Source of the DNA: Actinomycetes bacterium
GTDB taxonomy: Bacteria > Actinomycetota > Acidimicrobiia > Spongiisociales > UBA5794
Direction: 5' to 3'
NCBI GenBank assembly: GCA_023336815.1
Contig: JAMBLJ010000036.1
Span: 13,991 to 77,990 of the forward strand
DNA: 64,000 nucleotides
Shown here: positions 1-64,000 of the stretch, piece by piece
Layout of the letters: each line of letters opens with the position of its first letter
Numbering within the stretch: the first letter of the stretch is position 1
The notes under the pieces: generated by a model
The model's input: only the letters and a program-made list of their open reading frames with translations
Databases searched by the model: none
Told to the model about the DNA's origin: nothing
Position numbers and translations under genes: made by a program

Positions 1-23
1 GTTCCGATCGGTTCTTTCGCCAC

Positions 24-1019
24 GTGACCGCCCCGACTGACGCTTTTCTCACCGGCGGAAGCGGCCTCGTCGGTGGGCATCTTCTCCAACGCCTCGTGCA
101 GAACGGATCAGCGGTGAAAGCACTTGCACGCACCGACTCCGCGCAGCAGCGAGTGGCTGTTCGCGGGGGCACTGTAGTGAGCGGAGACGTCTTCGATAAC
201 GCCGCGCTGGCTGCGGGGATGGCTGGCGTGGACACTGTGTTTCACGTTGCCGGAGTCAACACAACCTGCGTTCGAGACCCTGATGCGATGGATCGCGTGA
301 ATATCGAAGGCACACGTGAGATCGTAAGGGCGGCATCCTTGGCTGGTGTACGACGTGTGGTCTATACATCGTCCGCAGCGGTGATCGGCGAACGGCACGG
401 TTCGGTTGGTAGCGAGACAACGATCCATTCCGGTGAATTCCTATCACCGTATGCGCGGTCGAAGTACCTTGCCGAGATTGCTGGATTCGCGGAGGCCGAA
501 CGATGCGGCGTGGACTTCGTGGCTGTCAATCCCTCGTCGGTACAAGGTCCAGGGCGGTCCATGGGTTCGGCCGAGATCCTCCTCAAGGTCCTACAGGCAC
601 GTCGGCCCGTGTTGGTTGACGCGTTCTTGTCGATCGTCGACATCGAGGATTGCACGGATGGTCACATCGCCGCGGCGACTCGCGGCATCGCTGGTTCGCG
701 CTACATCTTGTCAACTCCCGCCATGCGCATGACTGAAGCCGTTGAGATGCTTTCAGTGGCAACGGGCAAGGCGATCGACCCGCGATGGCTTGGTGCGAGG
801 ACGGCCAGGTTCGTCGGGCGCCCGGTAGCGAAACTGATGTCGGCGGTTCGCCCAGATTCCGGGATATGTGTGGCGTTGATCGACACACTGCTCCACGGAC
901 ACCGCTTCGATGGAACGCTTGCAAGCAGGGAGTTGGGAATCGACTACCGACCATGGACCAACACTCTCGAAAGGACAGTTGCATGGTTCCGGTCGGAGGG
1001 TCTGCTGACGAGCGACTGA
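24..1019 (+). CDS. NAD-dependent epimerase/dehydratase family oxidoreductase (extended SDR)
   Basis: N-terminal Rossmann motif TGGSGLVGGHL right after the GTG start; length 331 aa typical for extended SDR epimerases; no in-frame stop upstream of position 24 so N-terminus could extend beyond window. Confidence 0.7.
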   Translation: MTAPTDAFLTGGSGLVGGHLLQRLVQNGSAVKALARTDSAQQRVAVRGGTVVSGDVFDNAALAAGMAGVDTVFHVAGVNTTCVRDPDAMDRVNIEGTREIVRAASLAGVRRVVYTSSAAVIGERHGSVGSETTIHSGEFLSPYARSKYLAEIAGFAEAERCGVDFVAVNPSSVQGPGRSMGSAEILLKVLQARRPVLVDAFLSIVDIEDCTDGHIAAATRGIAGSRYILSTPAMRMTEAVEMLSVATGKAIDPRWLGARTARFVGRPVAKLMSAVRPDSGICVALIDTLLHGHRFDGTLASRELGIDYRPWTNTLERTVAWFRSEGLLTSD

Positions 1020-1047
1020 GTGCAGCAGCGCAGTACGATGATTCATT

Positions 1048-4000
1048 GTGCCTGCGCCATTGTCCTCGCTTGTCGATCGGTGGGATCGCAACCTCGACCC
1101 TCAGATTCCTGGTCGCGTTGTGGTGCCTCCCTCGGCGCGCGCCATCGTGCTTGCCGCCATCGAGCGCCATGCAGATGGACCGATGCTCGCCATCGTGGCG
1201 GGGGAGAGAGAAGCCGAGGAACTGACAGAGGATCTGGCACTGTTCACCGAGGCGGTGATCCAGATGCCGGCATGGGAGACGCTCCCGTTCGAGCACGTGT
1301 CTCCGAACGTCGTCACCATGGCAAGACGAATCGAAGCACGCTCCCGGCTACGATCCGATGAACCGTTCGCGGTTGTTGCTTCCGTGCGAGCTGTCACACA
1401 ACGCGTATCTCCATCGACGGTTTCGCCGATGACCCTCCAACGATCATCGACCTATGACTTCGATACAGTGGTTAGGGGTCTCGTCGAGATTGGCTACGCC
1501 AGGACAGACCGAGCCGAGGCGCGGGGTGACGTGGCTGTGCGTGGCGGGATCATCGACATCTTTCCTCCGAATGCCGATTCGCCCATACGTCTCGATTTCT
1601 GGGGAGATCAACTCGACGAGATCAGAACGTATCACCCTGCGACACAGCGCTCCGAGAAGGAGCTCAACAGCGTACAGATATTCCCTGCCAGGGAAGTGAT
1701 CCTCGACGAGGGTATTCGTACTCGGGCGAAGGAGCTACTTGCTGATGCCCCATGGGCTTCTGACCGGTGGGACAGGATGATGGAGGGTGTGACCTTCCAG
1801 GGGATGGAGTCCTGGCTCCCGTGGCTCGCTGCACCGAGGATGGCGATCGATGAATTTGCCGGTCCCGTTGTCGTATTCGATCCTGCCCGATGTGCGGAGC
1901 GAGCATCAGACTTGATTACCGAAGAAGCCGATCTCGCATCCGCGCTTGCGGGTACCTGGGGATCAGACAGCCCTGATGCGGGCGCGCACCCTCCGCTCTA
2001 CCTTCCGCTAGACCTCGGAGCGGTGGCTGACCGGGTTCTGGAGTCGCCTCCCCATCCACGAGGCCCAGGCGATGAGAGCTACGAGATTCGATCCCTTGAT
2101 GCTGTTGCGGGTGATCCCGAGTCGGTTGCCGATGCGATCAACCGGTGGAAGACGCGATCGGTCGACATCATCGTTGCGATGGACGGCGCAGCAGCAGCTC
2201 ATCGAGTCGCCTCCGTCCTCGGAGAGCACGGTGCGGACCTTCCTGTGGTGACGACGGTGGAATCGCTGTCCGCGGCGGTGACGCCGGTTGGAATCCACAA
2301 TGGGTTCGTATTCCCTGCGCTCGGGTTCGGTGTTGTCGGGGAACGCGAGGTTGCCGGACGCAGACGCGCACATCGCACGGCGCGCCGGGGTACGCGCCGT
2401 CAGACTGCTGACGCCTACAGGGATCTGAACCCTGGAGACTTCGTCGTCCATCACCACCACGGTATCGGACGATTTTCGGGTCTCGTCCATCGAGAGATCG
2501 CCGGAGTCGAGAGGGACTACCTCCTCGTCGAGTACGCAGGTGAAGACCGCTTGTACGTTCCGACGGATCAACTGGCGGCTGTCACCCGATACACGGGAGG
2601 GGAGTCACCGCGATTGTCACGTATGGGTGGGGCAGAGTGGGGCCAGACGCGAGCACGCATCCGCAAGGAGGTCGCCGTCATCGCTGACCAGGTGGTAGCG
2701 CTTCATCGAAAGCGGGCAGCCGCACCCGGGCATGCGTTCGCCCCCGACACACCCTGGCAAGGCGAGTTCGAAGCGGCGTTTCCGTTTGAGGAAACACCTG
2801 ACCAGATGCAGGCCATCATCGATGTCAAGACCGATATGCAGGCCGAGCGTCCGATGGATCGTCTCATTTTCGGCGACGTCGGCTTCGGGAAGACGGAGGT
2901 AGCGATCAGGGCAATGTTCAAGGCCGTTCAGGACGGCAAACAGGCTGTGATGCTCGTCCCGACCACGCTGCTTGCACAGCAACACTTCGCCACCTTCGAG
3001 GATCGTTTTGACCCGTATCCGGTTCGAGTCGAGATGCTGTCGAGGTTCCTCACCGCCAGACAGCAGAAACAGGTGATCCAGGGCATCGGTGATGGCAGCG
3101 TCGACATCGTGGTTGGAACGCACCGACTTCTCAGCGACGACATCGTGTTCCCGAACCTGGGTCTTGTCGTCATCGATGAGGAACAACGATTCGGTGTGTC
3201 TGCCAAGGACACTCTCAGAGAGCTCCGGTCGAGTGTCGATGTACTCACACTCACCGCAACACCGATCCCGCGTACGCTCGAAATGGCTTTGACCGGTATT
3301 CGCGAGGTTTCCAGTATCCGGACCGCTCCCCAGGACCGTCATCCGATTCTCACGTATGTCGGCCCGTACGATGAGAACGCCGTATCGGCGGCAATCCGCA
3401 GGGAGATGCTTCGTGAGGGTCAGGTGTACTACGTACATAACAGAGTGCAATCGATCGACCACGCTGTAGTGCGCCTCCGCGAACTCGTACCGGACGCCCG
3501 GATCGGCGTTGCCCACGGTCAGATGAGCGAGGGACAACTCGAGCAGGTTATGTTCGACTTTTGGAACCGGGAGTTCGACGTCCTCGTGGCGACAACCATC
3601 ATCGAGTCAGGACTTGATATCCCCCAGGTCAATACGCTCATCGTTGAACGGGCTGACAGACTCGGCCTCGCCCAGCTCTATCAGTTGAGGGGCCGAGTGG
3701 GGCGGTCTAGCCAGAGGGCCTATGCCTATCTCTTTCATCCGACCGAGGAACGACTCGGAGAAACAGCATATCGCAGACTCGAGGCGATCGGCCAGTTCGC
3801 TGAGCTCGGTTCAGGATTCGAGCTTGCAATGCGGGATCTCGAGATACGAGGAGCTGGCAGCATCCTGTCCGAGACCCAGTCAGGGCACATCGCGGCCGTC
3901 GGCTTCGATCTCTACACCGAACTCGTCGCCGATGCCGTGAAAGACCTTCGAGGCGAGAGCCCGATCGTCGACGAACCTGCTCCCATCCGGATCGACCTCA

Positions 4001-4398
4001 TGGTGGACGCTCACCTCAGGGATAGCTACGTACCAGGTGTAGAGGCCAGGCTCGAGGCGTATCGTCGGCTTGCGGCTGCCATAACCGCAGAGGCCGTTGC
4101 AGATGTCGTCGCGGAATGGGAGGACCGTTTTGGTCCCCTAACGGACAACGCGCAGCGGCTCATCGATGTTGCCGAACTCAGAGTCGAAGCCCTACGTATC
4201 GGTATCACCGAGATCGTTCAGAATCGGAGGGAGGTGAGAATCGAACCGGTGACGATGAAAGCATCTCAAGAGGTACGCCTCGAGCGGATCGCCCGCGGAG
4301 CGCTTCTGCGTGGGTCGACCCTGTATCTGCCCTCACCCGAGGAGTCGCCGGCAACGATGATTACCCGGTTCCTCCGTACAATGTGGCCAGACTCATGA
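1048..4398 (+). CDS. mfd: transcription-repair coupling factor Mfd
   Basis: 1116 aa; UvrB-homology N-terminal region, Walker A GDVGFGKTEVA, DEEQRFG helicase motif II, TRCF C-terminal domain; stop overlaps next start (ATGA). Confidence 0.93.
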   Translation: MPAPLSSLVDRWDRNLDPQIPGRVVVPPSARAIVLAAIERHADGPMLAIVAGEREAEELTEDLALFTEAVIQMPAWETLPFEHVSPNVVTMARRIEARSRLRSDEPFAVVASVRAVTQRVSPSTVSPMTLQRSSTYDFDTVVRGLVEIGYARTDRAEARGDVAVRGGIIDIFPPNADSPIRLDFWGDQLDEIRTYHPATQRSEKELNSVQIFPAREVILDEGIRTRAKELLADAPWASDRWDRMMEGVTFQGMESWLPWLAAPRMAIDEFAGPVVVFDPARCAERASDLITEEADLASALAGTWGSDSPDAGAHPPLYLPLDLGAVADRVLESPPHPRGPGDESYEIRSLDAVAGDPESVADAINRWKTRSVDIIVAMDGAAAAHRVASVLGEHGADLPVVTTVESLSAAVTPVGIHNGFVFPALGFGVVGEREVAGRRRAHRTARRGTRRQTADAYRDLNPGDFVVHHHHGIGRFSGLVHREIAGVERDYLLVEYAGEDRLYVPTDQLAAVTRYTGGESPRLSRMGGAEWGQTRARIRKEVAVIADQVVALHRKRAAAPGHAFAPDTPWQGEFEAAFPFEETPDQMQAIIDVKTDMQAERPMDRLIFGDVGFGKTEVAIRAMFKAVQDGKQAVMLVPTTLLAQQHFATFEDRFDPYPVRVEMLSRFLTARQQKQVIQGIGDGSVDIVVGTHRLLSDDIVFPNLGLVVIDEEQRFGVSAKDTLRELRSSVDVLTLTATPIPRTLEMALTGIREVSSIRTAPQDRHPILTYVGPYDENAVSAAIRREMLREGQVYYVHNRVQSIDHAVVRLRELVPDARIGVAHGQMSEGQLEQVMFDFWNREFDVLVATTIIESGLDIPQVNTLIVERADRLGLAQLYQLRGRVGRSSQRAYAYLFHPTEERLGETAYRRLEAIGQFAELGSGFELAMRDLEIRGAGSILSETQSGHIAAVGFDLYTELVADAVKDLRGESPIVDEPAPIRIDLMVDAHLRDSYVPGVEARLEAYRRLAAAITAEAVADVVAEWEDRFGPLTDNAQRLIDVAELRVEALRIGITEIVQNRREVRIEPVTMKASQEVRLERIARGALLRGSTLYLPSPEESPATMITRFLRTMWPDS

Positions 4399-5315
4399 AA
4401 CGTTCACACCGACTCACCCCTCTGCTCGTCGCTCTCGGCTTGATTCTCGCAAGCTGTAGTAGCGCAGGGATCGCTGCAACGGTGAACGGGAGCGACATCT
4501 CCGATGAGAAAGTGCTCTCCCTTTCGACGGAACCACTCGATGGTCCGGTCATCCCCGGCCCAAACTTTCGGAACCTGTTGCTGAACGCGATCTTCACCGA
4601 GGCGATGGTCACGGGTGCCGAGCAGGATTTTGGTTTGGCCGGTCTGGACTCCAAGCAATCGATCGATGCCTTCGTTCAGAGCGCCACACCCCAGGAGACA
4701 GATGTCCTTCGGTCTATCTCGGAGAACTCAGAGCTCTCTGAGAGTGCCGTGGAGCTCGTGGCAGTGCAGTTGCTCACGAGAAGAAGTGTTCAGGAGGAAC
4801 TCGCTCAGGATCCCGAGATCATCACAAGCGTCTGGGAGGAGGATCGGGATCTCCTTGTTCAGGCGTGTGCCAGGCACATCGTGCTCGCAACCGAAGCCGA
4901 GGCCGAGGTTGTACAAGGTCGGATCGAAAGCGGCGAGGGATTTTCAGATCTGGTAGCTGAGGTCTCGCTCGATACCCAGTCTCCGGGTGGTGCGTTTCCA
5001 TGTCCGCTGAACCCGAGCTCACTCGGCGATCCGTTCAGAACGGTTCTGTCCACGGCACCGGTCGGCGAGGTCACGGCTCCGGTCCAGTCGCGACTCGGAT
5101 GGCACGTGATCCTCGTGGACTCGCGCGAAACACCAGCAACGTTCGAAGCCTTCGCCGAAGATCCCGCTCTCTGGATGCCAGCATCGGTTCTTGACGCTGA
5201 GTGGACGACATGGCTCAACGACACGCTTGCAGAGTCGAGTATCGATGTCCGATCACAAATCGGAGAATGGGTTTCTACGAGCGATGGGATCCTTCCACCT
5301 CCCGCATCACCTTGA
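4395..5315 (+). CDS. lipoprotein with parvulin-type (PpiC) peptidyl-prolyl isomerase domain, SurA/PrsA-like
   Basis: ATG at 4395 overlapping mfd stop; signal peptide with lipobox LILASC; C-terminal parvulin signature ...ARHIVLATEAEA...GWHVILV; ORF track start at 4116 is an in-frame upstream extension inside mfd. Confidence 0.7.
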   Translation: MKRSHRLTPLLVALGLILASCSSAGIAATVNGSDISDEKVLSLSTEPLDGPVIPGPNFRNLLLNAIFTEAMVTGAEQDFGLAGLDSKQSIDAFVQSATPQETDVLRSISENSELSESAVELVAVQLLTRRSVQEELAQDPEIITSVWEEDRDLLVQACARHIVLATEAEAEVVQGRIESGEGFSDLVAEVSLDTQSPGGAFPCPLNPSSLGDPFRTVLSTAPVGEVTAPVQSRLGWHVILVDSRETPATFEAFAEDPALWMPASVLDAEWTTWLNDTLAESSIDVRSQIGEWVSTSDGILPPPASP

Positions 5316-5316
5316 C

Positions 5317-6780
5317 ATGGCTTCCACAGCGCAGGTGAGCATCGTTGGGCTAGGTCCGGCGGGGATCGACCGCCTCGCAGCCGATGCGAAATCGATTTTG
5401 CTCGACCTCGATGCAACCGTGGTGCTCCGGACGACACATCATCCAACAGCTGCAGCGATCGCAACACAGCGCGATGTCACCACTTGCGACGATCTGTACG
5501 ACACGCTTCCCGAGTTCGATGAAGTCTATGAAGCGATAGCTGAGAGAGTTATCGTCGCCGCATCCCGCCGACGGGTCGTGTACGCCGTGCCAGGAAGTGC
5601 AGTGGTTGGCGAACGGGCCGTTGGAATGATCGTTGCCAGGTGCCGCGAGATCGGGATAGCCGTCGATGTATATCCAGGGCTGTCGTTCCTCGATCTCGCT
5701 TACATCGCTGTTTCTATCGATCCCATCACCGACGGTGTCCAGGTACTCGATGCGCGGGACCTACCCGACCCTCTCCCGCTTCATATCCCCACGCTGATTA
5801 CCCAGGTAGATTCGCCGCTTCGCGCATCGGATGTGTCTCTGGCCCTGACGCGCACACTCGACCCGGAGGCGCCGATCACGATACTCGATGCCCTCGGAGA
5901 CGATGATGAAGTCGTTGAGGTGACGACGGCTGCCGCACTGGCGAGATACGCCGGCGGATCGCGAACGACGGTCTTCGTTCCAGCGTCGTCCTCGGGGATT
6001 CTCGGATTGATCGCTACGAACAGGATCTTGCGCGAGACCTGTCCCTGGGATAAGAAGCAAACCCATCACACACTGCTCACACACCTCGTGGAGGAAGCCT
6101 ACGAAACGGCGGACGCGATCGCATCGCTCCCGGTTGGGGCACCTGAGGGCGATGCGGACTTCGGTGCATATGCAGAGGTCGAGGAGGAGCTCGGTGATCT
6201 GCTGCTTCAGGTCGTGTTTCACGCGACGCTTGCATCGGAGGCCGGAGCGTTCGACGTCGACGAAGTTGCTGAGGGGATACGACGCAAGCTCGTGGCACGT
6301 CATCCGCACGTATTCGGAGATGTGTCGGTTGAAGACGCCGACGAGGTACTTGCCAACTGGGAAGAGCTCAAGCAGAAGGAGAAGGGTCGCACAAGCCTCA
6401 TGGACGATGTACCCGTTGGGATGCCAGGGATCGCTAGAGCGACGAAAGTGCAGAACCGCGCGAGAAGCGTTGGCTTCGATTGGAGCGATATCGAAGACGT
6501 CGTAGACGTGTTGCGCGGTGAGATCGATGAACTCGTCGAGGCTGGTTCGGATGCTGAAGCGGTTGCTAGCGAGCTCGGAGACGTCCTCTTCTCCGCCGTC
6601 AACATCGGACGTCATCTTGGTGTCGATCCGGAGGTAGCGCTTCGCGGATCGGTCGATCGTTTCATGCAACGTTTTCGACTCATGGAGGAAGCGTTCATAA
6701 GCACAGGCACATCCATGCGCGAGGCATCGAACGAGATGCTCGAGAACGCGTGGGAGAATGCAAAGGAGACCCTGTCGTAG
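5317..6780 (+). CDS. mazG: MazG-family nucleoside triphosphate pyrophosphohydrolase with N-terminal tetrapyrrole-methylase-like domain (YabN-like)
   Basis: ATG at 5317 two nt after lipoprotein stop; N-terminal SIVGLGPAG methylase-like fold; tandem MazG EExGE-type helices (EELGDLLLQVVFHA, ELGDVLFSAVNIGRHLG, WEELKQKEKG). Confidence 0.8.
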   Translation: MASTAQVSIVGLGPAGIDRLAADAKSILLDLDATVVLRTTHHPTAAAIATQRDVTTCDDLYDTLPEFDEVYEAIAERVIVAASRRRVVYAVPGSAVVGERAVGMIVARCREIGIAVDVYPGLSFLDLAYIAVSIDPITDGVQVLDARDLPDPLPLHIPTLITQVDSPLRASDVSLALTRTLDPEAPITILDALGDDDEVVEVTTAAALARYAGGSRTTVFVPASSSGILGLIATNRILRETCPWDKKQTHHTLLTHLVEEAYETADAIASLPVGAPEGDADFGAYAEVEEELGDLLLQVVFHATLASEAGAFDVDEVAEGIRRKLVARHPHVFGDVSVEDADEVLANWEELKQKEKGRTSLMDDVPVGMPGIARATKVQNRARSVGFDWSDIEDVVDVLRGEIDELVEAGSDAEAVASELGDVLFSAVNIGRHLGVDPEVALRGSVDRFMQRFRLMEEAFISTGTSMREASNEMLENAWENAKETLS

Positions 6781-6823
6781 GACAATGCATCGACCAGCGC
6801 ACGTGTCGGTCTACCCTCGGTGA

Positions 6824-8533
<1,710 letters not shown>

Positions 8534-8559
<26 letters not shown>

Positions 8560-9076
8560 CCGGTCGATCGTTGAGATCCAGATCGACCGCTCGGTAAGGT
8601 CCAGGGTCGACGTCCGTACGCGGTGTCATCTCGGACTTCCCGTCGTGATCGACGTGCCACCACTCCTGGAGGACGGTACGCCGTTCCCCACCATGTTCTG
8701 GCTGACCTGTCCACTCGCGAGGCTCAGGGTCTCGCGCATCGAGTCATCGGGCGGAGTGAGAGCTGCTGATGCTCTGATCGAGTCCAACGCGCTGGTCGCC
8801 GAGCAGCACGCCGCAGCCATGCAGCGATATGAGAGCGAGCGAAGCGCCTTGATCCCAGACGACTGGGATGGTCCGAAGCCCAGCGGAGGTGTCGCTGGGT
8901 CGTCGGGTGGTGTCAAGTGTCTCCACGCTCACTACGCCGACACGGCCGCCGGCAATGACAACCCTGTCGGTGAAGATGTCGCAGAGCGGATCGAGCCTCT
9001 TGCGTGTACCGCGCCGTGTGTGATCGCGAACGAGACCGGGATGGAACGCAATCCAGCCTGGGTTGAACCCCGATGA
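8534..9076 (+). CDS. DUF501 domain protein
   Basis: In-frame ATG at 8534 (alt 8552) after ftsB-like stop; conserved DUF501-like core PVVIDVPPLLEDGTPFPTMFWLTCP; conserved eno-ftsB-DUF501-ppx synteny; ORF track start 8279 is an overlapping upstream extension. Confidence 0.6.
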
Positions 9077-9972
9077 CAGTTGCGGCCATCGACATCGGAT
9101 CGAACTCCCTGCGCCTGCTCGTCCTCGATCGGACGGGGGTAGAGCTTGAGCGCGATGTCACGGTCACGGGGCTTGGCTCCGGGATCGAAGCTACGGGTAC
9201 CTTCGATCCGCACGCAGTGGAACGTACACTCGATGTGATTAGCCGATACGCCGATGTGATCGCAAGTCACCCTGTGGAATTGCTGAAGGCGGTCGCGACG
9301 TCTGCGTCACGCGATGCCGCCAACGGTGAAGAGCTCATGATCGCGATAGATAACGCGCTGGGTGTCCGACCCGTCATCATTGATGGAGCCACCGAAGCGA
9401 GCCTTGCCTTCTTCGGTGCGACCATTGAGTCGTACCCTTCGGACCGGAAGCTCGTGATCGATATCGGAGGTGGCTCCACTGAGGTCGTCGTCGGCTATGA
9501 ATCTGTTACCTACGCAACGAGTATTGACATAGGTTCCGTCCGGTTGACCGACGCCTTCGTAGCCGACCGTCCGGTGGCACCGGACGTCCTCGACGCGATG
9601 CGAGCTCACACAGATAGAGCATTCGGTCAGGTTGCGTTGGTCGGCCCCGTAGATCAAGCGATCGGTGTGGCGGGTACGCTGACCAATCTCTCAGCGATGG
9701 CGATGCATCTGGAGATGTACGATCGCTCGGTCGTTGACGGGTCGTATATTTCCCTCGCCGTGATCTCTGATCTCATCGAGGAACTTTCCACGCTCACGAT
9801 CGCTGAGACCGAGATGATCCCTTCTCTCGATCCGAAGAGGGCCAGAGTCATCCTGGCTGGAGCGGTCATTGCTCACAGCATCATGACACGTTGCGATATC
9901 AGTGGCCTCCGTATCTCCGAGAGGGACCTGCTCGACGGACTCGCTAGGGAACTGCTCCAGGCGATCGACTGA
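9073..9972 (+). CDS. Ppx/GppA family exopolyphosphatase/guanosine pentaphosphate phosphohydrolase
   Basis: ATGA overlap with previous stop; N-terminal AAIDIGSNSLRLLV actin-like ATPase fold motif of Ppx/GppA; 299 aa (short actinobacterial form). Confidence 0.88.
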   Translation: MTVAAIDIGSNSLRLLVLDRTGVELERDVTVTGLGSGIEATGTFDPHAVERTLDVISRYADVIASHPVELLKAVATSASRDAANGEELMIAIDNALGVRPVIIDGATEASLAFFGATIESYPSDRKLVIDIGGGSTEVVVGYESVTYATSIDIGSVRLTDAFVADRPVAPDVLDAMRAHTDRAFGQVALVGPVDQAIGVAGTLTNLSAMAMHLEMYDRSVVDGSYISLAVISDLIEELSTLTIAETEMIPSLDPKRARVILAGAVIAHSIMTRCDISGLRISERDLLDGLARELLQAID

Positions 9973-9977
9973 CATAG

Positions 9978-12038
9978 TTATTCCTTGGCAGCTGCCATGG
10001 CCTTGGCGACCAGATGCGAGGGGAGCTCCTGATAGTGGTCGAGTTCTGCGGTGAACCTGCCCCAGCCGTTGGTCAGCGATCTCAGATCGATCGCGTATCG
10101 AAGAATCTCGCTCGATGGGATATCTGCCTCGATCGTCTGGGAACCGTCGGACGCCGTCTGTGAGCCCTGCACAGCACCCCTGCGAGCGGCGATATCCCCC
10201 ATGACGTCACCCTGATACTGATTCGGAACAGTGATGGCGACTTTCGATACCGGCTCGAGAACGATGGGATTTGCACGGTCGAACGCCTCTCTGAAACCTG
10301 CACGCGCGGCGAGCTTGAACGCCATCTCGGAGGAGTCGACGGCGTGGTACTTCCCATCGTCGACGGTGATCTGGATATCCACGACTGGGTAGCCGTGGGA
10401 TCCTCCGTTCTCCATCGTCTCGATCGCGCCCTTCTCGACGGCGGGAATGAACTGTCTTGGGATGCTGCCGCCCTTGACCTTGTCCACGAACTCGAAACCA
10501 GCGCCCCGCTGACGGGGCGAAAGGATGAGATGGCATACGCCGTACTGCCCATGACCGCCCGACTGCTTCTTGTGTTTCCCATCGGCATCCGCGGTTGCGG
10601 TGATCGTTTCCCTGTACGCAACCTTCACCGGCACTTGGTCGACCTGGACACCGAACTTTCGGTCGAGCTTCTCAAGGGTAATCAGGAGATGCGTTTCGCC
10701 AAGACCGCTGAGGAGGGTCTGATGGGTCTCCTGGTTCTGTTCGACCTTCAAGGATGCATCCTCATCGATGATCCGCTGGAGGGAGGTTGACAGCTTGTCG
10801 TCGTCTGACTGGGTCCGTGCAACGATCGCGGTTGCGAGTACGGGTTGGGGTCTGTCGATGCCTGGGACCGTGACCGGGGCGTTTTTCGGGGCGAGCGTAT
10901 CGCCGGTCTTGGTGTCCAGCAGCTTCGCAGCGGCGATGATATCTCCGGCTGGTGCGGCCGACACGAGTGTTGTTTCCTTGCCGAACATCGTCGCGATCTT
11001 GGCGAGTCGTTCGTCCTGACCGGACCGGCCGTTGGTGAGGTGTGTCTCTGGCTTCAGCGTGCCCGACATGACCTTCATCAACGAGATCTGTCCGACATAC
11101 GCATCGGCGAGTGTTTTGAATACGAAGGCGAGGGGTTCCTGGTCAGGGTCCTTTGTTATCTCGATTTCCTCACCGCCTGCGAGAACTCTTGCAGGCGGTC
11201 GATCCTGGGGTGACGGCCCGATCTCGACGATGAAATCAGCGAGCCGGTCAACGGCGATCGGGCCGGTCGCAGAGCCACATACAACGGGGAAGACCGTTGC
11301 GTTCGCGATGCCGAGAGCCATGGTGGCCTCGAGCTCCTGCACACTCGGAATCGTTCCTTCCAGGTAGCCTTCGAGCAGATCGTCGTCTGCAACCACGATC
11401 CCTTCCACGAGGTTGTCGTGAACCTCATGCTCTTTGTCAGCGATCTCCTGGGGAATATCGACAACCTCGGCGGAGCCGGAGTCGTACACGTAGGCCTTGT
11501 CACGAAAGAGCCCAACAACCCCGCGGAAACTCGCCTCAGAGCCGATCGGCAGTTCGATCGGTGCGATACCTGCGCCGAACCTGTCGCGAAGCTCTTTGAG
11601 CGTCCGCTCGAACGATGCACGTTCCTTGTCGAGTTTGTTGATGAAGATCATGCGCGGGACCTGGAGCTTCTCGGCGATCCTCCATGCATACTCTGTCTGC
11701 ACCTCAACGCCCTCGACCGCACTTACGACGAATACGGCGAGGTCCGTGACGCGCAGAGCAGCGTGAACATCCCCAGAAAAATCCGCGTACCCCGGTGTGT
11801 CGATGAGATTGATCTTGTAGCCGAGCCACTCGAAGGGAGCCATTGCCATGGTGACGGTCATCTGGCGGGCATGTTCCTCAGGGTCGTAATCTGTGACGGT
11901 ATTCCCCGCCTCAACCGTTCCGATTCTTCCGATCGCACCGGCACGGAACAGGAGAGCTTCCGCAAGGGTCGTCTTGCCAGCACCGGAGTGACCAACAAGA
12001 GCGACGTTGCGGATCTTCTCAGGAGGGAAGACATTCAC
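9978..12038 (-). CDS. elongation factor G family GTPase (EF-G paralog)
   Basis: G1 motif GHSGAGKTT, DTPGYADF G3 motif, full EF-G domain series to C-terminus; likely start is GTG at 12038 preceded by AGGAG (12050-12046) rather than the ORF-track start at 12125 which abuts the tRNA. Confidence 0.85.
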   Translation of the reverse strand: MNVFPPEKIRNVALVGHSGAGKTTLAEALLFRAGAIGRIGTVEAGNTVTDYDPEEHARQMTVTMAMAPFEWLGYKINLIDTPGYADFSGDVHAALRVTDLAVFVVSAVEGVEVQTEYAWRIAEKLQVPRMIFINKLDKERASFERTLKELRDRFGAGIAPIELPIGSEASFRGVVGLFRDKAYVYDSGSAEVVDIPQEIADKEHEVHDNLVEGIVVADDDLLEGYLEGTIPSVQELEATMALGIANATVFPVVCGSATGPIAVDRLADFIVEIGPSPQDRPPARVLAGGEEIEITKDPDQEPLAFVFKTLADAYVGQISLMKVMSGTLKPETHLTNGRSGQDERLAKIATMFGKETTLVSAAPAGDIIAAAKLLDTKTGDTLAPKNAPVTVPGIDRPQPVLATAIVARTQSDDDKLSTSLQRIIDEDASLKVEQNQETHQTLLSGLGETHLLITLEKLDRKFGVQVDQVPVKVAYRETITATADADGKHKKQSGGHGQYGVCHLILSPRQRGAGFEFVDKVKGGSIPRQFIPAVEKGAIETMENGGSHGYPVVDIQITVDDGKYHAVDSSEMAFKLAARAGFREAFDRANPIVLEPVSKVAITVPNQYQGDVMGDIAARRGAVQGSQTASDGSQTIEADIPSSEILRYAIDLRSLTNGWGRFTAELDHYQELPSHLVAKAMAAAKE

Positions 12039-12125
12039 CAAAGGACTCCTTCTTCGATTGCCCCAAGAATACGCAAGTCCAGAGTGCTGAGCGAAGTTGG
12101 CTGTACGGTATTCTCGTGACAACAA

Positions 12126-12212
12126 GCCCGGGTGGCGAAATCGGCAGACGCGGCGGACTTAAAATCCGCTATCCGAAAGGATGTGTGGGTTCAAGTCCCG
12201 CCCCGGGCACCA
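12126..12212 (+). tRNA. tRNA-Leu (anticodon UAA)
   Basis: 87 nt incl. CCA; acceptor stem GCCCGGG/CCCGGGC, D-arm GCG..CGC, anticodon stem GCGGA/TCCGC with loop CTTAAAA (anticodon TAA), long class-II variable arm, T-arm GGTTCAAGTCC, discriminator A + CCA. Confidence 0.9.
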
Positions 12213-12234
12213 TGTTTCTGGCGAGATGGCACTG

Positions 12235-12591
12235 TCACGACGCGGGCACTCCGAGAAGGTCTCGTTTCGCCGCGAGGTACACCTCATCGGTGAGGTTCCC
12301 ATCGCTGTGCTCTGCATGGAGACGCTCGATCTCGGACACGAGGATGGAAGAGTGATCGACCGTGTGACGGATGCCTTTCCCGTACGGCGGTCTGATCGGG
12401 CGTACGGCGAAGTAGATCAACACTCCGACGTGTCCTGTGAAGATGACAAGCGCAGCCCACATCGCCTTCTTGATGATCGGAAGGTCGCGACGTCGTGTCA
12501 GGTCGATGAACGATGCAGCCCAGAGCAAGAAGATGGTGCCGCTGATGGCTATCGCCAGAAGAAACTCGACAGACACTCCGAAGACTTTCAT
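12235..12591 (-). CDS. small membrane protein, PLDc_N (phospholipase-D/nuclease N-terminal) domain + C-terminal SHOCT domain
   Basis: Two TM helices with conserved PLDc_N-like IDL..RR.....KA.WA..V...P..G...Y pattern; C-terminal SHOCT-like helix pair LHAEHSDGNLTDEVYLAAKRDLLG. Confidence 0.65.
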   Translation of the reverse strand: MKVFGVSVEFLLAIAISGTIFLLWAASFIDLTRRRDLPIIKKAMWAALVIFTGHVGVLIYFAVRPIRPPYGKGIRHTVDHSSILVSEIERLHAEHSDGNLTDEVYLAAKRDLLGVPAS

Positions 12592-12593
12592 GA

Positions 12594-12944
12594 TCAGCCC
12601 AGGATCCTTGTCTTCATGGTCGAAAATTCTTCATCTGTGATGGCACCGGAGTCGTGGAGGTCCGACAGCTTCTGTATCTGGGCGATTCGTTCATCGCTGA
12701 GCGTTGCTGCCTGTTCCTCTGCATAACGGGTGGCCGGATCCATTGGCATGGCAGTGTCATCGGGTCTCGTGATGAAGTAGAAGACCATTCCAAGGAGGGG
12801 AAGAAAGACGACAGCGATGGCCCAAAGTGCCTTGGCAAGTCCCGAGACGTCGTCGCGTCGTGCTAGGTCGATGAGGGTGAACACCCACAGGATCGTGAGT
12901 GGAACGAAGATGAGGAACAGGAAGAACAGATTCCAAAACGTCAT
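12594..12944 (-). CDS. small membrane protein, PLDc_N + SHOCT domain (tandem paralog)
   Basis: Same architecture as neighbour (LIDLARRDD...KALWAIAVVFLPLLGMVFYFITRP; C-terminal KLSDLHDSGAITDEEFSTMKTRILG); likely start MTFWNLFF at 12944 (ORF track 12977). Confidence 0.65.
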   Translation of the reverse strand: MTFWNLFFLFLIFVPLTILWVFTLIDLARRDDVSGLAKALWAIAVVFLPLLGMVFYFITRPDDTAMPMDPATRYAEEQAATLSDERIAQIQKLSDLHDSGAITDEEFSTMKTRILG

Positions 12945-12988
12945 GCGCCCTCCAGGTTGAGATCTTTCGCTCCCCATCGTACATCCGG

Positions 12989-14497
12989 GTGTGGGCGAGC
13001 GTAGGCAATCCCTTTACTCACGGACGCTGCGTGCCGAAAGAGTGTCATGGTGCATCCTCCTCACCGCTCATGCTGATTCTCGCCGCTCTCGCTGGATTGA
13101 CCGTTGTCAGCGCTGCGGTGCTGGGCTTCGTGTACCTCAAGCGACGCAGCTCCGATAGGCGGCTCGGCTATCTAGCCCAGTACGACCAACTCACAGGCCT
13201 CATCAATCGAACCCTCTTCCAGGACAGACTCAATAGCGCCATAGCGCGCGCCCGGAGAGAAGGTGGACTCGTCACCGTCATGTTCCTGGACATCGATGGG
13301 TTCAAGGACGTCAACGATCGCTTTGGCCATGCGATCGGAGACGAACTCCTCAGACAGATCTCGTCTCGCCTCGTTGCCTGCTTGCGTGAAACGGATACGG
13401 TCGCCCGTCTTGGTGGGGACGAATTCACCGTGATCCTTGAGGGCGGGCAGCGTGTTGAGGACGCAGGGCAGGTTGCCACGAAGATCCTCAAGACGATCGG
13501 GACGCCGTATCAGATCGGGAACAGGGAAGTTGTCATCACGACGTCGATCGGGATCGCCGTGTATCCCCTCGATGGCGATACATATCAGGATCTCGTGAAG
13601 GGTGCTGACACGGCAATGTACCAATCGAAGGCAGCCGGGAGGAACACTTACCAGTACTTCACACGAGCCCTTCGAGACCGCACATCGGATCGCATGGCGA
13701 TCATGGAGGATCTCAGAACCGCCATCGACGCTGGCGATCAGTTGCGTATCGAGTACCAGCCAAAAGTCGATATCGCCAGAGGTGTCGTCGTGGGTCTCGA
13801 GGCGCTGATTCGTTGGGAGCACCCGGAACGGGGTCGAATGATGCCAGGCCAGTTCATTCCTCTCGCTGAAGAATCAGACATGATCATCACCATGAGCGAG
13901 TGGCTCATCAACGAAGCGTGTCTCGACATGCGCTCGTGGATCGATAAGGGCATGAGACCCATGCGTGTTGCCGTGAACTCATCGGACAGGCTCTTTCGTG
14001 ATGCCAATCTCGTTGAGATGATCGCTATCGCACTCGCCGCTGCCGACCTCGATCCCAGACACTTCGAGGTCGAGGTGACTGAGCGAACCCTAACCCAGGA
14101 ATCAGAGCGTGCAGGGCGGGCGATAGAGAGACTCGCTGACATGGGTGTCAAGGTGTCGATCGATGACTTCGGCACGGGATATTCGTCGCTTCGTCAGATC
14201 CAGAGTCTGCCGATCGGGGCCCTCAAGATCGATGACTCATTCGTCCGAGAGGCCAACCGGCGGCCGGAATCAGTTGCGATCGCTGACTCGATCATCTCCA
14301 TAGCTCGATGTTTCGATCTCGAGGTGATCGCTGAGGGTGTAGAGACCCAGGAGGAGCTTTCGACGATGCGTGCTCTCGGTTGTAATCGGGTGCAGGGGTA
14401 TCTTGTGGCCAAGCCTCTTCCTTCTTCGGACGTACTTGCGTTCGTTGAGAGCTACGACAAGACGCTGTCCTTCCAGCCTGTCGACCGGGCCGAGTAG
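12989..14497 (+). CDS. membrane-anchored GGDEF-EAL protein (diguanylate cyclase/phosphodiesterase)
   Basis: Single N-terminal TM helix (LMLILAALAGLTVVSAAVLGF), GGDEF motif RLGGDEFTVIL with RxxD-like I-site region, EAL domain with EALIRWEHPERG and DDFGTGYSSL; true start may be the in-frame ATG at 13070. Confidence 0.88.
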   Translation: MWASVGNPFTHGRCVPKECHGASSSPLMLILAALAGLTVVSAAVLGFVYLKRRSSDRRLGYLAQYDQLTGLINRTLFQDRLNSAIARARREGGLVTVMFLDIDGFKDVNDRFGHAIGDELLRQISSRLVACLRETDTVARLGGDEFTVILEGGQRVEDAGQVATKILKTIGTPYQIGNREVVITTSIGIAVYPLDGDTYQDLVKGADTAMYQSKAAGRNTYQYFTRALRDRTSDRMAIMEDLRTAIDAGDQLRIEYQPKVDIARGVVVGLEALIRWEHPERGRMMPGQFIPLAEESDMIITMSEWLINEACLDMRSWIDKGMRPMRVAVNSSDRLFRDANLVEMIAIALAAADLDPRHFEVEVTERTLTQESERAGRAIERLADMGVKVSIDDFGTGYSSLRQIQSLPIGALKIDDSFVREANRRPESVAIADSIISIARCFDLEVIAEGVETQEELSTMRALGCNRVQGYLVAKPLPSSDVLAFVESYDKTLSFQPVDRAE

Positions 14498-14561
14498 AAC
14501 GATTCCCTGGAGTACGGGGTATCGTTCCCGAACCCCAACCCCTGTACCAAAGGCAACGCGC

Positions 14562-16154
14562 ATGCTCCTTGTTCGAAATGTCACCATCGAAGCTGGTGCC
14601 CGCACCCTTCTCAGCGATGTTTCCTTCAGTGTGCAGAAGGGCGACAAAGTTGGGCTGGTCGGTCCCAATGGCGCTGGAAAGACCACTCTGATGCGTGTCC
14701 TCGCCGAAGGCGGGCAGCCGAAAGTTGGCAACGTCACACGTGCGGGCAAGATCGGGTACCTCGCCCAGGAGGTACCCATTGCTGAGGTCGACGATGAGTC
14801 GGCACTCGAACGGATACTGACGGCACGTGACATCGGTGCGATAGAGCGCACGATGGAGGCAACCCGTCTTGCGATGGAGGATGCAACCGACGAAGAACGT
14901 GATCGCCTCATCCATCGTTTTTCTCGCCTCGACGACGAGTTCACATCGAAGGGCGGGTACGTGGCCAAGGCTGAGGCGAAGCGCTTCGCAGCAGGGTTAG
15001 GCATCGGTATGGGTGAACTCGATCAGCCGGTAGCAACGATGTCGGGGGGCCAGCGCAGACGTGTCGAACTCGCACGCATCCTGTTCGCCGACACGGAGAC
15101 GCTGATCCTGGATGAGCCGACCAACCATCTGGACCTCGACGCAAAGGCTTGGCTGATGCAGTTCCTTGCGGACTATTCGGGAGGGGTGCTGCTTGTGAGC
15201 CATGACCTCCCGTTGCTCGATGCGGCGATCACATCGGTGCTTGCCGCCGGTGATGGGACGGTCGAGCCGTATCGGGGCAACTACTCGTTCTACGTGACCG
15301 AGCGCGAGCGTCGCCATGAACAACGTCTGGCAGAACGAAAGCGTCAAGATGCTGAGATCGCTCGACTCGAAGAGGGGATCCGACGGTTCAAAGGTTCAAC
15401 AGCCAAGATGGCGCGACGAGCGAGTTCGTGGGAGACGCGGGTGGAGCGTATGCAGGCAGGGCTCGTCGAGACAGCCAGGGAGAACCGTGCGATCAATGTA
15501 ACTTTCCCTCAGCCGGAACCATCGGGCAAGATTCCGTTGCGAGCGGAAAACCTTGCCAAGGCGTATGGGCACAATGTGGTGTTCGTTGACGTCGACGTGA
15601 TCATCGACCGGGGCGATCGGCTGATCATCATGGGACTCAACGGTGCAGGCAAGACCACCCTCCTGCGCATCCTTGCTGGCGTCGAGACACCCGACCTCGG
15701 TGAGGTCGACATCGGCTATCGGGTTTCTGTTGGGTACTACGCACAAGAGCACGAGGACATCCATCCAACCCGTAGTGTGCTTGAACACATGAAGGAGGTC
15801 TCAGGGCTTCCCGATCGTGAATTGCGGGGGATACTTGGACTCTTTCTCCTTGCAGACAAGATCGATCAGGAGGCTGGCACATTGTCAGGTGGGGAGCGCA
15901 CGAAGCTCGCACTGGCGAGAATCGTCGTTGGCAGACACAACGTGCTGCTCCTCGATGAGCCGACCAACAACCTCGATCCGCAGGCGAAAGAGGCACTTCT
16001 CATGGCACTCCAACGATACGAGGGGACCGTCATCCTTGTGAGCCACGATGCCCATTTCGTGGCGCAGCTCGGGCCCACGAGAGCGATCATCATGCCCGAT
16101 GGCGATGCCGACTATTTCGATCAATCGATGCTGGAGCTCGTATCGCTGGCGTGA
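14562..16154 (+). CDS. ABC-F family ATPase (tandem ABC domains, no TM domain)
   Basis: ATG at 14562 (ORF track start 14370 overlaps GGDEF-EAL gene); two Walker A motifs GPNGAGKTTL and GLNGAGKTTL, two LSGG signature motifs (MSGGQRRRV, LSGGERTKL), linker between domains. Confidence 0.9.
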   Translation: MLLVRNVTIEAGARTLLSDVSFSVQKGDKVGLVGPNGAGKTTLMRVLAEGGQPKVGNVTRAGKIGYLAQEVPIAEVDDESALERILTARDIGAIERTMEATRLAMEDATDEERDRLIHRFSRLDDEFTSKGGYVAKAEAKRFAAGLGIGMGELDQPVATMSGGQRRRVELARILFADTETLILDEPTNHLDLDAKAWLMQFLADYSGGVLLVSHDLPLLDAAITSVLAAGDGTVEPYRGNYSFYVTERERRHEQRLAERKRQDAEIARLEEGIRRFKGSTAKMARRASSWETRVERMQAGLVETARENRAINVTFPQPEPSGKIPLRAENLAKAYGHNVVFVDVDVIIDRGDRLIIMGLNGAGKTTLLRILAGVETPDLGEVDIGYRVSVGYYAQEHEDIHPTRSVLEHMKEVSGLPDRELRGILGLFLLADKIDQEAGTLSGGERTKLALARIVVGRHNVLLLDEPTNNLDPQAKEALLMALQRYEGTVILVSHDAHFVAQLGPTRAIIMPDGDADYFDQSMLELVSLA

Positions 16155-16168
16155 TCGGTAGGTGACCT

Positions 16169-16750
16169 TCAGCTCTGTGGTTCGGTGCGGCTGACAACCT
16201 CGATCCCATCATCCCTAAGTGTTGCTTGAACGCTCCACACCTTGAGGTTCGACGAGAACAGGACAGCAATAGAGGTGTCGTCAGCTGATCGCGTGTCGGC
16301 TACGAAACCTGGAGAGGGTGTTGCCCAGAGCAAGATGAGATCGCCGTGCATGACAACGAACGCCGCCTTACCTCCTTCTACGGTGGCTATGCGCACAGTC
16401 CCCACCTCATCAGGATCATCAAGGTTGACACTCCGTAGATCCTCGGGATCTGCGGTGCTCCCCCCGGTCGCATCCGGCTCTTGTGAGCCGGGCTCGACTG
16501 TGTCGCTCCCGTCGGTGGACTCACCGGTGGTCGAATCGAGGCCGCCGGAGGCTTGGGGCTCGAAATCTACAGACGAGTCCACTTGCACGACAGGGAGCGC
16601 TGCAACCTCTGCAGCAGTGAGTGGTCTCAGGGGACGGTCAAGAACCTGCCCACCCGCTACCGTCACTGCGCCAGAGGCGACAAGTACCGAGCCGACGGCT
16701 GCTGTAACCCAGCCGGCGACCAGGAGGAGTCTCTGCCGCATTGATGCCAT
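16169..16750 (-). CDS. hypothetical secreted/membrane-anchored acidic protein
   Basis: N-terminal hydrophobic signal/anchor LLLVAGWVTAAVGSVLVASGAV, Asp/Glu/Thr/Gly-rich low-complexity linker, C-terminal globular part; divergent from two-component system; alternative + strand ORF 16242..16772 lacks such features. Confidence 0.45.
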   Translation of the reverse strand: MASMRQRLLLVAGWVTAAVGSVLVASGAVTVAGGQVLDRPLRPLTAAEVAALPVVQVDSSVDFEPQASGGLDSTTGESTDGSDTVEPGSQEPDATGGSTADPEDLRSVNLDDPDEVGTVRIATVEGGKAAFVVMHGDLILLWATPSPGFVADTRSADDTSIAVLFSSNLKVWSVQATLRDDGIEVVSRTEPQS

Positions 16751-16831
16751 CGTGCAGTCCCTCGGGTTGTGACGTTTCCAACAGGATGTTAAGGAGTTGC
16801 TAAGGCGTCCACCATCTGTTTAATTGTTCGT

Positions 16832-17512
16832 ATGGCTTCAGTTGTGATCATCGAAGACGACCAGCGTATCCGTGAACTCATGGCGCATGTTCTCGCTGGA
16901 AAGGGATACGAGGTCGAGGGCGCTGCAACAGCGCTCGATGGTCTCCAACGGATCGTTGCTACCTCCCCGGACGTGGTTGTGTTGGATATGGGTCTGCCCG
17001 ATCTCGATGGAGCTGAGTTGCTGAAGATGATCAGAGCAGTCACAGATGTGCCCGTCATCGTTGCTACAGCGAGGAGCGAGGACACAGACGTGATCCGCAC
17101 GCTTGACGCAGGTGCGGATGACTACCTCGTGAAGCCGTTCTCGGTCGAGCAACTCGAGGCGCGTTTGCGAGCAGTTCTCAGACGATCAGCGAGCAATGGT
17201 GCGGCACCCGCCATCATCGTTGGTGATCTACGGATCGATTCCGGTTCTCGCATCGCGACGCTCGAGAACACAGCGTTGCAGCTGAGCCCCAAGGAGTTCG
17301 ATCTCCTCGTGTATCTCGCCGAACGTGTGGGTATCGTCGTCTCAAAGCGCCAGCTCATGGCCGAGGTCTGGCGTCAGCCGTACGGCGGTTCAGAGAAGAC
17401 CGTCGATGTACACATCTCCTGGTTGCGTAAGAAACTGGGAGAGACCGCGGCGGCACCCCGGTATCTCGAGACCGTGTATGGGGTGGGCATCAAACTTATC
17501 GACCCTACATGA
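16832..17512 (+). CDS. OmpR-family two-component response regulator
   Basis: Receiver domain (IIEDDQRIRELM..., conserved D in VVVLDMGLPDLDG, K in DYLVKPF) plus winged-helix trans_reg_C (LSPKEFDLLVYLAERVGIVVSKRQL...YGVGIKL). Confidence 0.92.
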   Translation: MASVVIIEDDQRIRELMAHVLAGKGYEVEGAATALDGLQRIVATSPDVVVLDMGLPDLDGAELLKMIRAVTDVPVIVATARSEDTDVIRTLDAGADDYLVKPFSVEQLEARLRAVLRRSASNGAAPAIIVGDLRIDSGSRIATLENTALQLSPKEFDLLVYLAERVGIVVSKRQLMAEVWRQPYGGSEKTVDVHISWLRKKLGETAAAPRYLETVYGVGIKLIDPT

Positions 17513-18822
17513 GAAAGCGGCTCGCTCTCTTGAGTCTTGCCGTGGCATCGCTCGTCGTGGTTGCGTTTCTTGTACCCGTTGCTGTTCTCATCAGGAACCA
17601 GGCACAGACAAGGGCGCTGTCCGGTGCAGAACGTGATGCACAGTCCGTGGCTGCGGTGCTGGCGGTATCGGGTGGTGCGAACACGGGCGGTGATATCAGC
17701 ACACGTCTCGTGGAGACCGTTCTCGACGCGTTCGGCAACCCCATCGGTCTCAGCATCATCTTCTCCGAGTCGCGGGTTGTCGGAGCTCCGGTGAGCTGGT
17801 CATCCAACATAGAACAAGCACAGAGGGGGGCGGCCTTCGCTGCGAAATCCGACGGCGGCGCCGAGGTTCTGGTTCCCGTACTCGTACCCGACTCACCGGG
17901 ACCCAGTGGAACGATCGTCGTCCGTGCGTTCGTGACCGATGCCGAGCTGACGGCCGGTGTACCCCTTGCATGGGCGATGCTCGGCGGTCTTGGTGTTTTT
18001 CTCATCGCCGTTGCGATGTTCGCGGCCGACCGACTCGGGCGATCGGTTGTGAGGCCTGTCACTGAACTGTCGGACGCAGCGCATCGCTGGGGTGAAGGGG
18101 ATCTGGATGTTCGCGTGACCCCTGGTGGACCTGATGAGATAGCTGAAGTGGGCCAGGCGTTCAACACGCTCGCTGGACGCCTCGATTCCCTTCTCGTGGC
18201 GGAGCGGGAATCGGTCGCGGATTTGTCCCATCGGCTGAGGACACCCCTCACAGCGCTGCGGCTCCAGGCAGAGATGCTGTCCGATCCGATGGAGAGTGTT
18301 CAGCTCAAGGCCGACATCGATGATCTCGAACGAGCTGTTGATGACCTCATCCAGGCGGCACGATCGCGTTCGGTGAGAGCCTCACCCGTTGAAATGGTCG
18401 ACCTGGGAGAGGTGGTCACCCACAGAGCTGGCTTCTGGCGCATCCTTGCCGAGGAGCAGAACCGGCCAACATCGGTCACGATCGAGGAAGGTGATCATCC
18501 CGTTTCGCTTGCTCGCTCAGATCTCGGAGCTCTCGTTGACGTTCTCATCGAGAACGTTTTTGCCCATACGCCTGTCGGCGTTGGGTACAGGCTCGACGTT
18601 CGGAATCGAGGTATCGGCGGCCAGGCTTTCACCGTGTCCGACGATGGTCCAGGCTTTAGCGACATCAACGTGATGACGAGAGGGAAGAGCGGAGCGGGTG
18701 GTACCGGTCTCGGTCTCGACATCGTGGTGCGGACGGCGGAACGCACAGGTGGCACGATCCGTGTCGGCACATCCGCAACGGGTGGCGCGGAGATCGAGAT
18801 CGCCTTCGGAGCAGCGGGTTGA
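17509..18822 (+). CDS. sensor histidine kinase (TM-HAMP-HisKA-HATPase_c)
   Basis: ATGA overlap with regulator stop; two TM helices flanking a periplasmic loop, HAMP, H-box LSHRLRTPLTAL, G-boxes DDGPGF and GTGLGLDIV. Confidence 0.9.
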   Translation: MRKRLALLSLAVASLVVVAFLVPVAVLIRNQAQTRALSGAERDAQSVAAVLAVSGGANTGGDISTRLVETVLDAFGNPIGLSIIFSESRVVGAPVSWSSNIEQAQRGAAFAAKSDGGAEVLVPVLVPDSPGPSGTIVVRAFVTDAELTAGVPLAWAMLGGLGVFLIAVAMFAADRLGRSVVRPVTELSDAAHRWGEGDLDVRVTPGGPDEIAEVGQAFNTLAGRLDSLLVAERESVADLSHRLRTPLTALRLQAEMLSDPMESVQLKADIDDLERAVDDLIQAARSRSVRASPVEMVDLGEVVTHRAGFWRILAEEQNRPTSVTIEEGDHPVSLARSDLGALVDVLIENVFAHTPVGVGYRLDVRNRGIGGQAFTVSDDGPGFSDINVMTRGKSGAGGTGLGLDIVVRTAERTGGTIRVGTSATGGAEIEIAFGAAG

Positions 18823-18834
18823 GCGGTCTGTGAC

Positions 18835-19179
18835 TCAGGCCTGACTCACCAGTTCTGCGGGGTCCAGGAACCGGGCGAGGTCCTCCAGGGCCTCGGCTGA
18901 TACGGAGAAGTACGCCCACTTGCCGCGCTGTTCTCTGTTGAGGAGACCTGCGTCGGTGAGCACCTTGAGGTGATGGCTCACGGTCGGCTGGCTCACGTGG
19001 AGAGGTTCGGTGAGATCACACGCACATTGCTGTTCCTGTGAAGCAACGAGGCTGAACAGTCGCAAACGTGTCGGATCGGCAAGCGCCTTGAGTCTTGTGG
19101 CCATCTCGAGGGCATCCGCTTCGCTGAGCGGTTCACAACATACGGGGGAGCAGCAGGCGTCCATGCGATGAGTATACAT
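18835..19179 (-). CDS. ArsR/SmtB-family metalloregulator (CadC/ArsR-like, alpha3N-type Cys site)
   Basis: HTH_5 core LADPTRLRLFSLVA...CACDL...SQPTVSHHLKVLTDAGLL; CAC in alpha3 (cf. ELCVCDL) plus N-terminal Cys cluster CCSPVCC as in CadC-type thiol metal sites. Confidence 0.8.
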   Translation of the reverse strand: MYTHRMDACCSPVCCEPLSEADALEMATRLKALADPTRLRLFSLVASQEQQCACDLTEPLHVSQPTVSHHLKVLTDAGLLNREQRGKWAYFSVSAEALEDLARFLDPAELVSQA

Positions 19180-19182
19180 TTC

Positions 19183-19233
19183 ACATAGACAACTGTCTAT
19201 GTTCGGTTATAGTCGTATCGACAGATGTCTATA
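19183..19233. promoter_or_regulatory. two operator-like inverted repeats in the divergent arsR-like/VOC intergenic region
   Basis: Perfect 9-2-9 palindrome ACATAGACA-AC-TGTCTATGT (19183-19202) and related imperfect copy TATCGACA-GA-TGTCTATA (19216-19233), centres ~32 bp apart; followed by AAGGAG RBS for the + gene. Confidence 0.55.
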
Positions 19234-19248
19234 TAAAGGAGCGATGTC

Positions 19249-19674
19249 ATGTCACAAGCCGAAGTCCCAACCACGGGAAGGGTGCAGCTAGCACTCAACG
19301 TCACGGATCTCGAATCATCCGTTGATTTCTACACGAAGCTGCTTGGTGTTCCCCCAGTGAAAGAGAAGCCGGGATACGCGAACTTTGCCGTTGCAGTCCC
19401 ACCTCTGAAACTCGTCCTGTTCGAGTCGAGCGATGGGGGCACGATCAACCATCTTGGCGTTGAGGTATCTGACACCGCTGCAGTGGGTCGAGCGATCGAA
19501 CGACTAGAAGACGCGAAACTGACGACGGAAACCGAAGCCGAAGTTTCGTGCTGCTATGCCAAACAGGACAAGGTGTGGGCAACGGGTCCTGATGGCGAGA
19601 AGTGGGAGTATTACACGGTTCTCGAGGCGACCCCGGACCAACAACAGGCATCAGAGGTGGCGTGCTGCGCTTGA
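19249..19674 (+). CDS. VOC (glyoxalase/bleomycin-resistance/dioxygenase) family protein, CadI/ArsI-like
   Basis: 141 aa; VOC fold pattern (RVQLALNVTDLESSVDFYTKLLG, INHLGVEVSD); vicinal cysteines CCY mid-protein and C-terminal VACCA; divergent from ArsR-type regulator as for cadI/arsI. Confidence 0.6.
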   Translation: MSQAEVPTTGRVQLALNVTDLESSVDFYTKLLGVPPVKEKPGYANFAVAVPPLKLVLFESSDGGTINHLGVEVSDTAAVGRAIERLEDAKLTTETEAEVSCCYAKQDKVWATGPDGEKWEYYTVLEATPDQQQASEVACCA

Positions 19675-19710
19675 TCTCCTGCCCACTCGTCGAAACGTTT
19701 CCTGTGCCCT

Positions 19711-19740
19711 CGATTCCACGGGGGCACAGGGAGGTGCCAG
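19711..19740 (+). terminator. GC-rich hairpin downstream of VOC gene
   Basis: CCTGTGCCC (19711-19719) / GGGCACAGG (19732-19740) 9-bp perfect stem, 12-nt loop; no U-tract (common in high-GC actinobacteria). Confidence 0.35.
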
Positions 19741-19767
19741 AATCGGGGTTGTAGCGAAAGAGAGCAC

Positions 19768-22524
19768 ATGGCAACGACCACCGTTTCGACAACCATCACC
19801 GACCCGCCAGAGCGGTACCCGGCCGAATGGGAACAGGATGCCGTGCTCAAGGACGGCGGAACGATCAGGATCCGACCGATCGTTCCCGAGGATTCCGACG
19901 CCCTGCAGGAATTCGTCCAGAACATGTCGACACAGAGCAGCTACTTCCGGTTCTTTCGTGTCAAACGTGAACTCGACGCGGACGAGCTCAAGACATTCAC
20001 CCAGGTCGACTACAAGGCCGACATGGCATTCATCGGGATCGTCGACGGAGAACTCGTAGGCGTTGGTAGGTACAACGCCCTCGAAGATGACCCATCGACC
20101 GCGGAGATAGCGTTCACCGTTCGTGACTCGTTTCAAGGGATGGGTATCGGTACGTTGCTCGTCTTTCGGATCTCCGCATATGCGCGTGCGCTCGGGATCG
20201 AACGCTTCAGAGCATTTCTCCTTGCCGATAACCATGCGATGATGCGGGTATTTCGCAACGCTGGTTTCGCACTCAACCGTGAAATCGACGAAGGTGTCTA
20301 CACGGTTGAGATCCCAACAGAAGAGTCCGACTCTGTTCTTGCTGCCGAAGGTAAGGCTGAGCAGATCTCGACGGCAGCGAGCCTCATGCCTCTCTTCTAC
20401 CCCCACTCCATCGCCGTTATCGGTGCGAGTAGGAACAGGGCGTCCATCGGCGGTCGACTATTCAACAACATCCTCAACGCGGACTTCATGGGTCCGCTCT
20501 ATCCGGTGAATCCAAGGACATCGGTTGTTCGGTCGATACCGACCTTCGCCTCCGTCAAGGACATACCGGGACCGATTGACCTTGCTTTCATCGTTGTGCC
20601 GTCCCAGCATGTCGCTGATGTCGTGAGAGAATGTGCGGAGAAGGGTGTCCGGTCGCTCGTTGTGATCTCCGCCGGATTCTCCGAGGTCGGGGGTTCCGGT
20701 GCGGAGGCTGAGGCCGAGATTCTCGACATCGTGAGGACGGCAGGGATGCGGATGGTCGGACCGAACTGTATGGGTCTGCTGAACACCGATCCGGTTGTCA
20801 ACCTCGATGGTCAGTTCGGTCCGATCATGCCCCCACGAGGGAACGTGGCGATGCTCTCCCAGAGTGGTGCGTTAGGTCTTGCCATACTCGACTACGCAAC
20901 CGAGCTTGGTATCGGTATCTCGACGTTCGTGTCGGTGGGAAACAAGGCGGACGTTTCAGGCAACGACTTGCTGCTGTACTGGGAAGAGGACCCGAACACT
21001 GATGTCGTTCTCCTCTACCTCGAGTCCTTTGGTAACCCCCGCCGATTCTCGAGAATCGCCAGGCGCATTGGTATGAAGAAGCCGATCGTCGTCGTGAAGT
21101 CGGGCCGAACAGCCGCAGGAGCTCGGGCGGCGTCGAGTCACACGGGGTCACTCGCAAGCCTCGACACGGCGGTGGATGCGCTCTTTGATCAGGCTGGTGT
21201 CATTCGCGTCGACACGCTAGAGGAACTCTTCAATGTCGCATCGCTTTTGTCGAGCCAACCACTGCCACGAGGTCGCAACGTTGGGGTGATCACCAATGCC
21301 GGGGGTCCCGCGATCCTGGCGGTCGACGCTCTCGAGTCTCAGGGGCTGCACGTCCCCCATCTTTCGGACGAACTCCAGAAACAGTTGCGAGAGTTCCTGT
21401 CAGCCGATGCAGCGGTGTTCAATCCAATCGACATGATCGCCGCGGCTGGTCCTGAGGAGTACAAGAAGACGATCCAGGCATTGCTCGCAAGTGACGAGAT
21501 TGATGCGCTCATCACCGTCTTCATCCCCGCTTCAGACGTGGGTGTCCCCGAGACGGCAACTGCGATTCGTGAGGCCGCGGAGGAATCGAGTGGCGAGAAA
21601 GTCTTCCTCAGCGTCTACATGAACTCATCGGGAGTTCCAACGGAGCTCTCGTCGGCGACTGCCCAGTTTCCGGTATTCCCGTTCCCGGAGCGTGCGGCAA
21701 TGGCCCTGCGCAAGGCGGTCGAATACGCCGAGTGGCGTGAGAAGCCTGCCGGCACGTTCGTGCGCCCCGAAGGTATCGACAAGACCGAGGCTCGCAGGAT
21801 CCTCGACGCTGCGTGTGAGGGCCTCCCCCCGGATGGCGAGTGGCTTGCCCCCGAAGCTGTGGATGGGATCCTCACTGCATACGGTCTCCCTGTCCCGCGA
21901 ACGGGGGTTGTTCATTCGCTCGAAGAGGCACGTGCGTTCGCGGAGAGCATCAGTGGACCGGTCGTGTTGAAGGTGATCTCGCCATCGGCTGTCCATAAGT
22001 CCGATGTTGGTGGTGTTGCTCTGGACGTGAACGGCCCTGAGGAAGTGAAGGCTGCGTACGAACAGGTCACATCTGCGGTCCCCGACCCCGAAGGTGTGCT
22101 GGTTCAAGAGTTCGTGGTCGGTGGCCATGAGGTGCTCATCGGCATGGTGGAGGATCCGAACTTCGGGCCACTTGTCGTGTTCGGTCTCGGGGGTGTGTTC
22201 GTCGAATTGATCGGCGATGTTGCCTTCCGCATCCATCCGTTGACCGATCATGATGCGGCCGAGATGATCGCAGATGTGAAGTCGGCACGGTTGCTCGAGG
22301 GATACCGGGGTGGCGACAAGGGTGATATCGATGCTGTTATTGACGCCCTGCTAAGGGTGTCCGCAATGATCGAGGATCTTCCGGAGGTCTTCGAGATGGA
22401 TCTCAATCCGGTGAAAGTCGGCACACCGGGCTCAGGTGTGCGTATCGTGGACGCACGGATAAAGGTTCGCCCGATAGAACACAGCTGGATCCCGTCTCGT
22501 ACGGACCTGCCATCGATGTTGTAA
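19768..22524 (+). CDS. bifunctional GNAT acetyltransferase / NDP-forming acyl-CoA synthetase-like protein (Pat-type protein lysine acetyltransferase, actinobacterial domain order)
   Basis: 918 aa; N-terminal GNAT (ELVGVGRYN...FQGMGIGTLL), then CoA-binding domain (HSIAVIGASRNRASIGGRLFNN, VVISAGFSE), CoA-ligase and ATP-grasp domains (VVLKVISPSAVHKSDVGGVAL). Confidence 0.82.
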   Translation: MATTTVSTTITDPPERYPAEWEQDAVLKDGGTIRIRPIVPEDSDALQEFVQNMSTQSSYFRFFRVKRELDADELKTFTQVDYKADMAFIGIVDGELVGVGRYNALEDDPSTAEIAFTVRDSFQGMGIGTLLVFRISAYARALGIERFRAFLLADNHAMMRVFRNAGFALNREIDEGVYTVEIPTEESDSVLAAEGKAEQISTAASLMPLFYPHSIAVIGASRNRASIGGRLFNNILNADFMGPLYPVNPRTSVVRSIPTFASVKDIPGPIDLAFIVVPSQHVADVVRECAEKGVRSLVVISAGFSEVGGSGAEAEAEILDIVRTAGMRMVGPNCMGLLNTDPVVNLDGQFGPIMPPRGNVAMLSQSGALGLAILDYATELGIGISTFVSVGNKADVSGNDLLLYWEEDPNTDVVLLYLESFGNPRRFSRIARRIGMKKPIVVVKSGRTAAGARAASSHTGSLASLDTAVDALFDQAGVIRVDTLEELFNVASLLSSQPLPRGRNVGVITNAGGPAILAVDALESQGLHVPHLSDELQKQLREFLSADAAVFNPIDMIAAAGPEEYKKTIQALLASDEIDALITVFIPASDVGVPETATAIREAAEESSGEKVFLSVYMNSSGVPTELSSATAQFPVFPFPERAAMALRKAVEYAEWREKPAGTFVRPEGIDKTEARRILDAACEGLPPDGEWLAPEAVDGILTAYGLPVPRTGVVHSLEEARAFAESISGPVVLKVISPSAVHKSDVGGVALDVNGPEEVKAAYEQVTSAVPDPEGVLVQEFVVGGHEVLIGMVEDPNFGPLVVFGLGGVFVELIGDVAFRIHPLTDHDAAEMIADVKSARLLEGYRGGDKGDIDAVIDALLRVSAMIEDLPEVFEMDLNPVKVGTPGSGVRIVDARIKVRPIEHSWIPSRTDLPSML

Positions 22525-22534
22525 GTGAGGTTGC

Positions 22535-23146
22535 ATGCATGTACGTGATCTGATGACCACCGACGTGGTCGCGGTCGCTCCGTCGACGACAGTGCGAGAC
22601 GCCGCCCGGATGATGTTCCGATACCGGGTGTCAGGCCTGCCCGTCGTCGATCCAGATGACCACCTGCTCGGGATCATCACCGAAGGCGACTTCCTCGCCA
22701 TGGAAGTCGAACGGGCAGATACCGGCCAGGCTGCGGAGTTCGTTGAAGAGGTCATGTCGCATTCTGTGCTGACAGTACCTCCAGACCTCGAGATCATCGA
22801 AGCGGCACGTTTCATGCATACGAATGACGTCAAGCGTGTGATTGTGGTCGAGGACGACAAGATGGTCGGCATTATCTCTCGTTTCGATGTCGTTGCTGGC
22901 TTCACCCGTCCAGACGACCTCATTGAAGACGAGATCCGGGAGGATCTGATCCGACGTGTGCTGTTCGTCGATCCCGAGACTGTCGACGTCGTGGTGAGCA
23001 ACGGGGTGGTTACATTGTTCGGCAAGATCGGCACGCGCACCGAGGTGCGGCTGATGGAGGAGCTCACCCGTCGGTTGGACGGAGTCGTCGATGTGGAGAA
23101 CAAATTGCAGTGGCGGATCGACGACACGGCTGTTTCTGAGCGGTGA
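22535..23146 (+). CDS. CBS-pair + BON domain protein
   Basis: Two CBS motifs (MTTDVVAVAPSTTVRDAARMMFRYRVSGLPVVD; VLTVPPDLEIIEAARFMHTNDVKRVIVVED), C-terminal BON-like VVVSNGVVTLFGKIGTRTE...VDVENKL. Confidence 0.75.
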   Translation: MHVRDLMTTDVVAVAPSTTVRDAARMMFRYRVSGLPVVDPDDHLLGIITEGDFLAMEVERADTGQAAEFVEEVMSHSVLTVPPDLEIIEAARFMHTNDVKRVIVVEDDKMVGIISRFDVVAGFTRPDDLIEDEIREDLIRRVLFVDPETVDVVVSNGVVTLFGKIGTRTEVRLMEELTRRLDGVVDVENKLQWRIDDTAVSER

Positions 23147-23955
23147 CCGAGGACGATTCTCCCTCGCCACAAGCGACGGAAGGGGCGGGAGCCTATCCAA
23201 CCGTCGTTTTCGCGCATGCGAACGGATTCTGCAAGGAGGTGTGGCGCCCCGTTGTGGCTGAACTTGGCGCCCTCACGTCCGACGTTTCGTGGTTGTCCGT
23301 CGACCTACTCGGCCACGGAGACAACCTGGATGGCGACGGCCCGTTCAGTCTGGACACCCTCTCGCGTGATCTCTCGCGAAGACTCTCGGACGTCACCGGT
23401 GCTGTGGGTGTTGGCCACTCGTCAGGTGGCGCGGCGATAGCGAGGGCCGAGACACTCGACCCTGGGACTTTCTCACATCTTGTTCTGATCGAGCCGATCA
23501 TCTTTCCTCCGCCGTACAGGGTCATCGACATCCCCCTCGCGCACGCCGCGGAGAAGCGCAGGGTTGTCTTCAGCGATCGGCAGGCGGCGTACGACCGGTT
23601 CGTGAACGGTCCCTTTGTGTCATGGCGACAGGACGCACTCGATGCGTACGTTGACTTCGGCTTCGTTGACACCCCGAACGGATGGCGGATCAAGTGTCAA
23701 CCAGCCGTCGAGGCTGAGGTCTTTCGCCAGGGACTCAACCATGACACCTGGGACCGGATCGAGCGGATCGAGGTGCCGGCGACGATCGTTGCGGGCGAGT
23801 CGTCTGAGACACATCGTGAGCCGTACCTCTCAAGCCTTGCAGACCGCTTCGTGGAGAGCGAGGTCATCATCGTGCCAGAGACGGGACACTTCGTGCCGAT
23901 GGAACGACCCGATCTCATCGCGTCGATCATCGCTCAGGTTCTGGGTGACCTGTGA
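23143..23955 (+). CDS. alpha/beta hydrolase (candidate MenH, SHCHC synthase)
   Basis: ATGA overlap with previous stop; nucleophile elbow VGHSSGG, 270 aa; sits immediately upstream of menF in a menaquinone cluster. Confidence 0.55.
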   Translation: MTEDDSPSPQATEGAGAYPTVVFAHANGFCKEVWRPVVAELGALTSDVSWLSVDLLGHGDNLDGDGPFSLDTLSRDLSRRLSDVTGAVGVGHSSGGAAIARAETLDPGTFSHLVLIEPIIFPPPYRVIDIPLAHAAEKRRVVFSDRQAAYDRFVNGPFVSWRQDALDAYVDFGFVDTPNGWRIKCQPAVEAEVFRQGLNHDTWDRIERIEVPATIVAGESSETHREPYLSSLADRFVESEVIIVPETGHFVPMERPDLIASIIAQVLGDL

Positions 23956-23982
23956 CACATTGAGCCAGGTACCATCGCACTG

Positions 23983-25299
23983 ATGCTCCTCGTATCACGC
24001 TCACAGGTCGATGCCATACGACAGCAGCTCGATGGACGGTCGGGTCTTCGCGTCGCCCATATCGATGTCTCGTTCGACCCGTTCGATTTCGCAAGAACGG
24101 GCGCGGCCCTCGTCGATCGAGCTGTTGCCTATTCCACTCCAGGAGGCGATCGCATTGCCGGTCTTGGTACGGCGTGGCGTGCCACCGCAGCTGGAACCAC
24201 CCGATTCTCGATTCTGCGCGACGAGAGGGCGAATGTCGGACACCACGATCTCACCTCGTTCGTCGGGTTCTCATTCTCGTCCGACGGCCCGAAGACATCG
24301 ATATGGGATGGCTACGGCGCAGCAGAAGTATTCATTCCAAGGATCACGATTGAGGGAACTGAGAGCGGATCGTCGCTCACCGTGGTCGTGCCCGAGGACG
24401 AAACCGTCGACGCAACGCTTGAACTGCTTACCGCAATGCGACACCCAAAGTGGATCGCCGTGGATGACACGGGAGATCATTCGATCGAGTCACATCCCCA
24501 CGTGACCGCATGGGCAAGTGCCGTGGCTACCGCGATCGACGCCATCCACTCAGGCGACCTCGACAAGGTGGTGCTTGCTCGGTCGGTGATCGTGAACTCA
24601 ACGGAACCGGTCGCGATCCTGCGTGTGTTCCGCGCCCTGGTGGAGCGATACCCACAGTGCTACAACTTCGCATGGAAGTCCGGAGACTCGGTCTTCCTCG
24701 GAGCGAGTCCGGAACTGCTCGCAGACGTTCGGGGAAGTCGCCTCACATCAAATCCGCTCGCGGGCTCGGCGAGACGGGGGGAGGGTGATGCTGATGACGA
24801 ATCGATCGGGCACGCGTTGCTGACATCTGACAAGGACAGGGAAGAGCATCGGCTCGTTGTTGAGGACCTCACAAGCCGCCTATCCGGGCTGACCACGGAG
24901 TTGCATGTCCCCAGCAGCCCATCGTTGAAGAAGATGGCGACGGTACAGCACCTTTCGACCGAGATAGCGGGGACCCTTGTCGAGGACGTGGGGATCCTCG
25001 ACGTCATCTCTGAAGTCCATCCGACCCCGGCAGTTGGCGGTGTCGAACGTGAAGCTGCGCTGCAATTCATCTCCGATGTCGAGCAGATCGATCGAGGGTG
25101 GTACACCGGTGGCGTCGGTTGGATCAACGGTCGTGGTGAGGGGGCGATCTGCATCGGATTGCGATGCGGGTTGATCCATGAAGGAAGAACTCACCTCTTC
25201 GCCGGTGCCGGTATCGTTGCGGATTCCCAGCCCGAGTCAGAGGTTGCCGAGACGCGTCTCAAACTGAGACCGTTGTTCGATCTCCTAGCGACGAGTTGA
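23983..25299 (+). CDS. menF: isochorismate synthase (menaquinone-specific)
   Basis: Chorismate-binding enzyme C-terminal core: LSTEIAGTL, HPTPAVGG, RGWYTGGVGWI, GAGIVADSQPESEVAETRLK. Confidence 0.85.
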   Translation: MLLVSRSQVDAIRQQLDGRSGLRVAHIDVSFDPFDFARTGAALVDRAVAYSTPGGDRIAGLGTAWRATAAGTTRFSILRDERANVGHHDLTSFVGFSFSSDGPKTSIWDGYGAAEVFIPRITIEGTESGSSLTVVVPEDETVDATLELLTAMRHPKWIAVDDTGDHSIESHPHVTAWASAVATAIDAIHSGDLDKVVLARSVIVNSTEPVAILRVFRALVERYPQCYNFAWKSGDSVFLGASPELLADVRGSRLTSNPLAGSARRGEGDADDESIGHALLTSDKDREEHRLVVEDLTSRLSGLTTELHVPSSPSLKKMATVQHLSTEIAGTLVEDVGILDVISEVHPTPAVGGVEREAALQFISDVEQIDRGWYTGGVGWINGRGEGAICIGLRCGLIHEGRTHLFAGAGIVADSQPESEVAETRLKLRPLFDLLATS

Positions 25300-26973
25300 T
25301 GCAAGCGCCTCAGCGATAGCTGTCTTGATAGTTTTGTGATGTGTTGTGTTGGCAGTTCGGTCGGTCACGACCTCGACGAGATCGGTCCCGCAAATGGGGG
25401 CTTGTATACGTTCGACGAAATCGTCGAGCGATGACGGCTCGGACGTGGGTACGCCCAGTGCGTCCGCGATCGGTGAGATCCTGTGACCATGGGGTGTTCC
25501 CCAATGGCGTTCGAATGTCCGGTGATCTACCACAGGACTGGTCGCCTGTGGCAGGAAAGAGAAGATCCCGCCTCCGTTGTTGTTGACAACGATAATGCGG
25601 AGTTGTGCGTCGAGTCTGGCGAGTTCGGCGAGGCTGCCGAGATCGTGAAGCGCAGCAACGTCTCCGATGAGCAGGGCTGTTGGTTGTCCGGAGAGCGCTA
25701 CTCCGAGGCCAGTGGCGATCAACCCATCGATGCCGTTGACGCCACGGTTAGCGAGGATACGAATATCCGAACGCGGTTGTGCGTACGCGTCGACGTCGCG
25801 GATAGGTCGCGATGATGCAACGACAAGGTTCGTTCCGGGAGGTAGATTCTCAACGGTAGACCGAGCGATCTGAGGTTCGTTGGGAAATGGCAGACGCCAG
25901 ATTTCCTTGCGAAGGGTATCACCCACCACCCGATCCGCCTCGAGCCAGGCGCCCAGGAACGAGTTATCCTCGTGCGAAACGAGCCCCATCGTATCGAGTA
26001 TCGCTGGTACGTCTCCGTGCAGAGATGTGGTCGCCGAGGCAAGCGGGTCAGAGAGCCTTGACTCGTCGATGAGGATCTGATCGACGCCACACGTCTCCAA
26101 CCATGTGCACATCGCCTTCGATGTCGGAATCGCACCAACGCGTACCACGACGTCGGGGGCGTGTGTCACCAAGGGACCGCTCGGGATACCCGATGTTGCT
26201 GACACGATGAGGTCGGGGTTGCGGAGGATGTTGGGGCCGGTTGCATTGACCTGTGGGTCTGAGAATACAGGGGCGCGTAGCCGCTGGGAGAGATTATCGA
26301 TAGCGGACGCCAGCCTCGGAAATCCCCGGCCACCTGCAACGATCAGCACGGAACGATCACCCAGATCTCGCACCGATGCATCACGATCAGCCGGTGTGGG
26401 CGGAACGGCAGCGACGGGCTCTGGCGTTGCAGGACGGATTACTTGAGACGGCAAGAGTGGCTCGTCGAACGGCATGTTCGCATGTACAGGACCTTGAGGA
26501 GCGATCATCGCCCTGTGGGCGAGAGCTGTTGCGTCGTCCCGTGCTGACTCGATCCGGTTGGAATCGAGATCGACAAATCCTGTGACATGTGATCCGTAGA
26601 GGTCTATCTGGTCCATGGTTTGGGGAGCACTCGAGCCGCGGAGCCGAAGCGGACGATCCGCCGTCAGGATGAGCATCGGAGTCATCGACTGGTCCGCCTC
26701 GACGATGGCCGGGTAGTAGTGCGTCGCAGCTGATCCCGATGTACACGACACGACAGCAGGTTTCCCTGTGGCTTTCGCGTAGCCGAGAGCAATAAATCCC
26801 GCTGACCGTTCGTCGCGTATCGAGATGTCCTCGATACGCGACTCGTTCGCAAGGGCGATCGTGATCGGTGTGTTCCGGGAACCTGGCGATACGAACGCGA
26901 CGCTGACCCCGGCGTCGGCGAACCCACCGACGAGGGCAGCGGCGTATCGTGCGGACGTGTTTGTGCTGCTCAC
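25285..26973 (-). CDS. menD: 2-succinyl-5-enolpyruvyl-6-hydroxy-3-cyclohexene-1-carboxylate synthase (TPP-dependent)
   Basis: 562 aa; TPP N-domain YAAALVGGFADAGVSVAFVSPGSRNTP, TPP-binding GDVAALHDLGSL...NNNGGGIFS; menaquinone cluster context. Confidence 0.85.
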   Translation of the reverse strand: MSSTNTSARYAAALVGGFADAGVSVAFVSPGSRNTPITIALANESRIEDISIRDERSAGFIALGYAKATGKPAVVSCTSGSAATHYYPAIVEADQSMTPMLILTADRPLRLRGSSAPQTMDQIDLYGSHVTGFVDLDSNRIESARDDATALAHRAMIAPQGPVHANMPFDEPLLPSQVIRPATPEPVAAVPPTPADRDASVRDLGDRSVLIVAGGRGFPRLASAIDNLSQRLRAPVFSDPQVNATGPNILRNPDLIVSATSGIPSGPLVTHAPDVVVRVGAIPTSKAMCTWLETCGVDQILIDESRLSDPLASATTSLHGDVPAILDTMGLVSHEDNSFLGAWLEADRVVGDTLRKEIWRLPFPNEPQIARSTVENLPPGTNLVVASSRPIRDVDAYAQPRSDIRILANRGVNGIDGLIATGLGVALSGQPTALLIGDVAALHDLGSLAELARLDAQLRIIVVNNNGGGIFSFLPQATSPVVDHRTFERHWGTPHGHRISPIADALGVPTSEPSSLDDFVERIQAPICGTDLVEVVTDRTANTTHHKTIKTAIAEALASTRR

Positions 26974-27005
26974 CGATCACCAGAATACCGGGACATGGGA
27001 ACGGC

Positions 27006-27875
27006 TTAGAACACCATGCCGAGGGCGATGAAGAGTCCGGTGAACAACTGGAGCTGAGCCGTTCCCTTGAGCACGCCTATGAGGGGCGGTCCCGCTGTTT
27101 CGGTGAACACGGTTGTGACGAGTGGAACGCCGAGAGGGGCGACGACGAGCGCCATCAGACTCATCCCAGGGAGGGCCCCGACGCCAACGCTCAAGATGAT
27201 CGTTACGAACGCGGCGATGATCGTCGCCGCATAGAGCTTTCTCGCGCGTTGCCGACCGAGCATGACGGCGAGGGTCCTCTTGGTAGCGTCTCGGTCGGTG
27301 TCGATGTCGCGGATGTTGTTGACTTCCAGTATCGCCGCAGCGAGAAGTCCCATAACGATTCCGCCCGCCCAGACGGCGGCGGGTACCGAGTCCGAAAAGA
27401 CGTACCGTGTTCCGGCTGTTGCGACGAGGCCAAAGAAGATGAACACGAAGAGTTCGCCAAGTCCATAGTAGCCGTAGGGGATGGGACCGTTCGTGTAGCC
27501 GAGGGCAGCGATGATCGATACGACGCCGATGACGAATATAGGCCATCCTGCATACCAGATGAGGTAGATCCCGCCGAGTCCAGCGATCCCGAAGACGATG
27601 AACATGCCCCGTCTCATGTCGCGTGGCGTGATGACACCGGACGCTACCGCTCGTTGCGGCCCGATCCGAGCCTCCGTGTCCGCGCCCCTTGCGGCATCAG
27701 CGAGGTCGTTTGCAAAGTTCACGCCGATCTGGATGGCGAGGGCCGACAGGAGTACCACCACGAACGGGAGCAGAGCGAAGACGTCGTCCCTCCACGCGCT
27801 CGCCGTACCGATGAGAACTGGAGCGATCGAAGCGAGGAGAGTGGCGGGCCTCGCAGCCATGAGCCATGGGTTCAT
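27006..27875 (-). CDS. menA: 1,4-dihydroxy-2-naphthoate polyprenyltransferase (UbiA family)
   Basis: Start ATG at 27875 just after menB stop (27883); multi-TM UbiA prenyltransferase with NDxxDxxxD-like FANDLADAARGAD; ORF track start 28010 is an upstream extension overlapping menB. Confidence 0.8.
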   Translation of the reverse strand: MNPWLMAARPATLLASIAPVLIGTASAWRDDVFALLPFVVVLLSALAIQIGVNFANDLADAARGADTEARIGPQRAVASGVITPRDMRRGMFIVFGIAGLGGIYLIWYAGWPIFVIGVVSIIAALGYTNGPIPYGYYGLGELFVFIFFGLVATAGTRYVFSDSVPAAVWAGGIVMGLLAAAILEVNNIRDIDTDRDATKRTLAVMLGRQRARKLYAATIIAAFVTIILSVGVGALPGMSLMALVVAPLGVPLVTTVFTETAGPPLIGVLKGTAQLQLFTGLFIALGMVF

Positions 27876-27882
27876 CGTTCGG

Positions 27883-28830
27883 TCAGAACTGCCAGGGGAA
27901 CGCCGAGTAGTCCTGGTCCCGCTTCTCGAGAAATGCATCGCGTCCTTCTTGGGCTTCGGCCGTTCCATAGGCGAGACGCGTCGCCTCTCCGGCGAACAGC
28001 TGCTGGCCAACCATGCCGTCGTCTGGCAGATTGAATGCGTACTTCAACATCTTCTGTGCCGTCGGGCTCTTTGCGGTGATCTCCGCTGCCCATTCGAGTG
28101 CCGTCGCCTCGAGGTCGGCGTGCGGGATGGCAGCATTGACCATACCCATCGCAACAGCCTCGCTCGCCGAGTAGTTCCTGCCAAGGAAGAAGATCTCGCG
28201 TGCGCGCTTCTGCCCAACCTGTCGCGCAAGGAGCGCGGATCCGTATCCACCGTCAAAACTTGCGACATCGGCGTCTGTTTGTTTGAAGACAGCGTGCTCC
28301 GATGAGGCGAGGGTGAGATCACACACAACATGCAAGCTGTGGCCGCCGCCGACTGCCCAGCCAGGTACCACAGCGATGACGACCTTCGGCATAAACCGGA
28401 TCAGACGCTGGACCTCAAGAATATGGAGACGCCCCAGCCGTGCTGGATCGACGCCATCATCCCCTTCGTACTTGTATCCGTCCTTGCCGCGGATCCGTTG
28501 GTCGCCACCAGAACAGAAAGCCCAGCCGCCGTCCTTGGGTGAGGGGCCGTTGCCGGTCAGGAGTACACACCCAACGTCGGGAGTCATCCTTGCGTGGTCG
28601 AGGACGCGGTAGAGCTCGTCAACGGTTCCAGGACGAAAGGCGTTCCTGACCTCAGGTCGATCGAACGCTATCCGTACAGCGCGGACATCCTTTGCCCTGT
28701 GGTAAGTGATATCGGTGAGGTCGAATCCCTCGACGGGATCCCACATGTTCGGATCGAAGATATCGGATACCACAGTTCCTCCCGTGGTGATTGCACCGGC
28801 GATACTGTAGTAACCGATGGCGAACGACAC
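27883..28830 (-). CDS. menB: 1,4-dihydroxy-2-naphthoyl-CoA synthase (crotonase fold)
   Basis: Crotonase-fold MenB signatures RIAFDRPEVRNAFRP, LTGNGPSPKDGGWAFCSGGDQ, VVPGWAVGGGHSLHVVCDLT; N-terminus may start at an internal Met. Confidence 0.88.
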   Translation of the reverse strand: MSFAIGYYSIAGAITTGGTVVSDIFDPNMWDPVEGFDLTDITYHRAKDVRAVRIAFDRPEVRNAFRPGTVDELYRVLDHARMTPDVGCVLLTGNGPSPKDGGWAFCSGGDQRIRGKDGYKYEGDDGVDPARLGRLHILEVQRLIRFMPKVVIAVVPGWAVGGGHSLHVVCDLTLASSEHAVFKQTDADVASFDGGYGSALLARQVGQKRAREIFFLGRNYSASEAVAMGMVNAAIPHADLEATALEWAAEITAKSPTAQKMLKYAFNLPDDGMVGQQLFAGEATRLAYGTAEAQEGRDAFLEKRDQDYSAFPWQF

Positions 28831-30100
28831 CCCATACGGTTGGCTCGAAGCAACTGCCGAATCGTCCCCGGATGCGCCGGCTCTGTTCTTTCCTGCAGGG
28901 GTCGTGTCGTACCGCGAGCTTCATACGCAGGTGATGGCAAGGGTGCGCTCGCTACGCAGTGAGATCGTCGAGGGGTCCATCGTGCCTGCAGTGATGCAAC
29001 TCGACCTTCCGTCGATTATCGAGATGCTTGCGATCATGCGATGTGGTGGCGTGCTGCTTCCGTATAGGTCGTTACGACCCGGCTTTCCATCCATCGAACG
29101 TGATGGGGCTGCTGTGTGTATCCCAACATCTGGCTCAAGCGGCGAATCCCAGCTCGTGCCGCTGAGCTACACGAACATCAGCGCATCGGTCGCTGCGTCG
29201 CGCGAGAGACTCAATACGGGCCCCGACGACCGGTGGCTGGCGACACTGCCACTCGATCATGTCGGAGGGCTGTCTGTCCTGTGGCGATCCCTTGAGGCAG
29301 GTGGCGCAGCGGTCGTATCGCCGTTCGGTCCCTTGCTCCCTGGATTTATCGACGATGTCAGACCGACGATCGCATCTCTCGTCCCCACCATGGTCCATCG
29401 TCTGCTCGACTGGTCTCCCGATTCCCTTGCGTCCATCGGATCGATCCTTACCGGTGGTGCTGGCACGTCGTCCGGCTTGTTGGATAGGGCTCACACGTGT
29501 GGTGCATCGATCATCGTGACGTATGGTCTCACGGAAGCCTCCTCCCAGGTCGCAACAGCAATACCAGGATCGCCTGAGCGATCGTCGGTCGTCGTCGGAC
29601 CACCCCTTGACGGTTTCTCGATACGTATCCTCGGTCCTCACGGTGAGGTAGGCCCTGGCGAACAGGGAAGGATCGAGATCGATGGACCTGCCGTCTTCAA
29701 CGGATATCTCGGTCAACCGCCCCGATCTGAGCCGTTCCTGACCTCCGATGTCGGATTCGTCACAGAGGATGGTTCACTCGGTGTGGTTGGACGAAGTGAC
29801 GACATCATCGTTGTTGGCGGTCGCAACGTGAGCACACGCGCTCTTGGCGACATGATCGTTGCTACGGGTCTGGTACGGGATGCGATGGTTGTTGGCATCC
29901 CGGATCCCGAATGGGGCTCCATACCTGTGGCCATCGTCGACGTCGCTCCGCCGAATTCGCTACGAGCGGTCGAGGAAGCTCTCGCCGAGATAGGAGAGAC
30001 GGGCCACGCACCCCACCGCTGGATAGAGGGTGGCGTGCCGTTACTCCCGAATGGCAAACACGATCGAGTCTCCGCTCGGCGGATGTTCGGAGCGGGGTAG
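28817..30100 (+). CDS. menE: o-succinylbenzoate--CoA ligase (AMP-binding)
   Basis: AMP-binding motif TSGSSGESQLV, YGLTEASS, C-terminal K of adenylation fold (LLPNGKHDR); men cluster context. Confidence 0.78.
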   Translation: MANDTPYGWLEATAESSPDAPALFFPAGVVSYRELHTQVMARVRSLRSEIVEGSIVPAVMQLDLPSIIEMLAIMRCGGVLLPYRSLRPGFPSIERDGAAVCIPTSGSSGESQLVPLSYTNISASVAASRERLNTGPDDRWLATLPLDHVGGLSVLWRSLEAGGAAVVSPFGPLLPGFIDDVRPTIASLVPTMVHRLLDWSPDSLASIGSILTGGAGTSSGLLDRAHTCGASIIVTYGLTEASSQVATAIPGSPERSSVVVGPPLDGFSIRILGPHGEVGPGEQGRIEIDGPAVFNGYLGQPPRSEPFLTSDVGFVTEDGSLGVVGRSDDIIVVGGRNVSTRALGDMIVATGLVRDAMVVGIPDPEWGSIPVAIVDVAPPNSLRAVEEALAEIGETGHAPHRWIEGGVPLLPNGKHDRVSARRMFGAG

Positions 30101-30109
30101 GGTGTCGAT

Positions 30110-30892
30110 ATGGATCTGAACCTGCGAGGAAAGCGTGCCATCGTTGCAGCGGCTTCCAGGGGTCTTGGAGCTGCGATCGCATCGAGCCTTGCATCCGAGG
30201 GATGTATCGTCGAGATCTCCTCCCGTTCGTTGTCCAACGCCACCGCCACCGCATCTCAGATCTCATCCGATACCGGTGCAACGGTGACCGCTGCTGAAGT
30301 GGATGTCAGCGATAGAGAAGCCATCCGCTCATGGGTTCACGAGACAGGCGCTCGACTCGGGGGGCTTGACATCGTCATCCCGAACGGTGGGGGACCTCCT
30401 GCAGCAACGTTCGATGAGACGGGCCCTGTCGACTGGGATGCAGCGTACGCTCTGACGTTGCGCTCAGCGATGGCGTTTGCCCAAGCAGCACGCCCTCACA
30501 TCGGACGCGGAGGCACGATGTTGTTCCTGACATCCACATCGGTGAAAGAACCGATCGCCGCTCTATCCATGTCGAACGTCTTCCGTGCAGGTGTCGGGTC
30601 GCTGGCCAAAACTTTGGCGAACGATTGGGCCCATGACGGTATCCGCGTGAACCATCTGATACCTGGTCGGATAGCGACCGAGCGGCTCACCGACCTCGAC
30701 GGATCGGCGGCGCAACGGCTCGGACTCGGGATCGAGGACATTCGATCGACAAACGAGTCGTCGATACCGCTTGGCCGATACGGTGAAGTGGTCGAGTTCG
30801 CCGCCGCTGCGACATTCCTCGTTTCCCCCGCGGCGTCCTACATCACAGGTGCAACTCTCCAGGTTGATGGCGGTGCGATCCGGGGCCTCTAG
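30110..30892 (+). CDS. SDR family oxidoreductase
   Basis: GKRAIVAAASRGLGAAIA cofactor motif, NGG, catalytic Y..K region (SNVFRAGVGSLAK variant), 260 aa. Confidence 0.75.
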   Translation: MDLNLRGKRAIVAAASRGLGAAIASSLASEGCIVEISSRSLSNATATASQISSDTGATVTAAEVDVSDREAIRSWVHETGARLGGLDIVIPNGGGPPAATFDETGPVDWDAAYALTLRSAMAFAQAARPHIGRGGTMLFLTSTSVKEPIAALSMSNVFRAGVGSLAKTLANDWAHDGIRVNHLIPGRIATERLTDLDGSAAQRLGLGIEDIRSTNESSIPLGRYGEVVEFAAAATFLVSPAASYITGATLQVDGGAIRGL

Positions 30893-30911
30893 CGACACGT
30901 GGCCGATGCAA

Positions 30912-31895
30912 CTAGTTCTCGAAGCCTGGGCCTATCACGACAGTGATCGGGAGATGGTTGGCTCCAAGGTCTGGACCGGTCTTCAACTCGAGTGGTGTCA
31001 GCGTCGAGTCCATGAGAACGACGTCGATCGGGAGTCCCAGCCATCCGCCGATGACAGGGAAATCGGATACCGGCGATGTGGCAAGGTAGCCCGAACCCTC
31101 TGCCGCGTTGCGCAGGTTCGCTGTCGACATCAGCGACCTCAAGCCTTTCGTCCAAGATGTTGCTCCGATGTTGCCTATGACCGCAACAGGGTTCCCCGTC
31201 TCGTCGATCGACGTGCCGATAGCATCCAGACGAGCCGAGAGGGCCTCTGCCCGTTCTCCGGATGTACCCATCGGCCCGACAGCCGTGACGATGTCGAGTA
31301 CCTGTGAACCTGACGACACGGAAACCCTGTACACGATCTGACCATCTTCGGCTGCAGTTGTAGTGACATTCCACTGTTCCGTTCCCAAGATCACAATCCC
31401 TGTGGAGCCCGAAGGGGGGAATGCGAGCATCGTGTACGGTGAGCCATCGGCAACAAGTGGTAATGCTCGGTCTCTCGTGATACCTGCAAGAAAGATCACG
31501 TCCCCTTCTGTGTTGAAGAGCCACCGGAGTGTTGCCTCCATGTCGGCAACTCCGCCGCCGAGGTCTGCGTGGATTACGAGTACTCCGTCCTCGCCGGTTG
31601 CGGGCGGCTGGTTTCCCATCCACAGCGGAGCGATGAGGAAACCGTTCACAATCGCCGCACCAAGAAATACGATGATCGTTATCCCGCGAGCCGAGAGTGC
31701 GTAGAGAATCGACACAAGGAGGAGAAACCACATGAGATGCCATCGATAGTTCGCGGCAAGATCGAATCCCCACCAGATATCGCCGAAGAACGCTGCAACC
31801 GTAGCGATCGTCGCGATTGTGCCGAAAACGGCGAGGACGATGACGAACGTAGCACGCAGACCTGCGCCGACCCCCGAGTCACCCATTCCCATCAT
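30912..31895 (-). CDS. endonuclease/exonuclease/phosphatase (EEP) family membrane protein
   Basis: Start ATG at 31895 forms ATGA overlap with upstream gene stop; 3-4 N-terminal TM helices then EEP-like domain ending in NHLPITVVI (cf. SDHxPV motif). Confidence 0.55.
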   Translation of the reverse strand: MMGMGDSGVGAGLRATFVIVLAVFGTIATIATVAAFFGDIWWGFDLAANYRWHLMWFLLLVSILYALSARGITIIVFLGAAIVNGFLIAPLWMGNQPPATGEDGVLVIHADLGGGVADMEATLRWLFNTEGDVIFLAGITRDRALPLVADGSPYTMLAFPPSGSTGIVILGTEQWNVTTTAAEDGQIVYRVSVSSGSQVLDIVTAVGPMGTSGERAEALSARLDAIGTSIDETGNPVAVIGNIGATSWTKGLRSLMSTANLRNAAEGSGYLATSPVSDFPVIGGWLGLPIDVVLMDSTLTPLELKTGPDLGANHLPITVVIGPGFEN

Positions 31896-33496
31896 GAGCC
31901 GAAAGCGTACATGAATCCGTCGCGAGAACCTACGTATATGGTGCCGTTCCATACGGCAGGCGTGGATTCGATGCATCCGTTCGTTGCCGGCGTCGTCCAC
32001 ATCTCGGTCGGGTTCCTGGGATCGCTCACGTCATATGCCCTGAGTCCTGAGTCCTCTGAGAAGCAGTCGATGGCGATCACGAGGGTGTCGTCTACGATCA
32101 CAGGCGATGACCAGGCGTTGACACCTATGTCGTCCTCCCAGAGTCTGTCGCCTGTTTGTGTGTCGACCGCTACGAGCTCGCCGCTATCCGTGGCGACGAA
32201 TATCACGCCATCAGGATGGAGGGCCGGTGTCGCCCAGGCGCCGGTGTCCTGACCACGGGCAGCTGGAAGCTCGATGCGCCATACGATCGGGTCAACACTT
32301 TGCAGGTCGTTCGCCGGGATCGATGTATCCAGTTTCATGAGGGATCCGATCTCCCGCACCCTCCTCGCCGCGAGATTGCTGTCCTTCTCGTGGTCGGCGT
32401 GAGATACGACGTAGATGAAGCCCTCGTCGTCGATCGAGATGGTTGCGTCGGTGTCGTCCCCTGTCCAAAAATCGAAGAACACCTCTGCATTGCCGTTTTC
32501 GATATCGGTGAGGTCGACTCCCTGGATGCGACCCGCACTGTTCGCAAAGTAGGCCTTTTGACCGAACACTGCAGTCGAGTTCTCGACCGACTGGTCGCGC
32601 CCCAGTTCCTCCAGGAGTTCGTCGGACCACGCTTTCGTTTCCCATACGACCTTTGGATCGACCGTTACGTTGCCGTCCTCGTCGTACCCTCTGTTGAGCT
32701 TGACCGCGAACCACCAGGAGTTCTCACCACCCTGATACAACATGTCGTCGACGATCACTGGGTTCGAGTCCCAGTCATCGTTCCAGATCCCCTCGACGGA
32801 CTTTGCATGCAACGACCAGACTTCACGAACCTCGTCACCATCGATCGCGAGGATCCGGAATCGTGGATCTCGTGACCCGGTATAGACGAGGGGGAAGCCA
32901 TCGGGATCCAACGTGACGCTGCCTTTGATGATGTCGCCCATGTCGAAGGACGGTCGTAGATCGGTGCCGGTGTCCGCATCCACGAAGTGGATCTTCTTGT
33001 CATATGCGCCGAAGATCATCTCGGTTTTTCCGTCTTCCCTCTCGTAGACGACGGGTTGGCCGGTCCAGCCCGTACCCGACCATGTCTTTGGCTCGCGCCC
33101 GACGGGAGAAGAGCCTGTCATAGCGTGCTCCGGATATCGCCAGAGTTGGGATGGCGCTGTTTTGGGCACGGGACCGCTTCCAAAGAAGGTCCTTGTCGGA
33201 TTGCCCCGGAACATGGTGAGTCCGTTGACGCTACCCCACGGTTTGTACACAGATTCAGCGGTCACGACTCCGGCCGGCCGAGGGGGCACGGTGGTCGTGC
33301 TGCTCGTTGTGGATGAATCCACTATCGAAGAGTCAGTCACCCCTGTCGGTTTCGTGGACGATGGTGTTGGGGCGATCGGCGGCAGCGTCGTAACGGACGA
33401 TCCGCCTGGCCCAGCTGAGATCAGATTGTCGTTGCCCGCAACGCATGCGGACGCGAGCAGGGCGAGCGAGACGGAGAGAAGGACAGCTTTTCGCAT
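31892..33496 (-). CDS. PQQ-like beta-propeller repeat lipoprotein
   Basis: Probable start MRKAVLLSVSLALLASAC (lipobox) at 33496; Ser/Thr-rich linker; repeated beta-propeller blades with W/G-rich motifs (..VYVGSRDGFMYAF); translationally coupled to EEP protein. Confidence 0.6.
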   Translation of the reverse strand: MRKAVLLSVSLALLASACVAGNDNLISAGPGGSSVTTLPPIAPTPSSTKPTGVTDSSIVDSSTTSSTTTVPPRPAGVVTAESVYKPWGSVNGLTMFRGNPTRTFFGSGPVPKTAPSQLWRYPEHAMTGSSPVGREPKTWSGTGWTGQPVVYEREDGKTEMIFGAYDKKIHFVDADTGTDLRPSFDMGDIIKGSVTLDPDGFPLVYTGSRDPRFRILAIDGDEVREVWSLHAKSVEGIWNDDWDSNPVIVDDMLYQGGENSWWFAVKLNRGYDEDGNVTVDPKVVWETKAWSDELLEELGRDQSVENSTAVFGQKAYFANSAGRIQGVDLTDIENGNAEVFFDFWTGDDTDATISIDDEGFIYVVSHADHEKDSNLAARRVREIGSLMKLDTSIPANDLQSVDPIVWRIELPAARGQDTGAWATPALHPDGVIFVATDSGELVAVDTQTGDRLWEDDIGVNAWSSPVIVDDTLVIAIDCFSEDSGLRAYDVSDPRNPTEMWTTPATNGCIESTPAVWNGTIYVGSRDGFMYAFGS

Positions 33497-33625
33497 CGCG
33501 GCGAGTGTAGAAAGGCGTCCCCGATACTCGATGCACCCAGCCAACCCATCGAAGATCTCGCCAAGGTCGTTGGCTTGTCATGTTCGTGATGTCTGCACTG
33601 CTACGCCTCTGGTTAGGCTCGCCGT

Positions 33626-34537
33626 GTGAAACGAGCGATCGACTTCGGTATGGCGGCGTACTCCTCCACGATGGAGCAGTGGAGGCGCGGTGACCCGATG
33701 CTCATGGGTGCAGCTATCGCTTACAACTCGCTGTTCGCCCTCGTCCCGCTTGCGATAGCTTTCCTGTCGATCGTTGCCCTGTTCGACCGATCGAATAGCG
33801 CGTTGTTCAAGCTGGTCGACCTCATCACGCAGACATTTCCTCCGGAGATATCGACATTCCTGGTCGATCTGCTCCAGCAGTCCAACCAGTTCGTGAGCGA
33901 CGACTCGGCGCTTCTCCTTACGGTCTCGATACTCATCGCCCTGTGGTCCGGGTCACGGGCCGTGTACGCAGCGCAGAAGGCGCTCAGGCTTGTCGACGGC
34001 GGCGAAGACGAACGCGGGTACATCCGTGGACGGCTCACGGGAGTCGTGGTCACCGTGGGGGCTGGAGCGTCCGTGATGGTCGGCTACGGGTTATTGCTCC
34101 TTGGCGAGGATGCATGGAATGCGATCGCATCGTTCCTCGGTCTCGGACGTACGGGGTACGCACAAGCAGTGGTATCCGTCCTCGCTCTTCTGTGGATGTT
34201 CGGCTTGTTGTGGGTCTTATACAGGTTCGGACCGCCGGTTCCTGTTGAACATGCTGGGGTATTGGCAGGGATCGTCACGACTGTGCTGGTTCTTGGTACA
34301 TGGCTGGCCTTCAATCTGCTCCCCGGTGGTACGAACGAGTCCCTTGCCGTGTTCGGATCACTTGGATTACTCCTGATCTGGCTCTACTTCGTCGGGATCG
34401 CGGTAGTGGCTGCACCGATCGTAGTTCTCGGCATCTGGGCCGCGTGGAGCGATCTGACCGACCGGTACCCTGTTGAAGATGGTGGAAAGTCAGGCGAAAC
34501 TCAGGGATCTGAAGACGGGACTGCAACTCCTTCTTAA
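33626..34537 (+). CDS. YihY/BrkB family membrane protein
   Basis: N-terminus GAAIAYNSLFALVPLAIAFLSI typical of YihY/BrkB (formerly RNase BN) family; 6 predicted TM helices. Confidence 0.75.
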   Translation: MKRAIDFGMAAYSSTMEQWRRGDPMLMGAAIAYNSLFALVPLAIAFLSIVALFDRSNSALFKLVDLITQTFPPEISTFLVDLLQQSNQFVSDDSALLLTVSILIALWSGSRAVYAAQKALRLVDGGEDERGYIRGRLTGVVVTVGAGASVMVGYGLLLLGEDAWNAIASFLGLGRTGYAQAVVSVLALLWMFGLLWVLYRFGPPVPVEHAGVLAGIVTTVLVLGTWLAFNLLPGGTNESLAVFGSLGLLLIWLYFVGIAVVAAPIVVLGIWAAWSDLTDRYPVEDGGKSGETQGSEDGTATPS

Positions 34538-36236
34538 GATTCTGAGCGGGTATCGATCGATCGCCCTCATCTCCATCCTTGGAGCGTTGATCTGGATGGC
34601 GATGATCGTCGTTATTCCATATCTTGTTGGATCGATCGTCGACGAGGCAGTGACTGCACGAGATACATCGGCGATATGGCCGATTCTGGGAATCATGCTC
34701 GTTGCGGGTGCCATCCAGGCCCTCGGCATAGCGATGCGCCGGTACTTTGGCTTCAAACTGTCCTATCGGGCTGAGGCAGATGTCAGAAATAGGATCTTCG
34801 CCCATATCCAGCGGATGGCGTTCAACTTCCATGACACGACGTCAACGGGTGAGCTCATGGCCCGTGCATCCTCAGATCTGTCACAGCTGCGGCTGATCTT
34901 GTCGATGCTCCCGATCACGCTTGCGAACCTTGCGATGTTCCTCGTCGTCTCGGCTGTTCTCATCGTGATCGATCCTGTACTCGGTCTTACCGCGTCGTTG
35001 ATGGTGCCGGCCCTTCTGCTCACGTCTGGCCGCTTCGCGAGCCGCGTTGTCGGTTTCTCGTTCGATCTCCAGGCAAGGCTTTCTGCACTGTCCCACGTCG
35101 TTGAAGAGTCGATTTCGGGCATCGAAGTGGTCAAGAGTTACGGGCAGGAGTCTCGCCAACTCGACAGGCTGGAGGAGAAGGCTGAGGTCATCTATGACTC
35201 GTCCATGTCCATGGCGCGAGAGCGAGCGATTCACCGCCCCCTGTTCGAGATCATTCCCGCGCTTGGAACCGTTGCAGTCCTCGCCGTTGGAGGCATCCGC
35301 GTTGTCGATGGCGCCATCACCATCGGTGAATTCGTCTCGTTCACGCAGTACCTCGCGGTGATGGTCCTCCCTCTCATGATCACTGGCTGGTTCTTTGCAA
35401 ACCTTCCTCGTTCCGCCGCCGCGGCGTCGAGGATCGACATTCTTCTCGAAACCGCACCCGAGATCGCAGACCCGAGGCGACCGGTGCACCTGCCTCAGGG
35501 ACCGGGCCAGATCGAACTCAGACATGTGTCGTTCGCCTACCCGGACGGGACCGCAGTTCTCGAAGATGTCTCGCTGACGATCCCTGGAGGTACTTCCGTA
35601 GGGCTCGTTGGTGTCACAGGATCGGGAAAGTCCACGATTGCTCACCTGATACCGCGGTTCTATGACGTTTCTGATGGGTCGATTCTCCTCGATGGGATCG
35701 ATATCCGTGAGATCAGCCTTGACCAGCTCCGGAGCGAGGTTTCCGTTGTCTTCCAGGAGACGTTCCTCTTCTCCGCGTCCGTCGTCGACAACATTCGCGT
35801 CGGGGATGCGCTCGCATCCGATGAGCAGGTGCGATCGGCTGCCCGGCTTGCGCGAGCACACGACTTCATCTGCGCGATGCCAGATGGATACGACACGGTG
35901 GTGGGTGAGCGTGGAGCGACCCTGTCTGGGGGTCAGCGGCAGCGCGTCAGTCTCGCCCGCGGTGTGGTGCGTGATCCGAGGATCCTGATCCTCGACGATG
36001 CCACCTCGTCTGTCGATGCCGTTGTCGAGGCTGAGATCCAGGAGGCTCTCCGCCAGGTTATGTCAGGTAGGACGACGTTAATCGTTGCGCACCGGACATC
36101 GACACTGGCGCTCGTTGACAATGTAGCGTTCATCGAAGACGGCAGGCTCGTAGCGTTCGGACCCCACGACACCTTGCTGAGGGAAATCCCGCGATACACC
36201 GAGGTGCTCGCGGCGGAAGAGTCGGTTGTTGGATGA
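34473..36236 (+). CDS. ABC transporter permease/ATP-binding protein (type I exporter half-transporter)
   Basis: 6-TM domain then NBD with Walker A GVTGSGKST, signature LSGGQRQR, Walker B ILILDDATS, H-loop AHR. Confidence 0.9.
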   Translation: MKMVESQAKLRDLKTGLQLLLKILSGYRSIALISILGALIWMAMIVVIPYLVGSIVDEAVTARDTSAIWPILGIMLVAGAIQALGIAMRRYFGFKLSYRAEADVRNRIFAHIQRMAFNFHDTTSTGELMARASSDLSQLRLILSMLPITLANLAMFLVVSAVLIVIDPVLGLTASLMVPALLLTSGRFASRVVGFSFDLQARLSALSHVVEESISGIEVVKSYGQESRQLDRLEEKAEVIYDSSMSMARERAIHRPLFEIIPALGTVAVLAVGGIRVVDGAITIGEFVSFTQYLAVMVLPLMITGWFFANLPRSAAAASRIDILLETAPEIADPRRPVHLPQGPGQIELRHVSFAYPDGTAVLEDVSLTIPGGTSVGLVGVTGSGKSTIAHLIPRFYDVSDGSILLDGIDIREISLDQLRSEVSVVFQETFLFSASVVDNIRVGDALASDEQVRSAARLARAHDFICAMPDGYDTVVGERGATLSGGQRQRVSLARGVVRDPRILILDDATSSVDAVVEAEIQEALRQVMSGRTTLIVAHRTSTLALVDNVAFIEDGRLVAFGPHDTLLREIPRYTEVLAAEESVVG

Positions 36237-38008
36237 AGTACATGTCATCTGCGGGCGACTACAGGGTCGAGAGGCCAGGACGTCTGACCGCCAGGGCAGC
36301 CCGACTGTCGACTGGTCTCGGATGGCCGATCACCGGCGCCCTTGTTGTGACGCTTGTGGCGACGATCGTTCGGTTGCTTGGGCCACTCGTGATCCGCGGT
36401 GGTATCGATGACGGGATAGCGGCGGACGACAAACAGACGATCCTCATAGCAGCGGGCGTCTACGTTGGACTTCTGGTTGTTCAGTACTTCGTGACCGCTG
36501 CGTCCCAATGGAGCGTTGCCTACGTGGGGGAGCGATACCTGGTTCAACTTCGTTCGGTTGTTTTCTCGAAGATGCTGCGGCTCGACATGGGGTACTTTTC
36601 GAGGACCAAGAGTGGTGTTCTGGTGTCGCGAATGACGGCCGATATCGAGTCACTCCAGGAGTTCGCATCGGATGGTGCAGTCATGGCCCTTAGCAACCTC
36701 CTGACGGTCGTTGGGGTGGCGGCGGCGCTGGCGCTCGTCGATTGGCAGATGGCCCTTGCGGTGTTCGGTGTTGTCACCGTCCTTCTCGGCGTGTCTGTTG
36801 TGTTCCAGCGCCAGGCTCGCAAGGCGTACGACATGGTGCGCGAACGTATCGGCCGCGTCCTCGCCACCCTTCAGGAGGGCATCACAGGTGTCAGGGTCGT
36901 GCAGGCATTCACACAAGAGAGCACGCAGGCGTCGACGTTCGGGAGAATTAACGAACGCCACTTCGAAGCGAATATGGCCGCCGCTCGGGCCATCTCATGG
37001 TACTTCCCCGTCGTAGCGTTTCTCCGAGTGGTAGCGATGGTCGTGACCCTTGGTATCGGGGCTACGCGGGTGATCGATGGCTCTATGACCGTTGGAACAC
37101 TTGTTGCGTTCCTTCTGTATCTTGACTGGTTCTTTCAGCCGATCATCAACCTTTCGAACGTGTACAACCTGCTTCAGTCGGCGCTTTCAGCACTTGCAAA
37201 GCTGTTCGAGGTCATGGACGAAGACGTCGCTGTCGACGAGAGGCACGGAGCGTACGATCTCCCGGACCCCGTACGGGGAGCGATCGTCGTCGATGGGGTA
37301 GCGTTCGCCTACAACCCGGCTGTTCCTGTACTGAGCGACATCGACATCACCGTTTCCCAGGGTGAACGAGTGGCGATCGTTGGAGAGACGGGATCCGGCA
37401 AATCGACCATCGCAAAGCTGATGATGCGCTTCTACGACCCTTCGAGTGGTGTGATCACGCTCGATGGGGCCGATCTGAGGGATCTCACGATCTCCTCGAG
37501 GCTCGATGCAATGGCACTCATACCGCAGAACGGATTCCTCTTCGCGGGCACCCTGCGCGAGAACTTCACCTACGCCCGATCAGGAGCAACCGATGAGGAC
37601 GTCTGGCGCGTTCTCGAGGTTATGGGGATCGACGACTGGATCAGGTCGCTCCCCGAACAACTCGACACCGAGGTACGCGAACGCGGATCCCGATTCTCCG
37701 CAGGGGAACGCCAGCTCGTTGCCCTCGCCAGAGCGTTTCTCGCCGATCCGTCTGTCATAGTCCTCGACGAGGCAACATCGAACCTCGATCCAGAAACAGA
37801 GATCAAGGTAGAGGGTGCTCTGCGGGCCCTGCTCTCCGGTCGGACATCCATCGTCATCGCTCATCGTCTCCGTTCGGCTGAGAAAGCAGACCGCGTCATC
37901 ATGGTAGATGCTGGGAGGATCATCGCTGAGGGCACCCACAACGAGCTCGTGGATGGATCCGATGCGTATCGTGAACTGGTCGAGGTGTGGCAGCGAGGTC
38001 TCGCCTGA
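36233..38008 (+). CDS. ABC transporter permease/ATP-binding protein (heterodimer partner)
   Basis: ATGA overlap with previous gene; Walker A GETGSGKST, signature FSAGERQLV (degenerate), Walker B VIVLDEATS, H-loop AHR. Confidence 0.9.
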   Translation: MKYMSSAGDYRVERPGRLTARAARLSTGLGWPITGALVVTLVATIVRLLGPLVIRGGIDDGIAADDKQTILIAAGVYVGLLVVQYFVTAASQWSVAYVGERYLVQLRSVVFSKMLRLDMGYFSRTKSGVLVSRMTADIESLQEFASDGAVMALSNLLTVVGVAAALALVDWQMALAVFGVVTVLLGVSVVFQRQARKAYDMVRERIGRVLATLQEGITGVRVVQAFTQESTQASTFGRINERHFEANMAAARAISWYFPVVAFLRVVAMVVTLGIGATRVIDGSMTVGTLVAFLLYLDWFFQPIINLSNVYNLLQSALSALAKLFEVMDEDVAVDERHGAYDLPDPVRGAIVVDGVAFAYNPAVPVLSDIDITVSQGERVAIVGETGSGKSTIAKLMMRFYDPSSGVITLDGADLRDLTISSRLDAMALIPQNGFLFAGTLRENFTYARSGATDEDVWRVLEVMGIDDWIRSLPEQLDTEVRERGSRFSAGERQLVALARAFLADPSVIVLDEATSNLDPETEIKVEGALRALLSGRTSIVIAHRLRSAEKADRVIMVDAGRIIAEGTHNELVDGSDAYRELVEVWQRGLA

Positions 38009-38036
38009 GTGCCAGTCGCCTCGGTATCATGGCCTC

Positions 38037-38678
38037 ATGAAACCATCCTCCGAACGCGCCACTGTCAAGCGACTCCCGGAGCGGGGCGTCTATGACGAAA
38101 CAACCATCAACGAGGTTCTCGACGAGGCGTTGATCTGCCACATGGCATTCGTGACGGATCGTGGACCTGTGGTGATCCCGACCATCCACGCTCGCATCGG
38201 CCGAACACTATATTTGCATGGGTCTCACGCTTCGCGCATGATGCGGTCAACGCCTGATGAGGACGTGTGCGTTGCAGCCACGATCGTCGACGGCATCGTT
38301 GCTGCTCGCTCGGCCTTCCACCATTCGCTCAACTATCGGTCGGTTGTGATCTTCGGCACACCACGCAATGTCACGGACGGTGGTGAGCGTTCGCGTGCGT
38401 TCGAAGCGATAACCGAACATGTCCTCCCCGGCCGCTGGGACGAGGCGCGCCAGCCCAACGAGAAAGAGGATGCCGGTACCAAACTCCTTGCGATCGACAT
38501 CACCGAAGCATCGGCCAAGGTGCGATCCGGTCCTCCGGGCGATGACGAAGAGGACATGTACTCAGGCATCTGGGCCGGGGTTATCCCGCTTGCGGTGACA
38601 CCGGGACCAGCGCAAGCGGCACCCGATCTCGAACCGGGGGTCGACGTACCACCCTCGGTGAAGAACTACGGAGCTTGA
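38037..38678 (+). CDS. pyridoxamine 5'-phosphate oxidase-related FMN/F420-binding split-barrel protein
   Basis: ATG at 38037 with MKPSSERATVKRLPERGVYDETTINEVLDEALICHMAFV... PPOX-like split barrel; ORF track start 37908 overlaps ABC gene. Confidence 0.6.
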   Translation: MKPSSERATVKRLPERGVYDETTINEVLDEALICHMAFVTDRGPVVIPTIHARIGRTLYLHGSHASRMMRSTPDEDVCVAATIVDGIVAARSAFHHSLNYRSVVIFGTPRNVTDGGERSRAFEAITEHVLPGRWDEARQPNEKEDAGTKLLAIDITEASAKVRSGPPGDDEEDMYSGIWAGVIPLAVTPGPAQAAPDLEPGVDVPPSVKNYGA

Positions 38679-38683
38679 CCGGG

Positions 38684-39469
38684 CTACGCGTTCGTGTCGT
38701 CCCTCCAGGCCAACCACTCCTTGACCTGTGAGAAGTCATATTTCGGTCCGTTCAGACCGATCGTGAACTCATCGGCACCCGCAGCCCGATAGCTATCCGC
38801 AAGTTCGATCTTGTCAGCCTCCACGCCGATCGAGCGCTCGATCTCGCCGGGGTCACGCCCGATCTTGGCGCACCACTCGTCGAGAACCGCGTTCTTGTGC
38901 GTGAAGACGTCGACATCGCCGAATCCGTGCCATATGTCGGCATATTCGGAGACGATTCGCAGTGTCATCTTCTCGCCACCACCACCGATGAGGATCGGGA
39001 GCGAACCCGTCGGCTGGGGATCGAGCTCGCTGAGCCGCTCCTTGATGACAGGCATGGCCTCGTCGAGGATCTTGAGGCGACCGACTGCCGTACCGAATTC
39101 GTACCCGTATTCGTCGTAGTCCTTCTCGAACCACCCAGATCCGATACCGAATATGAGCCTCCCACCAGAGATGACGTCGACGGTACGGGCCATGTCGGCA
39201 AGGAGTTGCGGGTTGCGGTAGGAATTGCACGTAACGAGTGCACCGATGCGGATCGATTCTGTTGCTTCCGCCCAAGCGCCGAGCATCGTCCAGCACTCGA
39301 AATGTTTTCCAACGTTGGCGTCGGGTTCTCCTCCGTACAACGGGTAGAAATGATCCCAGTTGTAGAGCACATCGACGCCGAGTTCTTCGGCCTCAGCTGC
39401 TGCACGCCTGATGTCGGCGTAGTTGGCATGCTGGGGATGAATTTGAACGGCTATGCGCGCCTTTGCCAT
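38684..39469 (-). CDS. LLM-class F420-dependent oxidoreductase (luciferase-like monooxygenase family)
   Basis: 261 aa TIM-barrel LLM pattern (GVDVLYNWDHFYP, RLIFGIGSGWFEKDYDEYGYEFG); GGAGGA RBS upstream. Confidence 0.75.
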   Translation of the reverse strand: MAKARIAVQIHPQHANYADIRRAAAEAEELGVDVLYNWDHFYPLYGGEPDANVGKHFECWTMLGAWAEATESIRIGALVTCNSYRNPQLLADMARTVDVISGGRLIFGIGSGWFEKDYDEYGYEFGTAVGRLKILDEAMPVIKERLSELDPQPTGSLPILIGGGGEKMTLRIVSEYADIWHGFGDVDVFTHKNAVLDEWCAKIGRDPGEIERSIGVEADKIELADSYRAAGADEFTIGLNGPKYDFSQVKEWLAWRDDTNA

Positions 39470-39544
39470 GGGAGTCCTCCTTGGTGGTTCCCATCGACCC
39501 TACCGTTCCTGCGCTGCCTTGGTCGCGATGCATAAGCTCTCGAC

Positions 39545-40780
39545 ATGAGCGATATCGAGATACGTCCCGTAACAGAAGCAGAGTTCGGAAACTTCACCGC
39601 TGCCATCTCTGAGGGATTCTCGAGCGATCTACGGGAAGTCATCGCCGAACGCGACCGCAGGGCCTTCCCTGTCGAACGCACCCTCGCTGCGTTCGACGGT
39701 GCGACGATCGTTGGAACCTTCGGAGGTCTCGATCTGACCCTCACCGTACCCGGCGAACAACAGATCGCCATCGAGGGGACGACCATCGTCACCGTGTTTC
39801 CTACGCACCGCCGCATGGGTCTTCTTCGGTCCATGATGGATCAGCATCTTGAACTCGCGTACCAGCGTGGAGATGCTCTGGCCGGGCTGTGGTCGTCGTC
39901 CAGCGACATCTACGGTCGGTTCGGATACGGCATCGCAACACACAGCCGGTCGCTGGCGATCGAGGGATCGCAGATCATATTTCGCGACAGCGTTGCGGTC
40001 GAACGGGTCCGACGTGTGTCCCCAGAGACCGTTGAAAGTGAGATCAGGGATGTGTATGGCAGAGTTGCTCTGCGTACCCCTGGGATGTTCGCCCGCGATG
40101 ACCTCATATGGCGTGATCATGTACTCGCTGATGACGAGTGGAAGCGGGAGGGGAGTACGACACATCGCTTCGTTGTGCATGATGGACCAAAGGGCGTCGA
40201 TGGGTATGCGATCTATCGACAGAAGGCGTCTGAGTCCAACGACGGGCATCCCAACGGAACGGTCTCGATTGTCGAGGTCATCGCTGAGTCCGCGGTCGGC
40301 CGTGCCTCGTTGTGGGCATATCTCACCCGGATCGATGGGTGCCCGAACGTGCGGGTGGGCAACGCTCCGCTCGTGGACCCGCTCTCAGCAATGGTGACGC
40401 AGCCTCGACGTGTTGCGGTGACGGCTGTGTACGACGCCCTCTGGATCCGGGTGCTTGATGTCGCGACCGCTCTTAGCACCCGACGATATGAGACCGATGG
40501 GTCGCTCGTCTTCGAGGTACTGGATTCGTTCCGCCCCGAATCAGCCGGTATCTATCGGCTCACCGTCGAGGGAGGGATCGGTACGTGTGGACGTAGCGAC
40601 GCCGACGCCAACGCTGACCTTCGTATCGACGTCGAAGCGCTCGGCGCCCTGTATCTCGGTGGAGGAAATGCCAACCACCTTGCTGATGCTGGCAGGGTTG
40701 TTGGATCGGCGGAGGCACTGCGTACGTTGCACCGCATGTTCCATACCGACGAACAACCCTGGTGCAACTGGGTGTTTTAG
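39545..40780 (+). CDS. GNAT family N-acetyltransferase, Eis-like (GNAT + central + C-terminal SCP2-like domain)
   Basis: 411 aa; N-terminal GNAT (MGLLRSMMDQHLELAYQRGDALAGLWSS, YGRFGYG), overall length/architecture of Eis family. Confidence 0.7.
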   Translation: MSDIEIRPVTEAEFGNFTAAISEGFSSDLREVIAERDRRAFPVERTLAAFDGATIVGTFGGLDLTLTVPGEQQIAIEGTTIVTVFPTHRRMGLLRSMMDQHLELAYQRGDALAGLWSSSSDIYGRFGYGIATHSRSLAIEGSQIIFRDSVAVERVRRVSPETVESEIRDVYGRVALRTPGMFARDDLIWRDHVLADDEWKREGSTTHRFVVHDGPKGVDGYAIYRQKASESNDGHPNGTVSIVEVIAESAVGRASLWAYLTRIDGCPNVRVGNAPLVDPLSAMVTQPRRVAVTAVYDALWIRVLDVATALSTRRYETDGSLVFEVLDSFRPESAGIYRLTVEGGIGTCGRSDADANADLRIDVEALGALYLGGGNANHLADAGRVVGSAEALRTLHRMFHTDEQPWCNWVF

Positions 40781-40782
40781 GT

Positions 40783-40866
40783 AGACAGCAGACAGCAGAC
40801 AGCAGATGACAGATGGCAGATGACAGACGGCAGACAGCAGACGGCAGACAGCAGATGACAGACGGC
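40783..40866. repeat. 12 tandem copies of 7-bp repeat AGA(C/T)(A/G)GC (consensus AGACAGC)
   Basis: Read directly: agacagc x3, agatgac, agatggc, agatgac, agacggc, agacagc, agacggc, agacagc, agatgac, agacggc in perfect 7-bp phase. Confidence 0.95.
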
Positions 40867-40868
40867 AC

Positions 40869-40903
40869 GTTTTCCGTTTTCCGTTTTCCGTTTTCCGTTT
40901 TCC
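40869..40903. repeat. 5 perfect tandem copies of GTTTTCC
   Basis: gttttcc x5 contiguous, 2 nt after the AGACAGC array. Confidence 0.97.
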
Positions 40904-40984
40904 GAAGAGGGTGTAGGTGGGCGGCGACGAATGCCGCGTGCTGATCAGTGCCGCAGCACCGGTTCGTCTTCTTGATTCCTGCCT

Positions 40985-41054
40985 CGGAGAACGGAAAACG
41001 GAAAACGAAAAGGCCATCAGCCATCAGCCGTCAGCCGTCAGCCGTCAGCCGGAA
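40985..41054. repeat. 10 phased heptamers: CGGAGAA CGGAAAA CGGAAAA CGAAAAG then GCCATCA x2, GCCGTCA x3, GCCGGAA
   Basis: Read directly; GGAAAAC units are the reverse complement of the upstream GTTTTCC array (inverted symmetry about an ~80-bp core containing CTGATCAG). Confidence 0.95.
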
Positions 41055-41071
41055 CCTGCAACGGTTTCTTC

Positions 41072-41094
41072 CCGGAGAACGGGAAACGGAAAAC
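41072..41094. repeat. direct repeat of CGGAGAACGG(G)AAACGGAAAACGA (second copy of 40985-41007)
   Basis: cggagaacgggaaacggaaaacga vs cggagaacggaaaacggaaaacga, 23/24 identical, flanking the GCCGTCA array. Confidence 0.9.
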
Positions 41095-41234
41095 GATGTC
41101 TCCTCCTTTCTCAATTCGTCTGCTTCTCCGTTCCGTGATAGGTTCAGCAATCCTCCCCGGGCCGGGCATCGACCCGAGAGGCTTGACAGCTCAACGTTGC
41201 CCGCTCCTTGAGGATGATTCCGAGGAGACGACAG

Positions 41235-44200
41235 ATGAGCACAAGATTCCCGCTGTACAACCCGCTGGAGCACCACGATGCGTGTGGTGTCGGGTTCATC
41301 GTTGACCGGTCGGCTACAGCATCGCACCGTATCGTTCGCCAGGGTGTCGAGTGTTTGCACAATCTCGACCATCGCGGTGCCCGTTCTCAGGATGGAACGG
41401 GTGATGGAGCAGGGATGATGACGAGGATCCCGTTTCGTCTCATCGAACGAGATCTTCGCACGAAGGCGATCGCTGTCCCCGACCGCAGCCGTATCGGTGT
41501 GATCACTGCGTTCCTCGACCCTGACGAAGCCGTGGGGGCTCGAAAGGCAGTAGAACGAGCCGTCGCTGACAACGACATGACCACGCTCACGTGGCGCCCC
41601 GTTCCAATCGATCCAAACATTCTGTCGGAAACTGCACGTGCATCGATGCCCGTGATCGAACAAGCGATCATCGAGTCATCCGAAGTCATATCCTCGTCAG
41701 ACCGGTTCGAGCGGTCGCTGTTCCTCGCTCGCAAGTCCATCGAGAACCGCCCGGTTGCGGGATGTGAGATCGTTTCGGCGTCAAGCCGAACGATCGTCTA
41801 TAAAGGGTTGTTCACCGCAGACACGATCGAAGCCTTCTACTGGGATCTGCGGGACCCGGTGTACGAGTCCGATTTCGTCATATTCCACCAGCGGTATTCA
41901 ACGAACACGAAACCTTCCTGGGCCCTGGCGCAGCCATTCAGGATGCTCGCCCATAACGGCGAGATCAACACAGTGCAGGGCAACAGATCGTCCATGGCTG
42001 CACGGTCGAACGACCTCGTCGAAGGGGTGTGGGGGACGCGTGTCTCTGAACTCGCCCCTCTCGTGCGATCGGGGATCGGTAGTGACTCAGCAAGCCTGGA
42101 CGAGGCTGTCGAGGTGCTTGTTCGCTCCGGGCGAGACCTCACTCATGTGAAGGAGATGCTGATACCCCAGGCGTGGGAGAACGTTCCCGATCTCGATCCG
42201 AAGTTGCAGGCGTTCTACGAGTACCACGCATTCCTTACCGAGCCGTGGGACGGACCGGCGGCTATCGCTGCAAGCGATGGGCTCACACTCATCGCAGGTC
42301 TCGATCGCAACGGTTTACGTCCAGCGCGGTGGACGGTCACACCAGATACTGTGCTTATTGCGTCGGAAGCCGGCATCGCTCCTGAGGTCGAGGTGCTCGC
42401 CACTGATACGGGCCAGCTTGGGCCAGGTGAGGTCATCGAAGTGGATCTCGCCGACGGGACGCTTCGATTCTCTGACCATGTCAAACGTCGGCTTGCGGCG
42501 AAAGCTCCCTACGCGGATTGGATCACAACGAACACGCTCTACGTTCGTGATCCGTTCGACGACCTCCAGGATGACCGCTTTGATGCCGAAGCCCTGGCGC
42601 GTGTGTTCGGCTACACCGCCGAGGAGCGCAGGCTCCTGCTCGAACCGATGGCCGGGGGTATCGATCCCATCCTGTCGATGGGTCACGACTCCGGTCTTGC
42701 GGTCCTTTCCGAGTTCCCACAGCGGCTTCCGCGGTTCTTTCACCAAGCGTTCGCTCAGGTTACGAACCCGCCGATGGATCCGATCCGAGAGAAACTTGTC
42801 ATGTCGTTGCGAACCTATGTTGGCCGGCACGGGTCGCTGCTGGAGGAAACCGAACAACAGGCGCACATGGTGGAACTGTCATCTCCGATCCTGTCGGATG
42901 CGGACGTCGAGGAGCTGTGCACGCTCACTGACCCGGCGTTCCGGTCTAAGTGGTTTGATATCCTTTTCGACCCCTCAGCTGGATCGATGGTTGACCGACT
43001 GGACGAGATCTGTTCTGCGGTCGAGGACGCTGTTCGCTCAGGGGTGTCGATCATCGTGCTGAGCGACAGGGGAACCACTCCCGAGCTCGCCCCCATCCCC
43101 ATCGTGCTTGCTGTTGGCGCTGTTCACCACAGGCTCATCGACACGGGTCTTCGGCTCCATGCGTCGATCATCGCCGTTTCGGGAGAACCGCGCGATGCGC
43201 ATGACATCGCGTGTTGCGTCGGGTTCGGTGCTGCCGCGGTGAATCCGTATCTTGCTATCGAGCAGGTTCGGGCACTCGCAGTAGAAGGCGCCATCACGCT
43301 TGGCGCCGTCGAGGCACAGGAGAACTACCGGTCAAGCCTTGAGAATGGCTTGCTGAAGGTCATGTCGAAGATGGGGATCTGCACCGTCAAATCGTACCGG
43401 TCGTCGGAGCTGTTCGAGGCGATCGGGCTTGATCCTGAGGTCTGTCAACTTGCATTCCGCAACGTGCACAGCAGGGTTGGCGGCCGCGGTCTCGCAGCGA
43501 TCCAGGACGATGCCGTCGCGCGTCACTCCAGGTACGTGAGCGAGGAAGCCGAGGTTGAGGGGTACTACAAACACCGCAGGGGCGGGATGCCGCATGTGGC
43601 CGCACCGATGGCAGTCCTGGCACTTCAGAAGGCTGTAAGAAGTGGTGACCAGATCGATTTCGAGCGATATCTGGATCTGGTTCAGGAAAGTCGCCCGGCC
43701 CTCGAACTCAGAGACCTGCTCGAGATAATGCCGTTCGGCCCCCCCGTTGCTGTTGAGAACGTCGAACCGATCGAGTCGATCATGCGTAGGTTCGTTACGG
43801 CAGCCATGTCGATGGGTGCGGTATCGAAGGAGGTCCACGAGACCCTCGCCGCGGCCATGCACAGGATCGGTGGCCGGTCGAATTCTGGTGAGGGCGGAGA
43901 GGATCCCTCGCGATTCGCTACGGACCGAAACTCCGTGATCAAGCAGGTTGCGAGCGGGAGATTTGGTGTGACTCCCGGATACCTCGCTTCTGCCGACGAG
44001 ATCCAGATCAAGATGGCACAGGGATCGAAACCTGGTGAAGGGGGCCAGCTGCCTGGGCACAAAGTATCTGTCGAGATCGCACGGCTCAGACACACCGAGC
44101 CGGGTATCACACTCATCTCGCCACCGCCCCACCATGACATCTACTCGATCGAGGACCTCGCCCAACTGATATATGACCTCAAGACGTTCAAGCCGACGGC

Positions 44201-45644
44201 GCGTGTTGCGGTAAAGCTCGTATCGGGGCCTGGTATCGGAACGATCGCTGTTGGTGTCGCCAAGGCATCTGCAGACGGGATCACCGTCTCCGGCAATGCC
44301 GGGGGCACGGGGGCATCGCCTGTCGTGTCGATGAAACACGCAGGGTCGCCATGGGAACTCGGTCTCGCTGAGGCGCATCAATCGCTCGTAGCCAACGGTC
44401 TGCGTTCTGCGGTCAGCGTCGAAACGGATGGCGGCTTGCGAACGGGACGTGACATCGTGGTCGCTGCCCTGCTCGGTGCTGATCGGTTCGGGTTCGGCAC
44501 CCTGCCCCTGCTTGCTCTGGGGTGCAAGATGGTGCGCCAATGCCACGAGAACACCTGCCCTGTCGGGATCGCAACACAACGCGACGATCTGCGAGCCAAG
44601 TACACCGGTTCCGTGGAACAGGTCGTCGCCCTGTTCGAGTTGATAGCGAGCGACGTGCGCTCGATCCTGGCCAGGATGGGCGCACGATCCCTCGACTCGA
44701 TCATCGGTCGCGGTGATCTGCTCGCGGCAACTGACGAAGGCCCGGGATCAGACCTCGCCTCGATGCTGGTGAGCGCACGGTCCGAGACGGATCGACGTTT
44801 CCGCGAACTCCCCGCGTCACCGCTTGGCGAGCAGTTGGCCTTCGCTGGTCGCTCGGTGCTCGATGGGAGGGATTCGCTCTCTGTTGCGTATCCCATCAGG
44901 AACACGGATCGGGCTGTAGGAACGAGACTCTCTGGTGAGATCGCAGCACGTCACGGAGATGCCGGATTGGTCGACCGGCGCTTCACTGTCCGTCTATCAG
45001 GTACAGCCGGTCAGTCGTTCGGTGCGTTCCTTGTGGAGGGTGTACATCTGGACCTCGATGGTGTTGCAAACGACTACGTTGGCAAAGGGATGGCAGGCGG
45101 TTCGATCGTGATCCGACCATTTACGGATTCACCCTCGATCCCGCACGGTGGTGGAAATGCCTGTCTCTATGGAGCCACGGGTGGCGAGTTGTTCATCGCC
45201 GGCAGCGTTGGTCAACGCTTCGCGGTCCGTAACTCCGGAGCCACCGCTGTCGTGGAGGGTGCGTCTGACCATGCGTGTGAATACATGACGGGGGGCAAGA
45301 TCGTCGTTCTCGGCCCTGCCGGTCGCAACATCGCTGCGGGTATGAGCGGGGGAGTGTTGTTTCTGTACGACGAAGCGATGACGATCAAGGCGCACATGTC
45401 CGACACAGCGCCTGCTGCAACGAGACTCGCGGCGACCGACCGTGACGAGCTACGGCTTCTCTTGATGGAGCACCTGGCCCGCACCGGGTCACGTGCAGCG
45501 GCAGCGCTTCTCGGTGGCTGGCACCAAGCCCAGGACCGATTCTGGGTGGTGAGACCAAAGGCGCCTCTGACTGATGGTGCGTTGGATGTCACGGAGGTTG
45601 AAGCGCAGAAATCAGACACCAGACACCAGACGACAGACACATAG
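41235..45644 (+). CDS. gltB: glutamate synthase large subunit (GOGAT alpha)
   Basis: 1469 aa; N-terminal Ntn amidotransferase Cys (HDACGVGF), central domain, FMN domain (GEGGEDPSRF...), C-terminal GXGXG beta-helix domain; ATG at 41235 chosen over TTG at 41208. Confidence 0.95.
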   Translation: MSTRFPLYNPLEHHDACGVGFIVDRSATASHRIVRQGVECLHNLDHRGARSQDGTGDGAGMMTRIPFRLIERDLRTKAIAVPDRSRIGVITAFLDPDEAVGARKAVERAVADNDMTTLTWRPVPIDPNILSETARASMPVIEQAIIESSEVISSSDRFERSLFLARKSIENRPVAGCEIVSASSRTIVYKGLFTADTIEAFYWDLRDPVYESDFVIFHQRYSTNTKPSWALAQPFRMLAHNGEINTVQGNRSSMAARSNDLVEGVWGTRVSELAPLVRSGIGSDSASLDEAVEVLVRSGRDLTHVKEMLIPQAWENVPDLDPKLQAFYEYHAFLTEPWDGPAAIAASDGLTLIAGLDRNGLRPARWTVTPDTVLIASEAGIAPEVEVLATDTGQLGPGEVIEVDLADGTLRFSDHVKRRLAAKAPYADWITTNTLYVRDPFDDLQDDRFDAEALARVFGYTAEERRLLLEPMAGGIDPILSMGHDSGLAVLSEFPQRLPRFFHQAFAQVTNPPMDPIREKLVMSLRTYVGRHGSLLEETEQQAHMVELSSPILSDADVEELCTLTDPAFRSKWFDILFDPSAGSMVDRLDEICSAVEDAVRSGVSIIVLSDRGTTPELAPIPIVLAVGAVHHRLIDTGLRLHASIIAVSGEPRDAHDIACCVGFGAAAVNPYLAIEQVRALAVEGAITLGAVEAQENYRSSLENGLLKVMSKMGICTVKSYRSSELFEAIGLDPEVCQLAFRNVHSRVGGRGLAAIQDDAVARHSRYVSEEAEVEGYYKHRRGGMPHVAAPMAVLALQKAVRSGDQIDFERYLDLVQESRPALELRDLLEIMPFGPPVAVENVEPIESIMRRFVTAAMSMGAVSKEVHETLAAAMHRIGGRSNSGEGGEDPSRFATDRNSVIKQVASGRFGVTPGYLASADEIQIKMAQGSKPGEGGQLPGHKVSVEIARLRHTEPGITLISPPPHHDIYSIEDLAQLIYDLKTFKPTARVAVKLVSGPGIGTIAVGVAKASADGITVSGNAGGTGASPVVSMKHAGSPWELGLAEAHQSLVANGLRSAVSVETDGGLRTGRDIVVAALLGADRFGFGTLPLLALGCKMVRQCHENTCPVGIATQRDDLRAKYTGSVEQVVALFELIASDVRSILARMGARSLDSIIGRGDLLAATDEGPGSDLASMLVSARSETDRRFRELPASPLGEQLAFAGRSVLDGRDSLSVAYPIRNTDRAVGTRLSGEIAARHGDAGLVDRRFTVRLSGTAGQSFGAFLVEGVHLDLDGVANDYVGKGMAGGSIVIRPFTDSPSIPHGGGNACLYGATGGELFIAGSVGQRFAVRNSGATAVVEGASDHACEYMTGGKIVVLGPAGRNIAAGMSGGVLFLYDEAMTIKAHMSDTAPAATRLAATDRDELRLLLMEHLARTGSRAAAALLGGWHQAQDRFWVVRPKAPLTDGALDVTEVEAQKSDTRHQTTDT

Positions 45645-45660
45645 GCCACGTCTGTCGTCT
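45613..45660 (+). terminator. heptamer repeat (CAGACAC x4) forming the gltB 3' end plus 11-bp-stem hairpin spanning the stop codon
   Basis: cagacac cagacac cagacga cagacac (45613-45640); stem AGACGACAGAC (45628-45638) / GTCTGTCGTCT (45650-45660) with the TAG stop in the loop. Confidence 0.5.
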
Positions 45661-45956
45661 CACATCTGGAATCTGTTGGCTGTGAACTGATAGCTTCTTC
45701 TTCCTCTTCTTCTGCCGTCTTACCGACATTCTCTGGAACATTGCGGGTGTGCTTGACGTTGTCTGTATACGAGTTGCGGCTCTCCCGGGTGGCCCGGTCT
45801 TCCCCCACTCCCACTCGCAGTCACCCGGGTGAGTCGCACCAAGCTCACCTCCAACTGCTTGAGAAACATCGGTGTTCAACCTTCGAAATCCAGGTACACT
45901 GGTTTCACCTAGCCGCGTAGTGCAATCTCGGTTAGACCCATCAACGAGGAGCGATC

Positions 45957-47360
45957 GTGACCACAGTCGATATCGATCTTGGCAGCTATCAGCTCGGCTG
46001 GTCCGACGAAGAAGACTACGTTTTTAAGCCTGAGAAGGGTCTCGACGAGGAGCTCATCCGCACGATCTCGTCGATGAAGGGCGAGCCGGAGTGGATGCTT
46101 GACTTCCGTCTCAAGGCGTACAAGCGGTTCCTCAACAAGCCGACACCTCAGTGGGGTGGTGGTGGTCGTCTCGATGAGATCGACTACGACGACATCTACT
46201 ACTACATCAAGCCAACCGAGGGCCAGGCCAAGGATTGGGACATGGTTCCCGACTCCATCAAGGAGACGTACGAGAAGCTGGGTATCCCTGAGGCCGAGCG
46301 CAAGTTCCTCGCCGGTGTGACAGCGCAGTACGAGTCCGAGGTCGTGTACCACCGCAACCGTGAAGACCTTGAGAAACTCGGTGTCCTGTTCTGTGACATG
46401 GACACCGCGGTTCGGGAGTACCCCGAGCTCGTTCAGGAGTACTTCGGCACGATCATCCCGCCGAACGACAACAAATTCGCTGCGTTGAACTCGGCCGTAT
46501 GGTCCGGTGGCTCGTTCATCTACATTCCACCGGGTGTTCATCTCGAGGAGCCCCTTCAGGCGTACTTCCGTATCAACGCTGAGAGCATGGGTCAGTTCGA
46601 GAGAACACTGATCATCGTTGACGAGGGTGCGTTCTGTCACTACGTCGAGGGCTGTTCAGCCCCTACGTACACATCAGATTCTCTCCACGCAGCGGTTGTC
46701 GAGGTCGTCATCAAGGAAGGCGGCAGATGTCGCTACACGACGATCCAGAACTGGTCGAACAACGTCCTCAACCTCGTCACCAAGCGCGCAGCGGCATACA
46801 AGAACGCCACGATGGAATGGATCGATGGCAACCTCGGCTCCGGGCTCACGATGAAGTATCCGGCCGTGTGGCTGATGGAAGAGGGTGCGCACGGCGAGGT
46901 TCTCTCGATCGCCTTCGCCAACACAGGTCAGGTTCTCGATGCCGGAGCCAAGATGGTTCATGTTGCATCGAACACAACGTCACATATCACGTCAAAGTCG
47001 ATCAGCAAGGGTGGCGGACGTTCGATGTACCGGGGTCTCGTACGTGTTGAAGAGGGCGCAACGAACGCCAAGTCCTTTGTTATGTGTGACGCCCTGTTGC
47101 TCGACGAGGACTCTCGATCGGACACATACCCGTATATGGAGATCGAGGAGTCCAACGTCGACATCGGTCACGAAGCAACAGTGTCGAAGGTTGGTGAAGA
47201 TCAGTTGTTCTACCTCATGAGCAGGGGTCTCAGCGAGGCCCAGGCAACAGCCATGATCGTCGCAGGTTTCATCGAGCCGATCGTCAAGGAACTCCCGATG
47301 GAGTACGCAGTCGAGCTGAACCGCCTGATAGAGCTTCAGATGGAGGGCTCCATCGGATAG
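45957..47360 (+). CDS. sufB: Fe-S cluster assembly protein SufB
   Basis: 467 aa; GTG start with AGGAG RBS; SufB core ([22 protein letters not shown], beta-helix region) ; no sufC/sufD/sufS downstream. Confidence 0.85.
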
Positions 47361-47407
47361 CGTTCGCTCGAACGCACCACCTACCGATGTGAGTAGTCTC
47401 GCATACC

Positions 47408-48067
47408 ATGCGTATTCGAATAGCTGAGTGCACTGTCCGCTATGAGGGACGTCTCAACGCGTATCTGCCATCAGCCACGCGTCTGGTGATGGTCAAGGCC
47501 GATGGTTGTGTTGCCATCCATGCAGATGGTGGTGCGTACAAACCGCTCAACTGGATGAACGCTCCGAACACGTTGACCGAGGACGATCACCAGTGGATCG
47601 TCATCAACCCGAAGGGCGAGAAACTTATCATCGACTTCGGTGAGATCCACTTCGAGACTGCTCTCGAGATGGGCGAGGATCCCGGTCTTCAGAAGGATGG
47701 CGTGGAACTGGAGCTACAGCGGCTCCTGGCCGAAAGACCGGAAACCTTTGGCGAACGCATGGAACTTGTGCGACGTGAGTTCCCAACCCCCATCGGCCCT
47801 GTGGACCTCCTGTGTAGAGATGGCGACGGTGTCTCGGTTGCCATCGAGATCAAGCGTCGTGGCGAGATCGACGGTGTTGAGCAGCTGACGCGATACCTCG
47901 ACTTCTTGAATCGGGACACGAGGTTGGCTCCCGTTCGTGGCATATTCGCCGCCCAGTCAATCAAACCGCAGGCGAAGCTTCTCTGCGAGGACCGTGGCAT
48001 CGTATGGGTAGAGGTCGACTACGACGATCTCAAAGGGACGGATTCCGACGTGATGAAGCTCTTCTGA
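47408..48067 (+). CDS. nucS: endonuclease NucS (EndoMS, mismatch-specific RecB-like nuclease)
   Basis: 219 aa; N-terminal [21 protein letters not shown]...[14 protein letters not shown] closely matching mycobacterial NucS pattern; C-terminal RecB-like nuclease motifs (D..E.K: [20 protein letters not shown]). Confidence 0.88.
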
Positions 48068-48119
48068 GGAGCTTCGGCTAGCGATGTCGGATTCCTCGCG
48101 AGCGTGCTAGTTTGGGACG

Positions 48120-48674
48120 ATGGGCCTCGGATCCACACCAACAGCTGTCCTGCGCGACGAACATCGGTTGATCCTGGAGGTTGCCGATGCGCTTGATCAG
48201 CTGTTCGCAGTCGAGCCAGGCGGAGCAGCGCTTGACTTCGATGCCGTTGATCGCTGTATCACCTTCTTCAGACTCTTCGCTGATGCCTGTCACCACACCA
48301 AGGAAGAGGATCTTCTCTTTCCCGAACTCGAGAGGGCAGGGCTTCCACACGATTCTGGCCCGATCGCGGTCATGCTCAACGAACACGAGCAGGGGCGTGT
48401 GTTCGTTCGTGCGATGGCTGACGCCATAGAGACGGCGCGAACTGGGGAATCCTCGAGCCTCGCGGACCTGCGAGCCGCTGCAGATGGCTTTGTCTCGCTG
48501 ATCGTTGCCCATATCGCCAAAGAGGACGGTGTATTGTTCAACATGGCTGATGGCATGATCGTCGGACCCGAATGTCGAGAGCTGTGTGCTGCCTACGACA
48601 CCGCGTGCAGCCGCAGATTCGAAGGGCAGTCGAAAGAGGATCTTGAGCGGTTGGGTGCAGCGATCCTCGGTTGA
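48120..48674 (+). CDS. hemerythrin-like (HHE cation-binding) domain protein
   Basis: Four-helix pattern with His/Glu ligand motifs: LRDEHRLI, FADACHHTKEEDLLFPELE, LNEHEQG, AHIAKEDGVLF. Confidence 0.75.
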   Translation: MGLGSTPTAVLRDEHRLILEVADALDQLFAVEPGGAALDFDAVDRCITFFRLFADACHHTKEEDLLFPELERAGLPHDSGPIAVMLNEHEQGRVFVRAMADAIETARTGESSSLADLRAAADGFVSLIVAHIAKEDGVLFNMADGMIVGPECRELCAAYDTACSRRFEGQSKEDLERLGAAILG

Positions 48675-48686
48675 TCTCCCTATCAG

Positions 48687-49355
48687 CTACTTCCCCCTGA
48701 GTGCTAGCGCAACGGCCTCAACGCGACTGTGAACTCCGAGTTTTGCCAGGATGTGCTGGATGTGGTTTCGGACAGTTGCCGGTGAAAGGAACAACTCTTC
48801 GGCGATCGCCTTGCCATCGAAACCTTCGGTGAGCAACTGGAGCACGTCGCGTTCCCTCGGGGTGAGCGCTGAGAGATGCTCGTTCGATGCTGCAGTGGCA
48901 GGAGTGCGGCCATCGAGTCGCTGCACGATCAGTCGCTCGAGTTCCGGGGGAAGCGAGACCTCGCGGATGAGGTGGATCAGCCGACAAGCCTCGCGCATCT
49001 CGATGGGGGGTACGATCGTTGAGGCGCTCAGCCACAGTGTCGCCCCTGAGGCGGAGCGTCCGAGTACTTCTTTCGTCTCAACCGTCTCGTCTTCCGTGCC
49101 AATCTCGGCTGCGGGACACATTCCGTTGCACACGACGTCGCCGCAGCGGTCCCGCCAACATAGGATCTCGTGACATGGACGGCCGAGAGCCTCGTCTGAT
49201 CGGTAGCCGAGAAGATCCGTCGCGGCGTCGTTCCAGGCGACGATGCGCAGATCCGGCCCGATCGCAACCATCGCGTCGCTCGTTCGTCCCATCACGTCGA
49301 GAAGTTCGACGAGAGACCCCTCGATTCCCGGTTCTATCGCTGTGACACTGGCCAT
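48687..49355 (-). CDS. PAS-domain LuxR-family transcriptional regulator (Cys-rich PAS)
   Basis: N-terminal PAS-like fold with CHEILCWRDRCGDVVCNGMCP (5 Cys), C-terminal GerE/LuxR HTH LTPRERDVLQLLTEGFDGKAIAEELFLSPATVRNHIQHILAKLGVHSRVEAV. Confidence 0.8.
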   Translation of the reverse strand: MASVTAIEPGIEGSLVELLDVMGRTSDAMVAIGPDLRIVAWNDAATDLLGYRSDEALGRPCHEILCWRDRCGDVVCNGMCPAAEIGTEDETVETKEVLGRSASGATLWLSASTIVPPIEMREACRLIHLIREVSLPPELERLIVQRLDGRTPATAASNEHLSALTPRERDVLQLLTEGFDGKAIAEELFLSPATVRNHIQHILAKLGVHSRVEAVALALRGK

Positions 49356-49412
49356 GAGTGCTACCGACTGTACGGACCGACACCAAGCGGCGTCAAGGAC
49401 GGCCAGTTGCTG

Positions 49413-49913
49413 CTACCCATTGGCGCGGGTCCGCAACACCTCGAGGATCCCTCCTGCGGACAGGATCGTCCGCATTTCTTCTGGCAGAGAGTCGCCCTGG
49501 TATGTGTCACCCGTTGTGCGGTTGGTGACGGCTCCTGTGGCAAGGTCGACCGCGATCACTTGACCCTCCTCGAACACGTCGTGTACACCTTCACATACGA
49601 GAACAGGCAACCCGACTGCAACTGCGTTTCGCATGAAGATTCGAGCAAGCGACTCTGCGACCACACAGGCCACACCTACCGCCTTCAAGTTCTCGGGGGC
49701 TGTCTCCCTACTCGATCCACAGCCAAAGTTGGATCCCCCAACGATGACATCGCCTGGTTGACATTCCGATGCGAAGACGGGGTTCACAGATTCGAGTACA
49801 TGCAGCTTGCGTATCTCAAGTGGTGCAACAGCGTATGTGCCGGGCGACAGAACATCGGTACTGATGTCGTTTCCGAACCTCCACACCCTGCCTTGTACCA
49901 GTGTCTCAGGCAT
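49413..49913 (-). CDS. 3-isopropylmalate dehydratase-type small subunit (LeuD-like, archaeal/short type)
   Basis: 166 aa; GRVWRFGNDISTDVLSPG and VIVGGSNFGCGSSRE swivel-domain motifs of aconitase-family small subunits. Confidence 0.85.
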   Translation of the reverse strand: MPETLVQGRVWRFGNDISTDVLSPGTYAVAPLEIRKLHVLESVNPVFASECQPGDVIVGGSNFGCGSSRETAPENLKAVGVACVVAESLARIFMRNAVAVGLPVLVCEGVHDVFEEGQVIAVDLATGAVTNRTTGDTYQGDSLPEEMRTILSAGGILEVLRTRANG

Positions 49914-51177
49914 GTTTCACTCCCTGATCTCGCGGATCGGCGATCGCACCGGCAAGCGCTGAGGCGGCTACGGTCGCTGGTGATGCAAGGAAGATCTCTG
50001 CGTCTGGGCTTCCCATACGTCCGATGAAGTTACGATTGTGGGTCCCGATGCAGCGCTCGCCCGGAGCCATCAGACCACCGTGGCCACCGAAACACGGGCC
50101 ACATCCGGGTGGAAGGACAGATGCACCTGCGTCGACGAGAGTCGCCAGTACTCCGGTTTCCATTGCCTCCTTCAGGACGTCGCGTGAGGCGGGTACGACG
50201 AGTAGTCGCACACCCGGTGCGATATGTTTTCCGGCAAGCACCTCGGCTGCTGCCCTCAGGTCCTCGATCCGGCCGTTGGTGCACGAACCAAGGAAGGCTT
50301 GCTGGATGGTGAGTCCCTCGGCATCAGCGATCGGGCCGACTCTGTCGACCTCATTAGGCATGGCGATCTGTGGTTCGAGGTCCGAAAGCGAGATCTCATG
50401 CACCGTCTCGTAGACGGCGTCGTCATGCGGGCCGAACGGCTCACACCCGATGCCTCCGTGATCAAGGAGGTACGAGTTCGTGATGTCGTCGGCTGCGAAC
50501 AGACCGAACTTCGCCCCCATTTCCACCGCCATGTTCGCGACAGTGAGCCTGCTCGACATGTCAGCCCTGGAGGCTGCTTCGCCTCCGAACTCCATGGCTT
50601 TGTACTGGGCGGCATCCGCGCCGAAGCGACCTGCCAGGTACAGGATCACATCTTTCCATGTCACTGTCGGCTGGAGGGAGCCTGTGAGTTCAAACCGGAT
50701 CGTCTCGGGAACACGGAACCACAACCTTCCCGTTGCAAGCGCGTAGACCATGTCGGATGTTCCGATCCCGGTCCCACCCGCTCCGAGCGCACCGTAGGTT
50801 GTTGTGTGCGAGTCGGTGCCAACGACGAGTGACCCCGGCCGAATGTGACCGTGTTCGGGGAGGAGCTGATGACAGATTCCCGTGCCTGAGTCGTAGAAGG
50901 CCTCGATTCCGAGGCGAGTGACGTGGTCGCGGATCCGTTGATGGATAGCCGCCGCTTCAGCGGATGGCGCAGGGACGAGGTGGTCTATGACTACAACCGT
51001 CCGTTCGGGATCGAACACATCATCGAATCCGACATCCGCAAGCGTGTCGAAGACCTGGGCAGCGAATATGTCGTGCAGCAGAGCGAGGTCGATGTCGGCG
51101 ACAATGAACTCGCCAGCGACCACAGATTCGTTTCCTGTCGCTCTGGCCAGGATCCGTTCTGCCTGTGTCATTCCCAT
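49906..51177 (-). CDS. 3-isopropylmalate dehydratase/homoaconitase-type large subunit (LeuC-like, short type)
   Basis: Aconitase-family large subunit with Fe-S ligand Cys regions (GSCTNGR, PPGCGPCFGG); likely start MGMTQAERIL at 51177; overlaps leuD-like start by 8 nt. Confidence 0.85.
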   Translation of the reverse strand: MGMTQAERILARATGNESVVAGEFIVADIDLALLHDIFAAQVFDTLADVGFDDVFDPERTVVVIDHLVPAPSAEAAAIHQRIRDHVTRLGIEAFYDSGTGICHQLLPEHGHIRPGSLVVGTDSHTTTYGALGAGGTGIGTSDMVYALATGRLWFRVPETIRFELTGSLQPTVTWKDVILYLAGRFGADAAQYKAMEFGGEAASRADMSSRLTVANMAVEMGAKFGLFAADDITNSYLLDHGGIGCEPFGPHDDAVYETVHEISLSDLEPQIAMPNEVDRVGPIADAEGLTIQQAFLGSCTNGRIEDLRAAAEVLAGKHIAPGVRLLVVPASRDVLKEAMETGVLATLVDAGASVLPPGCGPCFGGHGGLMAPGERCIGTHNRNFIGRMGSPDAEIFLASPATVAASALAGAIADPRDQGVKHA

Positions 51178-51193
51178 TGTCGTGACTCCGTGT

Positions 51194-51940
51194 TCATCCT
51201 GCACCAAGGCTTCGACCACCGCACACGTACAGGGTCTGTCCTGTCACGTAGGAAGACTCATCCGCAGCGAAGAAGAGTGCAGCGTTTCCGATATCGCTCG
51301 AGGTCCCAACACGCTTGGCAGGGATCGTTTTGATAAGTCGTTCCTGGACCTCCTCCTTCAATCCACGGAACAACGGTGTGTCCACCAGGGCTGGTGCGAT
51401 AGCGTTGGCCGTGACACCGTAGCGAGCCATCTCGAGTGCCAGAGATCGGGTGAGGCTGATCACAGCACCCTTGGATGCGGCGTAGTTGGCCTGGCCCGGC
51501 CCACCGAGCCACGCCCTCGATGAGATGTTGACGATCCTGCCGTATTCCTGCTCCATCATGTGTGGCGCAGCCGCCCGACACGTGAGGAACTGTGACTTGA
51601 GATTGACCTGAAGGACGGTGTCCCAGTCCTCCTCGCTCATCTTCGCTAACCATCCGTCCCGAGCCATACCTACGTTGTTGACGAGAATATCGATGCGTCC
51701 GTACGAGTCGATAGCAGCCTGGATGAGCGAGTTCGCACCTGCTGACATCGACACATCTGCGGCATGGCCTGTGACTTCGTGCCCAGCGTTGATGAACTCA
51801 TCGACGACCTCGTCCACCTTGTCAGGGAACAGATCGTTGATGACCACCTTTGCACCCGCGGCACCGAGCGTCTCAGCGATTCCTTTGCCAATGCCCTGAC
51901 CCGATCCTGTGACGACCGCAACCCGATCTTTGACGTTCAT
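51194..51940 (-). CDS. SDR family oxidoreductase (FabG/3-hydroxyacyl-CoA dehydrogenase-like)
   Basis: ATG at 51940 with GAGGAAAACA RBS; TGSGQGIGKGIA, NNVG, catalytic YAASK; ORF track N-terminal 184-aa extension is spurious. Confidence 0.85.
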   Translation of the reverse strand: MNVKDRVAVVTGSGQGIGKGIAETLGAAGAKVVINDLFPDKVDEVVDEFINAGHEVTGHAADVSMSAGANSLIQAAIDSYGRIDILVNNVGMARDGWLAKMSEEDWDTVLQVNLKSQFLTCRAAAPHMMEQEYGRIVNISSRAWLGGPGQANYAASKGAVISLTRSLALEMARYGVTANAIAPALVDTPLFRGLKEEVQERLIKTIPAKRVGTSSDIGNAALFFAADESSYVTGQTLYVCGGRSLGAG

Positions 51941-51953
51941 TGTTTTCCTCTCT

Positions 51954-52793
51954 TCATCGTCCGGTGAACTCGGGCGGTCGTTTGTCGATGAACGCCTGGA
52001 TCCCCTCGTCTCTGTCCTGGCTCGCACGGAGAACGGCATGGCTGGTCGATTCGAGTTCGAGTCCTGTCTCGAGATCGGTTTCGGTCGCTCGATTGACGAG
52101 TACCTTGACGCGGTCATGGGAGAGCGGTGCACGGCTTGCGATGCGCTCGGCAAGCGCCATCGTTGCTTCCATGAGATCGTCGTCCGGCACGACACGGTTG
52201 ACGAGACCCATACGAAGCGCATCCTGTGCGCTGATGTGATCCGCTGTGAACATGAGCTCCTTGGTGAAGCCGGGCCCGATGAGACGGGTCGCACGCTGGG
52301 TACCACCCGCACCAGGAAGGCTTCCGACCTTCGCTTCAGGGAAGCCGAGTCGCGAGCTCTCGGTACACACGCGCAGGTCACCCGACAAGGCCAGCTCGAG
52401 TCCTCCACCGAGGGCGTACCCCGAGATCGCCATGATGACGGGCACGTGCATGTTCTCGAAACGACCGAAGACGTCGCGCACGAGGATGCCAAGCGGATCG
52501 TGTATCAATCCGGCCTCGAAATCCTTTCCCCTACTTTTGAGATCAGCCCCAACACAGAACGCCTTTGTACCGGATCCCGTCACGACAAGTACACGGGTCG
52601 CAGCGTCGGATTCGACGGCCTGAACGATGCTCTTCATCGTTTCGAGCATCGGCACGGTCATGGCGTTCATCGCGGTTGGCCGGTTCAACGTCAGGACACC
52701 AACTGCGCCCTTGCACTCGTAGAGGACAGGTGCCTCGGCGGAGGTGCTGTCTCGATCATCTGTCACGGTTGATCCCTTTCCTGGTGTGCTCAT
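51954..52793 (-). CDS. enoyl-CoA hydratase/isomerase (crotonase) family protein
   Basis: [42 protein letters not shown] oxyanion-hole/catalytic motifs. Confidence 0.88.
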
Positions 52794-53995
52794 GTCTTTG
52801 ACGCAGCCATCACCACGCCGTCCTCGTTGAGCTGCTCGATATCGGATGGTGTGAACCCGAATTCGTGGAGGATCTCATTGGTGTGTTGGCCAGCGATTGG
52901 GGGTGCTGGCCCTGTCGGGTCACAGGGTGTGTGTGAGAAGCGCCCGGGGAAGCCAGGAGAGCGAACCTCTCCCGTGGAGGGATGGTCGACCGTGACGATC
53001 GATCCACCCTGTGTGATGTGATCTTCGGCCATCAGTTCTGGATAGGACAGCAGTGGTCCGCAGAGGATGTCCGCTTGATCGAGGGCCTCGACCCAGTCAG
53101 CGGTACATCGTTCAGAAAAGAGTGGTTCCACGATCTCTCTGAGGGCAGCACGATGGTTGACCCGCTTCTCGTTCGAATCGAATCGATCGTCGACAGCGAG
53201 ATCGGGAATTCCCAGGACCCCGCAGAGCGCCACCCATCGTTTCGGGGTGTAGGCGGCGATCATGACATATCCGTCCTTCGTCCGGTATGCCTCGTTCGGC
53301 GCGGCGTAGGGCGCAGCACTGCCGAGCCGCTGTGGCGACTTCCCGCTGGCCAAGTACATCGAAAGCGGGACAACCTGATACGAGAGCAGAGCATCGAGGA
53401 GCGACACATCGATTCGCTGGCCGCCGCCTGTGCGCTCTCTCGCGTAGAGGGCTGCCAGGATCGATTGGGAAGCGAACACCCCGCCAGCCATGTCGGCCGC
53501 GGGTACACCAACCTTCACTGGAGGACCGTCCGGTGTTCCCGTCACACTCATGATGCCGCCCATTGCCTGTGCAACACCATCGACGCCAGGGCGATCACGC
53601 CACGGCCCCGATTGGCCGAACGCGGATATCGCTGCATAGATCGCCATGGGATTGGCTTTGGCGATGGCGTCGTAGCCGACCCCGAGCCTGTCGGCGACAC
53701 CGGGCCGGAAACTCTCGAGCACGATGTCGGATCGTTCGGCGAGACGCAATACGACTCCTGTTCCGCCATGTCGTTTGAGATCGACAACGATGCTTCGCTT
53801 GTTCCGATTCATACCGAGGAACGCAGCTGCGACATCACCAACGAATGGTGGTCCCAACCCTCGTCCCCATTCACCGCCTGGCGGTTCCACCTTGATGATG
53901 GTGGCGCCGAGGTCACCGAGATGCATCGCACACGTTGGACCGGCCGCTCCCTGTGAGAGGTCGAGAACGGTGACGCCATCAAGTGCTCCGCGCAT
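52790..53995 (-). CDS. CoA-transferase family III (CaiB/BaiF) protein
   Basis: [39 protein letters not shown]-terminal signature of family III CoA-transferases; ATGA-type overlaps on both sides. Confidence 0.88.
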
Positions 53996-54605
53996 GCACC
54001 TGTTCCTCCCGGGTCAAACCGAGTGTTGGGGCAGGCGATGCACCACGAACTACGAACTCGGCGATCTCGGCGGCTATCTCTTCAGGGGAGTATCGACCGG
54101 ACGGCTGGTACCAGCGAACGACGGAATTGCACATGCCAAGAATGGCCTTCGCCGCGATCCCAACGTCCTGCTCAACGAAATCGCCCGTTGCGATGCCCTC
54201 CTTGAGCATGTCTCGAAAGATACGTTCGTATCGATCCCGATTCGCGATATGTGTTGTCATGAAGTCGGGACTCAGATAGCGACCCTCTTCGATGAAACAT
54301 GCAATCGCATCCCTGTCACGGATCGCTGCCACCGTGTGAAGAGCGATGGCAGTTCTCACACGTTCAGCAATCGGGAGGTCGGACTCAGCAACCTCGCTCA
54401 CAACCGGAGTGACCCGGTTGACGGTCAACTCGATGATTTCCGAGAGGAGCGCCTGCTTGCTCGAGAAGTGGTGATACAAACTTGATTTCGAGATCCCGAC
54501 TTCTGTTGCGAGGTCGGCCATACTCGTCCCGTTGAAGCCCTTGTTGCGAAATAACGCCGCGGCTTCGAGCCGGATTCGTGCCCTGGTGGTGATCTCGTCC
54601 GTCAT
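53979..54605 (-). CDS. TetR/AcrR family transcriptional regulator
   Basis: N-terminal HTH RIRLEAAALFRNKGFNGTSMADLATEVGISKSSLYHHFSSKQAL; embedded within operon (overlaps both neighbours). Confidence 0.88.
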   Translation of the reverse strand: MTDEITTRARIRLEAAALFRNKGFNGTSMADLATEVGISKSSLYHHFSSKQALLSEIIELTVNRVTPVVSEVAESDLPIAERVRTAIALHTVAAIRDRDAIACFIEEGRYLSPDFMTTHIANRDRYERIFRDMLKEGIATGDFVEQDVGIAAKAILGMCNSVVRWYQPSGRYSPEEIAAEIAEFVVRGASPAPTLGLTREEQVHARST

Positions 54606-55138
54606 GGAGATGTTTCACGGACGAGGTGAGCTCCAGCCTCGAGAGCCTTGAGGTTCATGTCGCGGTGTTTCGCTGGAACACGTGCGGCCACGGCGGTGCG
54701 TAGCGCCTCGTCCTCGACCACGTCCGCGACTGCCTGGAGTACTCCAAGAGCGACGACACCCGTCACGAGCTGGCTGCCAGATATCGCTCTCGAGGTGTCG
54801 ACAACGGCGAACTGACGTGCGGTCCCTGCCAGGCTGGCTGGTGCACATCTACCATCGACGATCAATCGTCCGTCCGGTGAGAGCTCGGGCTGGTATCTCG
54901 TATATGCCTCTGCGCTCAGCACGATGAGGAGATCTATGTCGTCTGCAAGGGGAAATCCGATCGGTCCGGTCGCTATCACGACATCCGATCTGCTCGCGCC
55001 GCCCCTGGACTGTGGCCCATACACCTGGCTGTGAGTTGCGTGACTTCCCGAAAGGATGGCGGCCTCGGCGAGGATCCTGCCAGCGGTGACAACACCCTGT
55101 CCACCGGCTCCGGCGATTCGGATCTCGTTGCGGTTCAT
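54602..55138 (-). CDS. 2-oxoacid:ferredoxin oxidoreductase gamma subunit
   Basis: IRIAGAGGQGVVTAGRILAEAA...QVYGPQSRGGASRSDV (PorG/KorC family). Confidence 0.85.
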   Translation of the reverse strand: MNRNEIRIAGAGGQGVVTAGRILAEAAILSGSHATHSQVYGPQSRGGASRSDVVIATGPIGFPLADDIDLLIVLSAEAYTRYQPELSPDGRLIVDGRCAPASLAGTARQFAVVDTSRAISGSQLVTGVVALGVLQAVADVVEDEALRTAVAARVPAKHRDMNLKALEAGAHLVRETSP

Positions 55139-55953
55139 GACCTCCCGACCTTTCGTACCCCGGAGAACACGGGGCGCAGCTCGTTGTGAAGCACTCCTGT
55201 TGCCAGACCGGGAGGTGGGGCTGATGACGGGATGTGGTTGACGAAACGTTTGTCGGACAGTGGCCCGGAGACTCCTTCATCGCGCACTGACATCCACGTC
55301 AACATTTCAGCTCCACCACCGACCTTGTTGTACCGACCGAAGTACTCAGGGCAGTCGCTGATGACCTCGATAAACGAAAAACCGGGATGGTTCAATCCAT
55401 CGGCCATGACCTTTGTCATGTCCATCGGATTCGCTGCGAGGACTCTGGCCACGAACGAGGCACCAGCGCCGATGAGGAGTTTGCAGGCATCGAAGTTCGG
55501 TTCGGTGTTGCCGGCAGGTGTTGTCGATGCGATCGCCCCTTCCGGGGTCGTTGGAGCAGCCTGTCCACCGGTCATCCCGTAGATCGAGTTGTTGAGCAAG
55601 AGCACAGTGATATCGATATTTCGTCGAGCGGCATGGATCAGATGGTTGCCGCCGATCGCCAGGGCATCACCATCACCAGTCACCACGACGACATTGAGAT
55701 CCGGGCGTGCGAGTTTGAGCCCCGTTGCGAACGCTGGTGCCCTGCCATGTGTTCCGTGCAGGGTGCAGAAGTCAACATATCCCGCGAGGCGGCTGCTGCA
55801 CCCGATCCCCGCGACCATCGCGATCTTGTCCTGATCCAGTTGGAGTTGGTCAACCGCGGTGAGGAACGACCGCAGAACGATGCCGTGGGCACACCCCGGG
55901 CACAGGACATGGGGCATCGCCCATTCTCTGAGATATGATTTCACATCCGTCAT
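55135..55953 (-). CDS. 2-oxoacid:ferredoxin oxidoreductase beta subunit (TPP-binding)
   Basis: CPGCAHGIV N-terminal Cys motif, TPP-binding GDGDALAIGGNHLIHAARRNIDITVLLLNNSIYGMTGGQ. Confidence 0.88.
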   Translation of the reverse strand: MTDVKSYLREWAMPHVLCPGCAHGIVLRSFLTAVDQLQLDQDKIAMVAGIGCSSRLAGYVDFCTLHGTHGRAPAFATGLKLARPDLNVVVVTGDGDALAIGGNHLIHAARRNIDITVLLLNNSIYGMTGGQAAPTTPEGAIASTTPAGNTEPNFDACKLLIGAGASFVARVLAANPMDMTKVMADGLNHPGFSFIEVISDCPEYFGRYNKVGGGAEMLTWMSVRDEGVSGPLSDKRFVNHIPSSAPPPGLATGVLHNELRPVFSGVRKVGRS

Positions 55954-57116
55954 TGGCGCACCTTCTCTGCATGCAGGATCTCTTCGAGCAGGGTCGTCGG
56001 TGTTATCGGTTCGCCGTCAGCCTTGAGATATCCGAGGACCTCGGCATTGCCTGCCACGGCACGTTCGACTTCTCCGATGAGTTGACCGAGGTTCATCTCT
56101 GCAACGAGAATGGTGTCGACCCTTGATGCGACGGCAGCGACTTCTCTTGCTGGGAACGGCCACAGGGTCACAGGGCGAATGAGTCCGACCTTGATCCCGG
56201 CATCGCGCGCCCGTTCAACCGCCTCGCGGGCAGATCGTCCGACGATGCCATACGCGAAGATCGCGATGTCCGCGTCGTCGAGCATGTAGGTGTCCACCTC
56301 GACGATCTCATCGAGGTGAGCCTCTATCTTGCGATGAAGACGAGCGACAAGAGCTTCAGCTACCTGAGCGTCGTTGGTAGGAAAGCCTCGTTCGTCGTGA
56401 GCGAGACCTGTGACATGGAACCGGTATCCATCGCCAAAGGCTGGGAGCGGTGGTGTACCGTCCGGCGGTGCGACCATCGGCCAGAAGTCGTCCGGATCAT
56501 CATGTGGCTGTTCACGATCGATCACATCGACCGTCGCGGGGAGTACGACGCTCTCACGTGTATGTCCGATGATCTCGTCGTAGAGGACGATGACCGGTGT
56601 GCGAAACCGCTCCGCGAGGTTGAAGGCCTTGACCGTGACGTGGAATACCTCTCCGACAGACGACGGTGCGAGCACGATGATGGGGTGATCTCCATGGGTG
56701 CCCCAGCGTGCTTGCATAACATCTCCCTGGGAGGGGGACGTTGGGAGTCCGGTGCTCGGACCACCCCGCATGACGTTGACGATCACACACGGGACTTCGG
56801 TCATTGCGGCGAATCCAATGTGTTCTTGCATGAGCGAGAACCCTGGCCCGCTTGTTGCGGTCATCGACTTCATTCCACCGAGTGATGCGCCTACAACGGA
56901 TGCGAGAGATGCGATCTCGTCCTCCATCTGCACGAAGACCCCTCCGATGTTTGGGAGCAGTCTCACCATGTGCTCAGCGATCTCCGACGATGGTGTGATG
57001 GGATACCCACCGTAGAACCGACACCCTGCTGCGAGGGCACCTTTGACACAAGCTTCGTTTCCCTGGATCAGTTGGGCCTGAGCGAGCGGAATCTCCGGTA
57101 GTCGGGTTTCGGTCAT
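55950..57116 (-). CDS. 2-oxoacid:ferredoxin oxidoreductase alpha subunit
   Basis: GNEACVKGALAAGCRFYGGYPITPSSEI, domain I/III of PFOR-like alpha subunits. Confidence 0.88.
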   Translation of the reverse strand: MTETRLPEIPLAQAQLIQGNEACVKGALAAGCRFYGGYPITPSSEIAEHMVRLLPNIGGVFVQMEDEIASLASVVGASLGGMKSMTATSGPGFSLMQEHIGFAAMTEVPCVIVNVMRGGPSTGLPTSPSQGDVMQARWGTHGDHPIIVLAPSSVGEVFHVTVKAFNLAERFRTPVIVLYDEIIGHTRESVVLPATVDVIDREQPHDDPDDFWPMVAPPDGTPPLPAFGDGYRFHVTGLAHDERGFPTNDAQVAEALVARLHRKIEAHLDEIVEVDTYMLDDADIAIFAYGIVGRSAREAVERARDAGIKVGLIRPVTLWPFPAREVAAVASRVDTILVAEMNLGQLIGEVERAVAGNAEVLGYLKADGEPITPTTLLEEILHAEKVRQ

Positions 57117-57991
57117 CAGGCGCTCGATTCATTCGTGGTGTTCGTTCCGACGACCGCCAGCTCCCGTGGTGCATGGATATCAATGGCGAAATCGGGACAG
57201 AGAATCTCGCACAACCTGCACCCTGTGCAGGCTTCTGGATCGACGATGGTCAGCTTTCCGTCTACGTCGACCGCAAGGCAGTACTCGGGACAGACCCTCG
57301 AACAGATGTCGCAGCCCTTGCACCAGTCGTGTCGGATCTCGATCTCGTGAGGTCCGGAGAACCCGTCTGGATCCTGCGCGGCATCGGGTACTCGCGCCTC
57401 AGCGACCTGTCGACCCGCTCGGAACGCCGCGAGGTTGATCTTCTCGGTCCCGGCAGGGACCAGATCTGCGATCGCTGCTTCCCAGTGGACGTCGTCGATG
57501 TCGATGAAGGCTGCCACCGTGCCGAGGATCACGCTGTTGGCGGCACGAACGTTGCCGAGATCCGTTGCAGTTGCCGTTGCGTCGATGAGTCGCGTCTTGA
57601 GATGGCGGCTATCGAAAAGCTCGCCATCGATACCGGGGTAGCGCCGCAACCATGAACGTCGATCAGTGCATGCACCAGGGGGCACGATCGTTCGGATGTC
57701 TGCGACAACCGCTCCTCCGTCTCGAACGTACTCGACCCACCGCACCGCTTCGGCCCACTCGAATGCTGCAAGGACCTCCGCGCTCCCGAGGGGGACGAGC
57801 GGACTATCGACTCGCTCACCCCACCGAATATGGCTGAACACGGATCCTCCGCGCTGAGCCATTCCGTGGACCTCGCTTTGTTTGACATCATGACCTGCAC
57901 GCATGAGCGCGTCCGCAACGATCATGCTCGCCAGGATCACTCCCTGGCCCCCGACACCAGCCAGCAGCAGGCCTCGTGACCCCTCAGGCAT
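57116..57991 (-). CDS. iorB: indolepyruvate:ferredoxin oxidoreductase beta subunit fused to 2x[4Fe-4S] ferredoxin domain
   Basis: N-terminal GVGGQGVILAS...EVHGMAQRGGSV (IorB/gamma-type), C-terminal CKGCDICSRVCP...CTGCRLCEILCP ferredoxin motifs. Confidence 0.8.
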   Translation of the reverse strand: MPEGSRGLLLAGVGGQGVILASMIVADALMRAGHDVKQSEVHGMAQRGGSVFSHIRWGERVDSPLVPLGSAEVLAAFEWAEAVRWVEYVRDGGAVVADIRTIVPPGACTDRRSWLRRYPGIDGELFDSRHLKTRLIDATATATDLGNVRAANSVILGTVAAFIDIDDVHWEAAIADLVPAGTEKINLAAFRAGRQVAEARVPDAAQDPDGFSGPHEIEIRHDWCKGCDICSRVCPEYCLAVDVDGKLTIVDPEACTGCRLCEILCPDFAIDIHAPRELAVVGTNTTNESSA

Positions 57992-59798
57992 GGGAAACCT
58001 CCGCTGTGTTCACGAGGACGATCGCACGTGGGGGACACAGTTGAACACACAGGGTGCAACCGGTGCAGGTAATGGGGTCGATGACAACTTTGCGTCGCCC
58101 TTCGAACAGTTCGTCTGACCATACGATCGACGGACATCCTGGTGTCATACATGCCTGGCAGGCGGTGCATGCCTCAGCGAGAACGGTGAACGGTGTGTCT
58201 CTTACCTTCATCGGTGCTTCGACGCACGGCCTGTTCGTGATCACGACCGACGGGCCTGCGTGACTGATAGCGTCCCCGAGCGCTCCGTAGGTTGCTGCGA
58301 GGTCGTACGGATCGATGACCTTCACATCCTTGACCCCGACGGCTGTGCACATCGCAACCAGGTCCACCGGAGTCGCTGCGGTGCCTTGCAGCGTGACTCC
58401 GGTGCCTGGATGTTCCTGGCCGCCGGTCATGGCAGTGGTGCCGTTGTCGAGAATGAGAACCGTGATGTTGGCATGTGCGTACACCGCATCCGCCAGTGCG
58501 GCGACGCCACTGTGGAGGAAGGTCGAGTCTCCGATCGTCGCTACGACCGGTCCATCCGCTCCTCCGGAGGCGGCCATGCCGACTGCCATTCCGATACTGC
58601 TTCCCATCGCGACGCACGTGTCCATCGATGAGAGGGGTTCGAGCGCAGCAAGCGTGTAGCAGCCGATATCACCGGTTACGACTGCGCCCAATCTCTTGAG
58701 TGCCAGGAACGGAGGAGTGTGCGGGCAGCCCGGGCACATCAGCGGTGGTCTTGTGACCGTTGATGGGGCAGCCACGATCGGTATGCCCTTCGATACCAGG
58801 CCTGCTTCCGCAAAGCCGGCCCGGACCACATCCGGACTCAGTTCGCCGATCTGGGGGAAAAGCGACTTGCCCTCCACGTCGATTCCCGCTGCTCGAAGAT
58901 CGTTCTCCACATACGGGTCGAGTTCCTCGACGACGAACAGGCGGTCAACCGAATCGGCGAACCGTCTGATGCGCTCCATGGGGAGCGGATAGCTCATACC
59001 GAGCTTGAGGATGCGTGCATCGGGGAGCACCTCGCGGACGTAGTGGTGTGCGATCCCGGACGTGATGACGCCAAAATCGGTCCCCGATCCGAACGCTTCC
59101 GTGAGCGGACTTTCTTCGACGTAGTCACGCATGTCATCCAGACGCTTCAGTACCACGGGTCGTCGTCTTCGGGCATTTCCTGGGATCATCACGTACTTCG
59201 CTGGATTCTTCGTGAAGCCGAGGACAGGTCGGTCCAGTCGTTCCGCTAGTTCGACAAGACCCCTGTTGTGCGAAACACGTGTGGTCGTACGTACGAGCAC
59301 CGGTGTGTCGAAGGTTTCAGAGATCTCGAAGGCAAGCGCTGTGTATGCCTTTGCCTCAGCACTGTCGCTTGGCTCGAGGAGCGGCACTGCCGCCATGCGA
59401 GCGTACGCCCGGTTGTCCTGCTCGTTCTGGGAACTGTGCATGCCGGGGTCGTCTGCGCTGATCACAACGAGTCCAGCGCCTACGCCCGTATATGCGGCCG
59501 TCATGAACGTGTCGGCCGCCACGTTAAGACCAACATGTTTCATGGTGACGAGAGCCCGTACCCCACCGAGCGACGCTCCGAGTCCCACATCGAGTGCTAC
59601 CTTCTCGTTCGGTGACCAGCGAACGTCGATGTCATCACGATTCGCTATCGATTCGAGGATCTCGGTGCTCGGCGTACCCGGATATCCGACTGCCACGAGC
59701 ACACCCGCTTCGACCGCCCCCCTCGCAACCGCCTCGTTCCCTGACATCAGGACACGAGTGACCTCGTCGGCTTTCGAGGCAGTTGGCGCGGTGATCAC
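57984..59798 (-). CDS. iorA: indolepyruvate:ferredoxin oxidoreductase alpha subunit
   Basis: 604 aa; LMSGNEAVARGAVEAGV...GYPGTPSTEI, TPP-binding domain, C-terminal Cys clusters CTACQACMTPGCP / CTGCTLCVQLCP. Confidence 0.85.
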   Translation of the reverse strand: MITAPTASKADEVTRVLMSGNEAVARGAVEAGVLVAVGYPGTPSTEILESIANRDDIDVRWSPNEKVALDVGLGASLGGVRALVTMKHVGLNVAADTFMTAAYTGVGAGLVVISADDPGMHSSQNEQDNRAYARMAAVPLLEPSDSAEAKAYTALAFEISETFDTPVLVRTTTRVSHNRGLVELAERLDRPVLGFTKNPAKYVMIPGNARRRRPVVLKRLDDMRDYVEESPLTEAFGSGTDFGVITSGIAHHYVREVLPDARILKLGMSYPLPMERIRRFADSVDRLFVVEELDPYVENDLRAAGIDVEGKSLFPQIGELSPDVVRAGFAEAGLVSKGIPIVAAPSTVTRPPLMCPGCPHTPPFLALKRLGAVVTGDIGCYTLAALEPLSSMDTCVAMGSSIGMAVGMAASGGADGPVVATIGDSTFLHSGVAALADAVYAHANITVLILDNGTTAMTGGQEHPGTGVTLQGTAATPVDLVAMCTAVGVKDVKVIDPYDLAATYGALGDAISHAGPSVVITNRPCVEAPMKVRDTPFTVLAEACTACQACMTPGCPSIVWSDELFEGRRKVVIDPITCTGCTLCVQLCPPRAIVLVNTAEVSHA

Positions 59799-61051
59799 TG
59801 TGGTGCGGATGTGCTCAGCAGCGGCATGATCTCGTCCTCTGCGAGGACATGGTCAGATTGCTTTGCTGCGGCGAGGATCTTGTCGACCGTTGCATCGTCG
59901 AAGCTATGTCCGCGTTTCATGAGCCAGGCGACAGCGTTGGCCTTTCCACTCATCGGTCCGACGGTGATCTCCTGCTCACGTCCGAGCTCGTCTGCGGGTA
60001 CGCCGCTGTAGATGCGGTTCGCGAGCCATGTGTCTCCTGTGCGGAGCGCCTTGAGGACGGCAGCGGCGTGGACACCGGTGCTCGTCTCGAACGCGTCCTT
60101 ACCAACACTGGGACAGTTGTTCGGGACAACGGTCTCCGTTGCGGTAGAGATAGCTCGACAGTACTCGGGCAGAGCGTGAAGATCGGTGTCGAGCCATCCG
60201 AGCAGCTTGAGATTCACGAGCAGCGTCTCCATTGGTGTGTTGCCGACGCGTTCGCCGATACCGAGACCGCACCCGTGAACTCTGTGGGCACCAGCCGAAA
60301 GTGCAGCAAGCGAATTGATCACGGACAGGTTGCGATCGCGGTGCCCGTGCCAGTCGATCTTCACCTCTTCGCCGGAATCCGCGACGATCTCGACGGCGAG
60401 AGCAACGAGAGCTCTGGTTCCCCACGGGGTGGCATGCCCGACCGTATCTGAGAGACAGATCCGCCGCGCCCCTGCTTCGATCGCTGTTTGGTACACCTTG
60501 CGTAGAACCTCTGGTCGTGCACGAGTTGTGTCTTCGGTCACGTACATGACCTCGAGCCCCGATTCACGGGCAAGCGTTACGGCATCGTGTGTTGTACGAA
60601 CAAGGAAGTCGACGTCCCACCCCTCAACGAACTGTCTGATGGGGCTTGAGCCGAGGAAGAGGGCGGCCTCTATCGCAACACCCGAGCGTTGCTGCGCCTC
60701 AGCGATAGGAAGGATGTCGGCTGCGTGGGTTCGTCCTGCGCAGTTCGGCTTGACGTTGAGTCCCGCCTTGTCGATCTCGGTTGCAAGCGCTACCACGTGG
60801 TCGAGAACCACCGGATCCGCACCGGGGTACCCGATGTCTGCGGCATGGATGCTGAGGGCTTCGATCCGGTGCAGGATGTCGAGCTTCTCATCAAGGGTTG
60901 GCTGGCGCACGGATGGACTCTGAAGTCCATCCCTGAGGGTTTCGTCGTCGAGTTCAACTTCGGTTGGCGGCGAGATATCGCCTTCTCCTATGAGGTTCCA
61001 GTCGTAGAGCAGCTGTTGTTCCCGTGTCTCGGAGGTTTCTTTCGTGGTCAC
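59795..61051 (-). CDS. DRE-TIM metallolyase, 2-isopropylmalate/homocitrate/citramalate synthase-like (short form, no regulatory domain)
   Basis: DETLRDGLQS, HGHRDRNLSVINSLAALSAGA, GIGERVGNTPME motifs of LeuA/NifV/CimA family; 418 aa; first gene of minus-strand operon. Confidence 0.75.
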   Translation of the reverse strand: MTTKETSETREQQLLYDWNLIGEGDISPPTEVELDDETLRDGLQSPSVRQPTLDEKLDILHRIEALSIHAADIGYPGADPVVLDHVVALATEIDKAGLNVKPNCAGRTHAADILPIAEAQQRSGVAIEAALFLGSSPIRQFVEGWDVDFLVRTTHDAVTLARESGLEVMYVTEDTTRARPEVLRKVYQTAIEAGARRICLSDTVGHATPWGTRALVALAVEIVADSGEEVKIDWHGHRDRNLSVINSLAALSAGAHRVHGCGLGIGERVGNTPMETLLVNLKLLGWLDTDLHALPEYCRAISTATETVVPNNCPSVGKDAFETSTGVHAAAVLKALRTGDTWLANRIYSGVPADELGREQEITVGPMSGKANAVAWLMKRGHSFDDATVDKILAAAKQSDHVLAEDEIMPLLSTSAPQ

Positions 61052-61283
61052 GTCGCCTCCCTGCGCATGTACCGTCCGGCCGTTCGGTTGGCTCCGTTAC
61101 AGGGTCACAGCCAGCCGGACTCCTGACAATCCGCCCGATGTGTCATATTCCTGATACGTCTGCATCAGATGTCGGTTCGGTCATCGGGCCGGGAAAGCGG
61201 GTGATGGGTGGCCCAGAGGGATCGGTGTGGGGTCGATGCATCAGGGAAATGGCGCCCGTGGCTCATTGACGCATCGGTGTGGG

Positions 61284-61781
61284 ATGGAGACACTCGTGGA
61301 GTCGACCGAACGGCCGGACGGTTGCACGATCATCGTGGCTGATCCGACTGGTGAAGGAGGAACATTGAGCGGATCAGCTGTTGCGGTGTCGTTCCGACCA
61401 GCCGAACTGGAGGTGCGACCCGATGGGTCTGGCAACCTCCTCGGGAGCAGATGTCAATCGTGTGGTGCCCACTTCTTCCCGATCAGGGAGGCATGCTCGG
61501 GTTGTCTCAGCAGAGACCTCGACGACGTCAGGTTCTCGACGAACGGAACGCTGTACACGTACTCCGTCGTTCGCCAGTCGACTCCAGCGTTCGAGGTGCC
61601 CTACGTACTCGGCTACGTCGACCTGCCGGAAGGTGTCCGCATCATGGGACAGATCACAGGATGTCCGATCGAGGACATCTCGATCGGCATGGCGGTGGAA
61701 ATGGTGCTTGAACCCTTTGGTACCGATGACGATGGGAACCCTCTCACCGGATTCCGATTCCGACCAGCGGAGGCATCATGA
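61284..61781 (+). CDS. DUF35 OB-fold/Zn-ribbon protein (thiolase partner; BbsA/ChsH2-C-like)
   Basis: Zn-ribbon CQSCGAHFFPIREACSGC followed by OB fold (YTYSVVRQS...GYVDLPEGVRIMGQI); start ATG 61284 or TTG 61365 after GAAGGAGG; stop overlaps thiolase start. Confidence 0.75.
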   Translation: METLVESTERPDGCTIIVADPTGEGGTLSGSAVAVSFRPAELEVRPDGSGNLLGSRCQSCGAHFFPIREACSGCLSRDLDDVRFSTNGTLYTYSVVRQSTPAFEVPYVLGYVDLPEGVRIMGQITGCPIEDISIGMAVEMVLEPFGTDDDGNPLTGFRFRPAEAS

Positions 61782-62923
61782 TGACCGGTGTCCATGTAGT
61801 GGGGGTCGGGATGACCCGGTTCGGGAAACACCCTGACAGCGATGCGACCGACCTCGGATCGGCAGCCCTTCTCGAAGCCATCGACGATGCAGGTATCGAC
61901 GCACGTCTCATCGAATCTGCGTACGTTGGTCACGTGTTCCAGGGAATGGTCACAGGCCAGCGGATCCTGGCACAGGTCGGCCTAGCTGGGCTACCGCTTG
62001 CCAACGTCGAGAACGCGTGCAGCAGCGGAGCTACAGCCATTAGGGAAGCGTCGCTTGCGATCCGGGCGGGTGAGAACGATGTGGTAGTGGCCATCGGCAC
62101 CGAACACCTCACGAGTAAATTCAGCGGGGCGCTGACACCGGATCCGAGCGATCCTGAGGCCGCAGTCGGGGCAACGATGCCTGGTGTATACGCCATGCGC
62201 GCACGTCGGTACATGGAAGAATTCGGGATGACCAGGGAACAGCTCGCGCTGATCCCTGTCAAGAACAAGGCGAACGCTGCGAGGAACCCGCTTGCCCACT
62301 TCCGCAAAGAGATCACCGTTCAAGATGTGCTCGACTCACGCCCGATCGCCGACCCGCTCCATCTGCACGATTGCTCACCCGTGACCGACGGTGCCGCAGC
62401 GGTGATTCTCATGAGCGACAAAGCTGCGAAACGGTTCGCCAACGGAAGGGGTGTTCGGCTTGCTGCGTCAACCCTCCGTTCCGGATCGGTCGATGTCACT
62501 CCCACATCGATGACGTTCGAACCTCTCACCTGGGACACGGCCAAGGATGCTTACGAACGCGCAGGGATCGGTCCTGATGAAGTCGACTTCGCCGAAGTTC
62601 ACGACTGCTTCAGCATCGCAGAGGTGTTGCGTGTCGAGGGGCTCGGTCTCTTCGAACAGGGAACCTACCCCTGGGCAGTCGAACGAGGTGAGGCGAACAT
62701 CGGAGGGCGACTTCCGATCAACCCGAGTGGCGGACTGATCGGCAAGGGTCACCCACTCGGCGGAACCGGTGTCGCACAGGTGGTTGAGGTCGTCAGACAG
62801 CTGCGAGGCGAGTCGGGCGATAGGCAGATCGAGGGCGCCAGGGTTGGTGTTGCCCACTGCCGTGGAGGAAAGGCAGTCGGCATCGAAGGAGCGGCGTGCA
62901 CGGTTCAGATACTGGTTCGCTGA
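61778..62923 (+). CDS. thiolase-like protein, SCP-x/nonspecific lipid-transfer-type (propanoyl-CoA C-acyltransferase-like)
   Basis: VHVVGVGMTRFGKH, active-site region NVENACSSGATAIREA, C-terminal GHPLGGTGVAQVVEV; 381 aa. Confidence 0.85.
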   Translation: MMTGVHVVGVGMTRFGKHPDSDATDLGSAALLEAIDDAGIDARLIESAYVGHVFQGMVTGQRILAQVGLAGLPLANVENACSSGATAIREASLAIRAGENDVVVAIGTEHLTSKFSGALTPDPSDPEAAVGATMPGVYAMRARRYMEEFGMTREQLALIPVKNKANAARNPLAHFRKEITVQDVLDSRPIADPLHLHDCSPVTDGAAAVILMSDKAAKRFANGRGVRLAASTLRSGSVDVTPTSMTFEPLTWDTAKDAYERAGIGPDEVDFAEVHDCFSIAEVLRVEGLGLFEQGTYPWAVERGEANIGGRLPINPSGGLIGKGHPLGGTGVAQVVEVVRQLRGESGDRQIEGARVGVAHCRGGKAVGIEGAACTVQILVR

Positions 62924-62928
62924 CACCC

Positions 62929-64000
62929 GTGGTCCCGAGCGGGCAACCCCTCCCGTTCGTTCTCATGCGGGGAGGAACGAGCAAGGCTGTGTTCCTCCGT
63001 GGCTCAGACCTCCCCCGGGACGTCGACGAGCGTGATGCCACGATTCTCTCGCTGTTCGGAAGCCCGGATCCCAGACAGATCGATGGACTTGGTGGCGCCG
63101 ATCTGCTCACAAGCAAACTGGCAATCATCGACCCACCGACGCACCCCGAGGCGGATATCGACTACACGTTCGCCCAGGTCAGCATCTCGGAAGCGGTCGT
63201 CGACTATGACATCAACTGCGGCAACATCTCTGCCGCCGTTGGTGCCTACGCGGTCGATGAAGGTCTCGTCGTTTCTGTCACGGAGCCGATCACCGTTGTC
63301 CGCATCCACAACACCAACACGGATCGAATCCTCCTTGCCCATGTGCCAACACACGGTGGGCGCGCCGCGGTCGATGGTTCCTATGTCGTTCACGGTGTAC
63401 CGGGGTCCGGTGCGCCGATCGGCCTTGATTTCGGGGCAACGGCAGGTGGCATCACTGGATCGCTCTTCCCGACAGGGAACGTCCTCGATGAACTCGTCAC
63501 CCCCTTTGGGTCGGTGCCAGTCTCCATCGTCGATCTTGCGAACCTGACAGTCTTCTTTGCTGCACGGGATGTTGGGATGGTTGGTACGGAGGGACCATCG
63601 GACATGACCGACGACATGTTCGCCAGGGTTGCAGCGATCAAGGCGGCAGCGGCGGAAGCGCTTGGTATCGACGGTGGCGGGCTGATCCCTGTCCCCGCCA
63701 TGGTTGCGGCACCTGCCAGCTACACGGCCTTTGCGTCTGGAACACGAATCGATGCCGAAGATGTCGATCTTCTTGCGAGGGTCGTTGGCGGTAGACCTCC
63801 TGTCCTGCACAAGGCATACCCTGGCACTCTTGCAGCATGTACCGGTGCAGCTGCCCTCATTTCCGGGACGACGGTCCATCGGGTTGCCAGGCAGCGCGAT
63901 TCAGATGAGGTGAGGATCGGCCACACAAGTGGTGTCATGCCCGTCAGCGCCAGGGTTGCGAGCGATGGGCAGGGGTGGTCTGTTGAGAGTGCGGTGTACA
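62929..64000 (+). CDS. PrpF/AcnD-accessory/3-methylitaconate isomerase family protein (3' partial, runs off window)
   Basis: Own translation: ...VVPSGQPLPFVLMRGGTSKAVFLRGSDLP...DYDINCGNISAAVGAYAV... (PrpF signatures MRGGTSKG and INCGNxSAAVG); no stop before window end; absent from ORF track; start GTG 62929 or ATG 62965. Confidence 0.75.
   Translation, partial: MVPSGQPLPFVLMRGGTSKAVFLRGSDLPRDVDERDATILSLFGSPDPRQIDGLGGADLLTSKLAIIDPPTHPEADIDYTFAQVSISEAVVDYDINCGNISAAVGAYAVDEGLVVSVTEPITVVRIHNTNTDRILLAHVPTHGGRAAVDGSYVVHGVPGSGAPIGLDFGATAGGITGSLFPTGNVLDELVTPFGSVPVSIVDLANLTVFFAARDVGMVGTEGPSDMTDDMFARVAAIKAAAAEALGIDGGGLIPVPAMVAAPASYTAFASGTRIDAEDVDLLARVVGGRPPVLHKAYPGTLAACTGAAALISGTTVHRVARQRDSDEVRIGHTSGVMPVSARVASDGQGWSVESAVY

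Follow-up and report, generated by a model that had tools for sequence, protein, structure and literature searches.

The leucine tRNA gene studied here, which lies in the window (the whole stretch of 64,000 nucleotides of DNA that was analysed), is in all likelihood the ordinary housekeeping tRNA-Leu(UAA) of an Acidimicrobiia bacterium with about 60% GC. As such it is an already known kind of gene and a standard component of translation. The sequence-only reading had seen in it a bldA-type regulatory tRNA, that is, a sole UUA decoder whose limited or delayed supply gates a regulon of regulatory or adaptive genes that contain TTA. We consider such a gate very improbable, since TTA codons are distributed across everyday metabolic genes, show no preference for regulators or for gene starts and occupy no conserved sites. 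On the evidence within these 64 kb, TTA is spread over housekeeping genes, which is the distribution that the same reading had itself set against its proposal. The bldA analogy fails to carry over to a 60% GC Acidimicrobiia genome, and this is a useful negative result. The sample comprises 64 kb of the host genome and, from high-GC relatives, about 40,000 codons of orthologous genes.

The tRNA gene and its host

ARAGORN made a single tRNA call in the 64-kb window, tRNA-Leu(UAA) at 12126..12212 (+). The Rfam model RF00005 matches positions 12126-12209 over its full length with 57.3 bits (gathering threshold 29; E = 9.8e-10), and the anticodon was read off the sequence:

12160-12162, plus strand: anticodon TAA (UAA), within the 7-nt loop CTTAAAA at 12158-12164, with U33

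Coordinates, identity and the anticodon loop CTTAAAA with UAA had been proposed from the letters alone, and ARAGORN, Rfam and the sequence agree on all of them. The tRNA belongs to class II and has a long variable arm (ATCC-GAAA-GGAT), the discriminator A73 and an encoded 3' CCA. A36-A37-A38 is the usual context for modification by MiaA and is shared in general by tRNAs for UNN codons. When the tRNA-Leu(UAA) from the window was aligned with those from five relatives, identity per column was 89%, and the acceptor and anticodon stems were invariant among the six sequences. Compensatory double changes were detected in the variable arm, where an A-U pair is replaced by G-C, and in the T-stem, where G-C is replaced by A-U and U-A by C-G. 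That pairing has been maintained by compensatory changes in six lineages argues for function. Called by both ARAGORN and Rfam, the gene is real and structurally constrained, and it is probably functional. A scan of 161 loci for further leucine tRNAs, especially one with anticodon CAA, recovered, apart from the UAA copies in synteny, just one UAG tRNA, which is unrelated.

The GC content of the window is 59.7%, with every 2-kb bin between 0.57 and 0.62 and a coding GC3 of 0.669, and the value of about 68% GC put forward earlier for this genome does not hold for this DNA. In a scan with one genome per species, the product of the EF-G paralog gene that adjoins the tRNA gene displayed 75-90% identity to proteins of uncultured Acidimicrobiia MAGs and only about 41% identity to those of Mycobacterium, Streptacidiphilus and all others. 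Because the EF-G paralog is closest to Acidimicrobiia MAGs, we assign the host to the uncultured Acidimicrobiia (Actinomycetota), with about 60% GC, which places it far from Streptomyces and outside the Streptomycineae. Host sequence was also sought in public collections; for one protein the search returned a single Logan contig of 1.8 kb (SRR15671255), and for enolase it returned nothing.

The divergent EF-G gene and the neighbourhood of the tRNA

An EF-G paralog lies head-to-head with the tRNA-Leu(UAA) gene, as had been noticed at first reading, and signalling-type genes follow on the other side. The features concerned are:

9978..12038, minus strand: EF-G family GTPase, paralog-type (Pfam GTP_EFTU, EF-G_D2, EFG_III, EFG_IV, EFG_C)
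12039..12125, no strand: divergent intergenic spacer of 87 nt between the EF-G paralog and the tRNA, with GTG 12038 taken as the start
12989-14497: GGDEF-EAL gene (Pfam)
16832-17512: OmpR-type response regulator (Pfam)
17509-18822: histidine kinase (Pfam)

The EF-G gene was queried as 9978-12044 (-) and its start was set at GTG 12038; this in-frame GTG follows a ribosome-binding site, GGAG, and is the best candidate for the start codon. The gene passes the NCBIfam subfamily model NF009381 'elongation factor G' (855.6 versus a cutoff of 583) and falls below the cutoffs of the EF-G2 and TIGR00484 equivalogs. As it is located outside the ribosomal-protein (str) operon context, 'paralog' is a fair description. 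An alignment of the spacer between the EF-G and tRNA genes reveals a block, CCAAG..TACGCA, that is conserved among the relatives. A scan for sigma-70 promoters and intrinsic terminators around the tRNA gene detected no canonical site in the spacer and no terminator. At 12109-12114 the spacer contains TATTCT, a -10-like sequence of the TANNNT type, and the matching position reads TACCCT in two relatives; this is a putative promoter element of the tRNA gene, a TANNNT-type guess that was missed by the consensus scan.

In all five Acidimicrobiia relatives (L001-L005), tRNA-Leu(taa) is divergent from the EF-G ortholog, and the spacer measures about 80-90 nt in four of them and about 530 nt in L005. 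One proposal is that the shared 87-nt region puts a specialised translocase and the rare-codon tRNA under joint control, perhaps as a module for translation under stress. The retention of the divergent pair in 5/5 relatives whose EF-G proteins are 75-90% identical, the conserved block in the spacer and the presence of an ABC-F translation factor close by in the window genome are in line with this proposal. However, the five relatives constitute one narrow clade in which everything from Mfd to Pat is syntenic, so that shared ancestry explains the adjacency, and the long spacer in L005 indicates that tight promoter sharing was not kept. Seven Mycobacterium-type or Streptacidiphilus EF-G2 loci were checked and none has an adjacent tRNA-Leu, and the ABC-F gene has no counterpart at the matching position in L002 and L005. 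To our knowledge, no mechanism links EF-G paralogs to tRNA-Leu, and we regard coupling of the two genes as very unlikely. Equally little should be expected of a clade-specific module in which the UUA tRNA and the EF-G paralog, divergent and co-regulated, would tune the roughly 15% of mRNAs containing UUA under particular conditions, as a rare-codon throttle independent of the bldA of Streptomyces. Since the whole region is syntenic and the spacer of L005 reaches about 530 nt, the pairing is explained by inheritance; it is a mild curiosity conserved in the clade, and the verdict of an ordinary housekeeping tRNA is unchanged by it.

According to Pfam, the genes upstream encode Mfd, a PPIase, MazG, enolase, DivIC/FtsB, a DUF501 protein and Ppx/GppA, and on the 3' side of the tRNA gene there are two small PLDc_N/SHOCT membrane proteins, the GGDEF-EAL protein, the ABC-F ATPase, the response regulator, the histidine kinase and an ArsR regulator. 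The earlier remark on signalling-type neighbours is borne out by the GGDEF-EAL, OmpR-type response regulator and histidine kinase genes, all of which are near the tRNA gene. From an epimerase and Mfd to the Pat-like and CBS-BON genes, the neighbourhood is collinear in the relatives. A search of the window for a repeat of the tRNA 3' end gave no second copy, no integrase or phage genes were found by Pfam among the neighbours of the tRNA gene, and in 2-kb bins the composition is flat around it, without a step. On account of the collinear flanks and the lack of a 3'-end repeat, an integrase and a compositional step, the tRNA gene is a resident chromosomal gene and neither cargo of an island nor the remnant of an attachment site. 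Although tRNA genes are common integration sites, and although the ABC-F gene, located some 2.3 kb further downstream, is missing at the matching position in two relatives, a mobile-element link, in which the tRNA gene would either be a hotspot for integration or be carried by a phage or island to supplement a rare codon, has next to no probability in view of these same results, and the integration-site hypothesis was rejected because no 3'-end repeat occurs in the window and synteny is conserved across the tRNA gene and both flanks.

Some further observations concern the genes of this neighbourhood. The two small PLDc_N membrane proteins, one of which carries a SHOCT tail, are encoded in tandem at 12235-12977 and are convergent with the tRNA gene; only 22 nt separate the 3' end of the tRNA from the first stop codon of the pair, and no terminator is predicted there. 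The interval 14562-16831, bounded by the GGDEF-EAL gene and the response regulator gene, contains the ABC-F ATPase gene and, adjacent to it, a stretch of 680 nt with only unsupported ORFs, 16169-16750 (-) and 16242-16772 (+). From its absence at the matching position in L002 and L005, the ABC-F gene may represent a lineage-specific insertion or loss. The ORF of the PPIase (rotamase) at 4116-5315, in its longest form, overlaps the 3' end of the Mfd gene by about 280 nt and its start is uncertain; the segment 4398-5245 has a composition atypical for coding in the competing frames.

TTA codons in the window and in relatives

For a census of codons, a self-trained gene finder based on codon usage was dropped, as it mis-called at least the GGDEF-EAL gene, and a Pfam-curated list was used instead, comprising 53 genes and 20,115 codons, with each ORF supported by Pfam. 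Some gene starts are approximate, and all 11 TTA codons found are inside or beside Pfam-matched regions. In these 53 genes, TTA is the rarest sense codon (11/20,115; 0.55 per 1000), and the next one, CTA, with 45 occurrences, is 4-fold commoner. The expectation that UUA would be very rare in this DNA was correct, and being by far the least used sense codon is a feature that it would share with a codon under bldA-type control. Leucine is encoded mostly by CTC (49%), CTG (23%) and CTT (17%), with TTG at 8.5%; UUG amounts to roughly 7.7 per 1000 codons. Other codons ending in A are common (GGA is preferred to GGG, and ATA and ATT are used about equally), and the dominant leucine codon is CTC, not CTG. 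Eight of the 53 genes (15%), mostly with metabolic or transport functions, carry the TTA codons, whose coordinates were verified:

14562..16154, plus strand: ABC-F ATPase, TTA at 14997-14999 (Pfam; NF000355, 388 versus 380)
19768..22524, plus strand: Pat-like GNAT plus ADP-forming acyl-CoA synthetase, TTA at 20872-20874 (Pfam)
28817..30100, plus strand: MenE-like AMP-binding ligase, TTA at 29072-29074 and 30041-30043 (Pfam; best NCBIfam model menE, below cutoff)
33626..34537, plus strand: BrkB/YihY-family membrane protein, three TTA, at 34091, 34217 and 34367 (Pfam)
34479..36236, plus strand: ABC exporter, fused permease and ATPase, TTA at 36078-36080 (Pfam)
41235..45644, plus strand: glutamate synthase large subunit GltB, TTA at 42315-42317 (NF008730, 1612.7 versus 1047)
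51194..51940, minus strand: FabG-like short-chain dehydrogenase, TTA at 51647-51649 (Pfam)
53979..54605, minus strand: TetR-family regulator, TTA at 54552-54554, codon 18 (Pfam); the only TTA-bearing regulator in the window

Six genes were counted as regulators, those for the GGDEF-EAL protein, the response regulator, the histidine kinase, the ArsR, the PAS-LuxR and the TetR protein. One of these six contains TTA, compared to 7 of the 47 other genes (Fisher p = 1.0, a comparison of low power with six regulators), and per codon the frequencies are 1 in 1715 for regulators and 10 in 18453 for the other genes. Given 64 kb and six regulators, a modest enrichment of TTA in regulators may exist. The relative positions of the 11 TTA codons are uniform along the genes (mean 0.50; KS p = 0.95), without any bias to the 5' end. 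The BrkB/YihY gene alone accounts for three of the 11 TTAs, where 0.17 are expected (P = 0.036 after correction for 53 genes).

In favour of the bldA-type reading, the TetR regulator has its TTA within the DNA-binding domain, the BrkB/YihY gene contains three TTAs, and the tRNA gene is situated beside genes for c-di-GMP and two-component signalling. However, the signalling genes adjoining the tRNA gene are all free of TTA, and neither enrichment in regulators nor a bias towards gene starts was detected. The 15% of window genes with TTA stand against 147 chromosomal genes in Streptomyces coelicolor (PMC4255298), and the carriers include GltB, the ABC-F ATPase, the MenE-like ligase and the FabG-like SDR in the window, as well as SufB and MazG in relatives. 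Furthermore, the host belongs to the Acidimicrobiia and not to the clade in which the bldA-adpA circuit arose, and no TTA site is conserved in any high-GC ortholog, as detailed below.

With respect to the regions around some of the carriers, the BrkB/YihY protein is only 43% identical to its counterpart in L082, while the neighbouring genes reach 70-78%, and the GC profile of the BrkB/YihY gene is typical of the window. The MenE-like ligase gene belongs to a menaquinone cluster at 23983-30100 with genes for MenF-like (chorismate-binding), MenD-like (TPP-dependent), UbiA-type MenA and MenB proteins. MenB passes its NCBIfam equivalog and adjoins the MenE-like ligase. The match of this ligase to the AMP-binding profile is limited to the C-terminal two-thirds, and its menE score stays under the cutoff. 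At 54602-59798, two adjacent sets of 2-oxoacid:ferredoxin oxidoreductase subunits (POR gamma, TPP_C, POR_N, POR gamma-Fer4, IOR-alpha-like) adjoin genes for CoA-transferase, ECH, SDR, HMGL-like, thiolase and PrpF proteins, and this region resembles a catabolic island for organic acids or acyl-CoA compounds, under the TetR regulator. Long ORFs lacking Pfam support are present at 30912-32000 (-), 41031-41663 (-) and 63004-63879 (-). The latter two are probably spurious, each overlapping a Pfam-supported gene on the opposite strand, and the first one occupies a gap, matches no family and, if real, would have one in-frame TTA.

The rarity of TTA was then compared with what base composition predicts. 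A naive position-specific expectation amounts to 117 TTA codons versus the 11 observed, about 10-fold fewer. For TpA, an odds ratio of 0.45 was obtained over the whole window. Of all trinucleotides, TTA/TAA falls furthest below expectation, on either strand and in every frame: it reaches 0.39 of the number predicted by a first-order Markov model, and the two strands contain only 87 and 65 copies. In the census genes, TTR makes up 9% of the leucine codons and CTA/(CTA+CTG) is 0.098, and multiplying the TTR share by this ratio predicts 16.2 TTA codons versus the 11 observed (p = 0.10). Because the depletion is not frame-specific and because 11 is not significantly below 16.2, the rarity of TTA is largely compositional, reflecting avoidance of TpA and preference for CTN over TTR rather than a regulatory code. 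Some selection against TTA, for example through low abundance of the tRNA, is plausible.

In order to follow individual TTA sites, metagenomic loci anchored on GltB were collected and the orthologs aligned. For the window TTAs in genes with alignable orthologs (Pat-like, GltB, BrkB and ABC exporter), none was conserved in any high-GC relative. Codon 369 of the Pat-like gene, TTA in the window, is CTC in both orthologs, L002 and L005. At codon 361 of GltB, a conserved leucine is encoded by CTT, CTG, CTC, CTA or TTG in 15/15 relatives with GC > 0.59, and TTA occurs at this site only in one genome of 35% GC, where TTA is common. The GltB loci of 35% GC (L095 and L096) were left out of the conservation argument, TTA being a common codon there. 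The three TTAs of the BrkB gene, none of them conserved in L082, and the TTA of the ABC exporter gene align to other amino acids in relatives. The orthologous genes of the high-GC GltB-anchored relatives contain 10 TTA in about 28,600 codons, and the relatives' own rare TTAs are located at different sites, in GltB, SufB, MazG, an ABC exporter and a small PLDc_N protein. Such a pattern is expected from mutation and drift acting on a synonymous codon that is disfavoured, and it suggests that the TTA sites are not a maintained regulatory signal.

For the ordinary housekeeping tRNA-Leu(UAA), general tRNA biology suggests the following course. The gene would probably be transcribed from a promoter in the 87-nt spacer shared with the EF-G paralog, the transcript would be processed by RNase P, and LeuRS would charge the tRNA by way of A73 and the class II architecture. 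The charged tRNA would decode UUA and, by wobble of a modified U34, probably also UUG. UUA persists in ordinary metabolic genes at roughly 0.5 per 1000 codons, at sites that are labile in evolution. Because about 15% of the genes contain TTA, among them one for central nitrogen assimilation and probably one for the synthesis of menaquinone, tRNA-Leu(UAA) is most likely needed constitutively for general translation, and a developmental gate is unlikely. By analogy with other organisms, the TTA-bearing GltB and MenE-like genes would be essential.

Comparison with known leucine tRNAs

The canonical bacterial tRNA-Leu(UAA) (E. coli leuZ / tRNA-Leu4) has, like the tRNA from the window, a cloverleaf with a long variable arm and the anticodon UAA, and both have U33, A36-A37-A38, G18G19, the T-loop TTCAAGT, A73 and an encoded CCA. 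Compared to this canonical tRNA, nothing unusual was detected in the gene described here, which is simply a new sequence from an uncultured Acidimicrobiia lineage.

With bldA of Streptomyces, the tRNA gene of the window shares the isoacceptor and the anticodon, and in both cases the host is actinobacterial and TTA is the rarest sense codon; this likeness was judged by isoacceptor, anticodon and TTA pattern. Streptomyces genomes exceed 70% GC, whereas the window host has 60%. S. coelicolor has 147 chromosomal genes with TTA (PMC4255298), whereas in the window about 15% of the genes are affected, core metabolic ones included, and the TTA codons of the window show no regulator enrichment, 5' bias or conserved sites, unlike those of the targets of Streptomyces bldA. 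In a review that surveyed 100 actinobacterial genomes, adpA is the one gene carrying TTA in all streptomycetes, the interplay of bldA and adpA is reported to have arisen within the Streptomycineae, and bldA probably has no developmental role beyond this group (PMC4255298). Our negative result agrees with this published comparative work, in which the TTA/bldA circuit is an innovation of the Streptomycineae. A functional bldA tRNA depends on modification by MiaA/MiaB (PMC10732093). No AraC-family domain was found by Pfam in the ORFs of the window, and a literature search for Acidimicrobiia together with bldA found no paper linking them.

A uniform long-ORF method was applied to all loci compared as a benchmark. 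By this method, the frequency of TTA per 1000 codons is 0.62 in the window, 0.29-0.56 in its two nearest relatives, 0.18-2.2 in more than 70 Mycobacterium-type loci and 0.10 in one locus of the Streptomycetaceae (Streptacidiphilus). It is evident that the TTA frequency of the window matches that of the Mycobacterium loci and not that of the Streptomycetaceae locus. In Mycobacterium-type loci, the tRNA gene is not beside the EF-G2 gene, unlike in the window, and the window reaches a similar rarity of TTA at a lower GC3 (0.67 versus about 0.78 in the Mycobacterium-type loci) by strong avoidance of TpA. Outside the Streptomycineae, TTA codons are without 5' bias and are found in conserved growth-associated genes (PMC4255298). 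The window, with about 0.6 TTA per 1000 codons and TTA in genes of this kind, resembles Mycobacterium and other actinobacteria outside the Streptomycineae in its tRNA-Leu(UAA) and behaves as they do (PMC4255298).

Follow-up and report, generated by a model that had tools for sequence, protein, structure and literature searches.

A conserved tandem pair of small PLDc_N-SHOCT membrane proteins divergent from a GGDEF-EAL gene in an Acidimicrobiia lineage

Proteins that combine a PLDc_N hairpin with a SHOCT domain are numerous, and none has a known role, in part because model organisms lack them. We analyzed a locus at which two such genes lie side by side, between a tRNA gene and a divergently transcribed gene for a GGDEF-EAL protein. 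The locus is in a 64,000-nucleotide stretch of DNA from an Actinomycetes bacterium (GCA_023336815.1, JAMBLJ010000036.1:13991-77990), referred to here as the window. What is this pair: an accessory module that landed beside a tRNA gene, a partner of the neighboring enzyme, a small pore, or something else? Of the readings that we weighed, we favor a membrane adaptor. Action on the GGDEF-EAL protein is the main specific alternative, and a pore or channel is the third.

Two small paralogous membrane proteins

A preliminary description, made from the sequence alone, reported two adjacent, tandem paralogous genes encoding proteins of 118 and about 116 amino acids, each with two transmembrane helices, a PLDc_N domain and a C-terminal SHOCT domain. 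We found both open reading frames as described. We refer to the upstream gene as B and to the downstream gene as A. The genes and their parts are as follows.

12594..12944, minus strand: gene B, a PLDc_N-SHOCT protein of 116 amino acids, identified by open reading frame, Pfam and homologues; stop codon at 12594-12596
12765..12893, minus strand: PLDc_N two-transmembrane hairpin of B, residues 18-60, identified by Pfam, invariant columns and a weak TIGR04265 match
12600..12683, minus strand: SHOCT helix-turn-helix of B, residues 88-115, identified by Pfam, with the AF2 turn at G100
12948-12953, minus strand: Shine-Dalgarno sequence GGAGGG of gene B, preceding the ATG at 12944
12235..12591, minus strand: gene A, the divergent paralogue, 118 amino acids, identified by open reading frame and Pfam; stop codon at 12235-12237
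12400..12528, minus strand: PLDc_N hairpin of A, residues 22-64, identified by Pfam and matched by PLDc_N in 26 of 27 A orthologues
12253..12345, minus strand: divergent SHOCT-like helix-turn-helix of A, residues 83-113, identified by BLASTP, hhalign, orthologues and AF2

Gene B is the conserved, canonical paralogue of the pair. Its product matched both Pfam families, with 40.6 bits for PLDc_N (E 2.4e-10; cut-off 23.3) and 37.3 bits for SHOCT (E 2e-9; cut-off 27). Homologues of B were from 93% down to 34% identical to it and all about 116 amino acids long, and one of them is named 'SHOCT domain-containing protein [Acidimicrobiia bacterium]' in NCBI. Conserved residues in the hairpin, taken from the family alignment, are D26, R29/R30, S34-G35, K38, W41, P49, G52, Y56-F57 and R60-P61. 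The AF2 model of B (mean pLDDT 86.0) has helices at residues 3-29, 35-59, 70-98 and 104-115. The SHOCT helices in this model are 84-98 and 104-115, and the turn residue, G100, is invariant in the alignment.

Read from its first in-frame ATG (12977), gene B would extend over 12594..12977 and encode 127 amino acids. We rejected this start. It is not conserved as a start, and it sits within a conserved -10-like box, TACGAT. The start that is kept across relatives in an alignment of nine loci is the ATG at 12944, giving a protein of 116 amino acids that begins MTFWNLF.

Two of the related loci, L035 (6001-6234) and L077 (1695-1952), have a copy of B that is cut down to the PLDc_N hairpin (78 and 86 amino acids, respectively) and has no SHOCT, next to an intact A. 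These short copies reflect either real loss of the domain or an assembly frameshift.

Gene A is more diverged. Its product scored 23.9 bits with PLDc_N, marginally over the cut-off of 23.3, and SHOCT was absent from the Pfam matches of the window's A at E<=0.1. SHOCT was matched directly by 8 of the 27 A orthologues (E<=0.01). The AF2 model of A (mean pLDDT 86.4) has transmembrane helices at residues 8-33 and 39-63, followed by a C-terminal helix-turn-helix (helices 83-96 and 102-113, pLDDT 88-96) in which G98 is invariant. SHOCT in A is too diverged for Pfam, and is recovered by profile comparison and structure prediction. That is, the assignment of both domains to both proteins stands for B by Pfam. 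For A, PLDc_N stands marginally, and SHOCT stands on hhalign, AF2 and the orthologues and not on Pfam. The product of A is 100% identical to a protein from an actinobacterial metagenome-assembled genome that is named 'PLDc N-terminal domain-containing protein' in NCBI.

We compared A and B directly. The two proteins aligned end to end by BLASTP with 33% identity over 111 residues (E 9e-18). Profiles built from 27 orthologues of A and 31 orthologues of B aligned over their full length by hhalign, C-terminal helices included (99.9%, E 1e-32). Judged by these alignments, A and B are true paralogues. Direct repeats in the DNA of this region, spaced 365-392 bp apart, are due to this paralogy. We found no further member of the PLDc_N-SHOCT family within the window.

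The AF2 models give A and B a common plan: two long hydrophobic helices with a loop of 5 residues between them, a poorly predicted, flexible linker of 10-20 residues between the hairpin and SHOCT, and the short, soluble helix-turn-helix (pLDDT of the SHOCT helices in the two proteins, 81-96). Hydropathy peaks agree with the models in placing two transmembrane helices in each protein, as had been proposed. There was no related solved structure by sequence (PDB search; only insignificant matches, such as calsensin with E 0.24) or by fold (Foldseek against the PDB; best E 1.3). We also considered a resemblance of SHOCT to an EF-hand, whose 12-residue loop has acidic or polar ligands at positions 1, 3, 5 and 12. 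We rejected it because, in the family alignment, position 1 of the loop varies and R, K or H predominates at position 3.

The two proteins differ in charge. The tail of B has on average 7.4 K/R and 13.3 D/E (net about -6), and that of A has 7.4 K/R and 8.0 D/E and is near-neutral. The N-terminal tail of each protein is free of K/R, and the inter-helix loop holds 2-3.5 K/R (3.5 in A versus 2.3 in B). Under the positive-inside rule, the loop charges could orient the proteins with the loop inside and with SHOCT on the outer side. The loop charges and the tail charges favor differing topologies. The SHOCT helices are weakly amphipathic, with low hydrophobic moments (0.15-0.31). These low moments do not appear to favor binding of the helices to the membrane surface, and we found no support for SHOCT as an amphipathic, in-plane membrane anchor.

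An old operon on the core chromosome, beside a tRNA gene

We compared the window to 37 syntenic loci. Of these, 35 were among the 79 loci that we obtained by scanning a single genome from each species, and exact-protein look-up added two contigs. The gene order in common is ABC-F, GGDEF-EAL, the divergent B-A pair, tRNA-Leu(UAA), an EF-G-like gene, ppx, DUF501, ftsB/divIC, enolase and mazG. Identity to the window across these loci was 67-96% for the EF-G-like protein and 41-93% for B. The neighbors on the side of gene A are as follows.

12126..12212, plus strand: tRNA-Leu(UAA), identified by ARAGORN and Rfam (57.3 bits), convergent with gene A
9978-12125, minus strand: EF-G2-like elongation factor paralogue, on the far side of tRNA-Leu, a position that it holds clade-wide

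NCBIfam gave the product of the elongation factor gene 855 bits with an EF-G subfamily model and 702 bits with the EF-G2 model.

We found two family genes in 29 of the 35 loci in which the pair can be judged; two loci end too early. In six loci (L009, L015, L031, L047, L050 and L051) there is a single family gene, A having been lost. In a neighbor-joining tree, the downstream copies formed one clade and the upstream copies formed another, together with the singletons. This topology indicates that the duplication is older than the clade of Acidimicrobiia genomes and that the singletons arose by loss of A. In the window, gene A starts (12591) 2 nt past the stop codon of B. In most of the related loci, the stop of B and the start of A overlap by 4 nt (ATGA or GTGA), an arrangement that indicates co-translation of B and A.

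Purifying selection acts on both genes, and A is more relaxed than B. Compared to L001, the closest relative of the window, B had a dN/dS of 0.034 and A one of 0.205. The neighboring GGDEF-EAL and EF-G-like genes gave 0.021 and 0.025, respectively, and so B is constrained as strongly as housekeeping genes. In four other pairs of genomes, dN/dS was 0.09-0.24 for B and 0.14-0.41 for A.

The preliminary description took the tRNA gene to be a landing site for accessory DNA and the pair to be a membrane module that had arrived there. The pair does lie on the 3' side of tRNA-Leu, and its stop-codon end is 22 bp from the 3' end of the tRNA gene. The spot also accepts insertions. The tRNA gene is at most 151 bp downstream of the pair in 27 loci, and it is separated from the pair by 1.9-5.3 kb of unrelated inserted genes in L022, L025, L035 and L077. 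However, these insertions lie between the pair and the tRNA gene and leave the pair on the GGDEF-EAL side. The tRNA-proximal spot varies although the B-A pair does not. The pair occupies the same position in about 30 related genomes, including those in which the EF-G-like protein is only 67-84% identical, and its duplication predates the clade. Its GC content (0.55-0.59) is like that of the flanks (0.56-0.64), and tRNA-Leu, the EF-G-like gene and the eno-ftsB-DUF501-ppx genes are equally syntenic. There was no direct repeat of the 3' end of the tRNA gene, no integrase among the neighbors, and no match to phage or defense families apart from the generic SHOCT segment. With no integrase, att repeat or GC anomaly, we rejected a tRNA-associated genomic island on composition, repeats and synteny, and we regard arrival of the pair as an accessory module as very improbable. 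The pair is instead an old and conserved element of this Acidimicrobiia lineage's core chromosome.

The inserts between A and the 3' end of tRNA-Leu are at L022:670-2665, L025:6705-12020, L035:6575-8468 and L077:2325-4185. They contain squalene-hopene-cyclase-like, HATPase_c+DUF4325 and DUF3754 genes and several genes without a family. No integrase was seen in any of the four.

The neighboring GGDEF-EAL protein

On its other side, the pair faces a gene for a membrane GGDEF-EAL protein, as the preliminary description had noted. The relevant features are as follows.

13070..14497, plus strand: GGDEF-EAL protein, 475 amino acids, one N-terminal transmembrane helix (Pfam GGDEF 7.9e-51, EAL 6.2e-68)
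12945..13069, no strand: divergent intergenic region of about 125 bp between B-A and the GGDEF-EAL gene, from the nine-locus alignment
12976-12981, minus strand: conserved -10-like TACGAT, from the intergenic alignment of nine loci

The GGDEF, RxxD, EAL and DDFGTG motifs are intact in the translation, and the best NCBIfam matches of the protein are c-di-GMP phosphodiesterases. It is possible that the pair serves this enzyme as a dedicated membrane partner, contacting its transmembrane helix and tuning c-di-GMP turnover to the state of the membrane, although we think this rather unlikely. The GGDEF-EAL gene is the divergent neighbor in 32 of the 35 loci with a visible upstream flank. We also did the reciprocal test with 80 metagenomic relatives of the enzyme, of which 8 were at least 55% identical. 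The upstream flank is visible in six of these orthologues, and in all six it has a divergent family gene or two. The adjacency persists when the left flank is ABC-F, a histidine kinase or an acetyl-CoA-synthetase-like gene, and it outlasts the 1.9-5.3 kb insertions on the right side. The two transcription units have the conserved promoter region of about 125 bp in common, and the window's enzyme has a single transmembrane helix and no sensor domain. In addition, at a locus with a distant family member (L080), an unrelated PAS-PAS-GGDEF gene is directly upstream of that member.

Several results argue against a dedicated partnership. The supporting loci all belong to one lineage, in which the adjacency of tRNA-Leu and of the EF-G-like gene is no less constant. 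In L004, L018 and L020 the pair is kept without an adjoining GGDEF-EAL gene, and ABC-F directly abuts B. None of the 72 more distant relatives of the enzyme (40-46% identity) has a family member within 4 kb. The pair is present alongside the long, sensor-bearing form of the enzyme as well as the short one, and we found no correlation between the form of the enzyme and whether there is a pair or a single family gene. Finally, family members at 33-43% identity, from Solirubrobacterales and other Acidimicrobiales, adjoin unrelated genes. Their neighborhoods include DUF2252 with a HisKA_3 kinase, LPG_synthase_TM with a Na/H exchanger, ThiI with DUF389, SulP-STAS with DUF1269, and DUF6325. With at least nine types of neighborhood found, we rejected a universal conserved partner for the PLDc_N-SHOCT family. 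The preliminary description had proposed profiling of neighborhoods across genomes as the check on its reading, and the outcome is split: the neighbors are conserved within the lineage and are unrelated in distant members. Based on these comparisons, the link to the GGDEF-EAL gene is no stronger than inherited synteny in one lineage, and the evidence fits a co-regulated neighbor.

A more specific version would have B and A, as a hetero-oligomeric membrane accessory, sense the state of the membrane or its lipids through their cardiolipin-synthase-type hairpins and control the adjacent sensor-less enzyme. We consider this doubtful. If it were true, lipid-sensing control of a GGDEF-EAL protein would be the first function for stand-alone PLDc_N and SHOCT, as adaptors in c-di-GMP signaling.

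We searched the intergenic region for control elements. The invariant columns in the nine-locus alignment are TAC..TG and GGAGG. The tRNA was the sole Rfam match at E<=1, and we rejected a c-di-GMP riboswitch or any further cis-regulatory RNA element ahead of the pair. A simple scan for sigma-70 promoters and terminators gave two weak promoter-like matches inside coding sequence and no terminator.

The GGDEF-EAL protein also occurs in a long form of about 700-850 amino acids that has roughly 250 extra N-terminal residues between two transmembrane helices, a region absent from the window's protein that is presumably a periplasmic sensor. The long form is found in L011 (3850-6207, minus strand) and likewise in L012, L014, L016, L019, L024, L028, L030 and L034. 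In all of the short-form loci examined, a short upstream open reading frame precedes the GGDEF-EAL gene.

13047..13076, plus strand: upstream open reading frame of 9 codons, MVHPPHRSC*, whose stop codon overlaps the GGDEF-EAL start in ATGCTGA

Besides the window, these loci are L001, L002, L003, L005, L010, L025, L027 and L035. The open reading frame has 8-12 codons and the peptide is not conserved. A purine-rich GCCGAAAGAG-like box is present 6-8 nt before its start, and its stop codon shares bases with the start codon of the main gene (ATGCTGA or ATGA). This arrangement suggests possible translational coupling or leader-peptide control of the c-di-GMP enzyme.

Family membership and a possible adaptor role

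The PLDc_N (PF13396) plus SHOCT (PF09851) architecture was described by Eberhardt et al. 2013, who listed 80 such proteins of at most 173 amino acids that have no catalytic domain (PMC3581485). A and B have the same domains in the same order, are in the same size class, likewise have no catalytic domain, and do not differ from this class in any essential way. At 50% identity, our profile search found 5,037 representatives (E<=1e-3), mostly of 110-135 amino acids; with the limit set at E<=1e-10, it found at least 1,166 clusters. The family proteins, at about 110-135 amino acids, have no extra domain. A and B are ordinary members of an uncharacterized family and already bear PLDc_N and SHOCT names in NCBI. 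What is new relative to the described class is the ancient pair of translationally coupled paralogues and its lineage-wide position between the GGDEF-EAL gene and tRNA-Leu. Our additions are modest: the age and co-translation of the pair, its lineage-wide place beside a c-di-GMP enzyme, and the rejection of the mobile-element reading.

The statement in the preliminary description that neither domain has an established function agrees with the literature, including PMC3581485, and our literature search found no functional account of stand-alone PLDc_N proteins. SHOCT has been proposed as an oligomerization or binding module, although the isolated domain did not self-oligomerize in the sole published test (PMC3581485). 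SHOCT and SHOCT-like domains are predicted to be intracellular and membrane-proximal and to organize membrane-associated complexes (PMC11237479). In the PSP, Band-7 and Toastrack envelope-stress systems, SHOCT is likewise bi-helical and joined to a two-transmembrane segment (PMC11237479). In contrast to those systems, the window neighborhood has no PspA, PspC, Band-7, Toastrack or LiaF genes.

We found a second likeness in the hairpins. Pfam defines PLDc_N on the N-terminal segment of cardiolipin synthase. Residues 11-92 of B align with positions 8-84 in the model for cardiolipin synthase (ClsA; TIGR04265), at the two-transmembrane N-terminal anchor, with E 6e-4, although the score is only 18.9 bits against a cut-off of 290. 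Unlike cardiolipin synthase, A and B have no HKD/PLD domains. Because they lack these domains and end at about 116 amino acids, they cannot be lipid synthases.

YxlE of Bacillus subtilis is a stand-alone PLDc_N-type protein of about 60 amino acids with two transmembrane helices and no SHOCT, and it modulates a signaling protein encoded nearby. This small membrane protein, reportedly a negative regulator of sigma-Y, would set a precedent for a role in regulation, although the window pair has no nearby sigma or anti-sigma genes.

It is also conceivable, though improbable in our view, that A and B oligomerize as a small channel or pore of the holin or viroporin type, or as an ion-conducting two-transmembrane unit, with SHOCT as a cytoplasmic gate or assembly domain. 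The two transmembrane helices carry invariant charged, proline and glycine residues (D26, P49, G52 and R60). In other proteins, SHOCT is fused to ion-channel and CorA domains (PMC3581485), and distant family members often adjoin transporters (SulP, Na/H exchanger, DUF389). However, the conserved charges are at the helix ends and not on a pore-lining face, and the core-chromosomal setting and strong purifying selection on B also argue against this. PADLOC defense models gave no match for A or B. Matches to PHROGs were confined to the SHOCT segment, were to families of unknown function and included no holin. On these results we also rejected a phage, holin or defense origin. There are no phage or lysis genes nearby, and the neighbors are housekeeping genes.

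We favor, tentatively, a membrane adaptor: the pair could well be hetero-oligomeric, with cytoplasmic SHOCT contact modules, although our confidence in this falls somewhat short of even. The two-gene operon on the core chromosome encodes two anciently duplicated small inner-membrane proteins. Their hairpins are homologous to the N-terminal anchor of cardiolipin synthase, with conserved polar and aromatic residues at the membrane boundaries. B and A would be made together and would assemble into a non-enzymatic adaptor. Its hairpins would lie in the bilayer, and its SHOCT hairpins, probably cytoplasmic, would serve for contacts with proteins. Such an adaptor would have a housekeeping function, in membrane organization or stress. 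The two proteins are asymmetric: B evolves slowly and has an acidic tail, and A evolves fast, its loop being more basic and its tail near-neutral.

Hetero-oligomerization is suggested by the ancient, co-translated and asymmetrically evolving pair with complementary charges. Independent tandem duplications in L033 and L044 agree with this. A strict heteromer is not obligatory, since A has been lost in six lineages and the SHOCT of B is missing in L035 and L077. Based on these features, we infer that the proteins hetero-oligomerize, that SHOCT is cytoplasmic and that the pair acts as an adaptor.

The locus provides a concrete handle on this family: an old, co-translated pair beside a c-di-GMP enzyme across an uncultured actinobacterial lineage. 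If A interacts with B, or the two with the enzyme, this would give two widespread domains their first testable function. If neither interaction exists, the pair is one more operon of conserved hypothetical membrane proteins.

We noted some other arrangements among family members. The separate tandem PLDc_N-SHOCT pairs are at L033:2511-3296 and, in L044, near 5600-6354; the L033 copies group together, outside the clades of the window's A and B. The PAS-PAS-GGDEF gene in L080 (4250-5894, plus strand) is seemingly split by a frameshift between PAS and GGDEF, and the arrangement is missing in the closest relatives. Three very large proteins from the profile search, P0059 (1049 amino acids), P0065 (1074 amino acids) and P0119 (821 amino acids), have 9-10 matches to the SHOCT portion of the profile, that is, long arrays of SHOCT-like repeats.

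Follow-up and report, generated by a model that had tools for sequence, protein, structure and literature searches.

The gene pair and its genomic setting

The locus consists of two divergent genes separated by an AT-rich spacer of 84 bp, one encoding a repressor of the ArsR/SmtB family and the other a VOC metalloenzyme of the ArsI/CadI family, within a stretch of 64 kb (hereafter referred to as the window). Both open reading frames lie at the coordinates given for them in the initial annotation, and the divergent spacer described there is present as well; its length, given as 69 bp, is corrected here. The features of the locus are listed below, one per line.

18835-19164, minus strand: gene for the ArsR/SmtB-family repressor, 109 aa (passes NF033788 and PF01022)
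19165-19179, minus strand: possible N-terminal extension of the regulator ORF by five codons (MYTHR), probably untranslated, as judged from homologue starts and promoter position
19171-19199, minus strand: predicted regulator promoter, with -35 TAGACA (19199-19194), a 17-nt spacer and -10 TATACT (19176-19171)
19183-19202, no strand: operator-like site O1, a perfect 9-2-9 palindrome ACATAGACAACTGTCTATGT, holding the TAGACA -35 hexamers of both divergent promoters
19186-19213, plus strand: predicted VOC promoter, with -35 TAGACA (19186-19191), a 16-nt spacer and -10 TATAGT (19208-19213)
19215-19234, no strand: operator-like site O2, an imperfect palindrome GTATCGACAGATGTCTATAT, over the predicted VOC transcription start
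19236-19241, plus strand: Shine-Dalgarno sequence AAGGAG of the VOC gene, 7 nt ahead of its ATG, read from the sequence
19249-19674, plus strand: gene for the ArsI/CadI-family VOC metalloenzyme of 141 aa, predicted to be an Fe(II)-dependent C-As lyase (NF041414, alignment with Thermomonospora curvata ArsI, TcArsI)
19698-19733, plus strand: GC-rich hairpin of 15 bp past the VOC stop codon, lacking a U-tract (folding)

The longest ORF of the regulator (18835-19179) would encode 114 aa, and a second ATG at 19164 gives a protein of 109 aa beginning with MDACCSPVCC. Comparison of the starts showed that the NCBI protein P0001, which is 100% identical, and all the homologues begin at MDxCC; the upstream ATG sits between the predicted -35 and -10 hexamers of the regulator promoter. 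The second ATG is likely to be the true start, and the spacer therefore measures 84 bp instead of 69.

Downstream of the VOC gene lies a gene for an acetyltransferase/acyl-CoA synthetase of 918 aa. The intervening region (19672-19770) folds with a minimum free energy of -39.5 kcal/mol (z -2.47), and the hairpin at 19698-19733 probably acts as a terminator between the two genes; it escaped a simple terminator scan because it has no T-run. A single operon of the VOC gene and the 918-aa gene was also considered and appears unlikely given this strong hairpin. With ACR3, ArsM, the regulator and the VOC protein as tblastn queries, the 64-kb window gave no further ars genes (ACR3, ArsM) and no second ArsR or VOC copies. 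No structured RNA was found at the locus, the only Rfam match in the window being a tRNA at 12126. Despite passing the ArsI/CadI model, the enzyme is labelled simply as 'VOC family protein' in the deposited record.

Relatives were collected by pattern scans of genomes and metagenomes, in which those among the matches listed were mostly at most 64% identical (69-77% for the three metagenome loci L081-L083), and close relatives were gathered singly by exact-protein look-up. In four syntenic lineages the regulator is kept without the VOC gene and is there divergent directly from the 918-aa gene.

Promoters and palindromes of the divergent spacer

Both the predicted promoters match at 10 of 12 positions, two promoter-like sites having been found against 0.3 expected, and the -35 hexamers of both fall within O1. 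Transcription of the VOC gene would start near 19220, and an equivalent of its promoter is present in all seven syntenic loci tested. The -10 hexamer of the regulator ends just 6 nt before the ATG at 19164, with a similar hexamer at the same distance in 6 of the 7 syntenic loci; such an arrangement implies a leaderless message, and the regulator mRNA is probably of this kind. The complementary form of the VOC ribosome-binding sequence, CTCCT, is kept in the syntenic loci.

The perfect 9-2-9 palindrome reported earlier for the spacer was recovered at 19183-19202, with the arms ACATAGACA-AC-TGTCTATGT. The second copy, described as carrying one mismatch, is present and shows one mismatch across 8-nt arms but two across 9-nt arms; over the 16-nt core the two sites share 81% identity. 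Overlap of the palindromes with the promoter, as proposed, was borne out, but the proposed overlap with the ribosome-binding site was not, as O2 stops 1 nt short of the Shine-Dalgarno sequence. Similarly, a separation of three helical turns agrees with the 32 bp between the starts of O1 and O2 but is not conserved: the syntenic loci range from 24 to 35 bp, and most spacings across the wider clade are 34-37 bp; helical phasing was consequently discarded as a design feature.

A perfect palindrome by itself carries little weight, since the window has four with 9-nt arms where simulations give about 1.8 (and up to 7), which is within chance. The argument for operators rests instead on duplication, position and conservation. 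The degenerate core ATMGAY-N4-RTCKAT occurs exactly twice in the 64 kb, both times inside the spacer, against 0.16 copies expected. No further exact copy is present in the window; three matches at 11 of 12 positions each fall within a long ORF, and none lies ahead of the 918-aa acetyltransferase gene. Upstream of 160 related regulators, among the matches listed, the core is enriched about 320-fold, with a density of 2.66 per kb in the upstream 200 bp against 0.008 per kb elsewhere in the same loci.

The distribution of the two sites follows that of the VOC gene. All 11 syntenic loci with a VOC gene have both sites, and the regulator-proximal site is found in these 11 and, as the sole site, in three VOC-less lineages (L161-163, L165 and L083), the fourth (L081) having none. 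O2 is present in the syntenic loci only where the VOC gene is. Because the second site tracks the VOC gene in 11 of 11 loci, the pairing of the sites and their conservation are not due to chance. Sequence comparison thus supports reading both palindromes as conserved, operator-like elements that overlie the promoters.

Sensor and catalytic residues in relation to known systems

The VOC protein scores 175.3 bits against the ArsI/CadI equivalog model NF041414 (cut-off 116), covering profile positions 1-128 of 147, and is about 60% identical to TcArsI (5c4p; E 4e-41) over residues 10-124. The residues to which catalytic roles have been assigned in ArsI (PMC6138428, PMC12607644) are retained. The Fe(II) facial triad Gln8/His65/Glu117 of TcArsI corresponds to Q13/H68/E120 and the organoarsenical site Cys98/Cys99 to C101-C102, all of these being invariant in 28 sequences; Tyr38/Gln103/Lys105 correspond to Y43/Q106/K108, of which Y43 and Q106 are invariant and K108 is shared by 90% or more of the same set. 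The vicinal cysteines noted earlier in mid-protein are thus C101-C102, and those of the terminal VACCA are C139-C140 (the protein ends ...EVACCA), a pair nearly invariant in the family. The likeness to ArsI and CadI proposed at the outset, for which loss of the metal ligands would have been fatal, is therefore sustained by the model score and by the retention of metal and substrate ligands alike. Compared with TcArsI (5c4p and related entries), in which the Fe(II) ligands, the vicinal cysteines and Tyr38/Gln103/Lys105 are the same, the VOC protein has an N-terminal extension of nine residues, and its short C-terminal tail finishes with CCA. It is accordingly predicted to be a C-As lyase of the ArsI type.

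The regulator was identified as an ArsR-type protein by NF033788 (94 bits, cut-off 55) and PF01022 HTH_5 (58.6 bits, cut-off 22), in agreement with its first assignment. Its six cysteines (109-aa numbering) comprise C4, C5, C8 and C9 near the N-terminus, in the pattern C4-C5-x-P-x-C8-C9, and C47-A-C49 in alpha3; these are the CCSPVCC cluster and the CAC motif of the initial annotation. The recognition helix reads SQPTVSHHLKVL. An AlphaFold (AF2) model (pLDDT 87.6) has the winged-helix order a1-a2-a3-a4-b-b-a5, with residues 1-14 disordered, the cysteine cluster on a flexible arm ahead of alpha1 and the CAC motif opening alpha3. C4 and C5 are invariant in 27 relatives; across relatives of 52-90% identity C4, C5 and C47 are invariant and C49 is found in at least 90% of the sequences. 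The second N-terminal CC pair is lineage-specific. Among the four VOC-less lineages, two show the loss of a sensor cysteine (CAY in L161, SC in L083).

The regulator combines parts of several known ArsR sites. The CAC motif aligns exactly with Cys58/Cys60 of CadC from Staphylococcus aureus pI258 (1u2w, 3f72), and the first CC pair with Cys15/Cys16 of CgArsR, which upholds the CadC-like thiolate layout suggested earlier. The regulator shares with CadC the arm cysteines and the alpha3 CxC of the alpha3N site; it differs in the arm spacing (CC-x-P-x-CC against C7-x3-C11), in the lack of a visible alpha5 site and in genomic context. The best solved relative is CgArsR1 of Corynebacterium glutamicum (6j0e, E 7e-13), a Type 3 protein in which the As(III) ligands are Cys15/Cys16 and a cysteine near alpha3 contributed by the partner subunit (PMC11868830). 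C4/C5 are the equivalents of this vicinal pair; the third ligand, Cys55, lies in a two-residue insertion absent from the regulator, whose nearest cysteines, C47/C49, lie 3-5 residues further on, and a second CC pair is added. The C-x-C-D-L motif at alpha3 is that of the Type 1 ArsR of Escherichia coli R773 (Cys32, Cys34, Cys37; PMC11868830), but the equivalent of Cys37 is Thr (CACDLT), so that the S3 site of three alpha3 cysteines is incomplete, and the N-terminal cysteines are additional. The Cys101/Cys102 pair of the MAs(III)-selective SpArsR (PMC11868830, PMC6514093) has no counterpart, there being no cysteine beyond residue 49.

The nearest curated subfamily, Rv2640c (NF041413), was rejected as that of the regulator, the score being 102.7 bits against a cut-off of 155; ten relatives of the regulator also fall below 155, the best (L008) reaching 145.8. 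A database of actinobacterial transcription factors (Actinobacteria TFDB) links Rv2640c to the cupric ion; the entry goes back to work on copper resistance and is given no weight here. A genuine member of the subfamily, encoded on a Mycobacterium gilvum plasmid (L175), carries a CC at its C-terminus and no alpha3 CxC. In this plasmid, as in the mycobacterial Rv2640c-cadI (Rv2641)-Rv2642 arrangement, the ArsI/CadI gene is flanked by ArsRs. The divergent partner is an Rv2640c-family protein with N-terminal and C-terminal CC pairs and no alpha3 cysteine. The downstream ArsR, at the position of Rv2642, is 52.7% identical to the present regulator, with the same ACC...CVC cysteine pattern, but is co-directional with cadI, unlike the divergent regulator studied here. 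Regulation of both cadI and its own gene by Rv2642, acting at a conserved motif, has been reported (PMC10178195). The mycobacterial region upstream of cadI carries a different repeat, GACATATATC...GATATATGTC, and an ars cluster that includes ArsC surrounds the locus.

In Rhodococcus and other Actinobacteria, an ArsR regulator is likewise paired with an ArsI having Cys98-Cys99 in stand-alone arsR-arsI clusters (PMC6514093). These clusters have been described as organoarsenical detoxification units and read as an organoarsenical-responsive module separate from the inorganic-arsenic cluster (PMC6514093). Their ArsRs carry the C-terminal Cys101-Cys102 of SpArsR, with arsI downstream of arsR; here the regulator has no C-terminal cysteine but has the CCxPxCC arm and the alpha3 CAC, and the genes are divergent.

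Probable function, alternatives and significance

The observation of the divergent pair with its two palindromes holds, and the pair, probably a small arsenic-defence unit, is well conserved; the interpretation offered in the initial annotation is supported at the computational level in every element tested. The arsenic link comes from the genes beside regulators of the same clade. Among the matches listed, the divergent or adjacent partner is an arsenite methyltransferase at about 30 loci (NF008823 passed), ACR3 lies upstream at about 13 and downstream at 6 (TIGR00832 passed), and ArsI/CadI is adjacent at about 10-14. In annotated plasmids, ACR3-ArsC adjoins the same type of ArsR with the same two operators, and ArsI/CadI occurs within an ars cluster. 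Such neighbours (arsM, ACR3, arsI) make As(III) and trivalent organoarsenicals the likeliest inducers of the regulator, ahead of Cd/Pb. As the window holds no further ars gene, this context is drawn from relatives that are 52-64% identical. The Cd/Pb sensor CadC likewise combines an N-terminal cysteine arm with an alpha3 CxC, an observation that runs against an arsenical reading.

We consider it probable that the locus is a two-gene detoxification switch responsive to arsenicals. A ligand-free ArsR homodimer would bind the two palindromes (consensus aYATMGAY-N4-RTCKATRt); at O1, over the overlapping -35 hexamers, it would repress both its own transcript and the VOC gene, and at O2, over the VOC transcription start, it would add a block on the VOC gene only. 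A thiophilic ligand, probably As(III) or a trivalent organoarsenical such as methylarsenite, would be held by the thiolates of C4 and C5 (possibly also C8 and C9) with C47 and C49, probably across the dimer interface, thereby weakening the affinity for DNA and derepressing both the genes. The induced VOC protein would then act as an Fe(II)/O2-dependent dioxygenase of the ArsI type, binding R-As(III) at C101-C102 and cleaving the C-As bond to yield less toxic As(III), which would have to leave through a transporter encoded elsewhere.

The alternative that survives best, although unlikely, is a CadC-like sensor of Cd(II), Pb(II) or Zn(II) paired with a CadI that is a Cys-rich metal-binding or metal-protective protein with no C-As lyase activity. 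It draws on the match of the CAC motif to Cys58/Cys60 and of the N-terminal cysteines to the alpha3N site of CadC, on the two vicinal pairs of the VOC protein, the C-terminal one nearly invariant, and on the fact that a single NCBIfam model spans ArsI and CadI; in Mycobacterium tuberculosis, moreover, cadI is named for its induction by cadmium (PMC10178195) and its product is described as metallothionein-like (PMC10178195). However, a simple thiol sponge would have no use for the Fe(II) triad and second-shell residues of ArsI, which are invariant or nearly so, and the mycobacterial type of CadI itself lies within an ars cluster. On the side of the regulator, its relatives adjoin arsM, ACR3 and ArsC instead of cad genes, no CadA-type P-type ATPase is adjacent, and the His/Asp/Glu alpha5 site of CadC is not visible in the sequence of the C-terminal helix.

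The persistence of the regulator in four VOC-less lineages, divergent from the 918-aa gene and in three of them with one operator, indicates that control of the VOC gene may not be its sole role. A reading in which it chiefly regulates itself and a distal regulon (such as the acetyltransferase gene or ars genes at other loci), with the VOC gene a secondary passenger at its promoter, is nevertheless very unlikely: the second operator occurs exactly where the VOC gene does (11 of 11) and over its start site, the window has no other exact operator, including ahead of the acetyltransferase gene, and the cysteine losses in L161 and L083 suggest relaxed constraint over a strong independent role. Least probable of all is a thiol-based redox or persulfide sensor forming disulfides or polysulfide bridges, with a VOC protein handling an electrophile or oxidant-derived substrate, for although the regulator has six cysteines in 109 aa and weak NCBIfam matches to BigR and TsoR (far under the cut-offs), and cadI and Rv2642 of M. 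tuberculosis are up-regulated by H2O2 and NO (PMC10178195), its best subfamily and structural relatives are arsenic-type ArsRs, its clade neighbours are arsenic genes and the VOC protein retains the organoarsenical-binding CC loop of ArsI.

A bolder proposal, which we regard as improbable, is that the CC-x-P-x-CC arm and the alpha3 CAC form a sensory site outside the ArsR types of the cited literature and that the pair is core-chromosomal in an uncultured Acidimicrobiia-like lineage. If true, the tetracysteine site might bind two arsenic atoms per monomer or might select for methylated or aromatic forms of As(III) against the inorganic one; the ArsR-ArsI pair would be fixed in the lineage, always flanked by the same acetyltransferase and two-component genes, organoarsenical demethylation would be a housekeeping trait of that lineage, and the pair would represent a ready-made organoarsenical biosensor.

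The arsenical switch preferred here has precedents in the literature, both in stand-alone arsR-arsI pairs and in the mycobacterial cadI-Rv2642 unit, and no new mechanism is revealed. The locus is a minimal and cleanly bounded example of predicted ArsR control over a C-As lyase, comprising a single regulator and a single enzyme with two operators packed into 84 bp, and it supports the view that 'CadI' proteins belong with ArsI-type enzymes and act in an arsenic context. Its short promoter-operator cassette and Cys-rich sensor could find use in arsenical biosensors. The motif ATMGAY-N4-RTCKAT appears to be in use across a large actinobacterial clade of ArsR proteins that control arsM, ACR3 and arsI, and the operator consensus could improve the prediction of regulons.

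Gene boundaries and the VOC enzyme

Features of the locus and the tRNA gene, in window coordinates
18835-19179, minus strand: ArsR-like gene, by open reading frame
19249-19674, plus strand: VOC gene (141 aa), by open reading frame, divergent from the ArsR-like gene
19183-19202: O1, putative operator, perfect palindrome with the core ATMGAY-N4-RTCKAT
19208-19213, plus strand: predicted -10 element of the VOC gene, TATAGT, between O1 and O2
19215-19234: O2, putative operator, imperfect copy of O1 with the same core
12126-12212: tRNA-Leu (anticodon TAA), the sole Rfam or ARAGORN match in the window, no other being found

Translation of the regulator almost certainly begins at 19164, the second ATG (MDACCSPVCC..., 109 aa). 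An identical database protein from the MAG 'Actinomycetia bacterium' (P0001) is also 109 aa long, every homologue compared begins with M-D/E-x-C-C, and the upstream ATG lies inside a predicted promoter. The spacer between the two genes is therefore 84 bp, in place of the 69 bp of the initial annotation, and has 39% G+C against 59.7% for the window.

The VOC protein scores 175.3 bits, over the cut-off of 116, with the NCBIfam model NF041414 ('ArsI/CadI family heavy metal resistance metalloenzyme') and shares about 60% identity (E 4e-41) with ArsI of Thermomonospora curvata, for which crystal structures exist (5c4p and related entries). TcArsI binds Fe(II) through Gln8, His65 and Glu117 and organoarsenicals through Cys98-Cys99, with Tyr38, Gln103 and Lys105 as essential second-shell residues (PMC6138428; PMC12607644); the counterparts in the VOC protein are Q13, H68 and E120, C101-C102, and Y43, Q106 and K108, respectively. 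All are invariant or nearly so across the 28 family members aligned, as is, nearly, the C-terminal CC picked out in the initial annotation. The ArsI/CadI ligands being kept, the doubt then raised about their presence falls away, and the protein is, judged by its sequence, an ArsI-type enzyme with a predicted activity. The public record (P0121) names it just 'VOC family protein', despite a score well over the ArsI/CadI cut-off.

The regulator and its cysteines

The regulator passes the generic ArsR/SmtB models NF033788 and PF01022. Of the specific models the Rv2640c family scores highest, but membership was dropped as 102.7 bits lies under the cut-off of 155; ten relatives likewise fall under it. 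Among solved structures, the closest relative is the arsenic repressor CgArsR (6j0e), whose As(III) ligands Cys15/Cys16 align with the first CC of the regulator, while C47-A-C49 aligns exactly with Cys58/Cys60 of CadC. The CxC of R773 ArsR corresponds to the same C47-A-C49, but its third cysteine is Thr in the regulator (site types from PMC11868830). The AlphaFold model (pLDDT 87.6) has the usual winged-helix fold, with residues 1-14 disordered and the CAC at the start of alpha3. The thiolate layout is of the 'alpha3N' type, which agrees with the CadC-like site of N-terminal CC and alpha3 CAC proposed earlier. Neither the first CC nor C47 varies among 27 relatives, and at least 90% of the sequences have C49; the second CC (C8-C9), by contrast, is restricted to the close, syntenic lineage.

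Putative operators, predicted promoters and conserved gene order

Both palindromes reported between the divergent genes are present. The core occurs exactly twice in the 64-kb window, both times in the spacer, against 0.16 copies expected. Among the 160 related-regulator loci listed, the density of perfect core copies is 2.66 per kb within 200 bp upstream of the regulator gene and 0.008 per kb in the rest of the loci, an enrichment of about 320-fold, the typical arrangement being two sites 34-37 bp apart. A Dietzia plasmid, as annotated by NCBI, carries the same pair of sites between ACR3 and an ArsR of the present type. A lone perfect palindrome with 9-nt arms was set aside as evidence, being unsurprising in 64 kb; three more lie at 7752-7770, 9568-9586 and 60911-60932, a number within chance expectation.

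A consensus scan of 1.2 kb found two promoter-like sites (0.3 expected), divergent and matching at 10/12 positions each, with both -35 hexamers (TAGACA) within O1. The position of the VOC -10 between the operators places the predicted start of VOC transcription near 19220, within O2. The predicted regulator -10 (TATACT) ends 6 nt before the ATG, implying a leaderless mRNA. This layout is repeated in the syntenic loci, and a 15-bp hairpin lies 3' of the VOC stop codon. O1 would likely repress both genes, with O2 probably giving the enzyme gene an additional block.

Syntenic neighbourhoods, collected by exact-protein look-ups (regulators 64-90% identical), share the order CBS/BON, a 918-aa GNAT/ADP-forming acyl-CoA synthetase, VOC, ArsR on the opposite strand, histidine kinase and response regulator. 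The VOC gene is present in 11 of these loci, all 11 with two operator sites. In four lineages without it, the regulator occupies the same chromosomal position and is directly divergent from the acetyltransferase gene, with one site (L161-163, L165, L083) or none (L081); the presence of the second operator therefore follows that of the enzyme gene. A sensor cysteine has been lost in two of these four lineages (CAY for CAC in L161, SC for CC in L083), which is suggestive, though the numbers are small.

The 918-aa fusion of GNAT acetyltransferase and ADP-forming acyl-CoA synthetase scores under every NCBIfam equivalog cut-off and, with the CBS/BON gene (19768-23146; also L161-L173), keeps strict synteny with the ArsR locus throughout the lineage. 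On the other side, an OmpR-type response regulator and a HAMP histidine kinase (16832-18822) converge on the regulator gene, the two stop codons being 12 bp apart in the window; in several relatives (L165, L166, L168, L172) the called kinase gene overlaps the ArsR 3' end by about 50-65 nt.

Likely ligand and relation to known systems

No other ars gene was found in the 64-kb window, so that the argument for a ligand is an indirect one, from partner genes. These were taken as the genes divergent from or adjacent to wider-clade regulators, 52-64% identical to the window regulator. Among the matches listed, about 30 loci have an arsenite methyltransferase gene (NF008823 passed) and about 18 one for an FAD-dependent oxidoreductase whose C-terminus bears a CC; ACR3 (TIGR00832 passed) is encoded upstream in about 13 and downstream in about 6, and ArsI/CadI is the partner in about 10-14. 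The oxidoreductase (about 446 aa; L002, L004, L007, L012, L015, L026, L077 and others) is the second commonest divergent partner in the loci listed; it matches the ArsO model weakly (39.8 bits against 425) and so may be an uncharacterised arsenic-related enzyme.

Plasmid pMSPYR101 of Mycolicibacterium gilvum (L175) has ArsI/CadI within an ars cluster, flanked by an Rv2640c-family regulator and by an ArsR 52.7% identical to the window regulator, with the same ACC...CVC pattern. A similar arrangement is the cadI-Rv2642 unit of M. tuberculosis, where Rv2642 reportedly regulates both cadI and itself (PMC10178195). On the plasmid, the stretch separating the Rv2640c-family gene from ArsI/CadI (2776-2878) holds another long-range inverted repeat, TTGACATATATCAA ... 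TTCGATATATGTCTCA, which resembles the window operator only weakly.

ArsRs whose As(III) site has three cysteines, among them R773 ArsR, AfArsR and CgArsR, reportedly respond to MAs(III) as well as As(III) (PMC11868830). The clade partner genes, the cadI parallel and the known substrates of the enzyme together favour As(III) and trivalent organoarsenicals as the regulator's ligands. Less probably, the site may sense Cd or Pb, by analogy with CadC.

Stand-alone arsR-arsI clusters are already described in Actinobacteria (PMC6514093), and the mycobacterial locus is covered by a pair of curated NCBI models. Unlike those clusters, the present pair is divergent and has a fixed place in a chromosomal neighbourhood conserved within an uncultured lineage; whereas the described MAs(III)-selective type has a C-terminal Cys pair, the regulator here has an N-terminal tetracysteine arm and the alpha3 CAC. 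The finding is real, tidy and ordinary, its sensor cysteine signature, orientation and chromosomal fixation being variations on the known arsR-arsI theme.

Follow-up and report, generated by a model that had tools for sequence, protein, structure and literature searches.

Heptanucleotide repeat arrays form a nested quasi-palindrome between an Eis-like gene and gltB in an Acidimicrobiia-like actinobacterium

Genes and repeat arrays of the Eis-gltB spacer

The locus lies in a window of 64 kb, the whole stretch of DNA that was analysed, and comprises a gene for an Eis-like acetyltransferase, a spacer of 454 bp and gltB (Table 1). The gltB gene stands alone, the next gene being sufB and not gltD. 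An NCBI MAG named 'Actinomycetia bacterium' encodes a protein that matches the gltB product at 100 %, and the closest homologues of this product are proteins of Acidimicrobiia and Actinomycetota MAGs. The order luciferase-like gene, Eis, gltB, sufB, nucS is kept in seven relatives with gltB identities of 72-81 % (L006, L007, L022, L209/L210, L211/L212, L213 and L214), whose Eis-gltB spacers measure 111-256 bp. Searching Rfam with the whole window at gathering scores returned one tRNA elsewhere and nothing in the spacer, and at E ≤ 10 the spacer itself gave chance-level matches only.

The Eis-like gene ends in a TAG stop codon at 40778-40780, 2 nt ahead of the first of the heptamer arrays that occupy 40783-41095 of the spacer. 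An earlier note on this DNA had read five blocks of tandem heptamers upstream of gltB, and TRF and the sequence itself place all five where they had been read. The first block had been given as twelve copies of AGA(C/T)(A/G)GC. The number of units holds, and the consensus had to be corrected to AGAYRRC because three of the units are AGATGAC. In this array, unit changes are confined to positions 4-6, and there is a higher-order period of 35 bp; unit variation inside all of the arrays consists of transitions only. The block described as perfect GTTTTCC is array 2 and is indeed free of mismatches.

The 80-bp core between arrays 2 and 3 carries, as previously described, a palindrome (CTGATCAG at 40941-40948), the length of which, 8 bp, is ordinary for chance. 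With the core, the spacer and the proximal region as blastn queries against the window and the fetched loci, no second copy of the core was found in the 64-kb window or in any fetched locus. Array 5 is separated from array 4 by a 21-bp spacer and forms part of the 23-bp direct repeat that had also been pointed out, 41073-41096 being identical to 40985-41008 at 23 of 24 positions. A strict 7-bp phase across all blocks had been claimed as well and does not exist, since the 88 bp from array 3 to array 5 leave a remainder of 4 when divided by 7, which places the two out of the 7-bp register. The heptad open reading frames that run across the arrays are artefacts, as had been supposed.

Table 1. 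Features of the Eis-gltB region in window coordinates.
Feature	Position	Strand	Evidence and remarks
Eis-like acetyltransferase gene (GNAT-GNAT-SCP2)	39545-40780	+	Pfam Acetyltransf_9, Acetyltransf_17, SCP2_2
Array 1, (AGAYRRC)x12	40783-40866	+	TRF scores 76-123; outer left arm of the quasi-palindrome
Array 2, (CGTTTTC)x5.3, perfect	40868-40904	+	TRF 100 % matches, score 74; inner left arm
Core, 80 bp, hairpin loop	40905-40984	no strand	unique by blastn
Array 3, (CGGARAA)x3.9	40985-41011	+	TRF; inner right arm, 93-96 % complementary to array 2
Array 4, (GCCRTCA)x5.6	41013-41051	+	TRF score 64; outer right arm
Array 5, (CGGRRAA)x3.3	41073-41095	+	TRF; ends 18 bp before the -35-like hexamer
Predicted gltB core promoter	41114-41144	+	conservation only
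gltB, glutamate synthase large subunit	41235-45644	+	Pfam GATase_2, Glu_syn_central, Glu_synthase, GXGXG
Second heptamer locus, (CAGACAC)x4 and inverted copy GTCTGTCGTCT	45613-45670	+	TRF, sequence, fold
sufB	45957-47360
nucS	47408-48067

Since a scan of 40600-41300 with a strict sigma-70 consensus gave no match, the gltB promoter was placed by conservation instead. The predicted elements are a -35-like ATTCGT at 41114-41119 and an extended -10, TGATAGGTT, at 41136-41144, within which TGATA (41136-41140) is invariant across nine aligned promoter-proximal regions (alignment A1). The 5'UTR downstream of them would measure about 90 nt and is conserved among the closest relatives. The gltB promoter is thus predicted to be conserved and likely lies downstream of the arrays, all five of which are upstream of the putative -35-like element, the nearest at a distance of 18 bp.

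Statistical excess and folding of the arrays

The heptamer arrays are far in excess of chance. Six period-7 runs with a score of at least 10 are present in the window, with scores up to 30, compared with a mean of 0.18 such runs and a top score of 12 in order-2 Markov simulations of 64 kb. Among periods 4-12, tandem runs in the window have period 7 only. As a background, nine period-7 runs were counted in 1.6 Mb of gltB-bearing loci among the matches listed, which are mostly distant homologues. The arrays have several of the properties by which repeats of the long SSR and STRR types are recognised: at least three head-to-tail copies of a 7-nt unit above chance (3.3-12 copies in the five arrays), a preference for period 7, judged within the 64-kb window of the genome, and an intergenic position, here after the last base of the Eis-like gene (40780) and before gltB begins (41235).

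The inverted symmetry of GTTTTCC and GGAAAAC that the earlier note had described is borne out. The array of GTTTTCC units and its GGAAAAC counterpart form arms of 23-28 nt with a complementarity of 91-96 % (inverted repeats I1-I10). The symmetry is wider than had been described and includes the outer arrays, as the AGAYRRC array and the GCCRTCA array are complementary at 30 of 39 positions. Arrays 1 and 4 pair in the RNA fold as well as in the DNA fold. Folded as RNA, the region 40783-41051 reaches -139 kcal/mol (z = -7.8), and folded as DNA -63.8 kcal/mol (z = -7.2). It is a nested compound quasi-palindrome of about 270 nt around the unique 80-bp core. The large hairpin does not have the form of a canonical intrinsic terminator, as no U-tract follows it on either strand; on both strands its 5' arms are U-rich and its 3' arms A-rich. 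A terminator scan of 40600-41300 returned three small sites only, at chance level.

A second heptamer locus lies at the 3' end of gltB. There, (CAGACAC)x4 codes for the final codons of the gene, the overlap being restricted to the last 30 nt of gltB, and the inverted copy is situated just past the stop codon and forms an 11-bp hairpin with it. The unit CAGACAC is one substitution off a rotation of the unit of array 1.

Orthologous spacers, gltB flanks and unrelated loci

The arrays of the window are specific to this lineage. None of them occurs in the Eis-gltB spacers of the seven same-order relatives, and five of these spacers are free of heptamer runs of any unit. The other two hold one short run each, namely a CTGTTGG run of 2.6 copies in L006 and, in L022, a degenerate run of GTCTTCC that lies 72 bp ahead of gltB. 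In an 87 % relative (L005), no array is present in the 319 bp upstream of gltB, where the contig ends. Relatives without these arrays, and differing units where arrays do occur, amount to a rapid turnover of the repeats. The earlier proposal that the repeats are prone to slippage agrees with this pattern, the locus being wholly turned over among relatives in a manner that fits the behaviour of heptanucleotide SSRs (PMC4692102; PMC4679880).

Upstream of gltB in a more distant relative (L013, gltB 60 % identical), (GAACGCC)x4.6 is followed by its inverted copy. This arrangement of array, core and inverted array resembles that of the window and is made of an unrelated unit; REP-like palindromes are interspersed with the heptamer arrays beside gltB in the same locus. 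A significant hairpin directly after the Eis stop was found in two of the seven same-order relatives, L209 (z = -4.8) and L213 (z = -3.2), and was not significant in about four to five of the seven. The hairpins of L209 and L213 are unrelated in sequence to that of the window. As support for a conserved terminator position, the hairpins of the relatives are weak.

Heptamer repeats were also found at the other end of gltB in related loci. L213 has (AGAGTCA)x5.7 and an inverted array past the gltB stop, and L005, L006, L013 and L022 have heptamer runs at the stop or just beyond it. In a clade sample of 19 loci (about 350 kb), every period-7 array with a TRF score of at least 39 is found less than 700 bp away from one of the two ends of gltB. 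These arrays adjoin gltB directly, with the exception of one in L014 (2502-2529), which is located in another spacer 674 bp upstream, and the only other sizeable array away from gltB is in L213 (9202-9237, score 35). One unit is present in two spacers of L213. A concentration of strong arrays at the gltB flanks is not predicted by a purely neutral, generic process, and this enrichment may be a bias of the 19-locus sample, which is centred on gltB, the gene with the longest nearby spacers.

The units of the arrays are generic: unrelated loci with such units are numerous, and the arrays there often form inverted pairs. At least 120 metagenome contigs, whose GC contents span 0.29-0.71, contain perfect (GTTTTCC)3, and in the 80 of these that were checked with tblastn (L089-L168), neither gltB nor Eis was detected. 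The 120 listed contigs contain 78 other heptamer arrays, compared with at most 12 arrays of any other period from 4 to 12, and a second heptamer type is present in 45 of them, with diverse units. An inverted partner of the GGAAAAC type lies within 400 bp in 27 of the 120 listed contigs, compared with 1-4 for reversed or complemented control units and nine for a direct partner. In several contigs (L117, L162, L090 and L208), a T-rich array is situated just past a stop codon, and an A-rich array ends shortly before the ribosome-binding site of the next gene. Perfect threefold arrays were also found in viral contigs, with (AGACAGC)3 in 20, (GCCGTCA)3 in 37 and (GTTTTCC)3 in 26, and some viral contigs hold several separate heptamer sites. 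A classification of the 120 listed arrays by ORF-based gene context was dropped as unreliable: 52 arrays were assigned to the inside of ORFs, because repeats and GC-rich DNA yield long spurious ORFs. The earlier note had reasoned that arrays of identical copy number and sequence at many unrelated loci would mark a generic dispersed repeat. The occurrence at unrelated loci is nearly of that kind, although copy numbers are not constant and these loci belong to organisms other than the present one.

Interpretation of the repeat locus

Tandem heptamers are known from several bacterial groups. Heptanucleotides are reported to be the commonest class of long SSRs (LSSRs) in bacterial genomes rich in repeats of 5-11 nt, with polymerase slippage as the proposed origin, and three actinobacterial genomes are reported among the ten richest in such repeats (Mrazek, Guo and Shah 2007, summarised in PMC4679880 and PMC4692102). 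The arrays of the window resemble these LSSRs in that they are intergenic, head-to-tail heptamers with a dominant period of 7, several units together and a proposed origin by slippage. They differ in their crowding, since a single spacer holds all five arrays, which belong to three unit families and make up a nested quasi-palindrome.

In Xanthomonas, about 185 intergenic GGGAATC arrays of 2-26 units are present per genome, with 70-75 convergent pairs that can form stem-loops or cruciforms, and both length and sequence of the arrays vary between related species at kept loci (PMC4692102). The window shares with this system the intergenic heptamer arrays and the inverted pairs able to fold. In contrast to the G-rich units of Xanthomonas, which form G-quadruplexes, the units of the window cannot, and the hairpin of the window combines two different unit families, one nested within the other.

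The cyanobacterial STRR (short tandemly repeated repetitive) heptamers were reportedly described by Mazel in 1990. Hairpins of such 7-bp units, for example between hupS and hupL, have been proposed to act as terminators or transcript stabilisers where they lie at the 3' end of the preceding gene (PMC2670836). Like the STRRs, the arrays of the window are intergenic 7-bp tandem units that fold into hairpins, although they belong to another phylum, consist of other units and were read over 64 kb, whereas the STRRs comprise few units over hundreds of loci. The TAACTGA direct repeats of marine Beggiatoaceae are of unknown function and have a patchy phylogenetic distribution (PMC4679880). They too are heptamer repeats that are concentrated in intergenic DNA near gene boundaries, with one dominant unit that is located in the 5'UTR directly before start codons and is almost never inverted, while the arrays of the window are inverted and lie upstream of the predicted promoter.

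By these comparisons, the locus is a new example of a known repeat class and not a new kind; it is ordinary in kind and unusual in density. Probably, a gain of heptanucleotide SSRs of the LSSR/STRR type enlarged the Eis-gltB spacer, and we infer a role of the resulting hairpin at the end of the Eis transcript and not an array of operators. The arrays would have been built by replication slippage in a 7-nt register, and template switching between the arms of the quasi-palindrome, or selection for pairing, may have matched both sides. The result would be a hairpin of about 270 nt starting 2 nt past the Eis stop codon. What this hairpin does can be stated with low confidence: at the end of the Eis transcript it could be a terminator without a U-tract, an insulator or a 3'-end stabiliser, and the second heptamer hairpin may play a like part at the 3' end of gltB. 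An effect on gltB, if any, would be indirect and could come from read-through, from the DNA structure at the locus or from a changed distance to upstream DNA.

The distribution at the gltB flanks allows a reading in which selection has a larger share. In the clade, heptamer-array hairpins may have been made repeatedly and retained at both gltB ends as a selected, sequence-independent and evolvable structural element, whose units turn over while its layout, an array followed by a spacer and an inverted array, stays the same (window, L013, L213, L022, L006). Such an element could give insulation or stability to the gltB transcript, or adjust its expression by slippage, and would not be neutral SSR debris. 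We consider this unlikely.

The earlier note had also raised contingency control of gltB. In such a reading, slippage would alter the copy number and thereby cause a heritable change of gltB expression, via DNA geometry, cruciform extrusion or Eis read-through, with selection retaining the arrays at gltB. Several observations are in line with this: SSRs of such a class differ in length between close relatives (PMC4692102), the locus is completely different among relatives, and strong arrays with differing units cluster at the gltB flanks in the window, L006, L013, L022 and L213, the two arrays of L014 and L213 named above being the only off-flank exceptions in the clade. L013 even repeats the order of array, core and inverted array with its unrelated GAACGCC unit. 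However, the enrichment is estimated from gltB-centred sampling, which biases it, and in five of the nine related lineages gltB has no array in its neighbourhood. The position of the arrays would also disfavour such control, because they lie upstream of the predicted -35-like element, ending at least 18 bp before it, whereas classical phase variation acts in the promoter spacer, the 5'UTR or an ORF. In the contingency loci of Haemophilus, Neisseria and others, units of 1-5 nt are located in the ORF, the -35/-10 spacer or the 5'UTR of surface or restriction genes (PMC11868660, PMC12721329). The window has in common with them tandem repeats near a promoter whose length slippage can change, and differs from them in its 7-nt units, in their placement upstream of the -35-like element and in the housekeeping nature of the gene. 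Contingency control therefore appears quite improbable.

The other function suggested at first was a set of sites to which an oligomeric regulator binds, with GlnR as a candidate, and it is very unlikely to be the explanation. On DNA, the protein could be GlnR or a different nitrogen regulator; on RNA, it could be a single-strand binder with affinity for heptamers, of the cold-shock protein type. The operator consensus of actinobacterial GlnR is GTnAC-n6-GAAAC. The opposed GGAAAAC and GTTTTCC units would suit a regulator of this kind, and one GGGAAAC unit close to the promoter holds a single GAAAC-like pentamer. Nevertheless, the spacer has no pair of a-site and b-site at the right spacing, and such a site is not conserved in relatives. 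With at most one mismatch, no GlnR box was found in the spacer (40781-41234), and six were found in the 64-kb window against a shuffle mean of 11.8. For a single-strand binder, CspB reportedly binds heptamer repeats with one protein per unit (cited in PMC4679880).

Against binding sites of either kind, the arrays are absent or minimal in the seven relatives that share the gene order and the promoter motif, and conservation is limited to the -35/-10 region and the 5'UTR. In three of these relatives (L209, L211 and L213), a CRP-like palindrome, TGTGAA-N6-TTCACA, lies between -35 and -10 instead; it is absent from the promoter of the window. Moreover, GTTTTCC-type arrays occur at the 120 or more loci described above, in organisms of widely differing GC content. 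Sequence-specific operator sites are therefore not supported.

A small non-autonomous mobile element of the MITE or REP type, with heptamer arrays as terminal inverted repeats, would account for about 270 bp with long inverted ends that look like an insertion when compared with the 111-256-bp spacers of the relatives, and for the REP-like palindromes among the heptamer arrays next to gltB in L013. This origin is highly improbable, as no target-site duplication was seen at 40781/41052, the core is single-copy in the window and the fetched loci, and a third array of the GGAAAAC type lies outside the palindrome. The arms, moreover, are imperfect, unequal (84+37 versus 27+39 nt) and internally tandem, for which slippage accounts directly.

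The core and the copy numbers are taken from a short-read MAG assembly, and in an assembly artefact the assembler would have mis-joined or collapsed repeats and produced a false architecture or false copy numbers. Two Logan contigs, independently assembled from run SRR15671255, agree with the window at 100 % identity, on the left as far as position 40897 and on the right from position 41026, and one of them (L001) is identical across the whole of array 1. Both stop inside arrays (GTTTTCC and GCCGTCA) and leave 40898-41025 uncovered, and arrays beyond k-1 in length cannot be sized by k-mers. This corroborates the outer parts, while the core and the precise numbers of copies are those of the MAG assembly. 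With both sides identical, the adjacency of Eis and gltB kept in seven relatives and a non-repetitive core that links the two sides without conflict, a false architecture or false copy numbers have a very low probability.

The preferred reading, a gain of heptanucleotide SSRs with a hairpin at the end of the Eis transcript, has consequences for annotation and for the study of such repeats. The arrays should not be annotated as an operator of GlnR or of another nitrogen regulator, nor their heptad 'ORFs' as genes. The locus provides an actinobacterial, Acidimicrobiia-like example of the poorly understood heptanucleotide repeats, in the form of a nested quasi-palindrome of two unit families, and in the metagenome survey, heptamer arrays of unrelated organisms are commonly paired in inverted orientation. 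If the enrichment at the gltB flanks is true genome-wide, this clade would offer a tractable case for selection on repeats as structural RNA or DNA elements.

Heptamer arrays at the ends of gltB and elsewhere

Arrays of 7-bp tandem repeats are found at the 5' end, the 3' end or both ends of gltB in relatives (L005, L006, L013, L022 and L213), and at other positions in these five loci strong arrays are rare. The repeat units are very different between relatives, an inverted copy is often present, and in several lineages the array itself encodes the final gltB codons. In L013, the locus with 60% identity in gltB, the gltB-sufB spacer of about 950 bp is taken up by tandem copies of a unit roughly 140 bp long, which includes the REP-like palindrome CCCAGGGGGGACGACCCCCCTTCGACCCCCCGCCGG and (GCGTTCT) heptamers; a 9-mer array, (GCCTTCCTC)n, comes after these copies. 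Within the arrays of the window (40783-41095), all differences between units are transitions (C/T or A/G). This pattern fits either a mutational bias or an RNA helix in which G-U pairs are tolerated.

One spacer design recurs across unrelated organisms on metagenome contigs (L090, L117, L162, L187, L195 and L208). It starts with (GTTTTCC)n immediately 3' of a stop codon, or immediately 5' of a start codon on the opposite strand, continues with an AT-richer core of 60-170 bp, and ends with (GGAAAAC)n immediately 5' of the ribosome-binding site of the downstream gene, so that the whole spacer is bracketed by inverted heptamer arrays. On viral contigs from IMG/VR (L275, L278, L279, L294, L295 and others), (GTTTTCC)n was found at 2-3 separate sites within 7-13 kb, so SSRs built from these heptamer units are common in phage-like DNA as well.

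Coordinates of repeat arrays and conserved elements in the window and in the loci of relatives
Feature	Sequence	Coordinates	Strand	Location
Heptamer arrays	L013	9709-9917; 14378-15330		gltB ends/locus (14378-15330: gltB-sufB spacer)
Heptamer arrays	L213	6737-6913; 9202-9237		gltB ends/locus
Heptamer arrays	L022	6113-6137; 10579-10609		gltB ends/locus
Heptamer arrays	L006	1896-1913; 6468-6501		gltB ends/locus
Heptamer array	L005	4824-4843		gltB ends/locus
TGTGAA-N6-TTCACA, CRP/FNR-type	L209	~9955-9975		gltB promoter
TGTGAA-N6-TTCACA, CRP/FNR-type	L211	~9950-9970		gltB promoter
TGTGAA-N6-TTCACA, CRP/FNR-type	L213	~2345-2365		gltB promoter
Conserved stem-loop, ~65 nt	window	45775-45838	+	gltB-sufB spacer
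-10-like TACACT, then palindrome CACCTAGCCGCGTAGTG	window	45894-45922		5' of sufB

The gltB product and its promoter

In the window (41235-47360), no small-subunit gene gltD comes after gltB, and sufB is the next gene. The homologues are labeled by JGI as ferredoxin-type glutamate synthase. The product is probably a single-subunit enzyme of the Fd-GOGAT type. In relatives with 73-75% identity in gltB, the gltB promoter carries a CRP/FNR-type palindrome, located 3' of its -35 and 5' of its extended -10. This palindrome is not present in the gltB promoter of the window or of the relatives closest to it, where a longer conserved gltB 5'UTR is seen instead.

Conserved elements between gltB and sufB

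The stem-loop is strongly conserved, with counterparts in the 87% relative L005 and in L006, L007 and L209-L214. It has a 19-bp stem, to which the apical part adds 4 predicted pairs, and a C-rich loop, CUUCCCCCACUCCCACUCGC, that is invariant among relatives. Pairing in the stem is preserved through many one-sided G-C/G-U/A-U changes. No match to this element was found in Rfam, even at E<=10. It resembles sRNAs with C-rich loops, such as the actinobacterial 6C, and may be an unannotated small RNA or, alternatively, a suf leader element. The -10-like motif and palindrome 5' of sufB are also conserved, at the equivalent position in L005, L007, L209, L211, L213 and L214. The site looks like a putative sufB promoter that includes the operator of a SufR-type repressor.
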